Shown here one piece after another: positions 1 through 64,000 of a stretch of DNA of 64,000 nucleotides. The stretch comes from Flavobacteriales bacterium. Lineage in GTDB: Bacteria > Bacteroidota > Bacteroidia > Flavobacteriales_F > PHOS-HE28. The translations under genes and the position numbers were made by a program. The first letter of the stretch is position 1. Each line of letters starts with the position of its first letter. The stretch covers positions 85,829 through 149,828 of the forward strand of contig JAWKNG010000003.1 of NCBI GenBank assembly GCA_041391845.1, given 5' to 3'. The notes under the pieces were generated by a model. It had not been told where the DNA came from. It worked only from the letters and a program-made list of their open reading frames with translations, and ran no database searches.

Positions 1-1
1 A

Positions 2-502
2 CCCGCCACGCCCAATGCCAACGCACAGCTCATCCTCTACGATGGGAAGTACTTCGCCATCACGGGAACCAACACCGGTGTACTGCGCTCCACCAACAAT
101 GGCCAGAGCTGGCAGGCGTTCAACACCGGCCTGAGCGGGTTCGACGCCACCAACCAGGAAGAGTTCCATGCCTCCGGCACCAAGCTCTACCTGGGCGCCC
201 TGTTCGACATGTACAGTATCGACGGCACCACACTTGGCATCACGGATGGAGCGGTGGCGGCCGGTGGTCGCGCCTACCCGACCGCCTTCCAGGGTGGGTT
301 CACGGTTGAACTGCCCGCCGATCTCACCAACGGACGACTGGTCCTGTTGGATGCCTCGGGTCGCATCGTGCTTGACCAGCGCGTAACGGGCGGCAGCCAG
401 TGGGTGGCGCGTGCAAGCCTCGCGGCCGGCGCCTACCGCGCTGAAGTGCGTGACGACCGCGGAGCATCGCTGGTCGACCTGGGTACGCTCATCGCCGAAT
501 GA
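2..502 (+). CDS. 3' end of a secreted BNR/Asp-box-like repeat protein with a type-A T9SS C-terminal sorting domain (5' end outside the window)
   Basis: Frame 2 is open from the window edge. The translation contains STNNGQSW (Asp-box-like S-x-D/N-x-G-x-x-W). It ends with a roughly 75-aa tail, AYPTAFQGGFTVELPADL...GAYRAEVRDDRGASLVDLGTLIAE, like Por_Secre_tail CTDs. The stop overlaps the pfkA start (ATGA). Confidence 0.6.
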   Translation, partial: PATPNANAQLILYDGKYFAITGTNTGVLRSTNNGQSWQAFNTGLSGFDATNQEEFHASGTKLYLGALFDMYSIDGTTLGITDGAVAAGGRAYPTAFQGGFTVELPADLTNGRLVLLDASGRIVLDQRVTGGSQWVARASLAAGAYRAEVRDDRGASLVDLGTLIAE

Positions 503-1482
503 GCGGCGCGGCCATCCGGCGCATCGGGGTGTTCACCTCCGGCGGTGACGGGCCGGGGATGAACGCCGCCATTCGTGCCGTGGTGAGGTGCGCCACTGCG
601 CAGGGACTGGAGTGCCTCGGTGTGCTTGGCGGCTATGACGGATTGGTGAACGACCGCATACGGCCACTGGGCACCCGTGATGTGAGCAACATCATCCAAC
701 GCGGCGGCACCATCCTGCGCTCGGCACGCAGCGAGGCGTTCCGTTCGGTGGAAGGGCGCGCGCAGGCAGCCGCCACCCTGCATCGCCATGGCATCGATGC
801 ATTGGTGGCCATCGGTGGTGACGGCACGTTCACAGGGGCACATATCCTCCAACAGGAGCATGGCACACGAGTGATCGGCCTGCCGGGGACCATCGACAAC
901 GACCTGTACGGAACGGATGTGACGATAGGCTACGACACAGCCCTGAACACGGCAGTGGAGGCGATCGACCGCATCCGCGACACAGCCTCCTCACATGACC
1001 GCCTGTTCTTCGTGGAGGTGATGGGACGCAACTCGGGCCATATCGCTCTGATGTGCGCGGTGGCCGCCGGTGCGGAATATGTGCTCGTTCCCGAGGAGCG
1101 CCAATCCATCGACGGCCTGATGGACGCGCTCACGAGCGCCTCCTCTACGAAGTCCTCGCAGATCGTGATCGTAGCCGAGGGTGATGAGGAGGGCGGTGCG
1201 TTCGAGATCGCACGCAAAGTGAAGGCCCGCACCGATGCCTATGACATCCGCGTCTCCGTGCTTGGACATCTACAGCGTGGCGGAGCCCCCTCGGTGAACG
1301 ACCGCATCCTGGCCAGTCGCACGGGGGTGGCCGCAGTGGAGCAACTGTTGCAGGGCGTCCACGATGCCATGGTGGGTGTGGTGAACGGGGCCATCACCAC
1401 GACACCGTTCGCCGAGGCCATCGGGCGGCAGAAGTCGCTGCAGCGCGAACTGCTCCATGTGCTGAAGGTGGTGGCGAGCTGA
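499..1482 (+). CDS. pfkA: ATP-dependent 6-phosphofructokinase
   Basis: 327 aa. Motifs IGVFTSGGDGPGMNAAIRAVVR, IGGDGTF, GLPGTIDNDL and MGRNSGHIAL are classic PfkA family signatures. Confidence 0.95.
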   Translation: MSGAAIRRIGVFTSGGDGPGMNAAIRAVVRCATAQGLECLGVLGGYDGLVNDRIRPLGTRDVSNIIQRGGTILRSARSEAFRSVEGRAQAAATLHRHGIDALVAIGGDGTFTGAHILQQEHGTRVIGLPGTIDNDLYGTDVTIGYDTALNTAVEAIDRIRDTASSHDRLFFVEVMGRNSGHIALMCAVAAGAEYVLVPEERQSIDGLMDALTSASSTKSSQIVIVAEGDEEGGAFEIARKVKARTDAYDIRVSVLGHLQRGGAPSVNDRILASRTGVAAVEQLLQGVHDAMVGVVNGAITTTPFAEAIGRQKSLQRELLHVLKVVAS

Positions 1483-1547
1483 CCACGGTCCAGGCCACCT
1501 TTGACGTCAACGTGCCGTCACCTATCTTGGTACTTCGGAGCGCCTCC

Positions 1548-4500
1548 ATGTCCATGTCCGCCGCACCCCAACGCCTGCTGCTGGCCCTCTGTGCCGGATT
1601 GGGTATCGCACTGGGTTGCACAGCGCAGCCCTGCGCGACCGGCTTTTTGCTCACCACCTCCCCCCTACCACAGAACGGCACGTACAGCTGCGGCCAGTCC
1701 GTCACCTTCTGCCTCACAGTGACCGGCTGGAACTCCACCAATGCGAACTGGTTCCACGGCGTGAGCGCCTCCTTTGGCCCGGGATGGGACCTCGGCACCC
1801 TGACACCCGGTACACCGCCCGCCACCTGTGGTGGATCAGGTGGGACCTGGGGCTGGTACAACACGGTCCAAGGCACAGCGGGCACCAACATCGGACCACA
1901 GGGGCCGGGCTTCTTCTTCGACCTGAACAACGACGGCAACCCCGGGAATAATTTCGGTGATTTCTGTGTGGGTGCCACGGACTGGGAATTCTGCTGGACC
2001 ATTTCTGTGCTGAGCCCTCCCGCATGTGTCAATGGGCTCGACCTGGGAGTGAGCTTCAATACGTTCGGGGACAGTGAGACCGGCTCGTGGGGTTCCGGTG
2101 CCTGTGGGAACGACCCCATCGTACCCTCGCCACCGGCCGTGGTGGAAGCCTGCGCCGCAAATGCTGGCACGGGGGGAGCGGTGAGCTACTGCGGTGATGG
2201 AACACCGGTCGATCTTTTCACGCTGCTGGGAGGTACACCCGATGCCGGTGGCAGTTGGACCGGTCCGGGGGGCATTCCACACGGAGCCTCGTTCGACCCC
2301 GCCAGCGATACCCCCGGTACCTATACGTACACGGTCGGAACGATCAACCCACCCTGTTCGGCGCAGACAACGGTCCAGATCACCGTGGTGGCTCCGCCAT
2401 CGGCTGGAGCGGACGCTGTTCTTGACCTCTGCACCTCCTCCCCTCAGACAGCGCTCCTGGGCCTGCTCAATGGTGCCGACCCAGGCGGTGTCTGGACCGG
2501 CCCGACAGGCGCCCCGTTCAATGGCGTGTTCGACCCGGCTACCAATGCGGCAGGTGTCCATTCCTACGTGGTGAACGGGACCGCGCCTTGCGCGAGTGCG
2601 AGCGCCGAGGTGATCGTGAACGTCACCCCGGCAGCAGCGGCGGGTGACGATGCCTCTGTGACCCTGTGCAATACATCCGCACCGATCGATCTCTTCGACC
2701 TGCTTGGCGGTACACCGGATGCCAGCGGAGGATGGACGGACCCTGCTGGCGCAGCATCCACCGGTATCATCGACCCTTCCAATGCCGCTTCCGGCACGTA
2801 CACCTACACCATCCCGGCCGTTGCCCCATGTCCGGCAGATATGGCGGTGGTGGATGTGACACTGATCCAACAGCCCAGTGCAGGCGAAAACAACAACGTC
2901 ACCTTCTGTCGTACTGCCGGCAACCAGCCCTTGCTACCCTTGCTTGGAGGCACACCCACCCCCGGTGGCTCATGGACCTCCCCGAGCGGTGCGGCCTTCG
3001 GGGCTTCCATCAATACCGCTGTGGGTGCCGCCGGCACCTATATCTACACAGTGAGCCCGGCAGCTCCCTGCGCCACGGAACAATCGGAATTGACGATCAC
3101 CCTCATCGACCAACCCGACGCCGGACCCGATGGTACGCTGCTGCTCTGCGCGGTCGGTGCGCCGACCCCGCTGGCGGAGGGATTGGCAGCGACAGCCGAT
3201 GGCGGAGGTAGTTGGAGCGCACCGGACGGCAGCGCCACGAACGATCTGTTCGACCCAGCGAGCGGGACTCCTGGCATCTACACATACACCCTCACCGCGC
3301 CAGCGCCCTGCGTGACCAGTAGCGCCGCCGTCGAGGTCACGGTCGTAGCCCAGCCTGATGCCGGGACCGATGGTACGGTCACCCTGTGCAGTGATGCAAC
3401 GGCCCAACCGCTGTTACCGATCCTGGGCCCGGACGCGCAGGCCGGCGGCACATGGACAGCTCCGGGAGGCGTTGTCTTCAATGGAACGTTGGATCCAGGT
3501 AATGACGCTTCAGGTGAGTACACCTACCTCATCACTGCCCCTGCACCCTGCAGCTCATCGAGCGCGGTCGTCACAGTGACACTCGTGGATGCACCCGACG
3601 CGGGCACCGACGCTGCCCTCACGGCATGTGCGGCAGGAGACGCGATCGACCTGTTCGCGGCCTTGGGAGGATCGCCGGACCTTGGCGGCACCTGGACCAC
3701 TACGTCCGGTGTGGGAGTTGCCTCCCCCCTTGATGCTGCCAGCGCCACGAGCGGCGGTTACATCTACACGGTGGCCGGTGACCCTCCTTGCGCGGCGGCC
3801 AGTTCCACGGTATCGCTCACTGTGGTGGACGTTCCTGACTCAGGGAGTGATGCGGTCTTTTCCGCCTGCAATGATGGCACCACCACCTGGCCGCTGATCG
3901 ACCTTCTCGGTGGAGCCCCACAGAGCGGAGGCAGTTGGACCGCACCGGACGGCAGCGCCCATGGCCCCACGCTGGATCCGGCCATTGACGAGGCCGGCAC
4001 CTACACTTACACCATCACGGGCCCAGCTCCCTGCCCCTCCTCAAGCAGCAATGTGGAGGTCGTCATTGCCCAGCCCGTACCGACCGGATCGATGGCCGAT
4101 GTGGCGCTCTGCAGCAACGATGGCCCGCAGTCCTTGATCGAACTGCTGGACGCAGCGCTACCTGCTGGGGGTGTTTGGACCCACTCAGGCGGCGTGGTCG
4201 CAGGTACGGTCTTCGACCCGGCAAACATGCCGGATGGAACGTACACCTACACCTTGCAGGCAACGGCACCCTGCCCGGGCGGCATCCATCAGCTCGGCAT
4301 CACCACCGTGCCCGCTCCCGATGCCGGTGATGATGCGGTGATCACAGCATGCAGCAGCGGAGCCTTGGTCGACCTGTTCGATGCATTGGGCAATGCTGCT
4401 GACGCAGGCGGCAACTGGATCGCACCGAACGGAGCGGCCACCACCGGGCTGCAAGACCCTGCTTCCGCAGCCAGCGGCACATACACCTACGTAATGGCGC

Positions 4501-5825
4501 CCGCAGGGCCCTGTGTGGGAGATACCAGTACCGTGGAGCTTGCCGTGACCCTGGCACCATCGAGCGGGACAGGTGGTAGTATCGCATTGTGCCGGTCCGA
4601 TGGTGCACAGGACCCCCTCGCCTGGCTGAGCGGCCTGCCCGACCCCAATGGCGTGTGGACCGATCCCAATGGTACGACGATCACTGTCGCAGATGCCGCC
4701 TCGATGCTGGCCGGCACCTATACGTACACGGTGGCCGGTGATGCGCCGTGCCCCAATGTGAGTACCACGGTACAGGTGACCGTGCAGGAACTTCCGGAGG
4801 CGGGTGATGACCTGGTGCTCAACACCTGTCTGGGCAACGCCACGATCGATCTGAGCGCGCTGACACCTCCGGGGGCGGATGCGGGGGGAAGCTGGTCCAC
4901 AGCGGATGGCTCCCCTGTGGACGCCTTGCTCACGGAAGCCATTGGGGTCAGTACGATCGTGCATGTGGTGCAGGGCATCGGACCGTGTGCGAACGAGGTC
5001 GACAGTGCGCTGCTGCAACTGACCGTGAACCCGCTTCCGGTGGTCGCCTTCACGGTGGCTGATGCGCGCGGCTGTGCGCCCCTCGAGGTACAGTTCGCTG
5101 CCACCGTGGACGCTTCTGTGACCGGCTTCGACTGGGACTTCGGCAATGGAGGATCCTCAGACCTTGGTCCTGCCACGACGTATACCTATGTGCAGGACGG
5201 TCTTTTCCCGGTGAGCCTTACGGTCACCGATACGAACGGATGTGCAGCCAGTTCCTTCCTGGCGAACGCCGTTGTTGTTTCCACCGGTGCCGAAGCGGTC
5301 TTTTTCACCTGGCCTGCGCGGGTGAGCGTGGAGGATCCAAGCTTTACGGTGGAACACGTCCCGGTGAACGGGGTATCCTACCAATGGGCCTTCGGGGCGG
5401 ATAGTCTCACCGCATCCGGCTCGTTCCGCTGGACCGTGGAGGACGCCGTCATCGGTGCGTATCCCATCTGCCTTGTCGCAACTGATAGTCTTGGATGCGC
5501 AGCGGTGAGTTGTGCGAACGTGTTCATCGATGATGCGCTCACCGTCTTTGTCCCGAACGCCTTCACCCCTGACGGCGACGATCTGAACGAGACCTTCCTG
5601 CCGTCCATCCTGGGCCTCGATCCCGACAGCTACCAGCTGATCATCGCTGATCGCTGGGGACGCGAGGTGTTCAGCAGTACCGACCACACGGAGGCGTGGA
5701 CCGGAGCAGCGCGCAACAGTGGCGAGCTGCTGCCGCAGGGGGTATACGTCTGGCGCCTGCTGGTGCGCGACAACTTTGGCGCGGAGGGAAAGGAGTACAT
5801 CGGCACGGTGACCTTGTTGAAATGA
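1548..5825 (+). CDS. Giant T9SS cargo with type-B (gliding motility-associated, CHU_C) C-terminal domain, 12 Ig-like repeats and PKD domains
   Basis: Signal-peptide-like MSMSAAPQRLLLALCAGLGIALGCTAQ. The track ORF starts at GTG 1512; ATG 1548 is preferred. A Cys-rich N-terminal region of about 200 aa comes first, then 12 repeats of about 80 aa. PKD-like WDFGNGGSS follows. The C-terminus FVPNAFTPDGDDLNETF...GVYVWRLLVRD...GTVTLLK matches the type-B CTD pattern. Confidence 0.85.
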   Translation: MSMSAAPQRLLLALCAGLGIALGCTAQPCATGFLLTTSPLPQNGTYSCGQSVTFCLTVTGWNSTNANWFHGVSASFGPGWDLGTLTPGTPPATCGGSGGTWGWYNTVQGTAGTNIGPQGPGFFFDLNNDGNPGNNFGDFCVGATDWEFCWTISVLSPPACVNGLDLGVSFNTFGDSETGSWGSGACGNDPIVPSPPAVVEACAANAGTGGAVSYCGDGTPVDLFTLLGGTPDAGGSWTGPGGIPHGASFDPASDTPGTYTYTVGTINPPCSAQTTVQITVVAPPSAGADAVLDLCTSSPQTALLGLLNGADPGGVWTGPTGAPFNGVFDPATNAAGVHSYVVNGTAPCASASAEVIVNVTPAAAAGDDASVTLCNTSAPIDLFDLLGGTPDASGGWTDPAGAASTGIIDPSNAASGTYTYTIPAVAPCPADMAVVDVTLIQQPSAGENNNVTFCRTAGNQPLLPLLGGTPTPGGSWTSPSGAAFGASINTAVGAAGTYIYTVSPAAPCATEQSELTITLIDQPDAGPDGTLLLCAVGAPTPLAEGLAATADGGGSWSAPDGSATNDLFDPASGTPGIYTYTLTAPAPCVTSSAAVEVTVVAQPDAGTDGTVTLCSDATAQPLLPILGPDAQAGGTWTAPGGVVFNGTLDPGNDASGEYTYLITAPAPCSSSSAVVTVTLVDAPDAGTDAALTACAAGDAIDLFAALGGSPDLGGTWTTTSGVGVASPLDAASATSGGYIYTVAGDPPCAAASSTVSLTVVDVPDSGSDAVFSACNDGTTTWPLIDLLGGAPQSGGSWTAPDGSAHGPTLDPAIDEAGTYTYTITGPAPCPSSSSNVEVVIAQPVPTGSMADVALCSNDGPQSLIELLDAALPAGGVWTHSGGVVAGTVFDPANMPDGTYTYTLQATAPCPGGIHQLGITTVPAPDAGDDAVITACSSGALVDLFDALGNAADAGGNWIAPNGAATTGLQDPASAASGTYTYVMAPAGPCVGDTSTVELAVTLAPSSGTGGSIALCRSDGAQDPLAWLSGLPDPNGVWTDPNGTTITVADAASMLAGTYTYTVAGDAPCPNVSTTVQVTVQELPEAGDDLVLNTCLGNATIDLSALTPPGADAGGSWSTADGSPVDALLTEAIGVSTIVHVVQGIGPCANEVDSALLQLTVNPLPVVAFTVADARGCAPLEVQFAATVDASVTGFDWDFGNGGSSDLGPATTYTYVQDGLFPVSLTVTDTNGCAASSFLANAVVVSTGAEAVFFTWPARVSVEDPSFTVEHVPVNGVSYQWAFGADSLTASGSFRWTVEDAVIGAYPICLVATDSLGCAAVSCANVFIDDALTVFVPNAFTPDGDDLNETFLPSILGLDPDSYQLIIADRWGREVFSSTDHTEAWTGAARNSGELLPQGVYVWRLLVRDNFGAEGKEYIGTVTLLK
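2160..5030 (+). repeat. 12 in-frame tandem repeats of about 80 aa (Ig-like, possibly the CHU_C-associated Ig domain) inside the 1548..5825 CDS
   Basis: Recurring pattern (D/S)AG.D....LC......L...LGG.PD.GG.W..P.G......FDP.....G.YTYT......C....... Twelve units by hand count (ANAGTGGAVSYC, SAGADAVLDLC, AAGDDASVTLC ... EAGDDLVLNTC). The units are diverged at the DNA level. Confidence 0.8.
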
Positions 5826-5826
5826 A

Positions 5827-5853
5827 AAGGGCCCCGATCGCTCGGGACCCCTT
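5827..5853. terminator. Hairpin between convergent genes (possible bidirectional terminator)
   Basis: AAGGGCCCCGATCGCTCGGGACCCCTT. AAGGG pairs with CCCTT and CCC with GGG around a small internal loop. It sits between the stop at 5825 (+) and the stop at 5871 (-). There is no clear U-tract. Confidence 0.35.
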
Positions 5854-5870
5854 CGTCCAACATCCGCTCA

Positions 5871-7451
5871 TCACTGCTTGATGAGCCTGGTGCGCGCGAG
5901 CGGTCTGCCAACCGCATCGCGGGCCACCACGGTATAGACGCCTGGTGCCAGGTCGTCCACTTCGATCACCGCGAGCTTGGTCATGCTGCGAACCAGCTGA
6001 CCTTGCGCGGTGTAGATCTCCATTCGTTCCACAGGTAGCTGACCCCAACGTACCTGCACCGTGCCGCGGGCGGGATTGGGGTACAGCGTAAAGTCGCCGG
6101 CCTGCTGAGCCTCGTCGATGCCCACACCCGACTCGCAGGCATCACCGATCCCATTGCCATTGAGGTCCTCCTGGTCCGTGTTGGCCATCCATACACAGTT
6201 GTCACAGGCGTCTCCAATTCCATCACCGTCGTAGTCGGCCTGGTCCGGATTGAAGACGGTCGAGCAATTGTCCTCACAAGCGACCAGCCCATCCTCGTCA
6301 GTGTCGGCATCCGGATCGATGCCCGTATTGCCACCGGCACAGATGCCGCAGTCATCGAGCACTGCCGTCCCTCCGGGTACGCCTGCACAATCGAGCGGGA
6401 GGCCTGCACAGGTGCAGTTCGTGGACCACACATCGTTACCTGTGGTCGGGTCACCGTCATCGCATGTCGTACCCGGGACCGCATAGCCACCGACCTCACC
6501 GGCACAATCGACCAGGTAGAGGTATCCGAAGCAGTTGCAGTTCGCATCCCATGCATCGTTCACGGTCATGGGGTCGCCGTCGTTGCAGGGCGTACCAGGC
6601 AGTGCCGATCCGTTCGCCACACCTTCGCAGTCGAAGGTCACGGGCGTACCAGCGCAGGTGCAGTTCGCGCTCCACACATCGTTGATCGTGTTCGCGTTGC
6701 CATCGTTGCAGGCGGTGCCGGGCAGTGCCGTACCACCCGCCACACCCAGACAGTCGATCACCTGACCCACGCACTGGCAATTCGCGTTCCACGTATCGTT
6801 GCCCGTGCTGGCGTTGCCGTCGTTGCAAGGAGTGCCAGGCAGTGCCGTACCACCGCCACACCCAGGCAGTCGATAACCGACCCACACCCAGTTCGCGTTC
6901 CACGTATCGTTGCCGGTGGAGGCGTCGCCATCGTTGCAGGGGGCCGGCAGTGCCGAGCCGTTCGCCACACCTTCGCAGTCGAAGGTCACAGGCGTACCAG
7001 CGCAGGTGCAGTTGCGCTCCATACATCGTTGATCGTGTTCGAGTTGATCGTTGCAGGGCGTACCGGGCAATGCCGATCCGTTCGCCACACCTCGCAGTCG
7101 AAGGTCACAGGCGTACCAGCGCAGGTGCAGTTGCGCTCCACACATCGTTGATCGTGTTCGAGTTGCCATCGTTGCAGGGCGTGCCGGGCAGTGCCGAGCC
7201 GTTCGCCACACCTTCGCAGTCGAAGGTCCGGGCGTTCCGGCGCAGCTGCAGTTCGCGCTCCACACATCGTTGATCGTGTTCGCATTACCGTCGTTGCAGG
7301 GCGTACCGGGCAATGCCGAGCCGTTAGCCACACCTCGCAGTCGAAGGTCACGGGCGTACCAACGCAGTGCAGTTCGCGCTCCACACGTTGATCGTGTTCG
7401 CATTACCGTCGTTGCAGGATGTACCGGGCAGTGCCGTACCACCCGCCACAC
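5871..7451 (-). CDS. C-terminal fragment of the giant cargo gene (Cys-rich modules, TSP3 repeats, type-A T9SS CTD)
   Basis: 526-aa ORF. The first 170 or so codons flip in and out of the repeat frame. From about 6830 downward it reads cleanly: DCAGVPGGTAVLDDCGICAGG, DTDEDGLVACEDNC..NPDQADYDGDGIGDACDNC (TSP3), then the Por_Secre_tail. Confidence 0.6.
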   Translation of the reverse strand: MWRVVRHCPVHPATTVMRTRSTCGARTALRWYARDLRLRGVANGSALPGTPCNDGNANTINDVWSANCSCAGTPGPSTAKVWRTARHCPARPATMATRTRSTMCGAQLHLRWYACDLRLRGVANGSALPGTPCNDQLEHDQRCMERNCTCAGTPVTFDCEGVANGSALPAPCNDGDASTGNDTWNANWVWVGYRLPGCGGGTALPGTPCNDGNASTGNDTWNANCQCVGQVIDCLGVAGGTALPGTACNDGNANTINDVWSANCTCAGTPVTFDCEGVANGSALPGTPCNDGDPMTVNDAWDANCNCFGYLYLVDCAGEVGGYAVPGTTCDDGDPTTGNDVWSTNCTCAGLPLDCAGVPGGTAVLDDCGICAGGNTGIDPDADTDEDGLVACEDNCSTVFNPDQADYDGDGIGDACDNCVWMANTDQEDLNGNGIGDACESGVGIDEAQQAGDFTLYPNPARGTVQVRWGQLPVERMEIYTAQGQLVRSMTKLAVIEVDDLAPGVYTVVARDAVGRPLARTRLIKQ

Positions 7452-10190
7452 CCAGACAGTCGATCACTTGACCCACGCACTGGCAGTTCGCGTTCCACGT
7501 ATCGTTGCCGGTGCTGGCGTTGCCATCGTTGCAAGGAGTGCCAGGCAGTGCCGAGCCGTTCGCCACACCTTCGCAATCGAAGGTCACGGGCGTACCAACG
7601 CAGCTGCAGTTCGCGCTCCACACATCGTTGATCGTGTTCGCATTACCGTCGTTGCAGGAGTGCCGGGCAGTGCCGTACCACCCGCCACACCCAGACAGTC
7701 GATCACTTGACCCACGCACTGGCAGTTCGCGTTCCACGTGTCGTTTCCGGTGCTGGCGTTGCCATCGTTGCAAGGAGTGCCGGGTAGTGCCGAGCCGTTC
7801 ACCACACCTTCGCAGTCGAAGGTCACAGGCGTACCAGCGCAGCTGCAGTTCGCGCTCCACACATCGTTGATCGTGTTCGCATTACCGTCGTTGCAGGATG
7901 TACCGGGCAGTGCCGTACCACCCGCCACACCCAGACAGTCGATCACCTGACCCACGCACTGGCAGTTCGCGTTCCACGTATCGTTGCCGGTGCTGGCGTT
8001 GCCATCGTTGCAAGGAGTGCCAGGCAGTGCCGCACCGTTCGCCACACCTTCGCAGTCGAAGGTCACAGGCGTACCGGCGCAGGTGCAGTTCGCACTCCAC
8101 ACATCGTCGATCGTGTTCGCATTACCGTCGTTGCAGGATGTACGCAGTGCCGTACCACCCGCCACACCCAGACAGTCGACACCTGACCCACGCACTGCAC
8201 GCGTTCCACGTATCGTTGTGTGGCGTTGCCATCGTTGCAGGCGTGCCGGGCAGTGCCGTACCACCCGCCACACCCAGACAGTCGATCACCTGACCCACGC
8301 ACTGGCAGTTCGCGTTCCACGTATCGTTGCCGGTGGAGGCGTCGCCATCGTTGCAGGGAGTGCCGGCAGTGCCGAGCCGCGCCACACCTTCGCAGTCGAA
8401 GGTCACAGGCGTACCAGCGCAGTGCATTGCGTCCACATCGTGCGTGGGTTGCCATGTTGCAGGGCGTCCGGGCATGCCGACCCGCCACACCTTCATAGGT
8501 CACCGTACCACGCAGGTGCAGTGCGCTCCACATCGTTGATCGTGTTGGAGTGCATCGTTGCAGGGCGTGCCGGGCAGTGCCGAGCGTTCGCCACACCTTC
8601 GCAGCGTCACGGCGTTCCGCGCAGTGCAGTTGCCTCCACATCGTGATCGTTTCGCATTAGTCGTTGCAGGGCGTACCGGGCATGCGACGGCCACACCTTC
8701 GCAGTCGAAGGTCACGGCGTACCACGCAGGCAGTTGCGCCCACACATCGTATGTGTTCGCGTTGCCATCGTTGAGGGCGTACCCACCCCAGACAGTCGAT
8801 CACCTGACCCACGCACTGGCAGTTCGCGTTCCACGTATCGTTGCCGGTGGAGGAGTTGCCGTCGTTGCAAGGAGTGCCAGGCAGTGCCGCACCGTTCGCC
8901 ACACCTTCGCAGTCGAAGGTCACAGGCGTACCGGCGCAGGTGCAGTTCGCACTCCACACATCGTTGATCGTGTTCGCATTACCGTCGTTGCAGGATGTAC
9001 CGGGCAGTGCCGTACCACCCGCCACACCCAGACAGTCGATCACCTGACCCACGCACTGACAATTCGCGTTCCACGTATCGTTGCCCGTGCTGGCGTTGCC
9101 ATCGTTGCAGGGCGTGCCGGGCAGTGCCGTACCACCCGCCACACCCAGACAGTCGATCACCTGACCCACGCACTGGCAGTTCGCGTTCCACGTATCGTTG
9201 CCGGTGGAGGCGTCGCCATCGTTGCAGGGCGTGCCGGGCAGTGCCGAGCCGTTCGCCACACCTTCGCAGTCGAAGGTCACAGGCGTACCAGCGCAGGTGC
9301 AGCTTGCGCTCCACACATCGTTGATCGTGTTCGAGTTGCCATCGTTGCAGGGCGTACCGGGCAATGCCGATCCGTTCGCCACACCTTCGCAGTCGAAGGT
9401 CACAGGCGTACCAGCGCAGGTGCAGTTTGCGCTCCACACATCGTTGATCGTGTTCGAGTTGCCATCGTTGCAGGGCGTGCCGGGCAGTGCCGAGCCGTTC
9501 GCCACACCTTCGCAGTCGAAGGTCCCGGGCGTTCCGGCGCAGCTGCAGTTCGCGCTCCACACATCGTTGATCGTGTTCGCATTACCGTCGTTGCAGGGCG
9601 TACCGGGCAATGCCGAGCCGTTAGCCACACCTTCGCAGTCGAAGGTCACGGGCGTACCAACGCAGCTGCAGTTCGCGCTCCACACATCGTTGATCGTGTT
9701 CGCGTTGCCATCGTTGCAGGCGGTGCCGGGCAGTGCCGTACCACCCGCCACACCCAGACAGTCGATCACCTGACCCACGCACTGGCAGTTCGCGTTCCAC
9801 GTGTCGTTGCCGGTGGAGGAGTTGCCGTCGTTGCAAGGAGTGCCAGGCAGTGCCGATCCATTCGCCACACCTTCGCAGTCGAAGGTCACGGGCGTTCCGG
9901 CGCAGGTGCAGTTCGCGCTCCACACATCGTTGATCGTGTTCGCATTACCGTCGTTGCAGGATGTACCGGGCAGTGCCGTACCACCCGCCACACCCAGACA
10001 GTCGATCACTTGACCCACGCACTGGCAGTTCGCGTTCCACGTATCGTTGCCCGTGCTGGCATTACCGTCGTTGCAGGGCGTGCCGGGCAGCGCCGTTCCG
10101 TTCGCCACGCCTTCGCAGTCGAAGGTCACGGGCGTTCCGGCGCAGCTGCAATTCGCCAAAAGAACATCGTTGATGGTATTGGCATTCCCA
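6590..10190 (-). repeat. Coding tandem array of near-identical 117-nt and 123-nt units (about 30 units by length)
   Basis: Direct measurement: CCGGGCAGTGCCGT recurs at 9000 and 9117 (117 nt). GTTCGCCACACCTTCGCAGTCGAAGGTCAC recurs at 9251 and 9374 (123 nt). Two unit types alternate or recombine (..CQCVGQVI|DCLGVAGG.. and ..CAGTPVTF|DCEGVANG..). Confidence 0.9.
7584..8273 (-). CDS. Internal fragment of the giant cargo gene (Cys-rich modules)
   Basis: 229-aa ORF. The central part reads as the same 39/41-aa modules. The N- and C-terminal parts are frame-shifted versions of the same repeat. Confidence 0.5.
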   Translation of the reverse strand: MWRVVRHCPARLQRWQRHTTIRGTRAVRGSGVDCLGVAGGTALRTSCNDGNANTIDDVWSANCTCAGTPVTFDCEGVANGAALPGTPCNDGNASTGNDTWNANCQCVGQVIDCLGVAGGTALPGTSCNDGNANTINDVWSANCSCAGTPVTFDCEGVVNGSALPGTPCNDGNASTGNDTWNANCQCVGQVIDCLGVAGGTALPGTPATTVMRTRSTMCGARTAAALVRP

Positions 10191-10603
10191 TCGTCACAAG
10201 CTGATCCGATCTGACCGGCAACGTTCGGGCAGTTGTCCTGCGCATTGCAGATGCCATCACCATCGCTGTCGGGGCTCGGCGTTCCAACGCACTGGCAGTT
10301 CGCGTTCAGCACATCGTTCGTCGTGCACGGATCACCATCGTTGCAGCTCGATCCGATCTGACCGGCAACGTTCGGGCAGTTGTCCTGCGCGTTGCAGATG
10401 CCGTCACCATCGCTGTCGGGGCTCGGCGTTCCAACGCACTGGCAGTTCGCGTTCAGCACATCGTTCGTCGTGCACGGATCACCATCGTTGCAGCTCGACC
10501 CGATCTGACCGGCCACGTTCGGGCAGTTGTCCTGCGTTGCGGATGCGTCACCATCGCTGTCGGGCTCGGCGTTCCAACGCACTGGCAGTTCGCGTTCAGC
10601 CAT
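8657..10603 (-). CDS. Internal fragment of the giant cargo gene (3 TSP3-type 49-aa units followed by about 12 Cys-rich 39/41-aa units)
   Basis: 648-aa ORF. In-frame repeats CQCVGTPSPDSDGDGICNAQDNCPNVAGQIGSSCNDGDPCTTNDVLNAN, then DCEGVANGSALPGTPCNDGNANTINDVWSANCSCAGTPVTF and DCLGVAGGTALPGTSCNDGNASTGNDTWNANCQCVGQVI. Both ends run into garbled repeat copies. Confidence 0.6.
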   Translation of the reverse strand: MAERELPVRWNAEPDSDGDASATQDNCPNVAGQIGSSCNDGDPCTTNDVLNANCQCVGTPSPDSDGDGICNAQDNCPNVAGQIGSSCNDGDPCTTNDVLNANCQCVGTPSPDSDGDGICNAQDNCPNVAGQIGSACDDGNANTINDVLLANCSCAGTPVTFDCEGVANGTALPGTPCNDGNASTGNDTWNANCQCVGQVIDCLGVAGGTALPGTSCNDGNANTINDVWSANCTCAGTPVTFDCEGVANGSALPGTPCNDGNSSTGNDTWNANCQCVGQVIDCLGVAGGTALPGTACNDGNANTINDVWSANCSCVGTPVTFDCEGVANGSALPGTPCNDGNANTINDVWSANCSCAGTPGTFDCEGVANGSALPGTPCNDGNSNTINDVWSANCTCAGTPVTFDCEGVANGSALPGTPCNDGNSNTINDVWSASCTCAGTPVTFDCEGVANGSALPGTPCNDGDASTGNDTWNANCQCVGQVIDCLGVAGGTALPGTPCNDGNASTGNDTWNANCQCVGQVIDCLGVAGGTALPGTSCNDGNANTINDVWSANCTCAGTPVTFDCEGVANGAALPGTPCNDGNSSTGNDTWNANCQCVGQVIDCLGWVRPQRWQREHIRCVGATACVVRRDLRLRRCGRRMPGTPCND

Positions 10604-11545
10604 CGTTCATCGTGCACGGATCACCATCGTTGCAGCTCGACCCGATGCGACCGGCCACGTTCGGGCAGTTGTCCTGCGCGTTGCAGATGCTGTCACCATC
10701 GCTGTCGGGCTCGGCGTTCCAACGCACTGGCAGTTCGCGTTCAGCACATCGTTCGTCGTGCACGATCATCGTTGCGCCAACCTCGACCGGCACGTCCGGT
10801 GTCCTGCGTTGCAGATGCCGTCACCATTGCGGGGCTCGCGTTCAACGCACTGGCAGTCGCGCAGCATCGTTCGTCGACGGACCCCATCGTTGCACATCCG
10901 TCGACGGCACGTTCGGGCAGTTTCCGCGCGTGCGATGCCGTCCATCGCTGTCGGCTCGGCGTTCCAACGCACTGGCAGTTCGCGTTCACACTCGTTCGTC
11001 GGCAGACCCATCACGTTGCAGCTCGATCCGATCTGACCGGCCACGTTCGGGCAGTTGTCCTGGGCATTACAGATGCCGTCACCATCGCTGTCGGGGCTCG
11101 GCGTTCCAACGCACTGGCAGTTCGCGTTCAGCACATCGTTCGTCGTGCACGGATCACCATCGTTGCAGCTCGATCCGATCTGACCGGCCACGTTCGGGCA
11201 GTTGTCCTGCGCGTTGCAGATGCCGTCGCCATCGCTGTCGGGGCTTGGCGTTCCAACGCACTGGCAGTTCGCGTTCAGCACATCGTTCGTCGTGCACGGA
11301 TCACCATCGTTGCAGCTCGATCCGATCTGTCCGGCAACGTTCGGGCAGTTGTCCTGGGCATTACAGATGCCGTCGCCATCGCTGTCGGGGCTCGGCGTTC
11401 CAACGCACTGGCAGTTCGCGTTCAGCACATCGTTCGTCGTGCATGGATCACCATCGTTGCAGCTCGATCCGATCTGACCGGCAACGTTCGGGCAGTTGTC
11501 CTGCGCGTTGCAGATGCCGTCACCATCGCTGTCGGGGCTGGGTGT
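10200..11545 (-). repeat. Coding tandem array of 147-nt units (49 aa, TSP3-like DSDGDGICNAQDNCP plus a Cys-rich half), about 9-10 units
   Basis: TPSPDSDGDGICNAQDNCPNVAGQIGSSCNDGDPCTTNDVLNANCQCVG is repeated 4 times intact at about 11040-11545 and 3 times intact at about 10200-10540. Garbled copies lie in between. Confidence 0.85.
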
Positions 11546-13402
11546 TCCAACGCACTGGCAGTTCGCGTTCCAAGTATCGTTCGTGGTACAGGCATTACCA
11601 TCGTTGCAGGCGGTACCAGGGACGGAGGGACCGCCGACCACACCCTGGCAATCGGGAGCAGCCGTCCCGGATGCAGTGGCCATGGCTCCGAGCGACAGGT
11701 TCTGATAGCGTCCGCTATGGCTCACCTGGACCTTCACGGCACGCACCATGTACTCACGTCCTGCGATGAACGGGATGGCCGGGTTGAGGTAGTTGGCATT
11801 GGTCACGGGGGAGGAAGTGAGCCGCTGCGGCTGCTGGGTCGCCGGGTCTATCTGGTAGACATGGTATCCGTCCACCGGTTCTGTGGATGCCGTCCAACTG
11901 AAGGAGGCGATGCCGTTGTTGTTGGCCACCGCCAGGTTGGTCGGGGGAGCCACCATGTACATGCGGAGCGTTGGGTCGCCCATCAGCCCGAGGTGGGTCT
12001 TGCCCATGCTCCCTTGCCAGCCCTCGGTCAGCGGCACGTAGAGCGAGGTGTTGTTCATCGAAGTGAGCGTGCTCGATCCGATGGTCTCTCCCATCCCCAT
12101 GTGGTGGAAATACCACACCGGGATGGCCGCCCAACAATTGGTCAGCGCCTGTCCGCTGGCGAGGGGTGCGCGCAGGAAATTGTTCTTGTTGTCCCAGTCC
12201 CCGAAGTAGCTTCCGAAGGACATATTGAAGACACCACCCATGCTCACAGGGCCAGCGTAATCCTGGGTGGTCGCCACATTGTTCGCGCCATTGTATGTGA
12301 GCACACTGCCCTCATACCACTGTGAGCCACCGCCAGAGGCATAGGTCCAGAGATAGCTCTGTCCGTTGACATACGTGTGGAACGGACTTCCGTAGGGATA
12401 TGCTTCGGTGATGTTGGCATGACCGACGAGCGGTGCGATGTTGCGCCAGCCACTGCCGGCGAGCGGGTTGTTCACCCACTGCAGGTTGTCGAACACGATG
12501 CCACGCACCTGGGGGCTCCATGCCCTCAGCTTGTACTGGCGCACCTTGTTGAGGTAGCTGCGCATGAGCTCCACCTCGCTCTGACCGAAGGCCGGCATGT
12601 CGAACATGTCCACACGTCCCACCTGGAGTTCCAAGGGCGAAGGGAAGCTGCTCTGGTCGAACTTGCCATCACCCGGGATGTTGCGGTTCTCCGTCCGCTG
12701 AGCCCCGTTGGCATTGACGCTATTGTCGGTCCAGGTGCCGTTCAGTTCTCCGTAATAACCGTCACATGGCCAGGCACCTTGGTGCTCGCCATGACCATCG
12801 GGCGCGATGTTCCCCGAGTAAGGCACCGGGACATGCCCGATGATATAGAGCGCTTTAACGTTGGCCGGGTCGCTGTTGTAGTGACCGATGACCACGTTGC
12901 GGACCGACGCGACGGATGCCGTGCGGCTCACGTCGGACCGGAGCACGGACCAACCATCGGCGCGAAGGTCCTGGGTCAGCTGCTGCAGTTCGTTCGTCAG
13001 CGGCCCCGCCAGCTCCTGGTCCACGAGCAGTACGATCTTGCCGCGAAAATCCTCCATGGGCACATCGACCCCGGTGCTGATATAACCATTGCCCGTGCCG
13101 CTCGAAGCACTGCGCACCACGCGGTATTCATAGGCGGTTCCAGCGCTCACACTGTTGTCCGTGTAGGATGTGGCGCTACCCGGTGCGGTGGCAATGGCCG
13201 AGCCCCACGAGGTGGCGCTGCGCAACTTGCGGTAGATGGTGAAGCCGGTGGTGTTCGGATGTGTCGCCCACGTAAGCGTGATGCTGGGCGGTCCGTTCTG
13301 GACCGTGGCGCTGAGCTGTACAGCGGCCGATCTCGAAACGGTCTGGGCCTGCAGGACATGGACCAGCAGGAAACCCATTAGCAGCAGGACATGACGGATC
13401 AT
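10766..13402 (-). CDS. N-terminal fragment of the giant cargo gene (signal peptide, Fn3-like, C25-like head, second Fn3-like, first TSP3/Cys modules)
   Basis: 878-aa ORF. It aligns residue for residue with the paralogue, for example IIGHVPVPYSGN(I/L)APDGHGEH, GDGKFDQ, FGSYFGDWD, NNFLRAPLASG, FHHMGMGETIG and LMGDPTLRM. The last 60 or so codons are out-of-frame read-through into noisy zone 3. Confidence 0.75.
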   Translation of the reverse strand: MIRHVLLLMGFLLVHVLQAQTVSRSAAVQLSATVQNGPPSITLTWATHPNTTGFTIYRKLRSATSWGSAIATAPGSATSYTDNSVSAGTAYEYRVVRSASSGTGNGYISTGVDVPMEDFRGKIVLLVDQELAGPLTNELQQLTQDLRADGWSVLRSDVSRTASVASVRNVVIGHYNSDPANVKALYIIGHVPVPYSGNIAPDGHGEHQGAWPCDGYYGELNGTWTDNSVNANGAQRTENRNIPGDGKFDQSSFPSPLELQVGRVDMFDMPAFGQSEVELMRSYLNKVRQYKLRAWSPQVRGIVFDNLQWVNNPLAGSGWRNIAPLVGHANITEAYPYGSPFHTYVNGQSYLWTYASGGGSQWYEGSVLTYNGANNVATTQDYAGPVSMGGVFNMSFGSYFGDWDNKNNFLRAPLASGQALTNCWAAIPVWYFHHMGMGETIGSSTLTSMNNTSLYVPLTEGWQGSMGKTHLGLMGDPTLRMYMVAPPTNLAVANNNGIASFSWTASTEPVDGYHVYQIDPATQQPQRLTSSPVTNANYLNPAIPFIAGREYMVRAVKVQVSHSGRYQNLSLGAMATASGTAAPDCQGVVGGPSVPGTACNDGNACTTNDTWNANCQCVGTPSPDSDGDGICNAQDNCPNVAGQIGSSCNDGDPCTTNDVLNANCQCVGTPSPDSDGDGICNAQDNCPNVAGQIGSSCNDGDPCTTNDVLNANCQCVGTPSPDSDGDGICNAQDNCPNVAGQIGSSCNDGDPCTTNDVLNANCQCVGTPSPDSDGDGICNAQDNCPNVAGQIGSSCNVMGLPTNECERELPVRWNAEPTAMDGIARAETARTCRRRMCNDGVRRRTMLRDCQCVEREPRNGDGICNAGHRTCRSRLAQR

Positions 13403-13581
13403 GGCGGTTCGGTATGTTGGACTTCGGACCCGCTGTTCCCATCCTCAGCGCTGGCAGGCGCCCGCTCGCACATGGCAGTGTGCTCGCGTAGGGATGATCA
13501 CAGGGGACCGGGGCCTTATACCCGGACCGCTGAGAAAGGGTTACGAAAAGGGGTGGAGTGGAAGGGTCCGCAGGCCGGACC

Positions 13582-16500
13582 TCACAGCTTCACGATCCGT
13601 CCGTGGCCGATGAGCGTGCCATCGCGCTGCTGCACCACAACCAGGTAGGTACCGGGCGCCAATCCGCGCACATCGACCACCTGCGTGAAGGGCAGCTGCA
13701 GCGCCAACGCACCCAGCACATCGATGAACAGCACATGGCCCGGTTGATCCAGCTCGGCTGCGATACGCAGGTGTCCGTTCGTCGGGTTGGGATGCATCAC
13801 CAGCAGGCTCCGGTCCCGCAGCTCGTCGATGCCGATGTCGTCGCACGCATCGCCCACACCATTGCCATCGTCATCCTCCTGACCGGGGTTGGCCACCCAA
13901 GGGCAGTTGTCGCAGAGGTCGCCGATACCGTCCAGGTCCAGGTCGCCCTGCAGGGGATCGTTCACCTGCGGACAGAGGTCATCGCAATCGAGCACCCCGT
14001 CGCCATCGGCATCGGGGTTGGGTGGTATTCCAGTTGTACCACCCGCGCACACGCCACATCCATCGATGAAGGCGATGCCGTTGATGACCCCGGCACAATC
14101 AACCGCCTGCCCGATGCAGTCACAATCGATCGTCCATGTGTCATTGGCCGTGTTCGGGTCGCCATCATTGCAGGGCGTGCCAGGAAGCGCCAGGCCGCCA
14201 GCTACGTTCAGGCAGTCGAATGCCTGTCCCGTGCAGGTGCATGAGCTCGTCCATACATCGTTGCCGGTGTTCGGGTTCCCGTCATCACAGGGTGTGCCGG
14301 GCACCGCACCGCCTCCTGCAACACCCAGGCAATCGAAAGGCAGCCCGGAGCAGTCGCAATCGGCCGTCCAGACATCGTTCCCTGTGTCCGGGTCGCCATC
14401 ATCGCAGGGCGTGCCGGGCAAAGCCGGACCACCCACTACGCCGGCACAGTCGAATGGGATGCCGACACAGTTGCAATCCGCGTCCCATGCGTCATTACCG
14501 GTCCCCGGATCATTGTCGTCGCAGGCCGTACCGACCAACGCGGCACCACCGGGTGTTCCCAGACAATCCAGCAGCAGACCTGCGCAGGTGCAATCAGCTC
14601 CCCAGGTGTCGTTGCCCGTATGCGGATCCCCATCATCACAAGGAGTGCCGGGCACGGCCGATCCACCGGGAACGCCCGCACAATCCAACGGAAGACCGGC
14701 ACAGATGCAATCAGCCCCCCAGACATCATTGCCGGTCTGTGGATCGCCGTCGTCGCAGGGTGTTCCAGGCAGGCCTTCACCTCCGGGGGTCCCTGCACAA
14801 TCCAGGGGCAGCCCGGCGCAGGTGCAGTCATCGCCCCAGGTGTCATTTCCGGTCTGCGGGTCGCCATCGTCGCAGGCGGTGCCCGGCACGGCAGGCCCAC
14901 CCGGAACACCCGCGCAATCCAAGGGAAGTCCGGCGCAGGAACAATCCGCCTGCCACACGTCGTTGCCCGTGGCAGTATCGCCATCATCGCACGGGCTGCC
15001 TGGCAACGCCGGGCCGCCGATCACCCCATTGCAGTCGATCGGAATTCCGACACAGGTGCAATTCGCCGTCCACGTATCCAACGCCGTTCCCGGGTCCCCA
15101 TCATCACAGGACGTGCCGGGAAGCGCGGCACCATTGATGGTTCCCGCACAATCAACGGGCAGTCCTTCGCAGAGACAGTTGGCCGTCCAGCTGTCCTGGG
15201 TGGTGAAGGGATCCCCATCATCGCAGGAGCTTCCTGGCAGGGCACTGCCGTTCGGTATGCCCAGGCAATCGATCGGTGTGCCCAGGCAGGTGCAATCAGC
15301 GGTCCATGCATCCTCACTGGTGAACGGGTCGCCATCGTCGCAGGGAGTACCCGGTAGTGCGGCTCCTCCCGGAACGTCGAGACAGTCGAGCAACAGACCC
15401 GTGCACACGCAATCAGCGCTCCACACATCCCCCACGGTCTGTGGGTTCCCGTCATCGCATTCCACGCCCGGCAGGGTCGCTCCCCCAGGTATCCCGAAGC
15501 AGTCGATCAATTGACCCACGCAGGTGCAGGAAGCATCGTATGCATCGTTACCGGTGTTGGGATCACCGTCGTCACAGGGACTGCCCGGCCAGCTGTCGCC
15601 GCCCACCACACCCGCACAGTCGATGAGCAGGCCGGAGCAGGTGCAGTCCACACCCCAGGTGTCGTTGCCGGTCGCCGCGTTGCCATCATCGCAAGGGCTG
15701 CCCGGTACCGACGCGCCGCCCGGAACTCCAGCGCAATCGAGGGGAAGGCCGGCGCAATTGCATTGCGCGTCCCATATGTCGTTACCGGTGGTGGCGTCAC
15801 CATCATCACAGGGAGTGCCCGGCATGGCAGCACCACCGGACACACCTGCGCAATCCAGCCCGGTCCAGGTGCCCGCACAACTGCAGTCCTCAAGCAGGAC
15901 ATCATCCACCGTCAGCACCTGGCCATCATCGCAGCCGGTGCCGGGTAGCAGGGATCCGCCGGGAGTACCTGCACAATCCAAGGGCAAACCGGCACATTGG
16001 CAATCGGCTTGGTAGACATCATCACCGGTGGTGGCATCCCCGTCATCGCAAGGTGTCCCGGGAAGAGCGCCACCGCCCGGTGCTCCAGTGCAGTCCAAGG
16101 GTAGCCCGACGCATGCGCAATCGCTGTTCCATTGGTCGTTGCCGGTGGTGGCGTCCCCATCATCGCAGGGACTGCCTGGCAGGGCTGCGCCGCCCGGAAC
16201 CCCGAGGCAGTCGGCGGGCTGCTGTCCATAGGCGATGCACAGGCGCGGTGAACGTGTACTGCTCTGATCGCTGCTCCAGGCGGAACGGCGCCCGGTACCA
16301 TCGATGAGCACCACCACGGAATTGCCCGGCACCCATCCCGCACGGTCCACCAGTTCCTGCAGCGCAGGCGCGAGGTTCACGGTGCGTTGTGCGGAGGTGC
16401 TGGCGTTGGCCTGGCTCCATGCGGGAGGGGACCATGCCAGCGCGGTGGTCCTCGGTCGCGCGCTGTAGTTGAACGGATCGAAGCCCAGCGGCGGCGCATC

Positions 16501-19287
16501 ATCCGCGGCTTCGAAGGCAACGCTCAGACTGCACGGATCAAGGCTCGAAGTGCCGAACGAGGTGAACTGCACGTAGGCGTTGATGATCTGCGCACCCGGC
16601 GGAACCGCCACATTGGTGAAGCGGATGGCCACGACCTGATCGCCCCGCCAATCCGGAACCTCCCCATCGCGCACCAGGTCCAGAGCGTTCACGTTGGCAT
16701 AGATGTTCCCGTTCTCCCCTTCCTCACCGTCCGCGTTGAAGGGATCACCCGGGCTCACACAGAGCTGGCCCACGATGCAATCGTTGCTGCCGCCGCAAAC
16801 GCCACAGAGGTCCACCACCGCCGATCCACCGGGGATCCCATTGCAATCGACCGGCAGGCCGATGCACTGGCAATTGGCGCTCCAGGTGTCCGCGCCAGTG
16901 AGCGGGTTCCCGTCGTCGCAGGGCGTACCCGGAAGCGCAGTTCCCGCAATGGCGCCCAGACAATCCACCGGGGTGCCAACACACTGGCACGATGCCGACC
17001 AGGCATCGTTCACCGTGAGTGCGTTCCCATCGTTGCAGGGGCTGCCCGGCACCGCTGCGCCACCGGCCACGCTCAGGCAGTCATAGGGCAGGCCCACGCA
17101 CTGGCACTGAGCGTTCCATTGATCATTGCCGGTGTTGGGGTCACCATCGTTGCACGCGGAGCCCGGAAGCGCCGACCCGCCCACAACCCCGTTGCAGTCC
17201 ACTAACACACCCGCACACGCGCAGTTGCTGCCGATGACGTCGTTGACCGTGGATGCGTTCCCGTCGTTGCAGGGACTGCCGGGCTCGGGGTTACCGCACC
17301 CGCACTGGCCCGGAGCGGTCTTCAGCGGATCGCTGGGGCATCCGTCCTGTGCGTTGCACACGCCATCGCCATCGTTGTCAGGCAAGGGGGTGAAGATGCA
17401 CGTACCAGCTACGCAGTCATCGGAAGTGCAGGGGTTGCCATCCGAACAGGGTAATGGCGTCCCGATGCACTGGCAGTTCGCGTTCCACGTGTCGTTGGTG
17501 GTGCACAGGTTATTGTCGTTGCAGGGCGTGCCTGGCACCGCATTCCCATTGATCACACCCAGGCAATCCAGCGGCTGTGTTCCGAGGTTGATCTGGCCGA
17601 AGGAGCCCACGCTCAGGTTGAAGTACGATCCACTGGGCGTGGTCTCCAGCTTCAAGGCCCGCACCATGTAGCGCACCGTACCATTAAGGCCTGTGACATT
17701 GTCCACGTAGCCCGTCCCGGTCATAGCATTGGTGGTGCGCCGCTGCCAGGTCTGGGTGGAAGCGTTCCATCGGTATACATGGTAGCCCTGCACGGCCTCG
17801 GCCGCCGCGGTCCAGCCCACGTTCACCAGGGTGCTGTTCACCAGTGTGGGGTTCACGGCTCCCGGAGGCGCCACCATCCGCATCCGCAGCGTGGGGTCAC
17901 CCATGAGCGCCATGTGCACACGCCCGGCCTGTGGGTTGGCAGGCTCGTAGTGGTTGTTGCCGTTGTTCTGGCTGAGCACCGTGGAATAACCGATGGTCTC
18001 CCCCATGCCCATATGATGGAAGAACCAATTGGGATAGCCTGCCCAGAAGTTGGTAAGGGCACGGCCCGAAGCGAGCGGCGCGCGCAGGAAGTTGTTCTGA
18101 CTGTCCCAATCGCCGAAGTAACTTCCGAAGAGGATGGTGAAGACCGTCTGGATGTTGGTGGATGCGAACTGCGCGGTGGAACCCACCCCATTGGCATTGT
18201 CCCACCAGCCGCCCCCGCAACCATAGCTCCACACATAGCTCTGACCGCTCATGCTGGAGAAGTAGTCTGCGGCCACCACGTTGTTCGGGTTCACGAGCGG
18301 AGCGAAGCCGCGCCAGCCGTTCTGCGAGAACGCATCGCTGTAACCCGTGAAATTATCGTCCACCAAGGCACGCTCCTGGGCCGTGTACTGCTTGCGCTTC
18401 CATTGGCTGAGCTTGGTGAGGTAGTTGGCCAGCAGGGTGGTCTCGCTCTGCGGAAAGGTGGGCAGATCGGAGAGGTCCACCCGGCCCACGGCAAGTTCCA
18501 CCGAACTGGGTATGGTGGTCTGGTCGAACTTCCCATCGCCGGGCACATTGTGGTTGCGGGCCCAAGCTGCTGAAGTGCTCCACACGCTGGCGTCCGTCCA
18601 GCTGCCGTTCACGTCCCCGTAGTACACGTCCGCGCTCCATGCCCCGTAGTGCTCACCATGCCCGTCCGGAGCGAGGTTGCCACTGTACGGCACCGGCACA
18701 TGTCCGATGATCAGCACCGCCTTCACACGCGTGGGGTCCGCGTTGTAGGCGTTCACCACCAACGGCTTGATGGCACTGGGCTGGGCCGTGCGCGAGACAT
18801 CGTGCCGGACCACCTTCCAGCCGTCACCCTCCAGGTCCAGGACCAACTGTCCCAATTGGCTGGCCAGCGATGTGGTGAACGTATTGTCCACCAGCAGCAC
18901 CACGGTTCCGCGGTCCTCCACCATGGCCAGCTCGATGCCGGCGTTGATGTAGCCGAAGCCGTTGCCGTAATTGGCGGTGGTGCGCACCACCTTGTACTCG
19001 TACGAGGTGTTGAGCTGGACCGAGGCATCGCTGTACGACAGGGCGCCACCACCCAGCGTGGCGATGGCACTACCCCAGCTGGTCCCCCCCTTCAGCTTGC
19101 GGAAGATGGAGAAGCCGGTGGTATTGGGATGTGAACGCCAGTTCAGATCGATGCGGGGCGGAGCACTGCTGACCGTGGCCCACAGCTGCACGCTTCGGCT
19201 TTCGCCCAAGGTCTGGGCGTATGCCCCCAAGGCCCCGGCGATGAGCAGCGCGACAAGGAGGATGGAGCGAAGCAGGTGGTTCCGCAT
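13582..19287 (-). CDS. Giant T9SS type-A cargo, intact paralogue: signal peptide, Fn3-like, C25(gingipain)-like head, Fn3-like, about 24 diverged Cys-rich 39-aa modules with one inserted domain of about 190 aa, TSP3 repeats, Por_Secre_tail CTD
   Basis: Start moved from the track's 19539 to ATG 19287 (MRNHLLRSILLVALLIAGALGAYAQ is a signal peptide). Modules such as DCAGVPGGPAVPGTACDDGDPQTGNDTWGDDCTCAGLPL. C-terminal TSP3 DADGDGVLDCDDLCPQVNDP...DDDGNGVGDACD and CTD LLVMHPNPTNGHLRI...GTYLVVVQQRDGTLIGHGRIVKL. Confidence 0.85.
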   Translation of the reverse strand: MRNHLLRSILLVALLIAGALGAYAQTLGESRSVQLWATVSSAPPRIDLNWRSHPNTTGFSIFRKLKGGTSWGSAIATLGGGALSYSDASVQLNTSYEYKVVRTTANYGNGFGYINAGIELAMVEDRGTVVLLVDNTFTTSLASQLGQLVLDLEGDGWKVVRHDVSRTAQPSAIKPLVVNAYNADPTRVKAVLIIGHVPVPYSGNLAPDGHGEHYGAWSADVYYGDVNGSWTDASVWSTSAAWARNHNVPGDGKFDQTTIPSSVELAVGRVDLSDLPTFPQSETTLLANYLTKLSQWKRKQYTAQERALVDDNFTGYSDAFSQNGWRGFAPLVNPNNVVAADYFSSMSGQSYVWSYGCGGGWWDNANGVGSTAQFASTNIQTVFTILFGSYFGDWDSQNNFLRAPLASGRALTNFWAGYPNWFFHHMGMGETIGYSTVLSQNNGNNHYEPANPQAGRVHMALMGDPTLRMRMVAPPGAVNPTLVNSTLVNVGWTAAAEAVQGYHVYRWNASTQTWQRRTTNAMTGTGYVDNVTGLNGTVRYMVRALKLETTPSGSYFNLSVGSFGQINLGTQPLDCLGVINGNAVPGTPCNDNNLCTTNDTWNANCQCIGTPLPCSDGNPCTSDDCVAGTCIFTPLPDNDGDGVCNAQDGCPSDPLKTAPGQCGCGNPEPGSPCNDGNASTVNDVIGSNCACAGVLVDCNGVVGGSALPGSACNDGDPNTGNDQWNAQCQCVGLPYDCLSVAGGAAVPGSPCNDGNALTVNDAWSASCQCVGTPVDCLGAIAGTALPGTPCDDGNPLTGADTWSANCQCIGLPVDCNGIPGGSAVVDLCGVCGGSNDCIVGQLCVSPGDPFNADGEEGENGNIYANVNALDLVRDGEVPDWRGDQVVAIRFTNVAVPPGAQIINAYVQFTSFGTSSLDPCSLSVAFEAADDAPPLGFDPFNYSARPRTTALAWSPPAWSQANASTSAQRTVNLAPALQELVDRAGWVPGNSVVVLIDGTGRRSAWSSDQSSTRSPRLCIAYGQQPADCLGVPGGAALPGSPCDDGDATTGNDQWNSDCACVGLPLDCTGAPGGGALPGTPCDDGDATTGDDVYQADCQCAGLPLDCAGTPGGSLLPGTGCDDGQVLTVDDVLLEDCSCAGTWTGLDCAGVSGGAAMPGTPCDDGDATTGNDIWDAQCNCAGLPLDCAGVPGGASVPGSPCDDGNAATGNDTWGVDCTCSGLLIDCAGVVGGDSWPGSPCDDGDPNTGNDAYDASCTCVGQLIDCFGIPGGATLPGVECDDGNPQTVGDVWSADCVCTGLLLDCLDVPGGAALPGTPCDDGDPFTSEDAWTADCTCLGTPIDCLGIPNGSALPGSSCDDGDPFTTQDSWTANCLCEGLPVDCAGTINGAALPGTSCDDGDPGTALDTWTANCTCVGIPIDCNGVIGGPALPGSPCDDGDTATGNDVWQADCSCAGLPLDCAGVPGGPAVPGTACDDGDPQTGNDTWGDDCTCAGLPLDCAGTPGGEGLPGTPCDDGDPQTGNDVWGADCICAGLPLDCAGVPGGSAVPGTPCDDGDPHTGNDTWGADCTCAGLLLDCLGTPGGAALVGTACDDNDPGTGNDAWDADCNCVGIPFDCAGVVGGPALPGTPCDDGDPDTGNDVWTADCDCSGLPFDCLGVAGGGAVPGTPCDDGNPNTGNDVWTSSCTCTGQAFDCLNVAGGLALPGTPCNDGDPNTANDTWTIDCDCIGQAVDCAGVINGIAFIDGCGVCAGGTTGIPPNPDADGDGVLDCDDLCPQVNDPLQGDLDLDGIGDLCDNCPWVANPGQEDDDGNGVGDACDDIGIDELRDRSLLVMHPNPTNGHLRIAAELDQPGHVLFIDVLGALALQLPFTQVVDVRGLAPGTYLVVVQQRDGTLIGHGRIVKL

Positions 19288-19679
19288 GAAGGATGGCAAA
19301 TATACCCGCGCCGCATGCGCAGGTAAAGCCCCGAAGGGCCGCGCGACCCACTGGGAACCAGCCTGCATGCCCCTTTCAGGAATACCCGCCCGGGGCCCCC
19401 GGGCATCACGCGCTGAACGGACCAACATGACGCGCCGCAAGTAACGACGAATTATCAACACACACCCATGAATAGTCAAAGTCATTCGACGGACGCCAAG
19501 ATCCCTTACCTTCATGCGGCCAAATCCCGGTTCGAACATCTACGGACCGTTCGCGTATGAAGGATCCCTATCATGGGCTACTTGGGTCTCCACGAACATG
19601 GATGTCCGTCCCTGTCCCTACCGCAGGAACGGGTACGCTATGAAGTTGACCCTCAGCAATTAAGGAAAGGAACCACCGC

Positions 19680-22600
19680 ATGAAGAGCAGTATCATCGAC
19701 CACATCCTCTCCCAACTGGATCGTAACCCGGGCGCGCCCGCTTTGACCTCGAATGGCAATACGTGGGAGAACAAGGAACTGTGCGATCGTGTGCGCCGAC
19801 TGGCACACCGCCTTGGCGAACAGGGCATCGGTACGAACAGGACGGTGGGCATCTGCCTCGACCGCTCCCCCGAGCTCATCTTCGCCGTCCTCGGCATCGT
19901 CCAGTCCGGCGCCGCCTACGTGCCCATTGACCCCACCTACCCGGCGGAGCGTATCGCCGGCATGCTGGAGGACGCCACCCCCCCGGTGGTGATCACCAGC
20001 AAGGCGCACCAGCACCTGTTCCAAGGCACCAATGCCAAGGTCCTTCTCATCGAGGACATCGACCTGGAGAGTGGTCCCCAGTTCGAAGGCCCGTGCCCGG
20101 CCAAGGCCGAGGACCTGCTTTACGTGCTCTTCACCAGCGGCAGCACCGGCCGGCCCAAGGGTGTGGCCATGCACCATGCGCCGCTCACCAATTTGATCCA
20201 CTGGCAGCTGCGCACCAGCGTGTGCAAGGCCGGAGATCGTACCCTGCAGTTCGCGCCGATCAGCTTCGACGTCAGCTTCCAGGAGATCTTCACCACGTTC
20301 GCACAAGGCGGCACCTTGGTGCTGATCACCGATGAGGACCGCCTGAACAGCACGCAACTCCTGCGCAAGATCATCGCGCAGAAGATCAACCGCATCATCG
20401 TTCCCTTCGTGGCGCTGCAATACCTGGCCGAGGCCGTGGAACGCACGGGAGAAACGCCTTCCACGCTGAAGGAGGTCTTCACCAGCGGCGAGCAACTGAA
20501 GATCACGCCCGCCATTGCGAACCTCTTCAAGCAGTTGCCCGGCTGCCGCTTCTGCAACCAGTACGGCCCCACCGAAGGCCACGTGGTGAGCGAACTGGAA
20601 TTGAAGGGAGATCCGTCCACCTGGCCCGCATTGCCCAACATCGGCAGCGCCATCGACAACGTGAAGCTTTATGTGCTCGATGAGCAGATGAAGCCCGTTC
20701 CGACCGGTGAAGAAGGCGAGCTCTACCTCGGCGGCGCCTGCGTGGCAAAAGGCTACATCGGTCGCGATGACCTCACAGCGGATCGCTTCCTCGCGGATCC
20801 GTTCAACCCCGGTGGACGCCTTTACAGGACCGGCGACCGCGCTGCACTGTTGCCCAATGGCGAGATCGACTACAAAGGCCGCATCGATGGCCAGGTGAAA
20901 GTGCGCGGTTACCGCATCGAGCTGGGCGAAGTGGAGGTGGCCATGGAGAAGCATCCTGCCGTGGAGCAGGCCGTGGCCAACGTGCGCGAGGACCGTCCGG
21001 GGTTGAAACGCTTGATCGGCTACTATGTGGCGAAGTCGGATCTCAGCACCAACGAGCTCCGCAAGCACCTCGCCTCCCTCCTGCCTGACTACATGCAGCC
21101 TTCCGCCTTCGTGGCCGTGAAGGAGCTTCCCCGTACACCGAGCGGCAAGATCGACCGCAAGGCCCTGCCCGCGCCGGATGTGAAGCGCCCCGACCTCGAC
21201 GTGGCCTTCGCCGCACCGACGACCAGCGTGCAGAAGACCCTCGCCAACGTGTGGGCCGACCTGCTCGGCATCGACCGCGTGGGCATCGACGACAACTTCT
21301 TCGACCTCGGCGGCAATTCGCTCCTGAGCATCCAGTGCGTGGCGCAGCTCGAAGGCCACGGCTTGAAGCTGCCGATCGTTAAGCTGTACCAGCACCCGAC
21401 GATCCGTGCATGCGCAGCATTCCTGGAAGGGGATGCGGCCGGCACTTCACCTGCTGAAATGGCTAAGGCGCGCTTAGGGGCGCGTCACAACGCGCCCGGT
21501 ACGCGCGCCGACGTGGCCATCATCGGCATGAGCGGTCGCTTCCCCGGCGCAGAGAACGTGGAGCAACTCTGGCAGAACCTGCTGGCGAAGAAGAACAGCA
21601 TCAGTACGTGGACGGTGGATGAGCTTGACCCGAGCATCCCTGCCGAACTGCGCAACGACCCCGACTATGTGAAGGCCCGTGGTGTGATCACCGATGCCGA
21701 CAAGTTCGACCACGGCTTCTTCGGAGTGAATCCCAAGGTGGCGGCGTTGATGGACCCGCAGCAACGCGTGTTCCTGGAGACCGCCTGGGCCGCGCTGGAG
21801 GATGCCGCCTACGACCCCGCGCAGTTCGCGGGACTGATCGGCGTGTACGCCGGCATGGGCAACAACACCTACTTCACGCGCAACGTGATCGGCCACCCCG
21901 AGCTCATCGAGCAGGTCGGCGACTTCGCGGTGATGACGGCCAACGAGAAGGACTACATCGCCACGCGGCTCGCCTTCGAGTTCGACCTGCGTGGTCCGGC
22001 GCTGAGCATCCACACCGCATGCAGCACCTCGCTCGTTGCGATCGCACAAGCGTTCAAGGCGCTGCGCGATGGCGAATGCGACATGGCCTTGGCCGGTGGC
22101 ATCGCGCTCACGGTGCCCTTCAACAGCGGCATCGTCTACAACGAAGGCGGCATGTACAGCCCCGACGGCAGCACGCGCACCTTCGACGCCAACGGCAAAG
22201 GCACCAGCTTCAGCGACGGCTGCGGCATCATCGTGCTGAAGCGCCTCGACGATGCGGTGCGCGACAAGGATCATGTGTATGCCGTGATCAAAGGCGCCGC
22301 GCTGAACAACGACGGCAGCGACAAAGCCAGTTTCACCGCACCCAGCGTGCGTGGCCAGGCCGAAGTGATCGCCATGGCACAGGCCGATGCAGGCGTGAGC
22401 CCGAGCGAGATCACCTATGTGGAAACACATGGTACCGCGACACCGCTCGGCGATCCGATCGAGGTGGAGGCGCTGACGCTCGCGTTCGGCGGCAAGACCA
22501 ACGGGCACCACTGTGTGATCGGCTCCATCAAGAGCAACATCGGTCACCTGACGCCCGCCGCCGGTGCCGCCGGTGTGATCAAGACCGCACTGGCGCTGCG

Positions 22601-25600
22601 GGAGGAAGTGATCCCGGCGAACGTGGGCTTCGAGACCCCGAACCCCGCGATCGATTTTGCGAACTCGCCCTTCAGGGTATTGACCGAGAGCGAAGCCTGG
22701 CCGCGTGTGCCGGGCACCCCGCGCATCGCCGGCGTGAGCAGCTTCGGTGTGGGTGGCACCAACGCGCACGTGATCCTCGCGGAGCCGCCGGTGGCCGTTG
22801 CCTCCAGCGCTTCGCGCGAGAAGCAACTCTTCCTGCTCAGCGCGAAGAGCAAGGCCAGCCTGGATGCCATGACGGAAAATCTCCGCACCTGGCTCGAAAC
22901 GCATCCGAAGGCTTCCCTGGCGGATGCCGCCTACACATTGCAAGTGGGCCGTCGTCACTTCAAGCACCGCCGCCTGATCGTAGGCGGAAGCCATGCCGAA
23001 GTGATCGAAGCGATCGCCAACAAGGACACCAACCTGATCGGTACGCGCGAACTCCACGAGGCCGCGCCCGGCGTGGTGTTCATGTTCCCCGGCCAGGGTT
23101 CACAGTACATCAACATGGGCCGCGACCTCTGCGCGAGCGAGCCGGTCTTCAAGGAGCACTTCGACCGTTGCTGCGAGCTCTTCTCGAAGGAGTTCGGCAC
23201 CGACCTCAAGGCCATCATCTTCCCGAAAGCCGGTGAAGAGGAGAAGGCTGCCGAGCAACTGAAGCAGACGATCTACACGCAGGCCTCGCTCTTCACCATG
23301 CACTACAGCCTCGCAAAGCTGTGGATGCACTGGGGCATCGTGCCCGACGCGATGATGGGCCACAGCATCGGTGAATTCGCTGCGGGCTGTCTGGCCGGTG
23401 TGTTCTCCCTGGAGGATGCCGTGAAGCTCGTGGCGAACCGCGGCCGCATGATGCAGGACCTGCCCGGCGGCAGCATGCTCAGCGTGCGTGCGGCGGAAGA
23501 GGATGTGCTGAAGAAACTCCCCGCCGGGTGCAGCATCGCCGCGAACAACGGTCCGCAGTTGTGCGTGGCCAGCGGTCCGCATGAAGCCATCGCCAAGCTG
23601 CAGGCGGAGCTGGAGAAGGACGGCATCACCTGCAAGCTGCTCGTGACGAGCCACGCTTTCCACAGCCCCATGATGGACGCCATCGTGGAGCCTTACAAGA
23701 AGGTGGTGGAGAGCGTGAAGCTCAGCGCGCCGCGCATCCCGATCGTGAGCACCGTCACCGCCGAATGGCTGAAGGACGACGAGGCGACCTCACCGAAGTA
23801 CTGGAGCGATCACCTGCGCGCCACCGTGCGTTTCGCACAGGCCGTGAAGTTCGCATGGGCCGATGCGGACCGTGTCATGCTCGAGGTGGGTCCGCGCACG
23901 ACGGCGACCACGCTCGCGCGCCAGCAGAGCACCGACAACAAGAAGCAAGCGGCCGTGCCCTCGCTGGGCGATTCCGCTGGCAACGGCAATGAGCTCACGC
24001 AACTGCTGAAGGCTGTTGGTGGCCTGTGGCAGAGCGGCGTGCTCATCGACTGGAGCAAGTTCTATGAGCGTGAAGAGCGTTGCCGCATCTCGATGCCGAC
24101 CTACGCCTTCGAGCGCATCCGTCACTGGGTGGACCCCGTGGCGATGGTGGCCGATGGTGGTCGTGCCATCGCCAGCACCACGATCGAAGCGCCGGTGCCG
24201 AACAGCGGCGATGCGAACCGTTCACCGAAGGAATCGCTGATCGCGCAGATCAAGCACCTGCTGGAGGAAAGCAGCGGCCTTGAACTGGCGGAGGCCAGCA
24301 ACGAGGAGACCTTCCTCGAGATGGGCCTCGACTCGCTCTTCCTGACGCAGGTCGCGACCTCGTTGAGCAAGAAGTTCGGCGTGAAGATCTCGTTCCGTCA
24401 ATTGAACGAGGAGCTGCCGAACCTGGACAAGCTGGCGGACCATATCCTGCCGCATTGGTCTCAAGGTCCCACGGGCGTCCCCGCTCGTGGCGAAGCCAAG
24501 GCCACCGGCAAGAATGCCGGTGGAACATTGAACGCCCTGGAAGACGCACCGGAATTGAAGAAGGTCTTCGGTGCACAAGCGCGCATCGTGAAGGAGAAGG
24601 TGGACGACATGACACCGCAACAGCGCGCCTGGTTCGATGCCTTCGTGAAGCGTTACGTGGCGAAGACCGCGAAGAGCAAGGCCTTCACCCAGGAGAACCG
24701 CAAGCCGATGGCCGACCCGCGCGTGGTCACCGGCTTCAAGCCGCAGACCAAGGAGCTCATCTACCAGGTGGTGGTGGACAAGAGCGTGGGCTGCCACCTC
24801 TGGGACATCGACGGCAACGAGTACGTGGACATCCTCAGCGGCTTCGGTTCCTCGATGTTCGGCTACATGCCCGACTTCATCAAGGAGGCCGTACACAAGC
24901 AGGTGGACACCAGCGTGGAGATCGGCCCCATGCATCCGCTCGCAGCCGAAGTCTCGAAGCTCCTCTGCGAGCTGACCGGCGCCGAACGTGCCGCCGTGTG
25001 CAACACCGGTTCCGAAGCGGTGCTCGGCGCGATGCGCATGGCCCGCACCGTGACCGGCCGCAGCCTGATCATCTCCTTCAGCGGCAGCTATCACGGCATC
25101 AACGATGAAGTGATCATCCGCGGTAGCAAGAGCAAGAAGAGCTATCCCGGCGCGCCCGGGATCATGCCCGAGGCCGTGCAGAACATGCTCGTGCTCGACT
25201 ACGGCACGCCCGAAAGCCTTGAGATCATCAAGCAGCGTTGCCACGAAGCAGCGGCCGTTCTCGTGGAGCCGGTGCAAAGCCGCCGCATGGAGTTCCGCCC
25301 CGTGGACTTCCTGCGCGAGGTGCGCCGCATCACCCAGGAGAACGGCACCGCGCTGATCTTCGATGAGGTGATCACCGGCTTCCGCACACACCCCAACGGC
25401 ACGCAGGCCCTCTTCGGCATCCAGGCCGATATCGGCACGTATGGCAAGGTGATCGGCGGTGGCATGCCCGTGGGCGCCATGATCGGCAAGAGCGAATGGA
25501 TGGACGCCCTCGATGGTGGCCATTGGCAGTACGGCGATGACAGCGTACCCCCCGCTGGTGTGACCTACTTCGCCGGCACCTTCGTGCGCCATCCCCTGAC

Positions 25601-26147
25601 GCTGGCCGCCATGAAGGCAGCACTGGTGTACATGAAGAACGAAGGCCCCGCCTTGCAGGAGCGCCTCAACACCATCACCGAGGACATGGTGACCCGCGTG
25701 AACGGCCTCTTCGACCAGTACCAGCTCCCCTACCGCTGGGTGAACTTCGGCAGCGCGTTCAAGACCAAGTACGACGAGAGCGTCAACTACACCGAGCTCT
25801 TCTTCATGCTGATGCGCTACCATGGTGTACACGTGCTGGACTTTCCGCACTTCATCACCACGGCGCATACCGCGGCCGACATCGAGTTCATCATCAGCGC
25901 AGTGGAGAAGACCTGCAAGGAGCTGCGCGAAAGCGGCTTCATGCCGGAGCGCACCTACCCGATCCCTGTGGTGAACAGCGTGCTGGGCAACAGCGTGCGC
26001 CGCGCATCGGAACGTGTGATGAGCGCGCTCGAAGCCCCGCTTCCGGGTGCGCGCCTCGGCCGCAGTGCCAAGGGCGAACCGGCCTGGTTCGTGCCGGATC
26101 CCGACCGCGCTGGCAAATACCTGCAGATCGACATCGAAGAACGTTGA
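19680..26147 (+). CDS. Hybrid NRPS-PKS megasynthase: A - PCP - KS - AT - ACP - class-III aminotransferase (AMT)
   Basis: 2155 aa. A domain: LFTSGSTGRPKGV, FDVSFQE, NQYGPTE, YRTGDRA, GRIDGQVKVRGYRIELGE, PSGKIDR. PCP: FFDLGGNSL (Ser codon about 21318). KS: IHTACSTS (Cys about 22020), ETHGTATPLGDP, NIGHL. AT: FPGQGSQ, GHSIGE (Ser about 23364), HAFHS. ACP: LGLDSL (Ser about 24333). AMT: CNTGSEA, FDEVITGFR, YGKVIGGGMP (Lys about 25446). No KR, DH or ER motifs between AT and ACP. Confidence 0.95.
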   Translation: MKSSIIDHILSQLDRNPGAPALTSNGNTWENKELCDRVRRLAHRLGEQGIGTNRTVGICLDRSPELIFAVLGIVQSGAAYVPIDPTYPAERIAGMLEDATPPVVITSKAHQHLFQGTNAKVLLIEDIDLESGPQFEGPCPAKAEDLLYVLFTSGSTGRPKGVAMHHAPLTNLIHWQLRTSVCKAGDRTLQFAPISFDVSFQEIFTTFAQGGTLVLITDEDRLNSTQLLRKIIAQKINRIIVPFVALQYLAEAVERTGETPSTLKEVFTSGEQLKITPAIANLFKQLPGCRFCNQYGPTEGHVVSELELKGDPSTWPALPNIGSAIDNVKLYVLDEQMKPVPTGEEGELYLGGACVAKGYIGRDDLTADRFLADPFNPGGRLYRTGDRAALLPNGEIDYKGRIDGQVKVRGYRIELGEVEVAMEKHPAVEQAVANVREDRPGLKRLIGYYVAKSDLSTNELRKHLASLLPDYMQPSAFVAVKELPRTPSGKIDRKALPAPDVKRPDLDVAFAAPTTSVQKTLANVWADLLGIDRVGIDDNFFDLGGNSLLSIQCVAQLEGHGLKLPIVKLYQHPTIRACAAFLEGDAAGTSPAEMAKARLGARHNAPGTRADVAIIGMSGRFPGAENVEQLWQNLLAKKNSISTWTVDELDPSIPAELRNDPDYVKARGVITDADKFDHGFFGVNPKVAALMDPQQRVFLETAWAALEDAAYDPAQFAGLIGVYAGMGNNTYFTRNVIGHPELIEQVGDFAVMTANEKDYIATRLAFEFDLRGPALSIHTACSTSLVAIAQAFKALRDGECDMALAGGIALTVPFNSGIVYNEGGMYSPDGSTRTFDANGKGTSFSDGCGIIVLKRLDDAVRDKDHVYAVIKGAALNNDGSDKASFTAPSVRGQAEVIAMAQADAGVSPSEITYVETHGTATPLGDPIEVEALTLAFGGKTNGHHCVIGSIKSNIGHLTPAAGAAGVIKTALALREEVIPANVGFETPNPAIDFANSPFRVLTESEAWPRVPGTPRIAGVSSFGVGGTNAHVILAEPPVAVASSASREKQLFLLSAKSKASLDAMTENLRTWLETHPKASLADAAYTLQVGRRHFKHRRLIVGGSHAEVIEAIANKDTNLIGTRELHEAAPGVVFMFPGQGSQYINMGRDLCASEPVFKEHFDRCCELFSKEFGTDLKAIIFPKAGEEEKAAEQLKQTIYTQASLFTMHYSLAKLWMHWGIVPDAMMGHSIGEFAAGCLAGVFSLEDAVKLVANRGRMMQDLPGGSMLSVRAAEEDVLKKLPAGCSIAANNGPQLCVASGPHEAIAKLQAELEKDGITCKLLVTSHAFHSPMMDAIVEPYKKVVESVKLSAPRIPIVSTVTAEWLKDDEATSPKYWSDHLRATVRFAQAVKFAWADADRVMLEVGPRTTATTLARQQSTDNKKQAAVPSLGDSAGNGNELTQLLKAVGGLWQSGVLIDWSKFYEREERCRISMPTYAFERIRHWVDPVAMVADGGRAIASTTIEAPVPNSGDANRSPKESLIAQIKHLLEESSGLELAEASNEETFLEMGLDSLFLTQVATSLSKKFGVKISFRQLNEELPNLDKLADHILPHWSQGPTGVPARGEAKATGKNAGGTLNALEDAPELKKVFGAQARIVKEKVDDMTPQQRAWFDAFVKRYVAKTAKSKAFTQENRKPMADPRVVTGFKPQTKELIYQVVVDKSVGCHLWDIDGNEYVDILSGFGSSMFGYMPDFIKEAVHKQVDTSVEIGPMHPLAAEVSKLLCELTGAERAAVCNTGSEAVLGAMRMARTVTGRSLIISFSGSYHGINDEVIIRGSKSKKSYPGAPGIMPEAVQNMLVLDYGTPESLEIIKQRCHEAAAVLVEPVQSRRMEFRPVDFLREVRRITQENGTALIFDEVITGFRTHPNGTQALFGIQADIGTYGKVIGGGMPVGAMIGKSEWMDALDGGHWQYGDDSVPPAGVTYFAGTFVRHPLTLAAMKAALVYMKNEGPALQERLNTITEDMVTRVNGLFDQYQLPYRWVNFGSAFKTKYDESVNYTELFFMLMRYHGVHVLDFPHFITTAHTAADIEFIISAVEKTCKELRESGFMPERTYPIPVVNSVLGNSVRRASERVMSALEAPLPGARLGRSAKGEPAWFVPDPDRAGKYLQIDIEER

Positions 26148-26184
26148 ACCCGACACCTGCGCTCTCCCTCGCAGGACCGCCGAA

Positions 26185-29100
26185 ATGGAACGATTCATTC
26201 CCTCCATCATCCGAACACCGGTCGACCACGACCCCTTCGCTGGGCCTACCATTGAGCAGACTATCCCCACCACCGAGGCCCAACGCGAGGTCTTCGTGGC
26301 CAGCGAAATGGGTGTGGAGGCCAGCTGTGCCTACAACGAGAGCGTCACCCTCGAACTCAGCGGCACCCTCGATCGCACCGCCATCGCCACGGCCGTGCAG
26401 CAGCTCGTGGACCGTCATGTGGCCCTGCGTTCCACCATCAGCCCCAGCGGCACCCGCATGGTGGTACAGCAGCAGCTCTCCATCGACCTGCCCTTCACCG
26501 ACCTCAGCACGCTGCCCGTCACCGAGCGACCCGCCGCCTGGGAAGCCTTGACGCGGCAGGATATGACCACGCCGTACGACCTGCGCAACGGTCCGCTGTT
26601 CCGCACCCGCCTGGTGAGGATGGATGCTGACACGCACATGCTGCGGCTGGCCGGCCACCACATCGTCTGCGATGGCTGGAGCCTGGGCATCATGATGGCC
26701 GAGGTCAGCGCACTCTACAATGCCGCACGCACCGGAAGTGCAGCTTCGTTGCCGCCCGCCGTACCGTACGGCGACTACAGCCTCGCCACCATCGACATCG
26801 CCAAGTCGCCGGAGCAGGCACGCATCGAACAGTACTGGACCAGCCAGTTCAAAGGGCCGCTCCAGCGCATGGACCTGCCCACCGACCGGCCGCGTCCGAA
26901 GCAGAAGACCTTCCGGGGCGAGCGCATCGACCTGGAGATGCCGCCGGAACTGGTGCGCGGGCTCAAGGAAGTGGCCACCCGCACCGGCGCCAGCTTCGTC
27001 ACCACGCTGCTCACCACCTTCGAACTGCTCCTGCACAAGCTTACGGGCAACACCGACCTGGTGGTGGGCCTGCCTGCTGCGGGCCAGAGCGATCTGGACA
27101 TGAAGCACCTGGTGGGGCATTGCGTGAACCTGCTCGCCCTGCGCAGCCGCATCGATGACGAGCGGCCCTTCGCTGAACACCTGAAGGAACGCCGCACCGC
27201 CGTGCTCGATGCCTTCGACAACCAGAAGTACACCTTCGGCACACTGCTGCGCACCCTGAACATTCCGCGCGAACCCGGACGCATCCCACTGGTGCCTGTG
27301 GTGTTCAACATCGACATGAACATGGACGATGGGGTGGCCTTCGATGGGCTGCACCACCGCTTCCACAGCGACCCGCGCGCCTTCGAGAACTTCGAGCTCT
27401 TCCTCAACGCCACCGGCAGCGAGCAGGGACTGGTGCTCGAATGGAGCTTCAACACCGACCTCTTCGATGCGGGAACGGTGCGCGGCTGGATGGACCAGCT
27501 GCTGCTCCTGGTGCAGCGCATCATCGCAGCACCGCAGGCCAGCCTCGCCGAACTGGTGGGCGATGAACCCATCGACCAGGAGGTGGTGATGCCTTCCACG
27601 CAATGGGAAGGTCGCTCCACCATGTACCCGCGCAGCGACGTGGGCAGCGTGTTCCGCGAGGTGGCCACGGCCCATGCGACCAGCACGGCGCTGATCCTCG
27701 GCGACCAGCAGCTGGACTACCGCAGCCTGGCCGAACGCGTGGATGCCGCGGCCATGGCCCTGGTGGCGCGTGGTGTGCAGCCCGGTCGACCGATCGGCAT
27801 CTGCATGGAACGCAGCTTCGACATGGTGGTGGGCATGCTCGCCATCCTGCGCAGTGGTGCGTGCTTCGTGCCCTTCGATCCCGCGTACCCCGCCGAGCGC
27901 ATCGCGTTCATGCTGGAGGATACCGGTGTGGACCTCGTGCTGGTGCAGGACCACCTGCGCGACAGCCTACCCCCCACCGCGCACACCACCACGCTCGCCC
28001 AGCTTGCTCCGGCCACCGCACCGCTGCCCACCATCGCTCCGGAAGCCCCCGCGTACATCATGTACACCAGCGGAAGCACCGGTACGCCAAAGGGTGTCGT
28101 AGTGCCCCATCGCGCCATCCTGCGCCTCGTGCGGGAACAGAACTTCCTGCCCTTCGGCCCGGAGCTGACGTTCCTGCAACTCTCCAACACCTCCTTCGAT
28201 GCCTCCACGCTGGAGATCTGGGGCGCGCTGCTGAACGGTGGTCGCCTCGTGCTGCAACCGCAGACCAAGCCCACCCTGCTGGAGATCACCGAGAGCATCC
28301 GTACGCACAAGGTCACCACGGTATGGTTCACCGTGGGGCTCTTCAACCTGCTGGTGGATGAGCACCTTGACAAGTTGCGCGGGTTGAAGCACATCCTCAC
28401 CGGTGGTGATGTGCTCAGCGTTCCGCACGTGAAGAAGGCCCTCGCCGCGCTGGGTCCCGGTGTGCTCATCAATGGCTACGGCCCCACGGAGAACACCACC
28501 TTCACCTGCTGCTACCCCATCAATGACGCGGCCGGCATCAAGACCAGCGTACCCATCGGCTTCCCGCTGAACAACACCACCGTGCATGTGCTCGACGAGC
28601 AACTGCAACCCGTGGGCGTGGGTCGCAAAGGCGAACTGTACACCGGCGGCGATGGCGTGGCCCTGGGCTATTGGAAGCGTCCCGAGCTGAACGCCGAACG
28701 CTTCATCGACGACCCCTTCATCAGCACCCCCGGCGCCAAGCTCTACCGCACCGGCGACCTCGTGCGCTGGCAGCCCGATGGCAGCATCGAGTTCATCGGT
28801 CGCGCGGACGGACAGGTGAAGGTGCGCGGCTTCCGGGTGGAGCTGGGCGAGATCGAGAACGCCATCGCGGAAGTGCCCGGCGTGAAGGACCGGGTGGTGG
28901 TGCTGCGCCAGGATACGCCGGGCGAGAAGCAGCTCGTGGCCTACCTCGTGGCCCACTCAGCACCGGCGCCCGAGGACCAGAGCGCGCTGATCGCCAGCGT
29001 GCGCATGCAGTTGCGCGACCAGCTGCCCGAATACATGGTGCCCACCGCCTTCGTGGTACTACCCGAACTGCCGCTGACCCCCAACGGCAAGGTGGACCGG

Positions 29101-30123
29101 CGCGCCCTGCCCGCACCGGAGTTCCGTCAACAGCTGATGCGCGCCGAACACGTGGCGCCGCGCGACCCCGTGGAGCGCGAACTGGCCGCCATCTGGCGTA
29201 CTGCCCTGAAGGTGGACAGCATCGGCATCCACGACAACTTCTTCGACCTGGGCGGTCACTCCCTCATCGGCATCCAGGTGCTCGGTCAGGTGGAACAGCA
29301 CTTCGGTCGCAGCCTGCCGCTAAGCGCCTTGTTCGAGGCTCCCACCATCGCCGAGTTCGCGCGGGGCCTGCAGGTGGACGGGGCCGGCAGCCGGTGGAAG
29401 AACCTCTCCTCCATCCAACCCATCGGTGACCGTGCGCCCCTCTTCTGCGTGCATGGCGACGAGGCCAACCACTTCATTCCGCGCTACCTCGGCAGCGCGC
29501 ATCCCTTCTACGCCTTCTTCCACCAGGGCGAGGATGGCCGCGCCATCGAGCACCAGAGCGTGGAGGCCATTGCAGCCCACTTCATCCACGAACTGAAGCA
29601 GGCGCGACCCGAAGGACCGTACCTGCTGTGCGGCTACAGCTTCGGCGGCATCGTGGCCTATGAGATGGCGCAACAGTTGCGCAAGGCCGGTGATGACGTG
29701 CCGATGCTGGTGGTGTTCGACACCTACGCTCCGCGCCTGCACGCCGCCGCGGTGGCGAGCGACCGCAAGTTCTATGAACCCGTGAAGAACGCCGTGTACC
29801 GCGGCCTCATCGCACGCGATCTGGCCCGTGGCAAGGTGCTGTCGCCACGCCTGCGGCACTTCCACATCATCGACACCTACGACAGGGCCGTGATGGCCTA
29901 TCGCCCCGCACCGATGGACGGGCCGCTCACCGTGTTCAAAGCCCGCGAAAGCTGGGGCGCCGAGGACATGGGCTGGAAGGAGCTCGCGCCCGATGTGGAC
30001 GTGCATGTGCTGCCCGGCGACCACTACAGCATGATCAAGGAGCCCCATGTGAAAGAGCTGGTGAAGGTGCTGGCGGGCTGCATGGACAAGGCCTTGCTGC
30101 GCCACGCCGTGGAGGCAGTGTGA
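26185..30123 (+). CDS. NRPS termination module: C - A - PCP - TE
   Basis: Start moved to ATG 26185 (MERFIPSII). C: HHIVCDGWS (26656..26676). A: YIMYTSGSTGTPKGV, FDASTLE, NGYGPTE, YRTGDLV, PNGKVDR. PCP: FFDLGGHSL (Ser about 29260). TE: GYSFGG (Ser about 29638) and GDHYSM. Confidence 0.95.
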   Translation: MERFIPSIIRTPVDHDPFAGPTIEQTIPTTEAQREVFVASEMGVEASCAYNESVTLELSGTLDRTAIATAVQQLVDRHVALRSTISPSGTRMVVQQQLSIDLPFTDLSTLPVTERPAAWEALTRQDMTTPYDLRNGPLFRTRLVRMDADTHMLRLAGHHIVCDGWSLGIMMAEVSALYNAARTGSAASLPPAVPYGDYSLATIDIAKSPEQARIEQYWTSQFKGPLQRMDLPTDRPRPKQKTFRGERIDLEMPPELVRGLKEVATRTGASFVTTLLTTFELLLHKLTGNTDLVVGLPAAGQSDLDMKHLVGHCVNLLALRSRIDDERPFAEHLKERRTAVLDAFDNQKYTFGTLLRTLNIPREPGRIPLVPVVFNIDMNMDDGVAFDGLHHRFHSDPRAFENFELFLNATGSEQGLVLEWSFNTDLFDAGTVRGWMDQLLLLVQRIIAAPQASLAELVGDEPIDQEVVMPSTQWEGRSTMYPRSDVGSVFREVATAHATSTALILGDQQLDYRSLAERVDAAAMALVARGVQPGRPIGICMERSFDMVVGMLAILRSGACFVPFDPAYPAERIAFMLEDTGVDLVLVQDHLRDSLPPTAHTTTLAQLAPATAPLPTIAPEAPAYIMYTSGSTGTPKGVVVPHRAILRLVREQNFLPFGPELTFLQLSNTSFDASTLEIWGALLNGGRLVLQPQTKPTLLEITESIRTHKVTTVWFTVGLFNLLVDEHLDKLRGLKHILTGGDVLSVPHVKKALAALGPGVLINGYGPTENTTFTCCYPINDAAGIKTSVPIGFPLNNTTVHVLDEQLQPVGVGRKGELYTGGDGVALGYWKRPELNAERFIDDPFISTPGAKLYRTGDLVRWQPDGSIEFIGRADGQVKVRGFRVELGEIENAIAEVPGVKDRVVVLRQDTPGEKQLVAYLVAHSAPAPEDQSALIASVRMQLRDQLPEYMVPTAFVVLPELPLTPNGKVDRRALPAPEFRQQLMRAEHVAPRDPVERELAAIWRTALKVDSIGIHDNFFDLGGHSLIGIQVLGQVEQHFGRSLPLSALFEAPTIAEFARGLQVDGAGSRWKNLSSIQPIGDRAPLFCVHGDEANHFIPRYLGSAHPFYAFFHQGEDGRAIEHQSVEAIAAHFIHELKQARPEGPYLLCGYSFGGIVAYEMAQQLRKAGDDVPMLVVFDTYAPRLHAAAVASDRKFYEPVKNAVYRGLIARDLARGKVLSPRLRHFHIIDTYDRAVMAYRPAPMDGPLTVFKARESWGAEDMGWKELAPDVDVHVLPGDHYSMIKEPHVKELVKVLAGCMDKALLRHAVEAV

Positions 30124-30881
30124 CCATGGACGGCGCGCACCAGGACCTCCACCTGTACTGCCGCGGACCGCTGCCCGCTGCGGTGGGGCAATGGACCGGA
30201 GGTGCGCCTCCCCACGGACATGTCCATGTACACGTGGCCACCATCGCCGCGCTCCGCGCCCGCACCGAGGCCTACCTGCACACGCTCGACACGGAGGAAC
30301 TGGCGCGCCATGAGCGCTTCCGCTTCGCGGCCGACCGCGAGCGCTTCCTGCTGGCACACGGGCTGCTGCGCGACCTGCTGGGCCGCTACCTGGGGCTGGA
30401 ACCGGCGGCGTTGCGCTTCGCGCGTGGTGCGCATGGCAAGCCCTACCTGCACGGCGTTCCGCTCCACTTCAACCTCAGCGATACGAAGGATGCCATGGCG
30501 CTGGCGGTGGCCCATGCACCGCTCGGCCTCGACCTGGAGACCATGGGCCGCACCGTGGACCACCTGGCCGTCGCCGCCCACTACTTCACCGCCGAAGAGC
30601 AGGCCGACATCAACGCTGCCACCGATGCCAAACGGCGCTTCCTGGAACTGTGGACCCGCAAGGAAGCCGTGCTGAAGGCCAGTGGTGTCGGCATCATGGA
30701 CGACCTCAAGGTGTTGCGTGTGGACCTACCGTACCAAGCGATGCGCATCGCACATCCCGCCTTCCGCGCCCTGGCCGATGCCCAGTACCACGTTCACACC
30801 TGGCACCTGGGCGCCGATCATCTGCTGAGCGTGGCCAGTGCGCTGGAGCCCGCGGCTGTGGCGGTGTTCGGAGAGGAGTGA
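30120..30881 (+). CDS. Sfp-type 4'-phosphopantetheinyl transferase
   Basis: About 250 aa. FNLSDTKD and WTRKEAVLKASGVG motifs. The GTG at 30120 overlaps the NRPS stop by 4 nt; ATG 30126 is an alternative start. Confidence 0.85.
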   Translation: MTMDGAHQDLHLYCRGPLPAAVGQWTGGAPPHGHVHVHVATIAALRARTEAYLHTLDTEELARHERFRFAADRERFLLAHGLLRDLLGRYLGLEPAALRFARGAHGKPYLHGVPLHFNLSDTKDAMALAVAHAPLGLDLETMGRTVDHLAVAAHYFTAEEQADINAATDAKRRFLELWTRKEAVLKASGVGIMDDLKVLRVDLPYQAMRIAHPAFRALADAQYHVHTWHLGADHLLSVASALEPAAVAVFGEE

Positions 30882-30885
30882 ACCC

Positions 30886-32366
30886 TCACTCCACCACCAC
30901 CCTTGCCTGCCACCGCTGCCCATCGCGCGCCTCCACCAGCAGCAGGTACGTACCCGCCTCCGCAGTGGTGCTCAGGGGTTGCTGCTCCGCGCCACTGGGC
31001 AGCGTGTAGTGCTGCACCACCCGCCCGCTGGCATCCAGCAGCCGGGCCTGAGCGGGGCCGAGGTCGGCAGGCAAGGATAGAGTGAATTGGCCGCTGTTAG
31101 GGTTGGGTGCAACACGCACCGTTGCCTGCACTGGCGCAGTGGCATCAGACACCGCCGTGGTCAGGTCCGGCCCGTACAACCGGGTGATGAAGCGTTGGTC
31201 AGTATCGTTGGTGGTACCGTCGGTGTAGCCGTGAAACGTTCCGTAGACGTAGAGCATGTTGTCGGGGGTGAAGTGGACACCCGAAACGCCACCGAGGACC
31301 TGCCCCTGATAGACATAGGTGCCCACACCAGCGCCGCTGAACTCGGGCATGAGCGTGCCAGTGCTGTCCACCACGCAAAGTCCGAAGCGTGGTTCGCCAT
31401 TCACCTGTTGAAAGGTGCCAGTGACCAAGTAGCGCCCCCCCGGCCAATGGTCGATCGAGTTGGGGATGACACCGAGGTCCAGGTAGTTCGGGATCGTACC
31501 CAGACCGAAGGTGATGGTTTGGTCAAAGGAGGTATCCAGCTCCCCGTTGCCCAATAGCCTTGCCATGCGCATCGTATCGCCGGGCAGGTCATCCAAACCG
31601 AATCTGCCGACCACTACGATCCGGGTATCTTCCAGTACCAGGAACTCACTGACACGACCCCATGCCACCTCCGGATCGAAGCTGGTATCCAAGGCCCCAT
31701 CGGCATGCACCCGAAAGACACGGCGCACGGGTTGGCCTTCATAAGTGCTGCACGTACCACTGCACAGGAACTTGCCATCGGGCTGCTGCTCGATCTCGTA
31801 GATCACCCCGTTGCAGTAGCGGTGGGTCTTGGTGGTATCCAAGTGCCCGGTGTTGGTGAACCAGATAAGGTTGTAGATGCCCACGTAGCCCGCGCCGTGT
31901 CGTACAGGCTGTGCGCACCGCTCATCAGAATGCTGCCGTCCGGGTAGACGTGGTAGTCGCCGCCTTGGAGGGAGCTAAAAAGTGTCTGCGTGCTCATAGC
32001 GATGAAGTCGTAATCGATCTCGCCATCCAAGTAAAGTCGCCTAACTGCCTGCCCCACCTCAACGTACAATCGATCTCCCCACCTTCTGATAGTGCCACCT
32101 CCTATACCATTCGTAGCAAAATCAAAATCTCGATCGCCGTTCGGAAGAAAGCGCATCATGTTCTTGAAATTCAGATCATTTCCGAATTTCATTTTCCCAG
32201 AGGCCAGAAGACTTCCATCATCCAATGGAAGAATGCTGCTTACATACCATGTGTTAAAGTCGCATCCGAAGGATACATCCAATGACAACGGTGCTTGAGC
32301 GACCAACATCATGTGAAGCATCGCTCCTGTCGCCAGCGCGACCATTCGTTTCGCGAGCGTCCGCAT
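30886..32366 (-). pseudogene. Delta-60-repeat-like beta-propeller T9SS cargo, copy 1, split by one frame break
   Basis: Track ORFs 31803..32417 (start taken at 32366, MRTLAKRMVALATGAMLHMMLVAQA) and 30886..31884 together are colinear with the intact paralogue 33176..34660. The break is at the CCC run 31889..31891. One extra G/C would read ..DTARGYVGIYNLIWFTNTG.. as in copy 2 (..DTARGFVGLYNLIWFTNTG..). A type-A CTD lies at the 3' end. Confidence 0.7.
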
Positions 32367-33152
32367 CACTGTACGATCAGACGATCGGTCTTCAGTGCCC
32401 CTGCATCCGTGATGCATTCAACCGTGTAGGTGCCCTTGGACAGCTGACGCGCGTCCAGCACCACTTGGCCTTGCCTGCCTGCAAAACGCTCGGTGAGTAG
32501 TACTCTCCCAGCGATGTCTTTTACGAGGATCCTTCCATTCGCAGGCTCATCCAGCAGGAAGAAGGTCAATGTTGTCCAGGTTTGTGCCGGATTCGGTGCC
32601 AGCGTGATCATGTTCTCCTCTGGCGACCGCGTGGCGTTTGGAGGCTCCCGCAAACTCTTATCGCCGCCTACCTCCCCCTCCCGTTCGTGGTGGCCTGCAA
32701 TGTTCGTAGTACACGCACAGCAGGTTACTGATCCAGTTCGCAGCACGGTCGTACTGCCCGTCGCTCAGGGCCTTCAACTGGTTCACCTCGGCCGTGGTCA
32801 ATTCGTGGGCCGCACGACCGGCGTTGGCTGCGTTCTGCAGCAAGGTGATGTAGTCCAGCATCCGGAAGCGCTCCAGTTGTTCCGGGCTGCGCAAGTCGTG
32901 CTCCTGCGGGATACTGCTGATACCATCCCGACATGCAATACCAGCCGATCTGCTTGCCTTCTTTCCGCATGCCTTCTCCGCGGAACAGGTTCCGTAGACC
33001 CCGCTACGCAGCCTGTTCCGCGTATCGTCCTCCGAAAAGAATGCCGCGCATCTCTTGGCCGGTCTTGCATGTCGGGATGGTATTACCACGCTGTGCGCCT
33101 CGCTGTAGTTGCCTTGGCAGTCGCGCGCTGTGGTAAAAGTCAAGCTGGTCAT
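32366..33152 (-). pseudogene. Small protein with conserved helical N-part and a type-A T9SS CTD, copy 1, split by one frame break
   Basis: ORF 32658..33203 (start taken at ATG 33152) ends ..NLLCVYYEHCRPPRTGGGGRRR*. ORF 32366..32746 continues in another frame, ..EREGEVGGDKSLREPP..ITLAPNPAQTW..DRLIVQ. Copy 2 (34657..35226) has both parts in one frame. The break lies in the G-rich tract about 32670..32690. The stop overlaps the downstream start (TGATG). Confidence 0.55.
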
Positions 33153-33175
33153 GATACTGAAGTTACACCAATCCA

Positions 33176-34660
33176 TCACTCCACCACCACCCTTGCCTGC
33201 CACCGCCGCCCATCCCGCGCTTCCACCAGCAGCAGGTACGTACCCGCCTCTACATTGCTGCTCAGGGGTTGCTGCTCCGCGCCACCGGCCAGCGTGTAGT
33301 GCTGCACCACCCGCCCGCTGGCATCCAGCAGACGGGCCTGTGCGGGGCCCAGGTCGGCAAGCAAGAACAGGGTGAAGTGGTCGGTGGTAGGGTTGGGGGC
33401 AACACGCACCGTGGCCAGCACTGGCGCAGTGGCATCAGACACCGCCGTGGTCAGGTCCGGTCCGTACAACCGGGTGATGAAGCGTTGGTCAGTATCGTTG
33501 GTGGTGCCGTCGCTGTAGCCGTGGTAGGCGCCATAGACGTAGAGCATGTTGTCGGGGGTGAGGAAGGCGCCATCCACACCACCATAAACGAAGTCTTGGT
33601 AGGTATATGGCCCAACCCCTGCGTTGTGGAATTCTGAGCTTAATGCGCCGGTGCTATCCAGCATACAAAGTCCTAGGCGCTGTTGTCCATTCACCGCTTG
33701 GAAGTAGCCCGTCACTAAGAGCCTATTTCCAATGGGCTGTATGGTTCCAAGTGTTGCGCCGAGGTTCCCGTAATTCGGAATTGTACCTAAGGACCAATTG
33801 TGATCGTAGATGAATGAGGGATCCAGCTCTCCATTAGGAAGCAATCGAATGCACCGCAGGGTATCCTGGGGCATGCTACTTTGTTGCATAATACCGACCG
33901 CGTAACTCCTGCCGTCAGGCAGTGGCAGGAAGCCAAAAGCCTCACCCCATGTGATACCTGAATCAAAGGTGGTATCCAACGCCCCATCCGGGTGAACGCG
34001 GAACACCTTGCGTACAGGCTGTCCGTCGTAGATCGTACATGCACCGCTACATAGGAATTTGCCATCCGGCTGCTGCTCGATCTCGTAGATGGCCCCGTTA
34101 CCTGCGCGATGGGTCTTGGTAGTATCCAAGTAACCAGTATTGGTGAACCAGATCAGGTTGTAGAGGCCCACAAAGCCACGGGCAGTATCGTCCAGGTTGT
34201 GCAAGCCGCTCATCACAATGCTACCATCGGGGTACACATGGTAGTCGCCGCCTTGCAAGGAGCTGAAGAGCGGGCTGGTGTTCATTTCTATGAATGATTG
34301 ATCCCGGTAGCCCGTGGGAAGTATCCTCCGGACCGTTTGTGAGGTTGCAACATAGAACGTGTCGCCACGCCATGGAGTTATTCGTCCCCCTCCTAGACCA
34401 CTTTGATAAAAGGAGTCATCCAGCGAGCCATCAGCATGGAACCGCATTAATGCACGGAACAATATCTCGCCCTGATAGCGCATTTGTCCTGACGCAACGA
34501 CTTTGCCATTCTCCAAGGGCAACAAGCCAGAAACATACCAAGATGAAAGAGCTGTTCGGAAAGAGGGGTCTAGCGTCAATGGTGTTTGAGCACGCAACGT
34601 TAAACCTAACATCCATGCTAGCGCGACCGTTGGGAGCGATATGTTGTAAATGTGCCTCAT
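33176..34660 (-). CDS. Delta-60-repeat-like beta-propeller protein with type-A T9SS CTD, copy 2 (intact)
   Basis: 494 aa with a signal peptide. Recurrent (A/P)DGSLD.SF, PDGALDTTFD and PNGELDPSF motifs are typical of delta-60 repeats. The CTD is VRVAPNPTTDHFTLFLLADL...GTYLLLVEARDGRRWQARVVVE. Confidence 0.8.
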   Translation of the reverse strand: MRHIYNISLPTVALAWMLGLTLRAQTPLTLDPSFRTALSSWYVSGLLPLENGKVVASGQMRYQGEILFRALMRFHADGSLDDSFYQSGLGGGRITPWRGDTFYVATSQTVRRILPTGYRDQSFIEMNTSPLFSSLQGGDYHVYPDGSIVMSGLHNLDDTARGFVGLYNLIWFTNTGYLDTTKTHRAGNGAIYEIEQQPDGKFLCSGACTIYDGQPVRKVFRVHPDGALDTTFDSGITWGEAFGFLPLPDGRSYAVGIMQQSSMPQDTLRCIRLLPNGELDPSFIYDHNWSLGTIPNYGNLGATLGTIQPIGNRLLVTGYFQAVNGQQRLGLCMLDSTGALSSEFHNAGVGPYTYQDFVYGGVDGAFLTPDNMLYVYGAYHGYSDGTTNDTDQRFITRLYGPDLTTAVSDATAPVLATVRVAPNPTTDHFTLFLLADLGPAQARLLDASGRVVQHYTLAGGAEQQPLSSNVEAGTYLLLVEARDGRRWQARVVVE

Positions 34661-35226
34661 TGCACAACCAATCGATCCGACCGAAGCATTTCTTCATTGG
34701 AAACACACTCCACCAGATATATCCCTTTCGAGAGCTGACGCGTATCGAGAACCACCTGACCTTGTGTCCCGTTCATCTGCTTGGATATCACTACTCTCCC
34801 AAACAGATCCTTCACCAAGATCTTTCCATTGATCGGCTCTTCGATCAACGTGTAGGTTAGGGTAGACCAAGTTTGAGCGGGGTTAGGGGCGAGCTGGATA
34901 ACATTTCGAACTATTTCCTCCAGGTTATTGCGAGCGCCCTGAAGATTTTTTTCTCCGCCAGTGTTGCCTCCCGTCCGTGGTGCTCGACATTCGTCGTAGT
35001 ACAGGCACAAAAGGTTACTGATCCAGTTCGCAGGTCGATCGTATTGCTCGACGATCAAGGCCTTCAGTTGGTTCACTTCGACAGTGGTCAGTTCATGCGC
35101 AGTCCGCCCAGTGTTAGCTGCGTTCTGCAGCAAGGTGATGTAATCCAACATCCGGAAGCGCTCCAGCTGTTCCAGGCTGATCCCTGCCCTGATGAGCGGC
35201 ATTGGCATGTCGCAAGATAAGACCAT
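34657..35226 (-). CDS. Small protein: conserved N-part (EQLERFRMLDYITLLQNAAN...) fused to a type-A T9SS CTD, copy 2
   Basis: 189 aa. The CTD is IQLAPNPAQTWSTLTYTL...GIYLVECVSNEEMLRSDRLVVQ. ATGA overlap with the downstream gene. The start lies 3 nt after the helicase stop. No obvious signal peptide. Confidence 0.6.
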   Translation of the reverse strand: MVLSCDMPMPLIRAGISLEQLERFRMLDYITLLQNAANTGRTAHELTTVEVNQLKALIVEQYDRPANWISNLLCLYYDECRAPRTGGNTGGEKNLQGARNNLEEIVRNVIQLAPNPAQTWSTLTYTLIEEPINGKILVKDLFGRVVISKQMNGTQGQVVLDTRQLSKGIYLVECVSNEEMLRSDRLVVQ

Positions 35227-35229
35227 CCC

Positions 35230-36687
35230 TCACTCATCCCCCCAGAACCGCCCATGGAAATTGAGCAGGTAGAGGGTGCTGCTGGCGCGGGTGACGGCGG
35301 TATAGAGCCAGCGCAGGTATTCGCGGTCCAACATCTCCTCGGTGACGTAGCCCTGGTCCACGAACACCGTAGACCATTGGCCGCCCTGGGCCTTGTGCGC
35401 GGTGACCGCATAACCGTATTTCACCTGTAGGGCATTGGCGTACGGGTCTTCGCGGAGGAACTTGTAGCGCGCCGACTTGGAGGTGAGGAGCTGGCCTTCC
35501 AGCACGCGCTCGGCCAACAGGCGTTGTTGCGCCATGGGCAGGGCGGGTGCTTCGATCGCCAACACATCGAGCATCACCTTGGTCTCCAGCTCCCGCTCCT
35601 CCTGCCCGCTCCACCACACCGCCGTGATGTCGGCGAAGCGCAGTCCATAACGCTCCTCCACGCCATGCACGCGGCGCACCTGGATGGGTTCACCGTTGGC
35701 GATGAGCCCGGGGCTGCCGTTGCGCCCGGCCCAGTAGTAGTTGTTCTTCACCACCATGAGGCGGTCGCCGCCACAGAGCTCCTCCTCGTAGCCATAGATG
35801 CGGGCACGCACCTGCTGGCCGTACTGGTAGGCGCGCTTGTTGCTGCGGGTGATGACGCACACCTCATCGGCCCCATCGCGGGCATACGCCTCCTCCAGCG
35901 CATCCTGCAGGTCGTAGCCGTCCACGCGGCGCACATCGGCGAAGGGTTGGAAGTGCGGCAGGTAGAGCGGGCTGCCGGCGGGGGGCGGTGCCTCCTCCGG
36001 GGTGGCCGGAGCGCTTTGGGCGAGCAGTTCACGTAGGGCGGTGGCGTTGCGCAGGATGCCCGATGCGCCCGTCTGCCGCACCACTTCGGTCATTTCCACC
36101 TGACCGGCGTTGAGGCCACGGCGCCGCAGTTCGGCCACCTCCAGCGCGGGGCTGTGGGGACTGCCCACCGGCGGCAGCTGGGCGGGATCACCGATGAGCA
36201 GGAGCTTGGTGCCGGGCGCACTGAACACATGCTCGAAGAGGTCGCTGAGCAGGTCGCGGCGGAAGAGCGCACCATCAGCGCCACCGTCCTCGCCGATCAT
36301 GGAGGCCTCGTCCACCACGAAGAGCGCGTTACTGTCCTTGTGGCCGGCCAGTCCGAAGCGCGCGTAGCCATCGTCATCGGCGGCGGCACGGTAGATGCGG
36401 CGGTGGATGGTGCTGGCGGTGGCCTGGGCGTAGCCACCGAGCACCTTGGCCGCGCGACCGGTGGGGGCGAGCAAGACCACGGGACGGCGTTCGGCCGCGA
36501 GCACCCGCACCAGGGCGCCCACAAGGGTGGTCTTGCCAGTGCCGGCATAGCCCTTGAGCACGAGGGTGGCCTGTGGCCGTTCGCTGTGCAGGAGGCGGTC
36601 CAGGGCCTGTGCGGCACGGCGCTGCCCGTCGGTGGGCGGGTGGCCCAGGGCGGCGAGGAGGCGGTCGGCGAGGGCCGGGGGTGGCAT
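35230..36687 (-). CDS. RecD-like superfamily-1 DNA helicase (AAA_30 / UvrD_C_2 type)
   Basis: 485 aa. Walker A GYAGTGKTT, Walker B LFVVDEASMI, and the C-terminal YAVTAHKAQGGQWSTVFV motif typical of RecD/TraA-like helicases. Confidence 0.85.
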   Translation of the reverse strand: MPPPALADRLLAALGHPPTDGQRRAAQALDRLLHSERPQATLVLKGYAGTGKTTLVGALVRVLAAERRPVVLLAPTGRAAKVLGGYAQATASTIHRRIYRAAADDDGYARFGLAGHKDSNALFVVDEASMIGEDGGADGALFRRDLLSDLFEHVFSAPGTKLLLIGDPAQLPPVGSPHSPALEVAELRRRGLNAGQVEMTEVVRQTGASGILRNATALRELLAQSAPATPEEAPPPAGSPLYLPHFQPFADVRRVDGYDLQDALEEAYARDGADEVCVITRSNKRAYQYGQQVRARIYGYEEELCGGDRLMVVKNNYYWAGRNGSPGLIANGEPIQVRRVHGVEERYGLRFADITAVWWSGQEERELETKVMLDVLAIEAPALPMAQQRLLAERVLEGQLLTSKSARYKFLREDPYANALQVKYGYAVTAHKAQGGQWSTVFVDQGYVTEEMLDREYLRWLYTAVTRASSTLYLLNFHGRFWGDE

Positions 36688-36700
36688 GGGGCGGGGAAGG

Positions 36701-36840
36701 TACGGGCCCTTCGAGAGCCTCAGGGCCCTCCCGAGAGCCTCAGGGCCCTCCCGAGAGCCTCAGGGCCCTCCCGAGAGCCTCAGGGCCCTCCCGAGAGCCT
36801 CAGGGCCCTGCCGAGAGCCTCAGGACCTTACCCAGATCAA
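36701..36840. repeat. 20-bp tandem repeat CAGGGCCCTCCCGAGAGCCT: 4 perfect copies, 1 copy with one mismatch, and degenerate flanking copies
   Basis: Perfect copies at 36721, 36741, 36761 and 36781. The copy at 36801 has one C-to-G change. Degenerate copies at 36701 and 36821. Each unit contains the 8-bp palindrome AGGGCCCT. The array starts about 14-24 nt upstream of the helicase ATG (36687, minus strand). Confidence 0.9.
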
Positions 36841-36945
36841 GGACCGAGCATATTCTTAGGGCCGTTGGTGGGCCGGTATGGGCCGGAGGTGGGGCCGTGG
36901 GCGCCGTGTCCTGAGCGGTCGGATCCGGTGAAGCACCCTTTCTGT

Positions 36946-36953
36946 TACTTTTG
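36946..36953 (+). promoter_or_regulatory. Candidate Bacteroidota -7 promoter element (TAnnTTTG)
   Basis: TACTTTTG lies 24 nt upstream of ATG 36977. No convincing -33 TTTG partner was seen. Confidence 0.3.
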
Positions 36954-36976
36954 GCCGCCGCACAAGGAACATCCCG

Positions 36977-37729
36977 ATGAAGCAGCTCGCGTCCTACATC
37001 TTCCCCCTTATCCTGACACTGCTCGGCGCCACCCTTCTGGTGGTGGGTGCCATGCAAGGGCAGAACAGCTGGGTGCTGCTCGGCTCGGGCATCGTGCTGA
37101 TCATCGGCGTGCTGTCGCTGCTCCTGCAGGCGGGGCTCGTCACCCGCAAAGTGGGCACCATCCTCGGCATTCTCTTCGCCCTGGGTGCCGTGGTGCTGGC
37201 TTATCGCAACTACCGCTCGGTGAAGGAAGTGCTGGAGTTCACTGAACGCAAGAAGGCCAACGACAGCCTGATCATCCAAGGTCTGAAGGACATCCGCACG
37301 GCCCAGATCGGCTACCGCCAGGCCAACGGCGTGTACACCGGCAACATGGAGGTGCTGCGCAGCTTCGTGAAGAGCGGCACCATCCCCATGGTCCGCTCGG
37401 TGGGCCAGGTGCCCGACACCCTCACGGAGATCGATGCCTTGAACCTGGGTATCATCGTTCGCGACACACTGCTGGCTCCCGCGCTGGACAGCCTGTTCCT
37501 CAACGCACGCGCCCAGGAAGGCCGCACCTACCCCTTCGATGCGAACACCTTCGGCCTCTCGCCGGTGAGCAAGCAGCCCTACCTGCTACAGGCCGGCAGC
37601 ATTTCCAGCAGCAACCGCAACGTGCCGGTGTTCCTGGCCAAGGATCCCACCCCCATGGTAGCTGGCGATACGTTGATGGTGGGCAACATGGAGAAGCAGA
37701 GCACCGCGGGCAACTGGACCGGCGAATAA
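36977..37729 (+). CDS. Hypothetical membrane protein (3 predicted N-terminal TM helices)
   Basis: 250 aa. Hydrophobic N-terminus YIFPLILTLLGATLLVVGA, WVLLGSGIVLIIGVLSLLL, ILGILFALGAVVLAY. No recognisable catalytic motifs. Confidence 0.6.
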   Translation: MKQLASYIFPLILTLLGATLLVVGAMQGQNSWVLLGSGIVLIIGVLSLLLQAGLVTRKVGTILGILFALGAVVLAYRNYRSVKEVLEFTERKKANDSLIIQGLKDIRTAQIGYRQANGVYTGNMEVLRSFVKSGTIPMVRSVGQVPDTLTEIDALNLGIIVRDTLLAPALDSLFLNARAQEGRTYPFDANTFGLSPVSKQPYLLQAGSISSSNRNVPVFLAKDPTPMVAGDTLMVGNMEKQSTAGNWTGE

Positions 37730-37733
37730 GGCC

Positions 37734-38534
37734 ATGGACCGCGGGAGCTCCACGACCTCCCGGTACGCACCGGACCAGGAGCGCAGTCACCACCTGAGCC
37801 TGCTCATCGGGCAGGAATGGAGCGCGTGGTCGGCCCACCATGTGGAGCACGGCACCGTGGAAGCGCTCTGCTGGGGCAAGAACGACCAGGCCCTGCGGGA
37901 TGACCTGTTGCCTCAGGCGCCCCTCTCGGTGTCCTTCGTATCGCTGCCTGAATGGAGCACGCTGGTGCCCGATGCCGCGCTGCTGCCCGGATCCGAAGCA
38001 CAGCATCTGAAGCTCGTACACGGTGGCATTCCCACGGGCGCCATGCGCGATGAACCCATCGCCTCGCTCGCGGCCACCTGCATCTACGTGCACGACGACC
38101 TCGCCGAGCGGGCCGTGCTGCAACGCTTCCCGCATGCGCGCGCACTGCCGCTGCACGGGGTGCTGCTGCGCGCCGCCGAAGCCCGCCACGGCACCACCCC
38201 GCTGGTGTTGGCGCACCGCAGCGCGGATCGGCTCGATGTGCATGTGATGCGCGAAGGGCGGCTGGTGCTGAGCAACTCCTACCCCGCCCGTTCGGTGCAT
38301 GATGTGCTGTACTTCATCCTGCTGGCCGCCGATGTCACCGCGCTGGACCCACAGACCGCAGAGGTGCAGCTGTGCGGCACCCACATTGGCAAGGCCGATC
38401 TGGACCTGGTGCGGCGCTATTTCCCCTTCTGCATCCCCGCGTCAGGGCCGGGCTGGAGCGAACTGAAGCCCGCCGTGGGCACCGCTCCCGAACGCTGGCT
38501 CGCCGCACTTGAGCAATTCGCATGCGTATCGTAG
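37734..38534 (+). CDS. Hypothetical protein, possibly DUF3822 family
   Basis: 266 aa. Its position immediately upstream of, and overlapping, rsmD is typical for DUF3822 in Bacteroidota. The family assignment is from memory of sequence pattern and synteny only. Confidence 0.45.
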   Translation: MDRGSSTTSRYAPDQERSHHLSLLIGQEWSAWSAHHVEHGTVEALCWGKNDQALRDDLLPQAPLSVSFVSLPEWSTLVPDAALLPGSEAQHLKLVHGGIPTGAMRDEPIASLAATCIYVHDDLAERAVLQRFPHARALPLHGVLLRAAEARHGTTPLVLAHRSADRLDVHVMREGRLVLSNSYPARSVHDVLYFILLAADVTALDPQTAEVQLCGTHIGKADLDLVRRYFPFCIPASGPGWSELKPAVGTAPERWLAALEQFACVS

Positions 38535-39058
38535 GAGGCCGCTTCCGCAACCGCCGCCTCGATCCGCCCAAGCAGATGGAGGCCCGGCCCACCACCGACT
38601 TCGCCAAGGAGGGGCTCTTCAACGTGCTGCAGCATGGCTACGCACTGGAGGACATCCGCGTGCTCGACCTCTTCGCTGGCACGGGCAACATCTCCCTGGA
38701 GTTCCTCTCGCGCGGTGCGGTGGAAGTGACCAGCGTGGAACAGGACCGCACGCTGCTGGCCTTCATGCAACGCACCGCCAAGACGCTGGAGCTGGAGAAG
38801 CAATGGCGCATCGTGAAGGGCGACGTCTTCGCCTTCCTCGACAAGCACCGCGGTCGTTACGACATCGTCTTCGCCGACCCGCCGTTCTTCCTGGATGGCG
38901 TGGACCGCATCCCTGAGCTGGTGCGATCGGCAGGGTTGTTGGAGGAGGGTGGTGTGTTGATCCTGGAGCACTACGAACGCATCGACCTCAGCGCACTGCC
39001 CGGTTACCAACGCACACGCACCTACGGCACCGTTCACTTCAGCTTCTTCGGACCGTAG
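38522..39058 (+). CDS. rsmD: 16S rRNA (guanine966-N2)-methyltransferase
   Basis: 178 aa. MRIVGGRFRNRRL, RPTTDFAKEGLFNVL, DLFAGTGNISLE, DIVFADPPF. Confidence 0.85.
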   Translation: MRIVGGRFRNRRLDPPKQMEARPTTDFAKEGLFNVLQHGYALEDIRVLDLFAGTGNISLEFLSRGAVEVTSVEQDRTLLAFMQRTAKTLELEKQWRIVKGDVFAFLDKHRGRYDIVFADPPFFLDGVDRIPELVRSAGLLEEGGVLILEHYERIDLSALPGYQRTRTYGTVHFSFFGP

Positions 39059-39098
39059 GCGCGTTCGCACACCGTACCTTTCGCTCTCACCGAACGCC

Positions 39099-39560
39099 AT
39101 GGAACGACCGATCGCCGTATTCCCGGGCACCTTCGACCCCATCACCGTGGGGCACGTCTCCATCGTGGAGCGCGCACTACCGCTGTTCGCGCGGATCATC
39201 GTGGGCATGGGCGTGAACACCAGCAAGCAGACCCTCTTCCCGGTGGAGCAGCGTGCCGCGTGGATCCGCGAGGCCTTCGCCGCACACCCGCAGGTGGAGG
39301 TGATGCCCTTCGAGGGTCTTACGGTGGACCTCTGCAAGCGCATGGGGGCCCGCTTCATCCTGCGCGGTCTGCGCAACAGCACCGACCATGGCTACGAGCG
39401 CAGCATCGCCTTGATGAACCGCCAGCTCTCCGGCGTGGAGACCCTGTTCCTGCCCAGCGCACCGGAACATGCGCACATCAGCAGCACCATCGTGCGCGAG
39501 CTCTACACCAATAAGGCCGACGTATCTGCGTTGGTACCGATGCGCCTCCTTCCGCGCTGA
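39099..39560 (+). CDS. coaD: Phosphopantetheine adenylyltransferase
   Basis: 153 aa. IAVFPGTFDPITVGHVSIVERA, and ISSTIVREL near the C-terminus. Confidence 0.95.
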   Translation: MERPIAVFPGTFDPITVGHVSIVERALPLFARIIVGMGVNTSKQTLFPVEQRAAWIREAFAAHPQVEVMPFEGLTVDLCKRMGARFILRGLRNSTDHGYERSIALMNRQLSGVETLFLPSAPEHAHISSTIVRELYTNKADVSALVPMRLLPR

Positions 39561-39561
39561 G

Positions 39562-41112
39562 ATGTTCGTGCGCACCCTGCTCACCGCCCTGCTCCTCGCC
39601 TGCTCCCTGAGCGGAACGGCGGGGTCGTTCACCGTGTTGGTGGAGGCCGGCGGTCTGGGTGCCGACGTGGTGAGCCTGTACCGCGTGAACGACCTGTGGA
39701 CCCTGCGCAGCACGCCCATTGCGCGGGCCCTGCTGGATGCGAACGGTCGGGCGACGCTCACGGGTGACCTTCCTGAAGGCAGCACCCACCGCATGCAATT
39801 GCGCGTGGGCGATGCAGCAGCCGAGCTCTACCTGCGCGCGGGCAGTGCGTTACAGGTGCGGGTGCTGCCACCCACCGGCGCGCGCAGCCTCAGCGGCACC
39901 ACCAAGCTGGGCCTGGAGTTCATCGACCTTTCGCCCTTGGATGTGAACGCACTTGTCGCCGACCTTAACGAGCGCGTGGACGCCTTCATCGCCGAGGACC
40001 TCGCCACTGACCGGGTCGCGGGTATGCAGGCGGCGGAAGTGACGCGACGCAGCGGCGGCGCACGCGATAGCACCCGACGGCCACCCACCCTGTTCGTCAT
40101 TCCCGAACTGAGCGAACAGCGCCTCGACACCTTCGAGCTGAAGCTGCGTCGCTTCTATCGCGAAGTGAACGACCCGTGGTTCGAGGCCTACCTGCACTTC
40201 AGCATGGCGGGCTTGCGCCAGGGCCCACGGGCGAACGACAAGGCCATCCACGAACGGTACCTGAAGGATGCCACCGTGCGCTACGACAACCCGGAGCAGG
40301 TGCGCTTCCTGCGCAGCTTCTTCGCCGATCTGCTGCAGGGCCAGGTGGTGCGCGACCAGGGCGATACGTTGCGCAAGGCCCTGCAACGCGCCGATCTTGC
40401 CGAACTGCGACGCATGGTGCAGCGCAACGACTTCCTGCGCGACAACGAACGGCTGAGCGAGCTGGTATTGCTGGACCAGCTCTACCTGCTCCACCCCGGC
40501 AAGCTGCTGGACCGCGCGGCCATCCTGCGCACGCTGGATAGCGCAGCTCAACATTCACCCTACACCGAGCACCGCACGCTGGCGGCCAACATGCGCTGGG
40601 ACCTGAGCGCCATGCGGGCCGGTGAAGCCTTGCCGCCGGTGCGCGTGGTGGACGAGCGCGACCGTCCGGTGGCAATGGACAGTCTGTTGCAAGGGCCGGT
40701 ATGCCTGGCCGTCACCGCCACGTGGTGTACGTATTGCAGCGTGGAGATGGCTGCGCTGGAGCAACTGAAGAAGGACAACGGCGATGCCGTGCGCATCATC
40801 GTCATTGCGCTGGACAGTTCGGCCACGGCGCTGCGCAGCTACCGCAAGGCCCATCCCGGTCAGGACTTCATCTGGTTGCGCGCCCTGGCGGACCAGGAAT
40901 TGCGCGAACAGTTGCGGTTGCGCAGCATCCCCACGTTCTACGTGCTGAACGATGCCGTACTGGCCCGTTCACCGGCGCCACTTCCCAGCCAGGGTTTGGG
41001 CGCACTCTTCCACCGCGCCGGTGTGGAGCGCGAACGCGACGGCAGCATCAAGGTGTGGGAGGAGCCGGAAGGGATCAAGCAGCGGAATACCACTGCTCCC
41101 ACGCCGCGATGA
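39562..41112 (+). CDS. Secreted thioredoxin-fold (TlpA/AhpC-TSA-like) protein with a large N-terminal domain
   Basis: Start moved to ATG 39562 (MFVRTLLTALLLACSLSGTAG). The C-terminal domain has ATWCTYC (CxxC) and SIPTFYVLN. The 3' end overlaps the convergent NUDIX gene by 38 nt. Confidence 0.7.
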   Translation: MFVRTLLTALLLACSLSGTAGSFTVLVEAGGLGADVVSLYRVNDLWTLRSTPIARALLDANGRATLTGDLPEGSTHRMQLRVGDAAAELYLRAGSALQVRVLPPTGARSLSGTTKLGLEFIDLSPLDVNALVADLNERVDAFIAEDLATDRVAGMQAAEVTRRSGGARDSTRRPPTLFVIPELSEQRLDTFELKLRRFYREVNDPWFEAYLHFSMAGLRQGPRANDKAIHERYLKDATVRYDNPEQVRFLRSFFADLLQGQVVRDQGDTLRKALQRADLAELRRMVQRNDFLRDNERLSELVLLDQLYLLHPGKLLDRAAILRTLDSAAQHSPYTEHRTLAANMRWDLSAMRAGEALPPVRVVDERDRPVAMDSLLQGPVCLAVTATWCTYCSVEMAALEQLKKDNGDAVRIIVIALDSSATALRSYRKAHPGQDFIWLRALADQELREQLRLRSIPTFYVLNDAVLARSPAPLPSQGLGALFHRAGVERERDGSIKVWEEPEGIKQRNTTAPTPR

Positions 41113-41708
41113 CCGGCAGCAGCGAGGGGTAGGTATCCGCCTTCATCGCCGCCACTTCGGCCGCGGTCATCCAGCGCACGTCGGTGATGTCCTCTTCCAG
41201 TTGTGGTGCCAGCACTTCATCCGCTGTGCCTTGCATGAGGAACCAGTCGGTGCGCTTGAGGTGTTGGCGGCCCTTGCGTTCGTAGGTGTGCCAGGTGACC
41301 GGCAGGGTCTCGATGATGCGCAGCTCCTGCAGGCCGCACTCTTCGCGCACCTCACGCAAGGCGGCCGCTTCGATGCCTTCACCCTTGTCCACCTTGCCTT
41401 TGGGCAGGTCCCACTTGCCCAAGCGGCGGATGGCGAGCACGGCCTTGTTCATCCACCACGGCACCACCGGCGGCCTGCACAGGCACATGTGCCTCCCGGA
41501 GCATTTCCCAAAGCGCGTCGGCGCCCGGTCCGAAGGCGCAGACCCCGGTAAGACGGGTGCCGCTTCGCAATCGGGCGAGCACTTCGGAGAGGTCTTGTGC
41601 GTTATGGATATGGACGGGTTGCAACGCCCGCTCCGCAGCGGGTGCAGCGTTGCCATCCACCAGGACCAAGGGAAGACCCTCGATGAAAACCTCGTACCTT
41701 CGTGGCAT
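41075..41708 (-). pseudogene. NUDIX hydrolase with one frame break between the N-terminal part and the Nudix box
   Basis: The frame of ORF 41379..41795 gives MPRRYEVFIEGLPLVLV...VQAAGGAVV. The frame of ORF 41075..41656 continues NKAVLAIRRLGKWDLPKGKVDKGEGIEAAALREVREECGL (Nudix box). The join is at about 41455..41470. Confidence 0.65.
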
Positions 41709-42357
41709 GCCTTCGCAGCTCGATCCGGCGCTGAAAGTCGCTGAATTCCTCCTCCAGATCAAGGCCGTCAAACTTAGCCCGAAAAAGCCCTTCACGTGGG
41801 CCAGCGGGTGGAAGAGCCCGATCTATTGCGACAACCGCAAGACCCTCTCCTACCCTGCCGTACGCACCTTCATCCGCCAGCAGTTCGTGCACGTCATCAA
41901 CAGCGAGTTCGGCCGACCGGACATGATCGCGGGGGTGGCCACGGGCGGCATTGCGCACGGTGCGCTGGTGGCGCACGACATGGGCCTGCCCTTCCTCTAT
42001 GTGCGCAGCGACGCCAAGGGCCACGGACTGAAGAACCAGGTGGAGGGCGACCTTACCGTGGGGCGCAGCGTAGTGGTGGTGGAAGACCTGGTGAGCACCG
42101 GCAAGAGCAGCCTCAACGCCGTGCATGCCTTGCGCGACGCGGGTTGCGAGGTGAAGGGCATGGTGAGCATCTTCACCTATGGCTTCGAGGAAGCGAAGAA
42201 GGCCTTCGCCATCGAGAAAGTGAACCTGCACGCCCTGACCAACTACAGCCTGTTGTTGGATCAGGCCTTGCGCAGCGACTACATCACGGAGAAGGACCTG
42301 CTCTCGCTCAACGAGTGGCGCAAGGACCCGGCGGGTTGGGATGTGGTGAGCGCGTGA
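41707..42357 (+). CDS. pyrE: Orotate phosphoribosyltransferase
   Basis: PFTWASGWKSPIYCDNR and the PRPP-binding motif VVVVEDLVSTGKSS. Start chosen at ATG 41707 (MPSQLDPALKVAEFLLQ); ATG 41683 is an alternative. Confidence 0.9.
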   Translation: MPSQLDPALKVAEFLLQIKAVKLSPKKPFTWASGWKSPIYCDNRKTLSYPAVRTFIRQQFVHVINSEFGRPDMIAGVATGGIAHGALVAHDMGLPFLYVRSDAKGHGLKNQVEGDLTVGRSVVVVEDLVSTGKSSLNAVHALRDAGCEVKGMVSIFTYGFEEAKKAFAIEKVNLHALTNYSLLLDQALRSDYITEKDLLSLNEWRKDPAGWDVVSA

Positions 42358-42437
42358 GTCCATTAGCTCGGTAGTAAGGCCGCTTCCCACTTCGTTCCTC
42401 GCGGTTCGCAGTGACCGGCTTCGATAAGAACAATCAG

Positions 42438-42839
42438 ATGACAACGATCGAGAGCAAGCACGTGGAGATCGGCAAGGATGCACAGACCTTGTACGACTTC
42501 CTGCAGGACATGAACAACTTCCAACAACTGTTGCCGCAGGACCGCATCAGCGAGTGGAAGAGCGATGGGCGCTCATGCTCCTTCAAGGTGCAGGGCGCGG
42601 CCACGATCGGCTTGGAACTGGACGGCGGTACACCACCGCATCACCTGCGCTTGAAAGCCACCGACCGCAGTCCCTTCCCCTTCACCCTGAACGTGCACCT
42701 GAAGGAAGGCCCCAATGGCACGGAGGCGTGGCAACAGTTCGAGGGCGACATCAACCCCTTCATCAAGATGATGGTGGAGAAGCCGCTGAAGAACCTCTTC
42801 GACCACATCGCTGACCGGGTGAAGGCGATCCACGGGTAA
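42438..42839 (+). CDS. SRPBCC (START/polyketide-cyclase-like) family protein
   Basis: About 133 aa from ATG 42438 (the track ORF uses GTG 42411). The size and its position after pyrE are typical. No catalytic motif, so the assignment is by pattern only. Confidence 0.5.
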   Translation: MTTIESKHVEIGKDAQTLYDFLQDMNNFQQLLPQDRISEWKSDGRSCSFKVQGAATIGLELDGGTPPHHLRLKATDRSPFPFTLNVHLKEGPNGTEAWQQFEGDINPFIKMMVEKPLKNLFDHIADRVKAIHG

Positions 42840-42878
42840 GGCCTATCCAGGAGTTGGTCGCTGGCCGCTCCACAGCAC

Positions 42879-44687
42879 ATGGCCTCCCGCCGCAAGCCGA
42901 CTGACGACGATGCCAAGCCAGCGAAGCTGAGCAAGGCGGCCCTGCGCAAGTTCGCACGGGTGTTCCGTTACCTGCGTGGGCAACGGGCCTTATTCGCCTT
43001 CGGCATGGGGTGCCTGCTGATCACCAGCCTGCTGAGCGCCGCCTTCCCCTGGCTCATCGGCCGCCTCATCGACGCGCGCGCGCCCACCACCTTCTGGGAT
43101 GCACCGCTGGACGACCTCGGCAACGTGCATTCCATCCTGAAGCTGCTGTTGCTGGTGTTCGCTGCGCAGGCCCTGTTCGGCTTCTGGCGCATCTGGTCCT
43201 TCGGATCGGTCACTGAGAACGCACTGAGCCAGCTGCGCCGCGATACCTATGCTCATCTGTTACGCCTGCCGATGACCTTCTTCGCCAGCCGGCGCGTAGG
43301 CGAGCTCAACAGCCGCATCAGCGCGGACGTGGCCCTGTTGCAGGAGGCCTTCACCACCGTGCTCGCCGAGTTCCTACGCCAGTTCGTGGTGATCGGTGTG
43401 AGCATCGCGGCGCTCACCTACATCAATCCCCAGCTGATGCTCACCATGCTGGCCACACTGCCGGTGGTGATGCTGGTCGCGGTCTTCTTCGGTCGCTACA
43501 TCCAACGCCTCAGCAAGCAGGTGCAGGACCGCATAGCCGAGAGCAACGTCATCGTGGACGAGACCCTGCAAGGCATCCAGAACGTGAAGGCCTTCAGTAA
43601 CGAGCCCTTCGAGACCGAGCGCTACGGACGCAGTGTGCTCAGCGCGCGGGCATTGGCGTTGAAGAGCGTGCGCTGGCGGGGTGGCTTCGTCAGCTTCATC
43701 ATCTTCTGCATGTTCGGTGTGGTGGTGTTCGTGGTGTACCGTGCAGCGGTGCTGAAGGAACAGGGCTTGATGAGCGTGGGCGACATCACCTCGTTCGTGG
43801 CCTTCAGCATCATGATCGGTGCGAGCATCGCCGGCATACCGGAGCAGGTGACCTCGCTCTTGAAGGCCGTGGGTGCCACCGAGCGGCTGATGGACCTGCA
43901 CGACGAGGTGGCGGAGCCGTTGGATGATGCAGCAGCGCCGATCCACGTACAGGGGCGCATCGACTTCGACGCGGTGGCCTTCCACTATGCCAGCCGACCG
44001 GAGCTACCTGTGCTGCGGGAAGTGAGCTTTCATGCGGAACCGGGTCAGCGCATCGCCCTGGTGGGACCGAGCGGTGCGGGCAAGAGCACCATCGCCGCGC
44101 TGCTGCTCCGCTTCTACGAGCCGGTGCGCGGTCAGGTGCGCATCGACTGCCGACCGGCTGCGGAATTATCCCTGGCCGCGTTGCGCGATCGCATGGCCAT
44201 CGTGCCGCAGGAAGTGCTGCTCTTCGGTGGTACCATCCGCGAGAACATCGCCTACGGCAGGCCCGGCGCCAGTGAAGCCGAAGTGGAGGAGGCCGCACGC
44301 CAAGCCAACGCGCTCGCCTTCATCCGCAGCTTCCCCGATGGGCTGGACACCGTGGTGGGCGAGCGTGGCATCCAACTGAGCGGGGGACAGCGCCAACGCA
44401 TCGCCATTGCCCGCGCGGTGTTGAAGGATCCCGCGATCCTGATCCTGGACGAGGCCACCAGCGCACTGGACAGCGAGAGCGAACGCCTGGTGCAGGAAGC
44501 GCTGGAACAGCTGATGAAAGGCCGTACGAGCGTCGTCATCGCGCACCGCCTGAGCACCATCCGCGAGGCCGACCGCATCCTGGTCTTGGATCAGGGACGC
44601 GTGGTGGAGAGCGGCACGCATGAGGAATTGATGGCGGTGGAAAACGGGACTTATCGGAGTTTGAGCCTGTTGCAGGGTGACCATTGA
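42879..44687 (+). CDS. ABC transporter, fused permease/ATPase (MsbA-like exporter)
   Basis: 602 aa. The N-terminal half has 6 TM-like segments. GPSGAGKST, LSGGQRQRIAIARA, ILILDEATSALD. Confidence 0.9.
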   Translation: MASRRKPTDDDAKPAKLSKAALRKFARVFRYLRGQRALFAFGMGCLLITSLLSAAFPWLIGRLIDARAPTTFWDAPLDDLGNVHSILKLLLLVFAAQALFGFWRIWSFGSVTENALSQLRRDTYAHLLRLPMTFFASRRVGELNSRISADVALLQEAFTTVLAEFLRQFVVIGVSIAALTYINPQLMLTMLATLPVVMLVAVFFGRYIQRLSKQVQDRIAESNVIVDETLQGIQNVKAFSNEPFETERYGRSVLSARALALKSVRWRGGFVSFIIFCMFGVVVFVVYRAAVLKEQGLMSVGDITSFVAFSIMIGASIAGIPEQVTSLLKAVGATERLMDLHDEVAEPLDDAAAPIHVQGRIDFDAVAFHYASRPELPVLREVSFHAEPGQRIALVGPSGAGKSTIAALLLRFYEPVRGQVRIDCRPAAELSLAALRDRMAIVPQEVLLFGGTIRENIAYGRPGASEAEVEEAARQANALAFIRSFPDGLDTVVGERGIQLSGGQRQRIAIARAVLKDPAILILDEATSALDSESERLVQEALEQLMKGRTSVVIAHRLSTIREADRILVLDQGRVVESGTHEELMAVENGTYRSLSLLQGDH

Positions 44688-44725
44688 ACCGTTCATGGTC
44701 CGACGCACCGGGCGTAGAGAAGACT

Positions 44726-45331
44726 TCACATCCCCACCTCCACCACCTTCTTCGTAGCGAAGAACTCCTCGCTGAAGAACTTCCTCAGCTCGTGCACCTT
44801 CACGGCGTTGCGCACCGGCAGGATCTCGTCGGCCAGTTCACCACCCTTGAGGTAGTACATCCTGCCCTGGCCCTTGGTGACCAGATGCCGCGTATCCCGA
44901 ATGAACTCCGGTAGCGTCGTGACGGCGCGGCTGACGATCACATCGTAGCGCAGCTTGTGGTCCGTGCTGCGCACCTGTTCAGCGGTGCAATTGGTGATGC
45001 CCAGCCCCTCCACCACACCTTTTACGGCGGTGATCTTCTTGCCGATGCCATCGATGCCGTGGAACGTGCATTCCGGGAAGAGAACGGCCAGCGGCACCAG
45101 CGGGAATCCGCCACCAGTGCCCACATCCACGATGCGCGTGCCGGGCTTGAAGCGGACCACCTTGGCGATGCCCAATGAGTGCAGGATGTGCCGCTCGTAG
45201 AGGTTCTCCATGTCCTTGCGCGAGATCAGGTTGATGCGCTCGTTCCACTCCGGGTAGAGCAAACCCAAACGCTCGAACTGCGACCGCTGCTGCGCGGTGA
45301 TCTCGGGGAAGTACTTCAGGAGGAGCTCCAT
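44726..45331 (-). CDS. rsmG: 16S rRNA (guanine527-N7)-methyltransferase
   Basis: DVGTGGGFPLVPLAV SAM motif. Start taken at ATG 45331 (MELLLKYFPEITAQQ) rather than the track's TTG at 45364. Confidence 0.9.
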   Translation of the reverse strand: MELLLKYFPEITAQQRSQFERLGLLYPEWNERINLISRKDMENLYERHILHSLGIAKVVRFKPGTRIVDVGTGGGFPLVPLAVLFPECTFHGIDGIGKKITAVKGVVEGLGITNCTAEQVRSTDHKLRYDVIVSRAVTTLPEFIRDTRHLVTKGQGRMYYLKGGELADEILPVRNAVKVHELRKFFSEEFFATKKVVEVGM

Positions 45332-45346
45332 GGTCAGATGAAACCA

Positions 45347-45465
45347 GATCAGATGATCAGACAATGAGATGATCAGATGATCCCAACGAAGCGCAGGTCA
45401 TGCAATGAACATTCGACCGAGGACCGATCCTCATGATCCGATCTGCTGATCGACCGATCCGGATC
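45347..45465. promoter_or_regulatory. Dense GATC cluster (10 sites in 119 nt) with short direct and inverted repeats, filling the sigma-factor/rsmG spacer
   Basis: GATC at 45347, 45355, 45371, 45379, 45426, 45435, 45440, 45448, 45456 and 45462. Direct repeat AGATGATCAGA at 45351 and 45367. Inverted repeat TGATCCG (45434) / CGGATCA (45460). The spacer is locally AT-richer than its flanks. Confidence 0.5.
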
Positions 45466-46072
45466 AGATATGGTCCTTGCGGGTCTCCATCAGGTTCAGG
45501 AGGAACTCACGGGCGCGGAACAACTGCGCCTTCACCGTGCCCAACGGCAGATCGAGCTCCTCGGCGATCTCCTCGTAGCTGTACTCCTTGTAGTAGCGCA
45601 GCTCCACGAGCGTGCGGTAGCGGGGCTTCAGCTTGTCCACCACATCGCGCATGATGGCGTTCTTCTGCTCGCGGATCGCGATATCAGCCGGATCAAGGCC
45701 GTCGCTGCGCAGCTCGATGGTCATCTCATCGCCATCGTCAGTGCCGATGGGGCTGTCGATGGAGAAGGTCTTCTTCTTCTGCTTGCGGATCCAGTCGATG
45801 CAGTTGTTGGAGGCGATCTTGAACAGCCAGGTGCTGAACGCGTAGTTCGGCGTGTACTGCTTCAAGCGGTGGAAGGCCTTGCCGAAGGCTTCGATGGTCA
45901 GATCCTCCGCATCGTCCTTGTTGTTGATCATCTTCAACAACATGAAGTAGATGGAGTCGCGGTAACGGCTCATCAGTTCGGCGTAAGCCTTTTGATCGCC
46001 CTGGTCCACGGCACGACGTACCAGCTTGTAGTCGTACTGCGCCTTTTCGCTGAGGTTCTCGTTCACTTCCAT
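45464..46072 (-). CDS. RNA polymerase sigma-70 family (ECF-type) sigma factor
   Basis: Start moved to ATG 46072 (MEVNENLSEKAQYDYKLV). Region 2 DAEDLTIEAFGKAF..FSTWLFKIASNNCIDWIRK. Region 4 YSYEEIAEELDLPLGTVKAQLFRARE. Confidence 0.85.
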   Translation of the reverse strand: MEVNENLSEKAQYDYKLVRRAVDQGDQKAYAELMSRYRDSIYFMLLKMINNKDDAEDLTIEAFGKAFHRLKQYTPNYAFSTWLFKIASNNCIDWIRKQKKKTFSIDSPIGTDDGDEMTIELRSDGLDPADIAIREQKNAIMRDVVDKLKPRYRTLVELRYYKEYSYEEIAEELDLPLGTVKAQLFRAREFLLNLMETRKDHI

Positions 46073-47163
46073 CGTTTGGGCTTGACGAGGATCGTGCTGG
46101 CGTACAGCAGGGGATCCAGAATTAGGAACAACCATTCCAGGGGGAGTGCGAACCAGACAAGCGCTCCTGCACGCAACCGGTGCAACGCCGTCATGGTGAT
46201 GGGTAACAGAACGAAGAGCTTCACGGACGCCGCCACCATGGCTTGAAGCCACTGACCGCGCAGAAGGAGCACCGCCATCATGGCCCAGAACACCAGGTGG
46301 GCCAGGGGCAGCAACGTGAGCAGTACCTGGTGACCCAGGCGATAATGTGCCGCGGTGGTGTAGTGCCTGCGCTTGCGACGGATCCAGGTGGCCAGGTCCG
46401 GCGTGGCCTGCGTGGTCATGAACGAGGCTGGTGCCGTGACCACCGCCGTGTTGCCCGACCGGGCCACCGCATTGATGAACAGATCATCATCGCCGCTCAT
46501 GAGGTGATTGCCGCGTTGGGCGGTGCGTGCATTGAAGAACACCTCGCTGGTGTAGCCCAGGTTGCGGCCCACCCCCATGTACGGCAGACCCGCCATGGCG
46601 AAGGAGATGTACTGCACCGCCTTCATGCAGCCGTCGTACCGCTCCAGCACGCTGGCCACACCCGGTTCGGCGATGTACGGACTATGTCCGATGACGATGC
46701 TGCGGCCATTGCGGAACCCCGAGGCCATCAGGCTGATCCAATCACGCCCTTCGGGTCGGCAGTCGGCGTCGGTGACCAGCACGTGCGGGAAGCGCGCAGC
46801 CCGCACACCGACGCCCAATGCGATCTTCTTGCCGTAGCTGAATTTCTCGTCCGCCTGGATGTTCACGGGTCGCAGCCGCTCATGCTGCGGCTTCATCCAT
46901 TGCAGCACCTCCCAGGTGTCGTCCTCGCTCCGGTCGTTCACCACCACCACCTCGAAGGCGCGGTGGTCCTGGTCCAAGAGGATGGGCAACAGCGCCTCCA
47001 GCGAACGCGCCTCGTTGCGGGCGCAGACCACTACGCTCACCGGCAGCTCGCGATCGGGCGTTGGAGCGGGCTTGGGCCAGGCCAGGCGCAGGAACATGAA
47101 GAGGTGGAAGAACAACAGCACCACAAGTGCCGCGCACATCACCTGGAATTCAAGGGTCCACAT
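46063..47163 (-). CDS. Family 2 glycosyltransferase with C-terminal membrane segments
   Basis: VSVVVCARNEARSLEALLPILLDQDH..EVVVVNDRSEDDT, and a TDADC (DxD-like) motif. The start could be 47187 or 47163. Confidence 0.8.
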   Translation of the reverse strand: MWTLEFQVMCAALVVLLFFHLFMFLRLAWPKPAPTPDRELPVSVVVCARNEARSLEALLPILLDQDHRAFEVVVVNDRSEDDTWEVLQWMKPQHERLRPVNIQADEKFSYGKKIALGVGVRAARFPHVLVTDADCRPEGRDWISLMASGFRNGRSIVIGHSPYIAEPGVASVLERYDGCMKAVQYISFAMAGLPYMGVGRNLGYTSEVFFNARTAQRGNHLMSGDDDLFINAVARSGNTAVVTAPASFMTTQATPDLATWIRRKRRHYTTAAHYRLGHQVLLTLLPLAHLVFWAMMAVLLLRGQWLQAMVAASVKLFVLLPITMTALHRLRAGALVWFALPLEWLFLILDPLLYASTILVKPKRWK

Positions 47164-47319
47164 ACAGGGTTCGAAGGGGCGCACCAAGGACAGGCGGCAC
47201 CGTGGGCGAAGCTATCCCGTCCCGTTCGGCGCCTTTCCGAGGGCTCCCACCAGTTATGAACACCCCACGCTGGAAGTCCGTGCCGGGCCACCTGGCTACC
47301 TTAGCACCGCTCCGACCGC

Positions 47320-48450
47320 ATGGAATTCAAGCTTCTGACCACGGACCCTGGGTCCAACGCCCGCGCCGGGGAACTGCATACCGATCACGGCATCGTGCCT
47401 ACCCCGATCTTCATGCCGGTGGGTACCCTGGGGGCTGTGAAGGCTGTGCATCCGCGTGAGCTGCGCAACGACCTCAATGCGCCGATCATGCTCAGCAACA
47501 CCTACCACCTCTACCTGCGGCCCGGCATGGAGGTGATCGAGCATGCGGGCGGACTGCACAAGTTCAACGGATGGGACCGCCCCATCCTCACCGACAGTGG
47601 CGGCTTCCAGGTGCACTCGCTCAGCGACATCCGCAAGATCACCGAGGAAGGTGTGCGTTTCAGCAGCCACATTGATGGCAGCAAGCACCTCTTTACGCCG
47701 GAATCGGTAATGGACGTGCAGCGAAGCATCGGCTCCGACATCTGCATGGCCTTCGATGAGTGTACGCCCTGGCCCTGTGAACCGGTGTACGCAGAGCAGA
47801 GCATGCACCGCACACACCGCTGGCTGGACCGTTGCATCGAACGCTTCAACAGCACTGAGCCGAAGTACGGACATGAGCAGGCCCTTTTCCCCATTGTACA
47901 AGGGAGCACCTTCCCTGAGCTGCGCAAACGCTCTGCGGAATACATCGCCACCAAGGGCGCTGTGGGCAACGCCATCGGCGGGCTGAGCGTAGGCGAGCCG
48001 GAAGAAGAGATGTACGCCATGGCCGAGCTCTGCTGCGACATACTTCCCAAAGACAGGCCGCGTTACCTGATGGGCGTTGGTACACCGTGGAACCTATTGG
48101 AGAACATGGCCCGGGGTGTGGACATGTTCGATTGTGTGATGCCCACGCGCAACGGCCGCAACGGCATGCTCTTCACCTTGGAAGGCGTGGTGAACATCAA
48201 GAACAAGCGTTGGGCAGATGACCATGCACCGCTGGACCCCGGTGGGCACAGCTGGGTGGACACTGCCTATTCCCGCGCCTTCGTCCGCCACCTTTTCCAG
48301 AGCAACGAAATGCTGGGGCAGCAGATCGCCAGCCTGCACAACCTGGGCTTCTATCTGGCCTTGATGCGCATGGCACGTGAACGGATCCTCGACGGTAGCT
48401 TCACCAGCTGGAAGAACGCGTTGCTGCCGAAATTGAAGGTAAGGTTATGA
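47320..48450 (+). CDS. tgt: Queuine tRNA-ribosyltransferase
   Basis: 376 aa. TPIFMPVGT, LSNTYHL, TDSGGFQ, LFPIVQG, GLSVGEP, YLMGVGTP, DMFDCV. Confidence 0.95.
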   Translation: MEFKLLTTDPGSNARAGELHTDHGIVPTPIFMPVGTLGAVKAVHPRELRNDLNAPIMLSNTYHLYLRPGMEVIEHAGGLHKFNGWDRPILTDSGGFQVHSLSDIRKITEEGVRFSSHIDGSKHLFTPESVMDVQRSIGSDICMAFDECTPWPCEPVYAEQSMHRTHRWLDRCIERFNSTEPKYGHEQALFPIVQGSTFPELRKRSAEYIATKGAVGNAIGGLSVGEPEEEMYAMAELCCDILPKDRPRYLMGVGTPWNLLENMARGVDMFDCVMPTRNGRNGMLFTLEGVVNIKNKRWADDHAPLDPGGHSWVDTAYSRAFVRHLFQSNEMLGQQIASLHNLGFYLALMRMARERILDGSFTSWKNALLPKLKVRL

Positions 48451-48471
48451 GCAGGATCGCTAGCTGTTCGA

Positions 48472-48530
48472 TGTCTTATGTCCTATGCAAAATGCATTGT
48501 CGGTCGGCATTTTGCATAGGACATAAGACA
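48472..48530. terminator. Perfect 24-bp inverted repeat with an 11-nt loop, AT-rich (possible terminator or palindromic element)
   Basis: The left arm TGTCTTATGTCCTATGCAAAATGC (48472..48495) is the exact reverse complement of 48507..48530. It lies 22 nt after the tgt stop and 23 nt before the lptF/G start. No U-tract. Confidence 0.5.
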
Positions 48531-48552
48531 ACCCTCAACTGACAACGTTCCC

Positions 48553-49632
48553 GTGCTGCGCACCCTCGACCGTTATATCATCCGTCAGTTCCTGGGGACC
48601 TTCTTCTTCATCCTGGTGACCATCATGCTCATCGCAGTGGTGTTCGACATCAGTGAGAAGACCGAGGATTTCGCGAAGATGAAAGCCGGCATGAGCGAGA
48701 TCGCGAAAGAGTACTATCTCAATTTCATCATCTATTACAGCAACCTGTTCAGCGGGCTGCTGATCTTCCTGGCCGTGCTGCTGTTCACCAGCCGACTGGC
48801 ACACCGCACGGAGATCATCGCCATGCTCAGCAGCGGGGTCAGCTTCCCCCGCATCATGTGGCCCTATTTCCTGGCCGCCACTTTGCTCACGATCCTTTCG
48901 CTGGTGGTGAACCATCGCATCCTGCCCGACGCCAACCGGATCCGCCTCGCGTTCGAGGAGGAACACATCAGGGCCACGTTCAACGTGCGCGAAAAGAACC
49001 TGCATCGTGAGATCGCGCCTGGCACGATCGCGTACTTCGAGAGCTTCAACGTGCAGGACAAGGTCGGATTCCGCTTCGGCCTTCAGCAGTGGCGTGATGG
49101 CGAGCTGGTAAGTCGCGTGGAGGCGGACCGTGCGAAATATGATTCGGTGAGCGGCCGATGGACCCTCTATGACCCCATCATCCGATATCTGGACGAGCGC
49201 CCTGAACGCATCGTCCGCCATGCTGAACTGGACACGCTCATCCCGTTGAAGCCCTCGGACCTGGGACAACGATGGGAGACCGCCATGGCCATGAGCTGGA
49301 GCGAGATCAACGACTACATAGATGCCAAGCAGAAGCAGGGCGATGGCTCCCTGATGCCCTATGTGATCGAAAAGCACCAGCGCACCTCCTACCCCTTTGC
49401 CACCTATGTATTCACCTTGATCGGTGTCAGCATCGCCAGCCGGAAAGTCCGCGGTGGAACAGGCCTCCACCTCGCCCTGGGCGTAATGCTCATCCTGCTG
49501 TACATCTTCGCCATGAAGTTGACCACCGTGGCCGCCACCAATGCCGGCTTCGACCCCCTGCTCGCCGTTTGGCTGCCCAACCTGCTCTTTGCCGTGGTCG
49601 GCATTTGGATCTACCGGCAGGCGCCCAAATGA
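48553..49632 (+). CDS. LptF/LptG family LPS export permease
   Basis: 359 aa, GTG start. The N-terminus MLRTLDRYIIRQFLGTFFFIL is the hallmark YjgP/YjgQ start. TM helices flank a periplasmic domain. Confidence 0.85.
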   Translation: MLRTLDRYIIRQFLGTFFFILVTIMLIAVVFDISEKTEDFAKMKAGMSEIAKEYYLNFIIYYSNLFSGLLIFLAVLLFTSRLAHRTEIIAMLSSGVSFPRIMWPYFLAATLLTILSLVVNHRILPDANRIRLAFEEEHIRATFNVREKNLHREIAPGTIAYFESFNVQDKVGFRFGLQQWRDGELVSRVEADRAKYDSVSGRWTLYDPIIRYLDERPERIVRHAELDTLIPLKPSDLGQRWETAMAMSWSEINDYIDAKQKQGDGSLMPYVIEKHQRTSYPFATYVFTLIGVSIASRKVRGGTGLHLALGVMLILLYIFAMKLTTVAATNAGFDPLLAVWLPNLLFAVVGIWIYRQAPK

Positions 49633-49777
49633 ACCTGCACGTCGGGATACCAACAACTTGCCCAAGCCTCTCCTTGCAGGCGTTGCACACGGTGTGTGCG
49701 CCCTGAAGGCGGGCCGCCATGAGGCCCGTCCAGGCCGGGATGAACCCCGGTATCCTCCCCTGCGTTAATTTGGGACC

Positions 49778-51508
49778 ATGGAGCCGACCCGTCTGCACGA
49801 CCTACCCGAGCATCAACTCGCCGCCCACCCAAAGGAGATCGCCATCGCCAGCAAAGTGGGTGACCGGTGGGTGGGCATCAGCACCAAGGAGCTTATCGAC
49901 AAAGCGGAACGCATCGCACTGGGCCTGATGCAACTCGGTATAAAACCCGGAGACCGGGTGGCGATCGCCAGTGGCAACCGCAGTGAATGGTGCCTCGTTG
50001 ACCAGGCTGTACTCCGCATCGGTGCCATCGGGATCCCCATCTACCCGACCAGCAGTGCGGAGGATTTCGCCTACGTACTGGACCACTCGGAAAGCAAGAT
50101 CTTCTTCGGCAGCAACGCCGAGATCATGGCCAAGGCAAAGCAGGCACAGGGCAGTTGTCCGGCACTCCTGCACCTGTACAGCTTCGACCACCTGCCCGAC
50201 CATGCGCATTGGGAGGCTGTAGCTGCGCTCGCACAGGAAACGGACCGCCCTACGCTGGTCACCTACAAAGCACAGGTCAAGCCCGATGACCTCGCCACCA
50301 TCATCTATACAAGCGGCACGACAGGAAGGCCCAAGGGGGTGATGCTGACCCATCGCAACATCCTCAGCAACGTGCTCGCAAGCATGACCCGCTTCCCGGT
50401 CGACCATCACGCGCGCTGCATCAGCTTCCTGCCCCTCTCGCACATCTACGAACGGATGCTCATGTACCTCTACCTCTACTCGGGGGTCAGCATCCATTTC
50501 CAGGAGACCCTGGACGACCTGGGCGATCGCATCCGCGAGGTGGCGCCGGACGTGTTCACCGCCGTGCCGCGCCTGCTGGAGAAGATCTATGACAAGATCG
50601 TGGCCAAGGGCGATGCGTTGACCGGCGTGAAGCGCAAGCTCTTCTTCTGGGCACTGGACCTGGGGCATCGTTACGAGGTGCATGGTCGCAGCCCCTGGTA
50701 CGACATCCAACTGGCGATCGCCCGCAAGCTCATCTTCAGCAAGTGGCAGGCCGCGCTGGGTGGCAAATGCCGCGTGGTGGCCAGTGGCAGCGCCGCCCTG
50801 CAACCCCGGCTGGCACGGGTGTTCAACGCGGCCGGCATCCCCGTGATGGAGGGCTATGGGCTCACCGAATCTTCGCCGGTGATCACCGTGAACGACCAGC
50901 GCAACGATGGCCTGCGCTTCGGTACCGTGGGCAGGCCCATACCCGGAGTGACCGTGCGGATAGCGGAGGACGGCGAGATCCTGGCCAAAGGACCGAACAT
51001 CATGATCGGGTATTACAAGGACGAGGAGATGACGCGACAGACCATTGATGCGGACGGCTGGCTGCACACCGGCGACATCGGCGAGATCACCCCCGAAGGC
51101 TTCCTGCGCATCACAGACCGCAAGAAGGAGATCTTCAAGACCAGCGGTGGCAAATACGTCGCCCCGCAGGTGATGGAGAACAAATTGAAGGCCTCCCGCT
51201 TCATCGAGCAGGCCATGGTGATCGGCGAGAACCGCAAATTCCCGGCGGCGCTGATCGTTCCGGAGTTCAATTTCCTCAAGGATTATTGCGAGCGCAAGGG
51301 CATCCCCTTCACCAGCAGGGAGCAGGTGATCGCCGACCAACGCATCATCGACCGCATCTTCCGGGAAGTGGCGACCGCCAATGAGGGACTCGGGACAATG
51401 GGAACAGGTGAAACGCATCGCCCTGCTTGCCCCAGGAATGGACCATTGATGGAGGTGAGCTCACCCCACCCTGAAACTGCGGAGGAAGCAGATACTCACC
51501 AAATATGA
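49778..51508 (+). CDS. Long-chain-fatty-acid--CoA ligase (AMP-dependent synthetase). The 3' end is frame-disturbed and the true stop is probably 51552.
   Basis: IIYTSGTTGRPKGVMLTHRN, EGYGLTE, HTGDIG, GGKYVAPQ. After ..ATANEGLG the expected family C-terminus QWEQVKRIALLAP / EWTIDGGELTP / TLKLRRKQILTKYDRMVEGIYEGA* is present but spread over the other two frames. Confidence 0.85.
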   Translation: MEPTRLHDLPEHQLAAHPKEIAIASKVGDRWVGISTKELIDKAERIALGLMQLGIKPGDRVAIASGNRSEWCLVDQAVLRIGAIGIPIYPTSSAEDFAYVLDHSESKIFFGSNAEIMAKAKQAQGSCPALLHLYSFDHLPDHAHWEAVAALAQETDRPTLVTYKAQVKPDDLATIIYTSGTTGRPKGVMLTHRNILSNVLASMTRFPVDHHARCISFLPLSHIYERMLMYLYLYSGVSIHFQETLDDLGDRIREVAPDVFTAVPRLLEKIYDKIVAKGDALTGVKRKLFFWALDLGHRYEVHGRSPWYDIQLAIARKLIFSKWQAALGGKCRVVASGSAALQPRLARVFNAAGIPVMEGYGLTESSPVITVNDQRNDGLRFGTVGRPIPGVTVRIAEDGEILAKGPNIMIGYYKDEEMTRQTIDADGWLHTGDIGEITPEGFLRITDRKKEIFKTSGGKYVAPQVMENKLKASRFIEQAMVIGENRKFPAALIVPEFNFLKDYCERKGIPFTSREQVIADQRIIDRIFREVATANEGLGTMGTGETHRPACPRNGPLMEVSSPHPETAEEADTHQI

Positions 51509-51676
51509 CCGCATGGTGGAGGGTATCTACGAAGGAGCCTGAGCGTTCTTCACACTACTTCACGCCCTCTTTACATTGCAATGCGTTCTGCTCTGGCATT
51601 CCTCCTACTTTCAGCTCCTGTTCAGTGCCTGTTCCAAGGACCCCGGCGATGGTGGCCGGCCGAGGTCCGGGGCTGA

Positions 51677-51967
51677 GTGCTGGAACAAGCCGTTTCATTG
51701 AGCGGGAACCCGCAGGGAGACCCCTACCCCGCTGTGGATGTGCGCGTCTACATCATCTACGGTGACGGCCAGTACCACGATGACGACACCCGCACAGGGC
51801 CCAATGGCGAGTTCCGCTTCCCCTGGCTGCGTAAGGGTTCGTACCGGATCTATGCCATCAGTGAATGTGACAATGACAACTGCCGTGAAGGCATCTACCG
51901 CACCGTGGAGATCGAGGGACGACGTGAGATCGTGACGGCGCCGACCATCACGATCCTCAACTACTGA
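51677..51967 (+). CDS. Small carboxypeptidase-regulatory-like (CarboxypepD_reg) domain protein. The likely signal peptide is out of frame upstream.
   Basis: VDVRVYIIYGDG...TGPNGEFRFPWLRKGSYRIYA. A signal-peptide-like ORF (ATG 51580, MRSALAFLLLSAPVQC) and a CSKDPGDGG segment lie upstream in the other two frames. Confidence 0.5.
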   Translation: MLEQAVSLSGNPQGDPYPAVDVRVYIIYGDGQYHDDDTRTGPNGEFRFPWLRKGSYRIYAISECDNDNCREGIYRTVEIEGRREIVTAPTITILNY

Positions 51968-51971
51968 ATCC

Positions 51972-52658
51972 ATGCGCCTGCTGTTGCTGTCCCTGCTGCT
52001 GCCGAGCACGGTGCTGCTGCATGCCCAGGAAGCATTGCGCCCTGCACGCAATACGGGCCTGTGGACCAGCTTCGGCGTGAAGGCGGACGCGCCGGCCTTC
52101 CTCAAGGACGTGCTGGGCGAGGACCGCTACAAGCGGCTGGACCTCGCAGCCGAGACCGGTTTCCGGACGGGTGACGAACTCGCGGACGGCAACCAGCTCT
52201 TCTTCGATGGCAGTGCACGCTACAAGATCGCCGACTGGATAGACGTGGGTATCGAACAGCGCATCGCCTTCCGCAACGGTGAACGGAACCGTCATCGCAG
52301 CGGTGTGCGTGTGTCCATGGAGAAGAAGGTCGACCGAGTTGAACTTGATTACCGATTCATCTATCAGCACAACTACCGGCCTTGGGGCGAACGCCGCGAA
52401 GTACTGCGCAACCGCTTCGGGGTGTCCTACAACATACCGGACTTCAAGTACGACCCGGAGCTGACCATGGAATTCTTCACCTGGGCCGGCTTTCAGGGCA
52501 TGCGTTACACCGGTGTACGCTACCGGCTGGGCACCGATATCAAGATCATCAAGGACCATGAGCTGGGTCTGGCGGTGATACACGACCGCGATACGCAGGT
52601 CTCCTGGCCCGGGCAACGGTGGATCGCGAGCATGTCCTACACCATTGATCTACGCTGA
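51972..52658 (+). CDS. Putative outer-membrane beta-barrel protein (DUF2490-like)
   Basis: 228 aa. Signal peptide MRLLLLSLLLPSTVLLHAQ and alternating amphipathic strands. The family name comes from pattern memory only. Confidence 0.4.
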   Translation: MRLLLLSLLLPSTVLLHAQEALRPARNTGLWTSFGVKADAPAFLKDVLGEDRYKRLDLAAETGFRTGDELADGNQLFFDGSARYKIADWIDVGIEQRIAFRNGERNRHRSGVRVSMEKKVDRVELDYRFIYQHNYRPWGERREVLRNRFGVSYNIPDFKYDPELTMEFFTWAGFQGMRYTGVRYRLGTDIKIIKDHELGLAVIHDRDTQVSWPGQRWIASMSYTIDLR

Positions 52659-52661
52659 GCC

Positions 52662-53315
52662 GTGCGCACCCGTATCCTCCTCTTCGTCGCCCTGTTCCTC
52701 GCGCTCGTAGCCGTCAGCTATTTCATACTGAAGCCGCCCGACACCCTTCCCGTCTACCATCCGGCACAACTCGACCCGCGCCTGGTGGACCCCTCGCTCA
52801 AGGGGATCACGGGAGAGCACCATATCAAGGACTTCAACCTCATCGATCAGTTCGGCGGCCGCTTCACGCTGGCCGATGTCGGCAACCGCATCATCGTGGC
52901 CGACTTCTTCTTCACTACGTGCGCCACCATCTGCCCAAAGATGACCGTGCAGATGGAGCGCGTGCAGCAGGCATACAGGAACGAGCCCCTCCTGTTGTTG
53001 CTCTCCCACTCCGTGACCCCCGAGATGGATTCCGTACCGGTGCTTGCCGCCTATGCTGCCAGGCACAACGCCGACCCTGAACGGTGGCGATTCCTCACCG
53101 GTGATCGCGCGCAGATCTATGACCTTGCGCGCAAGAGCTACTTCGCCGTGCTCGACGAAGGTGATGGAGGTCCGGACGACTTCGTGCACACGGAGAACTT
53201 CGTCCTTGTTGATCCACAACGCAGGCTGCGGGGTTTCTACGACGGGACTTCGCCCTCCGACGTGGACCGTCTCATCGGAGACATCGCCAGGCTGCTCAAG
53301 GAGCAGGAAGAGTGA
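52662..53315 (+). CDS. SCO1/SenC family copper chaperone / thiol-disulfide protein
   Basis: 217 aa, GTG start, N-terminal TM segment. FFFTTCATICP (CxxxC), and LSHSVTPEMD with the conserved His. Confidence 0.85.
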   Translation: MRTRILLFVALFLALVAVSYFILKPPDTLPVYHPAQLDPRLVDPSLKGITGEHHIKDFNLIDQFGGRFTLADVGNRIIVADFFFTTCATICPKMTVQMERVQQAYRNEPLLLLLSHSVTPEMDSVPVLAAYAARHNADPERWRFLTGDRAQIYDLARKSYFAVLDEGDGGPDDFVHTENFVLVDPQRRLRGFYDGTSPSDVDRLIGDIARLLKEQEE

Positions 53316-53336
53316 GCGGGCTACCTTCGCGGCCCC

Positions 53337-55226
53337 ATGAACGTCCTCTCCGTCGAACGCCTCGCCAAACGCTACGGACCGCGCCAGCTGTTCAAGGACG
53401 TCTCCTTTGGCCTGGAAAAAGGTCAGAAAACAGCCATCGTGGCCCGCAATGGCACTGGCAAAAGCACACTGCTGAAGTGCATCGCTGGTGTGGAGACCCC
53501 CGATGAAGGGACCGTGACCTTCAACAAGGGTCTGCGTGTAGGGTATCTCGACCAGAGCGTTCAAATGACCGCGGTGCACAGCCTGGTGGACGAAATGCTC
53601 GACCAGGATGACCCCGTTTCCAATGCCATCCGCGCCTATGAGCACGCGGTGGCCCGTCATGCCGACGAACGTGAGATGCAGGCTGCCGTGGACAGCATGG
53701 GCGAATTGAACGCGTGGGACCACGAGGCCCGCGTCAAAAGCCTGCTCCACCGCTTCGGCTTGCGCGATCTGGAGCAGCCCGTGAACACCCTCAGTGGTGG
53801 CCAGCAAAAGCGCCTGGCCATGGCCAAGGTGCTCATCAATGCCCCCGATGTGCTCATCCTTGACGAGCCCACCAACCACCTCGACCTGAACATGATCGAG
53901 CAGTTGGAGAACGAGCTCAACACGCCGTCCATGACCCTGCTGCTCGTGACACACGACCGCTATTTCCTTGATAGCGTGTGCGACGAGATCATCGAGATGG
54001 AGTTCGGCGCCTTCACCCGCTTCAAAGGCAACTACAGCTACTACGTGGAAAAGAAGGCCCTGTTGGACGAGGTGCGCGACGCCACCCAGCAGCACCTGCG
54101 CGGACTGATGCGCAGCGAACTGGAGTGGGTGCGCAAGATGCCGCGCGCCCGGGGCACCAAGAGCAAAAGTCGCCTGGACAAGTTCGAGGAGATCAAGTCA
54201 CAGGCCACCCGCCGCTTCGACCGCGACGAGGTGAAGATCGACGTGAAGACCGAACGACTGGGTGGCAAGGTCATCGAAGCGCGCAACCTCACCAAGGCGT
54301 TCGGAACGCCCGAAGATCCAGGGACCTACAAGCCCATCGTCAGCCACTTCAGCTACTCGCTCAAACGCGGCGACCGTATCGGTATCGTGGGCCCCAACGG
54401 GATCGGCAAGAGCACGTTCATCGAACTGCTCGTGGGCCGCATGAAGCCCGACCAGGGAACGGTGAGCATCGGGGACACCGTTATCCTCGGCACCTTCGAC
54501 CAGCAGGGACTGCCCATGAGCGAAGACAAGCGTATCATCGAGGTGGTGCGTGACATCGCCGAGGTCATCCCCCTGAACAAGGGTCGCACGCTTACCGCAT
54601 CGGCCCTGTTGGAACGCTTCCTCTTCGACAAGGAGAAACAGTACCAGTACGTCAGCACCCTCAGTGGAGGCGAACGACGCAGGCTTTACCTCTGCACCGT
54701 GCTGATGCGCAACCCCAACGTGCTCATCCTCGATGAGCCCACCAACGACCTCGACATACCCACGCTCAACGCCCTCGAGGACTTCCTGGTGGACCTGGAC
54801 GTATGCCTGCTGATCGTCAGCCATGACCGCTTCTTCATGGATAAGATCTGCACCAAGCTGCTGGTCTTTGAAGGTGAGGGCCGCGTAAAGGAATGGGTGG
54901 GCAGCTACACGGACCTGCGGGAGAAACAAAAGGCCGAGAGCGAACGTCCACGCACCGAAAAATTGGAGCGGGAGGTGCGGGTGACCGCTCCCGACGCACC
55001 GCAGCGCAAGAAACTCACCTACGCTGAACGGCTCGAACTGCAGCGCATCGACAAGGACATGCCGGCACTTGAACGCCGCAAGGAGGAACTGCTGCAGTTG
55101 ATGGCCGCCGGTTCGGGTGATCACCACCGGATGATGGAGCACTCCATCGAACTGGAACGTGCGGTGAAGGAACTGGACCGCATGACCGATCGTTGGCTGG
55201 AGCTGAGCGAACGCGCCGATGCGTAG
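53337..55226 (+). CDS. ABC-F family ATPase (two ABC domains, no permease)
   Basis: 629 aa. Two Walker A motifs (ARNGTGKST, GPNGIGKST). Two signature motifs (LSGGQQKRLAMA, LSGGERRRLYL). A coiled-coil C-terminal tail. Confidence 0.9.
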   Translation: MNVLSVERLAKRYGPRQLFKDVSFGLEKGQKTAIVARNGTGKSTLLKCIAGVETPDEGTVTFNKGLRVGYLDQSVQMTAVHSLVDEMLDQDDPVSNAIRAYEHAVARHADEREMQAAVDSMGELNAWDHEARVKSLLHRFGLRDLEQPVNTLSGGQQKRLAMAKVLINAPDVLILDEPTNHLDLNMIEQLENELNTPSMTLLLVTHDRYFLDSVCDEIIEMEFGAFTRFKGNYSYYVEKKALLDEVRDATQQHLRGLMRSELEWVRKMPRARGTKSKSRLDKFEEIKSQATRRFDRDEVKIDVKTERLGGKVIEARNLTKAFGTPEDPGTYKPIVSHFSYSLKRGDRIGIVGPNGIGKSTFIELLVGRMKPDQGTVSIGDTVILGTFDQQGLPMSEDKRIIEVVRDIAEVIPLNKGRTLTASALLERFLFDKEKQYQYVSTLSGGERRRLYLCTVLMRNPNVLILDEPTNDLDIPTLNALEDFLVDLDVCLLIVSHDRFFMDKICTKLLVFEGEGRVKEWVGSYTDLREKQKAESERPRTEKLEREVRVTAPDAPQRKKLTYAERLELQRIDKDMPALERRKEELLQLMAAGSGDHHRMMEHSIELERAVKELDRMTDRWLELSERADA

Positions 55227-55232
55227 GCTGGG

Positions 55233-56237
55233 TCAGAACTTGGCGCAGGGAACGATGCGCCTGCGCGTGGCCGAACGCTTCTTGTAGGGCTGCACAAGGT
55301 CATAGCCGAGCGTCAGCTCATGTGCACCACCACTGTGGCCGGCAAGCCGCGATATGGTGACGTCATAGCTGTACCCCACACGCAGGTCCTCCACCTTGAA
55401 GCCCACCAGCAGCGCCACTGCATCGTTGTTCGCATAGCCGGGCCCATACGCCTTCATCAACGGGATACCGCGGTACCAGATGCCGGCGAAGAAGGGATCC
55501 CGCTCGAAATAGGCACCCAGGTCCAACTGGTCGTACCGCTCCTGGCTGCGGTAGTTGAAGGCGAACACCACGCTTTGCGGATGCTCCTTGATGATGGGTG
55601 TACGGATGTTCATCCGGTAACCACCGTGGGCGCTGAAGCGGATGGGCAGGCGTGCTTCGTTGAGCAACAGGGATTGGTTCGGCCGGTTGAGGTGATGCCA
55701 GGAGATGCCCAGCCAGTAGTTCGGTGTGAAGAACAAGGCCCCACCGGCAATGTCCGCGTAGCTGATGCTCGTGCCATCCATCGCCTCGAACGTACCCACC
55801 GTGCCGCCCCGGGCCAATTGGTCACCGAAGACAAGGCGCGAATAGTCCACCGCGTGGTTCACCCAACCGACCTGTAGCGCTGGCCGGATGAAGACCTTCC
55901 GCTTCAGTTCGATCTCGTAGGCATACTGGCCGGCGATGCTGGTATACCGGAGCGCACCGGATCCGGCGCGGTCGTGGTTCACCAGCAGACCGACCCCGCT
56001 GTTCACATCGGGCATGTAATGGTCCACGGCAAAGTTGGCGGTGACGAACGACCCTGGAATGGAAGGCCATTGATCGCGATAGGCCAACCCCATGCGGGTC
56101 TGCGCACCAGTGCCCGCAAAGGCCGGGCTGATATAAGTGGGAAGCGCATAGAACTGGGTGAAATGCGCATCCTGGGCACCAGCAGCAACGGCCAGCCCCA
56201 GGGCACACATGCTCAACCAATGGCGCGTCCTACTCAT
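55233..56237 (-). CDS. PorP/SprF family T9SS outer-membrane protein
   Basis: 334 aa. After the signal peptide comes AQDAHFTQFYALPTYISPAFAG, the family's N-terminal hallmark. A beta-barrel-like remainder ends in F. Confidence 0.85.
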   Translation of the reverse strand: MSRTRHWLSMCALGLAVAAGAQDAHFTQFYALPTYISPAFAGTGAQTRMGLAYRDQWPSIPGSFVTANFAVDHYMPDVNSGVGLLVNHDRAGSGALRYTSIAGQYAYEIELKRKVFIRPALQVGWVNHAVDYSRLVFGDQLARGGTVGTFEAMDGTSISYADIAGGALFFTPNYWLGISWHHLNRPNQSLLLNEARLPIRFSAHGGYRMNIRTPIIKEHPQSVVFAFNYRSQERYDQLDLGAYFERDPFFAGIWYRGIPLMKAYGPGYANNDAVALLVGFKVEDLRVGYSYDVTISRLAGHSGGAHELTLGYDLVQPYKKRSATRRRIVPCAKF

Positions 56238-57828
56238 GCGGTCCGGTGCTCTCGGCGACGGCCGGTTGGGCCAGTGTCACATCCAGTGTCAGTTCCCGCT
56301 CCCCATCGGCCTTCGCCACAGCCTGCAGCCCAAGCTGTTGCTCGGCGAAGCCCGGAGACTCCACCGTGAGCGCATATTCAGCGCCCGGAGCCAGCACCAT
56401 GATGTAGCGCCCTGTGGCCGCGTTCGTGTTGTAGACGCCGAGCACCTCGGTGCGCTCCTTGTCCATCAGGGTGATGCGCGCACGCAACGGCTCCTCAGCC
56501 GTATCCGTGACCACGCCCCGTGCCAGCACATAATTCAACTGGCTACTGGGGAAATCCACCTGGTAGATGTCCTGCATCCCCAGCCCGCCGTTGCGCTCGG
56601 ATGAGAAATACCCGGTCTGACCATCGGCGCTCAGGGAGAAGTAGATGTCATCGTTCACCGTGTTCAATGGATATCCCATGTTCTCCGGAGCGCTCCACCC
56701 GTTCATATCGGCGTCGATCAGCGTGGCCTTGAAAATGTCATAGCCCCCCATCGTGTTGTGGCCGTTGGAGCTGAAGAACAATGTGATCCCATCGCTGTGC
56801 ATGAAGGGCGCATCCTCATCCTGGGGCGTGTTGATGTTCGGCCCCAGGTTCAATGGCAGGCTCCACTCGCCGTTGGGCAGTCGGCGGATGCGATAGAGGT
56901 CGCGTCCACCGAAGCCACCGGGCCTGTCGGAGGTGAAGTAGATCTCCTCCCCGCCCGGAGCGATGCTCGCGCTGGGTTCATGAGAAGGTGAGTTGATCAT
57001 GGGCGTCAGTTGCACAGGGGGCTGCCACTGCCCGCCCTTCCGGCTCACCTCGTAGAGGTCGCCGCTCACCAGGTCGCGCTGAGTGCGGTAGATGATCATT
57101 CTGTCCCCGTTGGGGTCCAGACCCACGGTGGCGTCGTGCACCGCTGAATTGACCGGCTGACCGATGTTCTTCACACGGCCCCACACCCCATCGACCTGAA
57201 CGGAGGTGTAGATATCCTCGAAATATTGGCCGGCCATGTCCTTCAGGCCACCGATCGTACCTGACCGGCGTGATGTGAAGAACAGCGTACCTCCATCAGC
57301 GGTCACGAGCGGGCAGTAATCGTGGGCGGCGGAATTGACCGTGCTGCCCAGGTTACGCACCTGCACATCCACCGGCGATGCCACCAGCTCCTTTGCCTGC
57401 ATGCTCATGGCGGCCATGCGATCGACCTCGGCATCCTTTACCATGCGGTAGTGAAGCCCTTTGTATTTCCGGTAAAGTGCCAGTGCGTCATCAAAGCGTT
57501 GCTGCTGGTGGCGAAGCCTGGCAAGCTCGATATGTGCCTCCACATGTCCACCCTCCACGGCGCGCTCCAACAAGGGTGACGCCTGTTCGCGCTGGCCCGG
57601 CAGGTTCACCATGCACAACGCAGCTTCGTAATTCACCTCCACGAAGGAGGGGTCCACCGGCAGAAGGCGTTTGTAGACCTTCAGCGCCTCGGCGTGGTTC
57701 CCGGCCGCAAGCAGTGCCTTGGCCTGGTCCAGCATCTGGTTGTGCGGTCGCTTGTAGTTCGCCTGGCCGAAACCGGCCAGCGTTGCAGCACAGAACAGCA
57801 CCGGGAGAAAGTAGCGTTCCTTCATCAT
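56230..57828 (-). CDS. TPR + PD40 (TolB-like beta-propeller) + CarboxypepD_reg-like protein, lacking the OmpA domain usually found in this family
   Basis: 532 aa. TPR-like N-terminus (AGNHAEALKVYKRLL). PD40 repeats (GGTLFFTSRR, EIYFTSDRPGGFGGRDLY, GITLFFSSN, TGYFSSERNGGLGMQDIY). It overlaps both neighbours (4 nt and 8 nt). Confidence 0.7.
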   Translation of the reverse strand: MMKERYFLPVLFCAATLAGFGQANYKRPHNQMLDQAKALLAAGNHAEALKVYKRLLPVDPSFVEVNYEAALCMVNLPGQREQASPLLERAVEGGHVEAHIELARLRHQQQRFDDALALYRKYKGLHYRMVKDAEVDRMAAMSMQAKELVASPVDVQVRNLGSTVNSAAHDYCPLVTADGGTLFFTSRRSGTIGGLKDMAGQYFEDIYTSVQVDGVWGRVKNIGQPVNSAVHDATVGLDPNGDRMIIYRTQRDLVSGDLYEVSRKGGQWQPPVQLTPMINSPSHEPSASIAPGGEEIYFTSDRPGGFGGRDLYRIRRLPNGEWSLPLNLGPNINTPQDEDAPFMHSDGITLFFSSNGHNTMGGYDIFKATLIDADMNGWSAPENMGYPLNTVNDDIYFSLSADGQTGYFSSERNGGLGMQDIYQVDFPSSQLNYVLARGVVTDTAEEPLRARITLMDKERTEVLGVYNTNAATGRYIMVLAPGAEYALTVESPGFAEQQLGLQAVAKADGERELTLDVTLAQPAVAESTGPHE

Positions 57829-60800
57829 CGTAATAGTGTTACGTCACCCTTCATCACGGACTCTCGACCGTCGCTGAATCGGGCGTAGGCTTTCCAGACA
57901 TAGACATCCTGCTTTGCGGGACTTCCGCGGTACCAGCCATCCCATCCGACGCGCACATCCTCGGTAACGAAGAGGAGCTCGCCCCAGCGGTTGAAGATCT
58001 CCAACCGGTACTCCTCCACACCCTGGTACAACGGGAAGAAGTGATCGTTGGAATAACTGTTCGGATCATAGAAGCCGTCCGTCGGTCCCTCACTGTTCGG
58101 TGTAAAGGCGTTCGGGAACTGGATGTCGCCCGTGGCCTCACCACGCACCGCCTGCTCCAACAGGAAGGTGTCCGGACAGTTCCACTGATTGTTCGCCACC
58201 AGGAGCACATCGAAGGTGCCCGGAGCCGTGTAGTAATGCACCGGGTTGAACTCCGAGGAGGTACTGCCATCACCGAAGTTCCACCAGTAGCTCGATGCGT
58301 TCGCACTGAGGTTGTAGGTGAAGACGGGCTCGGATGGTACGATGACCTCCGTGGGTTGCAGTACGAAGAAGGCATTGGCACGCGGGCGTACCACCACCGA
58401 ATCGACCTTCACGGCCGTATTCATTCCTCCTCCCACACCCATGGCGGTCAATGTGACGGTGTATACCCCTGGTACGTTGAAGGTGTATTCCGGGTTATCC
58501 GCCGTGCTCGTTCCACCATCCCCGAAGTTCCACTGGTAACTGAGGGCCTGCAGCGAGGTGTTCGTGAACTGGACCGTGAGCGGCACACAGCCTTCGCCCT
58601 GCCCAAGGAAGGAGGCCGTGGGCAACGGTGGTGTGATGGTCACCTCCTGCCGGGCCGTATCGCTGCACAGCGGTCCGCTCACGACAAGCTCTATGGTGAA
58701 GGTGCCCCACGTCGCATAGGTGTGTGACCCGGGCGACTGAATGGACGACCCATTTCCATCGCCAAAGCTCCATTGGTGCGACCAGTTGCCCGGCCCGCTG
58801 CTGTTGACCAGCTGCACCGTGGCATCAGGGAACTGCTGTATGAAGGGGGTGGCGAGCAGATCGGCCACGGGTACGGGATGAATGGTCACTGTACGGCTGA
58901 ACGAGGACGTACACCCGAACTGCGAGGTGGCGGTGAGCGTGATCGTACGCTGCACGGGGAACGGACTGTTGTTCACGTACGTGTATTGCGGATCGGTGCC
59001 GATGAGCGTGGTGCCATCGCCCATGTCCCACAACAAGGTGAGCGCACCCTGGCTGCCGTTCACGATGTCCACCTCCATCGGCGAGCAGGCCTCCTCTGTC
59101 ACGCTGAAGAGCGCTTGCAAGGGCGGATAGACCGTGAGCGTGCGGGTGGTCGTGTCGGTGCAACCCAGGTCGGAGGTGACCTCCAGCGTCACGGTGAAGT
59201 CGACCGGTGCGGTGGACGTGTGCGTGTAGGTCTGTACCTGCCCACCAGGGCCGGATGTGAGCACCTGTCCGTTGCCAAAGTCCCAATCGTATTGAACACC
59301 TCCGACGCTCAGGTCCTGGAACGGAACGTTCAACGGCTGGCAACCGTCCAGCACTCCGGGCACGAATTGCGCCAGCGGCTGCGGAAGGACACGGATGCTG
59401 CGTTGTGCGGTATCCGCGCATCCAAAGGACGACGTGGCCACCAAGGTGACCATCCGTACCTGCTCGTCCAGCCCCTGGTTGAAGTACGTGTGAGCCGGTG
59501 AGTTCAGCGCACTGAAGGCTCCATCGCCGAAGGTCCACTGGTGGGAGGTCGCTCCGGTGGAGACATTGACGAATTGCACCGGCAGGGGTGCGCACCCGAC
59601 CGTATCCGATACGAATGCCGCAATGACCTGCGGATAGACCGTGACCGGCCTGCTCATCGAACTGGTGCAGCCGTGGTCCGTGATGGCGGTCAGTTCCACC
59701 GTGAACTGCGCAGCACCCGGGCCGGCGAAGTTGTTCCAGACATGTTGATGGACAGCTTCCGAGGCGTCGGACGAACTGCCATCACCATAGCTCCATGCGA
59801 ACAGATCCGCTCCTGTGGAAAGGTTGGTCAGGTCCACCGCCAAGGGATGGCAACCCACGCTGTCCGATAGCTCGAAGTGCGCGGCAGGAACGGGGAACAC
59901 CCGCACCTCCGCCGTGGTGGTATCCACGCAACCGAAGGCATTGGCACCAATGAGCGTGACCACGAACACCTGATCATTGGTGGTGGTGTTGTAGTAGGTG
60001 TGTGCAGGCGACGGACCTGTTCCCGAAGTGCCATCACCGAAATCCCATTCATAGCTGACCGCCCCCACCACGCTCGGGAAGGTCACTGTGAGCGGGCTGC
60101 AGCCGCTGTCAGGAGTGGCTACGAAATTGAACTCCGGCGTCGGATAGACCGTGATCTGCTGACTGACGGTGGATTGACAGCCTGCCGCGGAGAACGCGGT
60201 CAGGGTCACTGTGCGGATATCGAGGAAGTAGCTGGTGTTGACATAGGTGTGGGAGGGCGATGGATCGGTGGATGTCGTTCCATCTCCGAAGTCCCACAGA
60301 TAACTGCCCGCTCCGGTGCTGAGGTTCTGGAACTGAACATCGAGCGGGGCACAGCCAGGCAAGGCGTTATGCTGGAACGAGGCCTGTACACCCGGTGCTA
60401 CCGTGATGTCCACCGTGCTCGTATCCGCACATCCGAAGGGCGACGACGCGACCAGCTGCACAGTGTAGACCGTATCGCTCAGGCCCACGTTGGTGTATGT
60501 GTGGGTGGCTGTGGTCGTTGTGTAGACCATGCCATCTCCGGTGTTCCAGACATAGTTGCTGGCCCCCGTGCTCGCATTGTCCAACTGGACGGTCAATGGT
60601 GCGCAGCCCAGGGTCGGCGAAACTTGGATGATCGCCTCTGGGCGGGCTTGCACGCTCACCCACTGGGTGGTGTTGGCTCCGCAGTACGCGCCGGTGACCG
60701 ACAATGACACCTGGTAGACACCGGCAACGGCATAACTGTGATCGACCAGCTCAGTGGAGACGGTCGTCCCATCACCCAGGTCCCATGCATAGCCCGTCAC

Positions 60801-62355
60801 AGGGTTTCCCGCTGCGGTCGTCACGACAGGCGTGAAGGAAGCGACCTCGCCGAAACAGAGGTTCGCCACCTGGATAGAGAGGCTCGGCGGCGCGAACACC
60901 TCCACAACATGGTCCATGGAGTGGGTGCAACCGAGCGCGTTGGTGACTTCCAGGCTGATGGTATAGGTCCCTGGTGAACTGTAGGTGTGGGGGGGCGGGA
61001 CAAGGTCCGTGCTGAAGGTGCCGTCACCGAACGACCACACCTGTGAAATGGCCCCGACGGAGGTGTTCGTGAAGGAAACGGTAATGGAATCACAGGCGGC
61101 ATCCTGATCCACCGTGAAAACCGCGGTGGGACGTGGTAGCACCACCACCTGCACTGAAGCCGTATCCGCGCAACCCGCCGTGGCACCTTGGATGCTCGCC
61201 GTATACCGCACGGTGTACACGCCTGGTGCGTTGTATGTGTGTGCCTGATCGCCGGCACCGGTCCACTGGAAGCCATTCCCGGTACCAAAGTCCCATTGGA
61301 AGTAGTTGGCGCCGCCCGTGGTGGTCTCGTTGAAGAATGCGGTCTCACCAACGCAGATGGTGTCCGGCGCAACGGTGAGCGAGACCGATGGAGGCGGAAC
61401 GATCTCGATGATGACCGTGGCCGTATCGATGCCGCAGTAGTTGCTGTCCAGCAGGGTCACCTCGTAGGTGCCGATGCCCGGGTAGGTGATGGTCCGCGGA
61501 AAGGTCGGCGGCCAGGGGGTCCAGTCGATGATCGAATCCTGACCGGCACCCCAGTAGTCACCGAAGTTCCAGTATTCGTAGCGCTGGAATATGTTGCCCT
61601 GCTGGAAGCAATTGCGCTCGGTGGTATTGAGAAAGGTGACCTGGTTGTCAGGCCAGCACAACAAGGTGGCGCTCGGTGCGATGCTCGCATCATCGATGTC
61701 CCAGATGCGTATCGGGTTGAACGTGGCCAGGCTGGCCCCCCCCTGCAGGGTATTGCAGCTATTCTCCGCGGTCAGCTCCACGGTGGTCTCGCAATCCACC
61801 GTGCCTGGCAGGTAGGTATGTGATATGGTCTGCCCCCAGTTCGTGTGATCGAACGTGAGCGGCGGGCTGCCATCACCGAAGTCCCACACGAACACCGTGT
61901 TGGGTGAAACGTTCGTGCTGGAGTTGACGAACTCCACCGCATGCGGCGCACAAACCTGCGTGAGCCCACCGACCGGTATCTGGATCGATGCGCTGGTGCT
62001 CTGTTCCATGATCAGGACGCCGCTTACCGTGCAGCCGGTGGCGAGTTCCGTGAAGACCACGTTGAAACTGCCCACCGTGGGCGGATACACGTGGCTTACG
62101 CTCTGCGGAGGCTGAAGCGAACTTCCGCTCTGCAGGGGGGAACCATCCCCCCAATCGATGGTGTAGGCGCCAACGACATCGGGCGTCGCGACCAACAACG
62201 CATAGGCCGTGCCCGCGCAGCTGTACCACTGGGGGGCATCGGACGGAGCGCCATAGTAATCGTAAAGCTGAGGGCACTGGGAACGTGCGGTCCCCGCCAG
62301 CAGCAATGCGCCGATCACAAGACCATATGGATGCAGGTTGCGCACGGAGATCCTT
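57825..62355 (-). CDS. Giant PKD-repeat T9SS cargo with type-B (CHU_C) C-terminal domain
   Basis: Start proposed at GTG 62355 (RNLHPYGLVIGALLLAGTARSQ signal peptide); the track ORF extends to 62636. About 15 PKD-type W.FGDG motifs by hand count. C-terminus FPNAFTPNSEGPTDGF...VYVWKAYARFSDGRESVMKGDVTLLR. Confidence 0.85.
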
Positions 62356-62511
62356 TCCGTCCGCTCGTACGTCGCACATGCCCCAAAGGATACGCCGTAC
62401 CGGCCGATACTACGACGAACGCGGCTGCATACCCGATGTCCACCTAATGGTATGGGATGGGCAACCCCGTGCGCGGGTTCGCGTATGAAGGCCTCCCAGC
62501 CTGTTGCGCAC

Positions 62512-64000
62512 ATGGAACGATACGACCTCGTCATCATTGGTGGTGGACCCGCCGGACATGCCGCCGCGATGCGTGCCATCGACCTTGGCATGCGCGTCAT
62601 GCTGGTGGAGCGTGACCGTATCGGTGGCACAGGCATCTACAACGGCGCACTCGCCTCCAAGACCCTTTGGGAAATGGCCATGCGTGTTTCAAGCACCAAC
62701 GAGCTGATGCGCAAGCGTGGACGCGAGCCCCTGAGGCTTGAATGGGACGAGGTGCACCGTACGCTGCAGGAAGCCATGTTCGAGCGTAAATACCTCTACG
62801 CCTGCCATATGCAGCTGCTGTCCGAACAACGGAACGAGCACGGATCGCCGCTCTTCACCTATGAGCGGGGTGAGGCACACTTCATCAGCCCGCATGTGCT
62901 CGAGATCCGCCGTACCGATGGTGCCCGTCATGTGGAAGCTGAACACATCATCATTGCCACCGGTAGCCGTCCACGCTCCTCGAACGAGCTGCCAATGGAC
63001 GGGGTGAACGTGCTCACGAGCGACCACGTCTTCGGCCTTGATGCCCCCCCCGAAAGCATCGTCATCATTGGCGCAGGCGTCATCGGATGCGAGTTCGCGA
63101 CCATCTTCTCCAACCTCGGACGCACCCGGGTGCACCTCATCGACAGGGCGGAACGTATCCTGCCCTTCGAGGATGAGGATGTTTCCGAACTGGTTTCGCG
63201 CGAAATGGAACGGCGTGGGGTCATCATCCATCGGAACGCCAAGCTCGACCGCCTTGTGGTGCATGCGGATGGACCTGCCGATGGCCGCGTCTCCTATGAG
63301 CTGTCCTACCCGGACGGCCGCCGCGAAACCGTGCGGGTGTCAAAGGCTCTTCTTTCGATCGGCCGTGTGGCGAACACGGACCGTCTTGGACTGGAGTTGG
63401 CTGGAATGGCCTTGGACGAACGCGGTCAACCCGTGCTCAACGGCACTGCAACTTCGCTGCCCCACGTTCATGTGGTGGGCGATGCGACCGGCAGCAACAT
63501 GCTGGTGAACCTCGGCGAGCTGGAAGGGCGCCACGCCGTTGAGGTGCTGGCGGGCATTCGCAGCGATGTGCCGAGCTACGCGAACATGAGCACCATCATG
63601 TTCCTTGATCCCGAGGTGGCCGGTGTGGGGCTCAACGAAATGGAGTGCCGTGCACGCGGCATCCCTTACCGGATGGCCCGTATCGACTACAGCTGCCTTG
63701 CGCGCGCGATCGCCATGCGACGCACACGCGGGTTCTTCAAGGTCCTTGTGACCGACGATGCGGAAATGCGTGTGATCGGCATGAGGGCCGTGGGCGAACA
63801 TGCATCCAGTGCGATCCAGGCGGTCGCCCTGATGATCCGCCAGGGGACACCGGTGCGTGAACTGGCGGAGCTGCTCCACCCCCACCCCAGCATCACCGAA
63901 GGTGTTCAGGAATGTGCCCGCATGCTGACCGGCACCAGCATCTTCAAGCCTGAAGTGCTCGGCGACAAATTGCGCTGCAGCCGCTGGGCTCCGGTCGTGA
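62512..64000 (+). CDS. Dihydrolipoyl dehydrogenase-like FAD/NAD(P) oxidoreductase (3' end outside the window). It lacks the redox-active CxxxxC. It is not in the supplied ORF track because it has no stop in the window.
   Basis: Hand translation from ATG 62512: MERYDLVIIGGGPAGHAAAMRA (FAD GxGxxG), IVIIGAGVIGCEFA (NAD GxGxxG), VHVVGDATG, HPHPSITE (dimerisation-domain His-Glu). It is open to position 64000. Confidence 0.8.
   Translation, partial: MERYDLVIIGGGPAGHAAAMRAIDLGMRVMLVERDRIGGTGIYNGALASKTLWEMAMRVSSTNELMRKRGREPLRLEWDEVHRTLQEAMFERKYLYACHMQLLSEQRNEHGSPLFTYERGEAHFISPHVLEIRRTDGARHVEAEHIIIATGSRPRSSNELPMDGVNVLTSDHVFGLDAPPESIVIIGAGVIGCEFATIFSNLGRTRVHLIDRAERILPFEDEDVSELVSREMERRGVIIHRNAKLDRLVVHADGPADGRVSYELSYPDGRRETVRVSKALLSIGRVANTDRLGLELAGMALDERGQPVLNGTATSLPHVHVVGDATGSNMLVNLGELEGRHAVEVLAGIRSDVPSYANMSTIMFLDPEVAGVGLNEMECRARGIPYRMARIDYSCLARAIAMRRTRGFFKVLVTDDAEMRVIGMRAVGEHASSAIQAVALMIRQGTPVRELAELLHPHPSITEGVQECARMLTGTSIFKPEVLGDKLRCSRWAPVV

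Follow-up and report, generated by a model that had tools for sequence, protein, structure and literature searches.

A compact NRPS-PKS-aminotransferase cassette of Flavobacteriales predicted to make a β-amino-extended dipeptide

Three co-directional genes of a Flavobacteriales bacterium probably constitute a small, intact, self-contained and functional biosynthetic cassette, which would load proline, extend it with malonate, aminate the product and join it to valine. The genes lie in a 64,000-nucleotide stretch of contig JAWKNG010000003.1 (hereafter, the window), where the whole cassette, including its own 4′-phosphopantetheinyl transferase (PPTase), spans ~11 kb. In our reading it is a minimal in-line β-transamination system that is primed by an amino acid, probably proline. 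The domain order, the catalytic residues, the homology of the aminotransferase to MycA, both adenylation pockets, conservation and purifying selection were observed or computed for the cassette.

Organization of the locus

The domain order proposed in the initial annotation, A-PCP-KS-AT-ACP-AMT followed by C-A-PCP-TE and an Sfp-type PPTase, was borne out by Pfam (Table 1). The catalytic motifs are all intact in the translations, as had been claimed, and the open reading frames of all three genes run without interruption. The spacing needed a small correction, as the gap between genes 1 and 2 is 37 nt rather than 38, with the in-frame ATG of gene 2 at 26185. The 4-nt overlap between genes 2 and 3 holds if the GTG at 30120 is the start of gene 3; an alternative ATG lies two codons on, at 30126. 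The flanks consist of T9SS cargo genes (Por_Secre_tail, CHU_C, TSP_3 and DUF5122), in agreement with the first description, and inspection of the neighbouring genes revealed no transporter, regulator or resistance gene attached to the cassette.

Table 1 Genes and domains of the cassette, with positions in the window
Feature	Position	Strand	Residues	Assignment and evidence
Gene 1	19680..26147	+	2155 aa	Hybrid NRPS-PKS, A-PCP-KS-AT-ACP-AMT plus conserved C-terminal tail; Pfam, translation
Starter adenylation domain (A1)	19713..21149	+	aa 12-490	Pfam AMP-binding, E 1.5e-70; code DVQIFSQVVK
PCP1	21237..21425	+	aa 520-582	Pfam PP-binding; serine in LGGNSL
Ketosynthase (KS)	21510..22631	+	aa 611-984	Pfam ketoacyl-synt N/C, E 1e-68 and 8e-41; C781, H917, H956
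Acyltransferase (AT)	23076..23963	+	aa 1133-1428	Pfam Acyl_transf_1, E 3e-53; GHSIG, HAFH
ACP2	24246..24446	+	aa 1523-1589	Pfam PP-binding; serine in GLDSL
Class-III aminotransferase (AMT)	24588..25949	+	aa 1637-2090	Pfam Aminotran_3 (PF00202), E 5e-49; K1923, D1895
Conserved C-terminal tail	25950..26144	+	65 residues	Consensus PPVxGARLGxDxxGxPAWFxxDPxRPGKY in gene 1 alignment
Gene 2	26185..30123	+	1312 aa	NRPS termination module, C-A-PCP-TE; Pfam, translation
Condensation domain (C)	26254..27555	+		Pfam Condensation, E 1e-84; HHIVCDG
Second adenylation domain (A2)	27652..29091	+		Pfam AMP-binding, E 2e-81; code DALWLGGTFK (Val)
PCP3	29179..29364	+		Pfam PP-binding; serine in LGGHSL
Thioesterase (TE)	29446..30066	+		Pfam Thioesterase, E 4e-22; GYSFGG and GDH conserved
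Gene 3	30120..30881	+		Sfp/HetI-type PPTase; Pfam

In gene 1, the motifs TSGSTGRPK, FDVS, NQYGPTE, YRTGD and PSGKID can be read in A1, and HTACSTS, HGTAT and NIGH in the KS, whose catalytic residues (C781, H917 and H956) are invariant in the gene 1 alignment. The AT was rightly assigned a malonyl-type signature. A lenient Pfam scan of residues 1428-1697 returned PP-binding alone. The stretch from the AT to the AMT thus hides no KR, DH, ER or MT, and the initial claim that reductive domains are absent is upheld. Gene 1 has a Cys-His-His KS and an ACP and lacks reductive domains, so that a β-keto thioester would reach the AMT. The AMT itself contains the motifs FDEVITGFR and YGKVIGGGMP, the latter including the PLP lysine, and is intact and of the MycA type (E 1e-132 and ~55% identity against the crystallised MycA AMT, 6KFU and 6KFM). 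Both K1923 and D1895 align with the MycA AMT, the lysine falling in its ‘tygkiiggg’ motif. We predict that this in-line AMT would transaminate the β-keto group of its own aminoacyl-derived substrate.

An NRPS condensation domain follows directly downstream of the AMT, 37 nt past the end of gene 1. The C domain of gene 2 is 40-45% identical to the AMT-following C domains of other phyla, as against 23-33% identity to the second C domains in those same loci; comparison with PDB sequences gave generic matches, in which the LCL, DCL and hybrid subtypes were not separated. Among related loci, tblastn found the 65-residue tail of gene 1 mostly in those with ~200 nt of additional distance between the AMT and the C domain, although exceptions occur; it was never detected where the AMT-C spacing is shorter and the two are apparently fused. 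We propose that the tail may serve to dock gene 1 to gene 2.

The valine-type code that had been extracted by hand for A2 proved correct. The same pocket residues (DALWLGGTF) occur in PA1221, a Pseudomonas aeruginosa protein (A-PCP; PDB 4DG8/4DG9) that activates valine (PMC8857579) but differs in being a stand-alone didomain of an unrelated, uncharacterised pathway. We considered whether the second residue might vary between members of the clade and ruled this out, since direct alignment showed the A2 code to be unchanged in the window and three relatives (L001, L002 and L008). Gene 3 matches Pfam ACPS (PF01648) and AASDHPPT_N (PF22624), the two-lobed Sfp-type arrangement. Its motif WTRKEAVLKA fits the PPTase pattern W/F-x-x-KE-A/S, and the NCBIfam HetI model hit it with E 1.4e-30, under the curated cutoff of that model. 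For the synthetases encoded by genes 1 and 2, no NCBIfam equivalog model exceeded its cutoff.

Distribution and conservation of the cassette family

The architecture of gene 1 recurs in more than 120 Flavobacteriales metagenome homologues (78-92% identity), and related MAGs keep the three genes in synteny. Among the matches listed, which are a sample of the taxonomic spread rather than a census, the cassette also occurs in cultured Pedobacter, Mucilaginibacter and Spirosoma, with longer forms in other phyla. The domain strings of all three genes match those of the window at L001-L003, L008, L011, L015, L027, L029, L030 and L036, and the PPTase adjoins the cassette in most related loci. L008 is truncated at its 5′ end, and a further locus, L057, has no detectable TE.

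This recurrence in many Bacteroidota genomes and MAGs runs counter to the initial view that the layout was undescribed. The identical six-domain layout was tabulated for C6XWU5, an uncharacterised protein of another Bacteroidota host, Pedobacter heparinus, as A-CP-KS-AT-CP-Aminotran_3 (Milano et al. 2013, Table 2, PMC3870968); identity between this Pedobacter system and that of the window is ~45-48%. Nor did we find support for the earlier view that an amino-acid-primed KS-AT-ACP-AMT module is uncommon: an NRPS-type A domain opens 41 of 52 cluster representatives that end in an AMT (1950-2400 aa). Thus, the term orphan does not apply in the sense of a unique cluster; it does apply in that we found no assigned product, a characterised product for any family member being absent from the searchable literature. 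In the same literature, searches combining vicinal diamines with an AMT returned carenaemin, flavipulchrin and ichizinone, all from unrelated systems, those for the bestatin and amastatin biosynthetic clusters or for Pedobacter or proline with an AMT gave nothing relevant to the cassette, and a search for the six-domain layout surfaced a microcystin review alone.

The related Pedobacter genomes (L003, L011, L029 and L036) carry the A-T-KS-AT-T-AMT / C-A-T-TE / PPTase cassette as in the window; a Pedobacter cassette lies in the 245-272 kb interval of CP060294.1. Several Pedobacter cassettes have DVQIMAQVVK in both A domains and an FkbM-type methyltransferase ahead of gene 1. Comparison of Pedobacter and Mucilaginibacter yielded no further conserved neighbour gene besides this Pedobacter methyltransferase, which is absent at the window locus. 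DVQ-type starters elsewhere in the family include DVQIIAHVVK at L027; Mucilaginibacter (DAVIIAMVAK) and P. agri (DAEQIGEVAK) have starters of other types.

The cassette evolves under purifying selection, with dN/dS of 0.15-0.29 and near-saturated dS. Gene 1 is constrained much more tightly than its partner genes or a neighbouring helicase. Its dN/dS of ~0.15, at a dS of 0.75-1.0, points to an active gene that selection maintains, and in view of this dS we rejected recent horizontal transfer as the cause of its high conservation.

Starter specificity and predicted product

The starter had initially been left unspecified beyond being an α-amino acid. That assignment stands, as A1 has both D235 and K517 and scores above the cutoff of NCBIfam TIGR01733, and the pocket refines it: A1 most likely loads proline or a proline-like amino acid. 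When the pocket segment alone was compared with PDB sequences, the top matches were the proline-activating TycB1 (9bfd_B) and GrsB1 (8p5o). The A1 code agrees with the canonical proline code DVQLIAHVVK at six of ten positions and departs from it at 278, 299, 301 and 322 (I, F, S and Q for L, I, A and H). Over eight positions (leaving out 278 and K517), the window protein is the same as 119 of 120 close homologues. DVQ-type codes account for 23 of the 41 related AMT-terminal proteins whose starter is NRPS-type, and three of these 23 have exactly DVQLIAHVVK; Q322 is common to many relatives, with codes such as DVQLIAQVVK and DVQIMAQVVK.

From these features the following route can be proposed. 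The Sfp-type PPTase would prime all three carrier domains, and the starter A domain would place L-proline, or a cyclic imino acid closely resembling it, on PCP1. The malonyl-specific AT would charge the ACP, and the KS would join the prolyl and malonyl units to give 3-oxo-3-(pyrrolidin-2-yl)propanoyl-S-ACP, which, reductive domains being absent, the MycA-type PLP aminotransferase would convert in line from the β-ketone to the β-amine. The C domain of gene 2 would couple this β-aminoacyl thioester with Val-S-PCP, and the TE would release 3-amino-3-(pyrrolidin-2-yl)propanoyl-Val, the product that we infer (linear C12H23N3O3, [M+H]+ 258.181). The ‘3,4-diamino acid’ of the initial annotation thus becomes a pyrrolidinyl-β-alanine, its 4-nitrogen lying within the ring because of the proline-like starter. 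If the TE lactamised the chain, the product would be C12H21N3O2 ([M+H]+ 240.171); closure of a seven-membered diazepanedione by the TE is speculation, and a role of the small diamine-carboxylate as a metal binder or aminopeptidase inhibitor is pure speculation. The exact starter, the mode of release and the biological role are likewise matters that we infer.

The four departures of A1 from the canonical code leave room for an analogue of proline, or for a different small amino acid, as the starter. The same assembly logic would then start from pipecolate, hydroxy- or methyl-proline, azetidine-2-carboxylate or another α-amino acid and end in a different 3,4-diamino-acyl-Val. The frequency of Q322 suggests a distinct specificity subgroup, and the six exact DVQ-type code strings for which we searched, DVQIFSQVVK included, had no occurrence in the searchable literature. 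We nevertheless consider such a starter rather unlikely, since the pocket segment is clearly nearest to two solved proline domains and the exact proline code occurs in close family members.

Even with a prolyl starter, the prolyl-malonyl intermediate, aminated or still a β-ketone, could close on its own thioester through the pyrrolidine nitrogen ahead of condensation and give a bicyclic 1-amino-pyrrolizidin-3-one or a pyrrolizidine-1,3-dione, with the valine module used non-canonically or bypassed. Gamma-amino thioesters readily close to five-membered lactams. The ring nitrogen here would be free, because A1 begins at residue 12 and no N-acylating starter C domain protects it, while two Microcoleus relatives do have a C domain upstream of a DVQ-type A domain. 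Against this route, which we regard as improbable, gene 1 is accompanied in each of the four clade members compared by the conserved C-A-PCP-TE partner with its valine code, and the C domain comes from a group found consistently behind AMT domains; both facts argue for canonical use of the module. Still less probable, to the point of being barely credible, is that the cluster is a relic, silent or in decay, that yields no product. The lack of an adjacent regulator or transporter and the mostly uncultured hosts would be in line with decay, but the intact catalytic residues and unbroken reading frames, the selection estimates given above and the retention of the cassette in so many related metagenomic proteins all speak against it. 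Returning to the proline-malonate-amination-valine route, we tentatively suggest, as a plausible rather than a probable outcome, that the cassette specifies a scaffold for which we found no description, a pyrrolidinyl-β-alanine (vicinal diamine)-Val, possibly as a 1,4-diazepane-2,5-dione, and that this would be a lineage-wide metabolite, kept under selection, of high-GC Flavobacteriales that are uncultured and abundant in activated sludge.

Comparison with known assembly lines

Most documented cases of in-line β-transamination, among them the iturins, microcystin and the microginins, involve fatty-acid or polyketide chains. A close likeness is to MycA and ItuA (mycosubtilin and iturin A), in which, within a KS-ACP-AMT-C arrangement, a PLP aminotransferase aminates the ACP-bound β-keto thioester before NRPS condensation. 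MycA differs in that a fatty-acyl-AMP ligase primes it with a long-chain fatty acid and in that it feeds a heptapeptide lipopeptide line. The window cassette has instead an NRPS-type, proline-like A domain as its primer (with D235 and K517, where iturin-family systems load through a fatty-acyl-AMP ligase), an AT in cis and, on a separate protein, a single valine elongation module with a TE (C-A-PCP-TE) in place of the seven NRPS modules behind a cyclic lipoheptapeptide. The KS-AT-ACP-AMT modules of cyanobacteria, namely McyE/NdaF (Adda) and those for microginin and puwainaphycin, likewise place an in-line class-III aminotransferase behind a non-reducing PKS extension. They act on polyketide or fatty-acyl substrates within much larger assembly lines, whereas the starter here would be aminoacyl. 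We also considered and rejected the logic of bestatin and TAN-1057, in which a non-amino-acid starter, malonate and an AMT lead to a β-homo-amino acid, as A1 keeps D235 and is proline-like.

As a member of a widespread family for which we found no product described, the cassette is a reasonable genome-mining target and not new enzymology, and the rules of assembly lines stand unchallenged. It would serve to test whether a MycA-type AMT accepts α-amino-β-keto substrates and so yields vicinal diamines. Since it is conserved throughout a wastewater lineage that is abundant and uncultured, and occurs also in Pedobacter, Mucilaginibacter and Spirosoma, which can be cultivated, it is an easy target for heterologous expression, and assignment of its product would cover the whole gene-cluster family.

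The likeness to the prodiginine proteins RedL and PigH, which have an A-ACP-KS-AT-ACP string followed by a PLP domain, is superficial. Their PLP domain is an α-oxoamine synthase (Aminotran_1_2, PF00155; PMC3870968) that forms a C-C bond; gene 1 has no PF00155 match, and its PLP domain belongs to PF00202.

Domain organization of the three-gene cassette

Three long ORFs on the + strand and their Pfam domains confirm that the three-gene NRPS-PKS-aminotransferase cluster with its phosphopantetheinyl transferase (PPTase) gene, proposed earlier from the sequence alone, is real. Domain E-values ranged from 1e-15 to 1e-84, so that chance matches are not an issue. The tight co-directional packing described in the initial annotation also holds, with a 4-nt overlap between genes 2 and 3 if GTG 30120 is the start codon; the gap between genes 1 and 2 is, however, 37 nt rather than 38 nt, because the in-frame ATG of gene 2 sits at 26185.

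Features of the cassette and its surroundings (nucleotide positions refer to the window)
Feature	Position (nt)	Strand	Gene 1 residues (aa)	Basis or remark
Gene 1	19680-26147	+		ORF, 2155 aa
Gene 1 AMP-binding + AMP-binding_C			12-490	Pfam
Gene 1 first PP-binding			520-582	Pfam
Gene 1 ketoacyl-synt N and C			611-984	Pfam
Gene 1 KS-AT linker families				Pfam
Gene 1 Acyl_transf_1			1133-1428	Pfam
Gene 1 second PP-binding			between AT and AMT	Pfam
Gene 1 Aminotran_3			1696-2055	Pfam
Gene 1 conserved post-AMT tail, ~65 residues	25950-26144	+	2091-2155	alignment
Gene 2	26185-30123	+		ORF (MERFIPS...)
Gene 2 Condensation, AMP-binding, PP-binding, Thioesterase				Pfam
Gene 3	30120-30881	+		ORF
Gene 3 ACPS + AASDHPPT_N				Pfam
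Lower-GC T9SS cargo block	30886-35226	-		three or four genes, DUF5122 beta-propeller + Por_Secre_tail
RecD/PIF1-like helicase	35230-36687
Run of very large secreted proteins	5871-19539	-		thrombospondin type-3 repeats
First protein of the run	5871-7451	-		also a T9SS sorting tail
1985-aa protein of the run	13582-19539	-		divergent from gene 1
MsbA-like ABC exporter	42879-44687			12 kb downstream of cassette
Stand-alone AMP-binding (acyl-CoA-ligase-like) enzyme	49778-51508			19 kb downstream of cassette

Every catalytic motif quoted in the initial annotation was found in the translations. The starter A domain of gene 1 (A1) and the A domain of gene 2 (A2) both carry A3, A4 (FDVS), A5, A7, A8 and A10; all three carrier-domain serines are present, as are KS residues C781, H917 and H956, the AT motifs GHSIG and HAFH, the class-III aminotransferase (AMT) motifs FDEVITGFR and YGKVIGGGMP, the C-domain motif HHIVCDG (HHxxxDG type), and the TE motifs GYSFGG and GDH. 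The claim that no KR, DH or ER precedes the AMT survived a profile check for a hidden KR or MT: a Pfam scan at a permissive threshold (E ≤ 1) returned only the ACP in gene 1 aa 1428-1697 and no matches in aa 2055-2155 (101 residues, AMT end and tail). An NCBIfam search with the three proteins gave no equivalogs above cutoff; the PPTase is HetI/Sfp-like.

The ACP-AMT segment matched the crystallized AMT domain of MycA, the mycosubtilin synthase with an in-line AMT (6KFU, 6KFM), with an E-value of 1e-132 over ~450 residues, glutamate-1-semialdehyde aminomutases being far weaker matches (1e-49). The PLP lysine and the aspartate aligned with those of the MycA structures, in agreement with the earlier assumption of an intact active site. 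Judged by these alignments, the AMT is a MycA-type in-line beta-keto transaminase.

Substrate pockets and a proposed route

A codes were extracted by aligning A1 and A2 to each other, anchored on the core motifs. A1 has the code DVQIFSQVVK. The presence of both D235 and K517 marks A1 as a domain for alpha-amino or imino acids rather than an FAAL, as expected from the initial annotation, in which the starter was an alpha-amino acid instead of a fatty acid. When the A1 pocket segment alone was compared with PDB sequences, the top matches were Pro-activating TycB module 1 (9bfd_B) and GrsB module 1 (8p5o), the following matches scoring ~20 bits lower. The canonical Pro code is DVQLIAHVVK, with which A1 has D, V, Q, V, V and K in common, differing at positions 278, 299, 301 and 322. 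This ranking and the code overlap point to a proline-like starter, that is, proline or an analogue.

For A2, the alignment returned DALWLGGTFK, the same Val-type code as had been read before. Its pocket segment ranked PA1221 (4DG8), a Pseudomonas aeruginosa A-PCP didomain that activates valine (PMC8857579), first among PDB sequences, with 9/9 pocket positions identical in the printed alignment. C-domain matches in the PDB were generic and pointed to no particular subtype.

The sequence thus establishes how the domains are ordered, that the catalytic residues are intact, that the AT is of the malonyl type and that reductive domains are lacking, to which are added the MycA-type AMT, the Pro-like and Val pockets and a dedicated PPTase. 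Following the MycA precedent and the collinear logic of assembly lines, we infer that malonyl-ACP would extend prolyl-S-PCP to 3-oxo-3-(pyrrolidin-2-yl)propanoyl-S-ACP, which the AMT would convert to the 3-amino thioester. The C domain would pass this thioester to Val-S-PCP, and the TE would release 3-amino-3-(pyrrolidin-2-yl)propanoyl-Val (C12H23N3O3, monoisotopic mass 257.174), either by hydrolysis or as a lactam through the beta-amine (7-membered) or the ring nitrogen (8-membered).

The system would work like the beta-aminating modules of the MycA/ItuA and McyE type, whose defining features are found here: a KS with CHH, an ACP, an AMT that has the PLP lysine, and a C domain downstream. Lacking an FAAL and having a single NRPS module, it is no iturin-type synthetase. 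Nor is it of the RedL/PigH type, in which the PLP domain is AONS rather than Aminotran_3. Its enzymology recombines parts that are already known, and the product predicted here, a vicinal-diamine pseudodipeptide, would represent a new small scaffold.

Conservation in close relatives

At least 120 gene 1 homologues at 78-92% identity had an identical precomputed Pfam architecture, those with names being 'MAG: Flavobacteriales bacterium'. The three genes occur in the window's order in L001 (CP064979.1, a 4.48-Mb Flavobacteriales MAG) and L002 (a 766-kb ENA contig), both preceded by a large divergent T9SS cargo gene, placed as the run of large secreted proteins is in the window, and followed by a RecD/PIF1-type helicase. 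Compared with L001, L002 and a third close locus, L008, gene 1 was 84%, 79% and 91% identical, gene 2 61-63%, the helicase 62-67% and the PPTase 42-54%. In codon-level comparisons with L001 and L002, gene 1 gave dN 0.11-0.16 and dS 0.75-0.99, and gene 2 and the helicase gave dN 0.28-0.34 and dS 1.0-1.2. With dS near saturation, dN/dS was ~0.15 for gene 1 versus ~0.29 for gene 2 and the helicase; purifying selection on gene 1 is therefore markedly stronger. Gene 1 was not recently transferred, and its identity and dN/dS relative to its partners and the helicase make the megasynthase the most constrained gene of the neighborhood.

The A2 code, the TE serine and histidine and the gene 2 N-terminus were identical in 4/4 sequences (window, L001, L002 and L008), and the A1 code (eight positions extracted) did not differ between the window protein and 119 of 120 close homologues. 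The members of the clade thus appear to share a single product.

Other outcomes have to be weighed against this route. The four A1 pocket differences from the canonical code leave room for a proline analogue or a different amino acid as starter, although the pocket is closest to the two Pro domains. The gamma-amino thioester may self-lactamize to a pyrrolizidinone, but conservation of the C-A-T-TE partner speaks against such a main route. The idea of a silent or dead cluster is contradicted by its intact motifs and the purifying selection.

The helicase gene comes immediately after the PPTase gene in L001, L002 and L008, and the T9SS block that separates them in the window (GC 0.57 vs ~0.64) therefore looks like an insertion. 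The exporter and the stand-alone AMP-binding enzyme are probably unrelated to the cassette, since neither is syntenic with it in related loci. NRPS-PKS hybrid clusters were typical of Flavobacteriales in an activated-sludge MAG survey (PMC9765116).

Distribution and variants of the family

The initial annotation had considered amino-acid-primed KS-AT-ACP-AMT proteins uncommon. We searched the ACP-AMT segment against 1.84 billion cluster representatives, and the matches included many proteins of ~2150-2300 aa that end in the AMT. Among the representatives of 1950-2400 aa (n=52), 41 begin with an A domain of the NRPS type having D235 and K517; 23 of these 41 are DVQ-type, three with the exact code DVQLIAHVVK. 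Judged by these domains, amino-acid-primed proteins, especially proline-type ones, are common in sequence space. One representative comes from cultured Echinicola arenosa (WP_192007873.1).

When one genome per GTDB species was scanned with a sequence pattern, the matches listed included full-length ones in cultured Pedobacter sp. PAMC26386, Pedobacter westerhofensis, Pedobacter agri, Pedobacter sp. MC2016-15, Mucilaginibacter pankratovii, Spirosoma lacussanchae, Lysobacter concretionis, Marilutibacter spongiae, Xenophilus azovorans and Pseudoxanthomonas. Further listed matches came from Nostoc, Microcoleus, Aulosira, Planctomycetota, Myxococcota and Verrucomicrobiota, in each case from MAGs or draft genomes. 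By tblastn domain strings, the exact cassette A-T-KS-AT-T-AMT, C-A-T-TE, PPTase is common to the Bacteroidota loci, and in proteobacterial and cyanobacterial relatives two or more NRPS modules follow. The cassette is compact, widespread and present in cultured strains, its nearest relatives being uncharacterized Bacteroidota cassettes. The initial annotation did not recognize the six-plus-four-domain layout as a described pathway; a table published in 2013 already lists the six-domain part for Pedobacter heparinus C6XWU5, predicting 'Nrp-Mal-Gly' but naming no product (PMC3870968), and the cassette recurs across Bacteroidota. The full-text literature searched assigns no product to the family; a characterized match may exist outside that corpus.

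The gene 1 tail (consensus PPVxGARLGxDxxGxPAWFxxDPxRPGKY), which no Pfam family matches, was found by tblastn mostly in loci spacing AMT and C as separate proteins and never in those with shorter, apparently fused AMT-C spacing. Because it mostly tracks this spacing, we regard it as a candidate docking element.

Several variants were observed. Three Pedobacter cassettes (L003, L011, L029) have one code, DVQIMAQVVK, in both A domains, and in L003 an FkbM-family methyltransferase gene (9178-9921), with no counterpart in the window, overlaps the gene 1 start. In Burkholderiales (L017, Variovorax; L025, Lautropia; L037, Xenophilus), the string is A(Val-like)-T-KS-AT-T-AMT, C-A-T-C-T, PPTase; the final C-T pair in place of the TE implies different release logic within the same family. 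The second module has an A-to-PCP spacing of ~2.7 kb, not 1.5 kb, in L030, L018, L032 and L034 (Spirosoma, Flavipsychrobacter, Chitinophagaceae and one Pedobacter MAG), which suggests a domain inserted in the second A domain, such as an N-methyltransferase.
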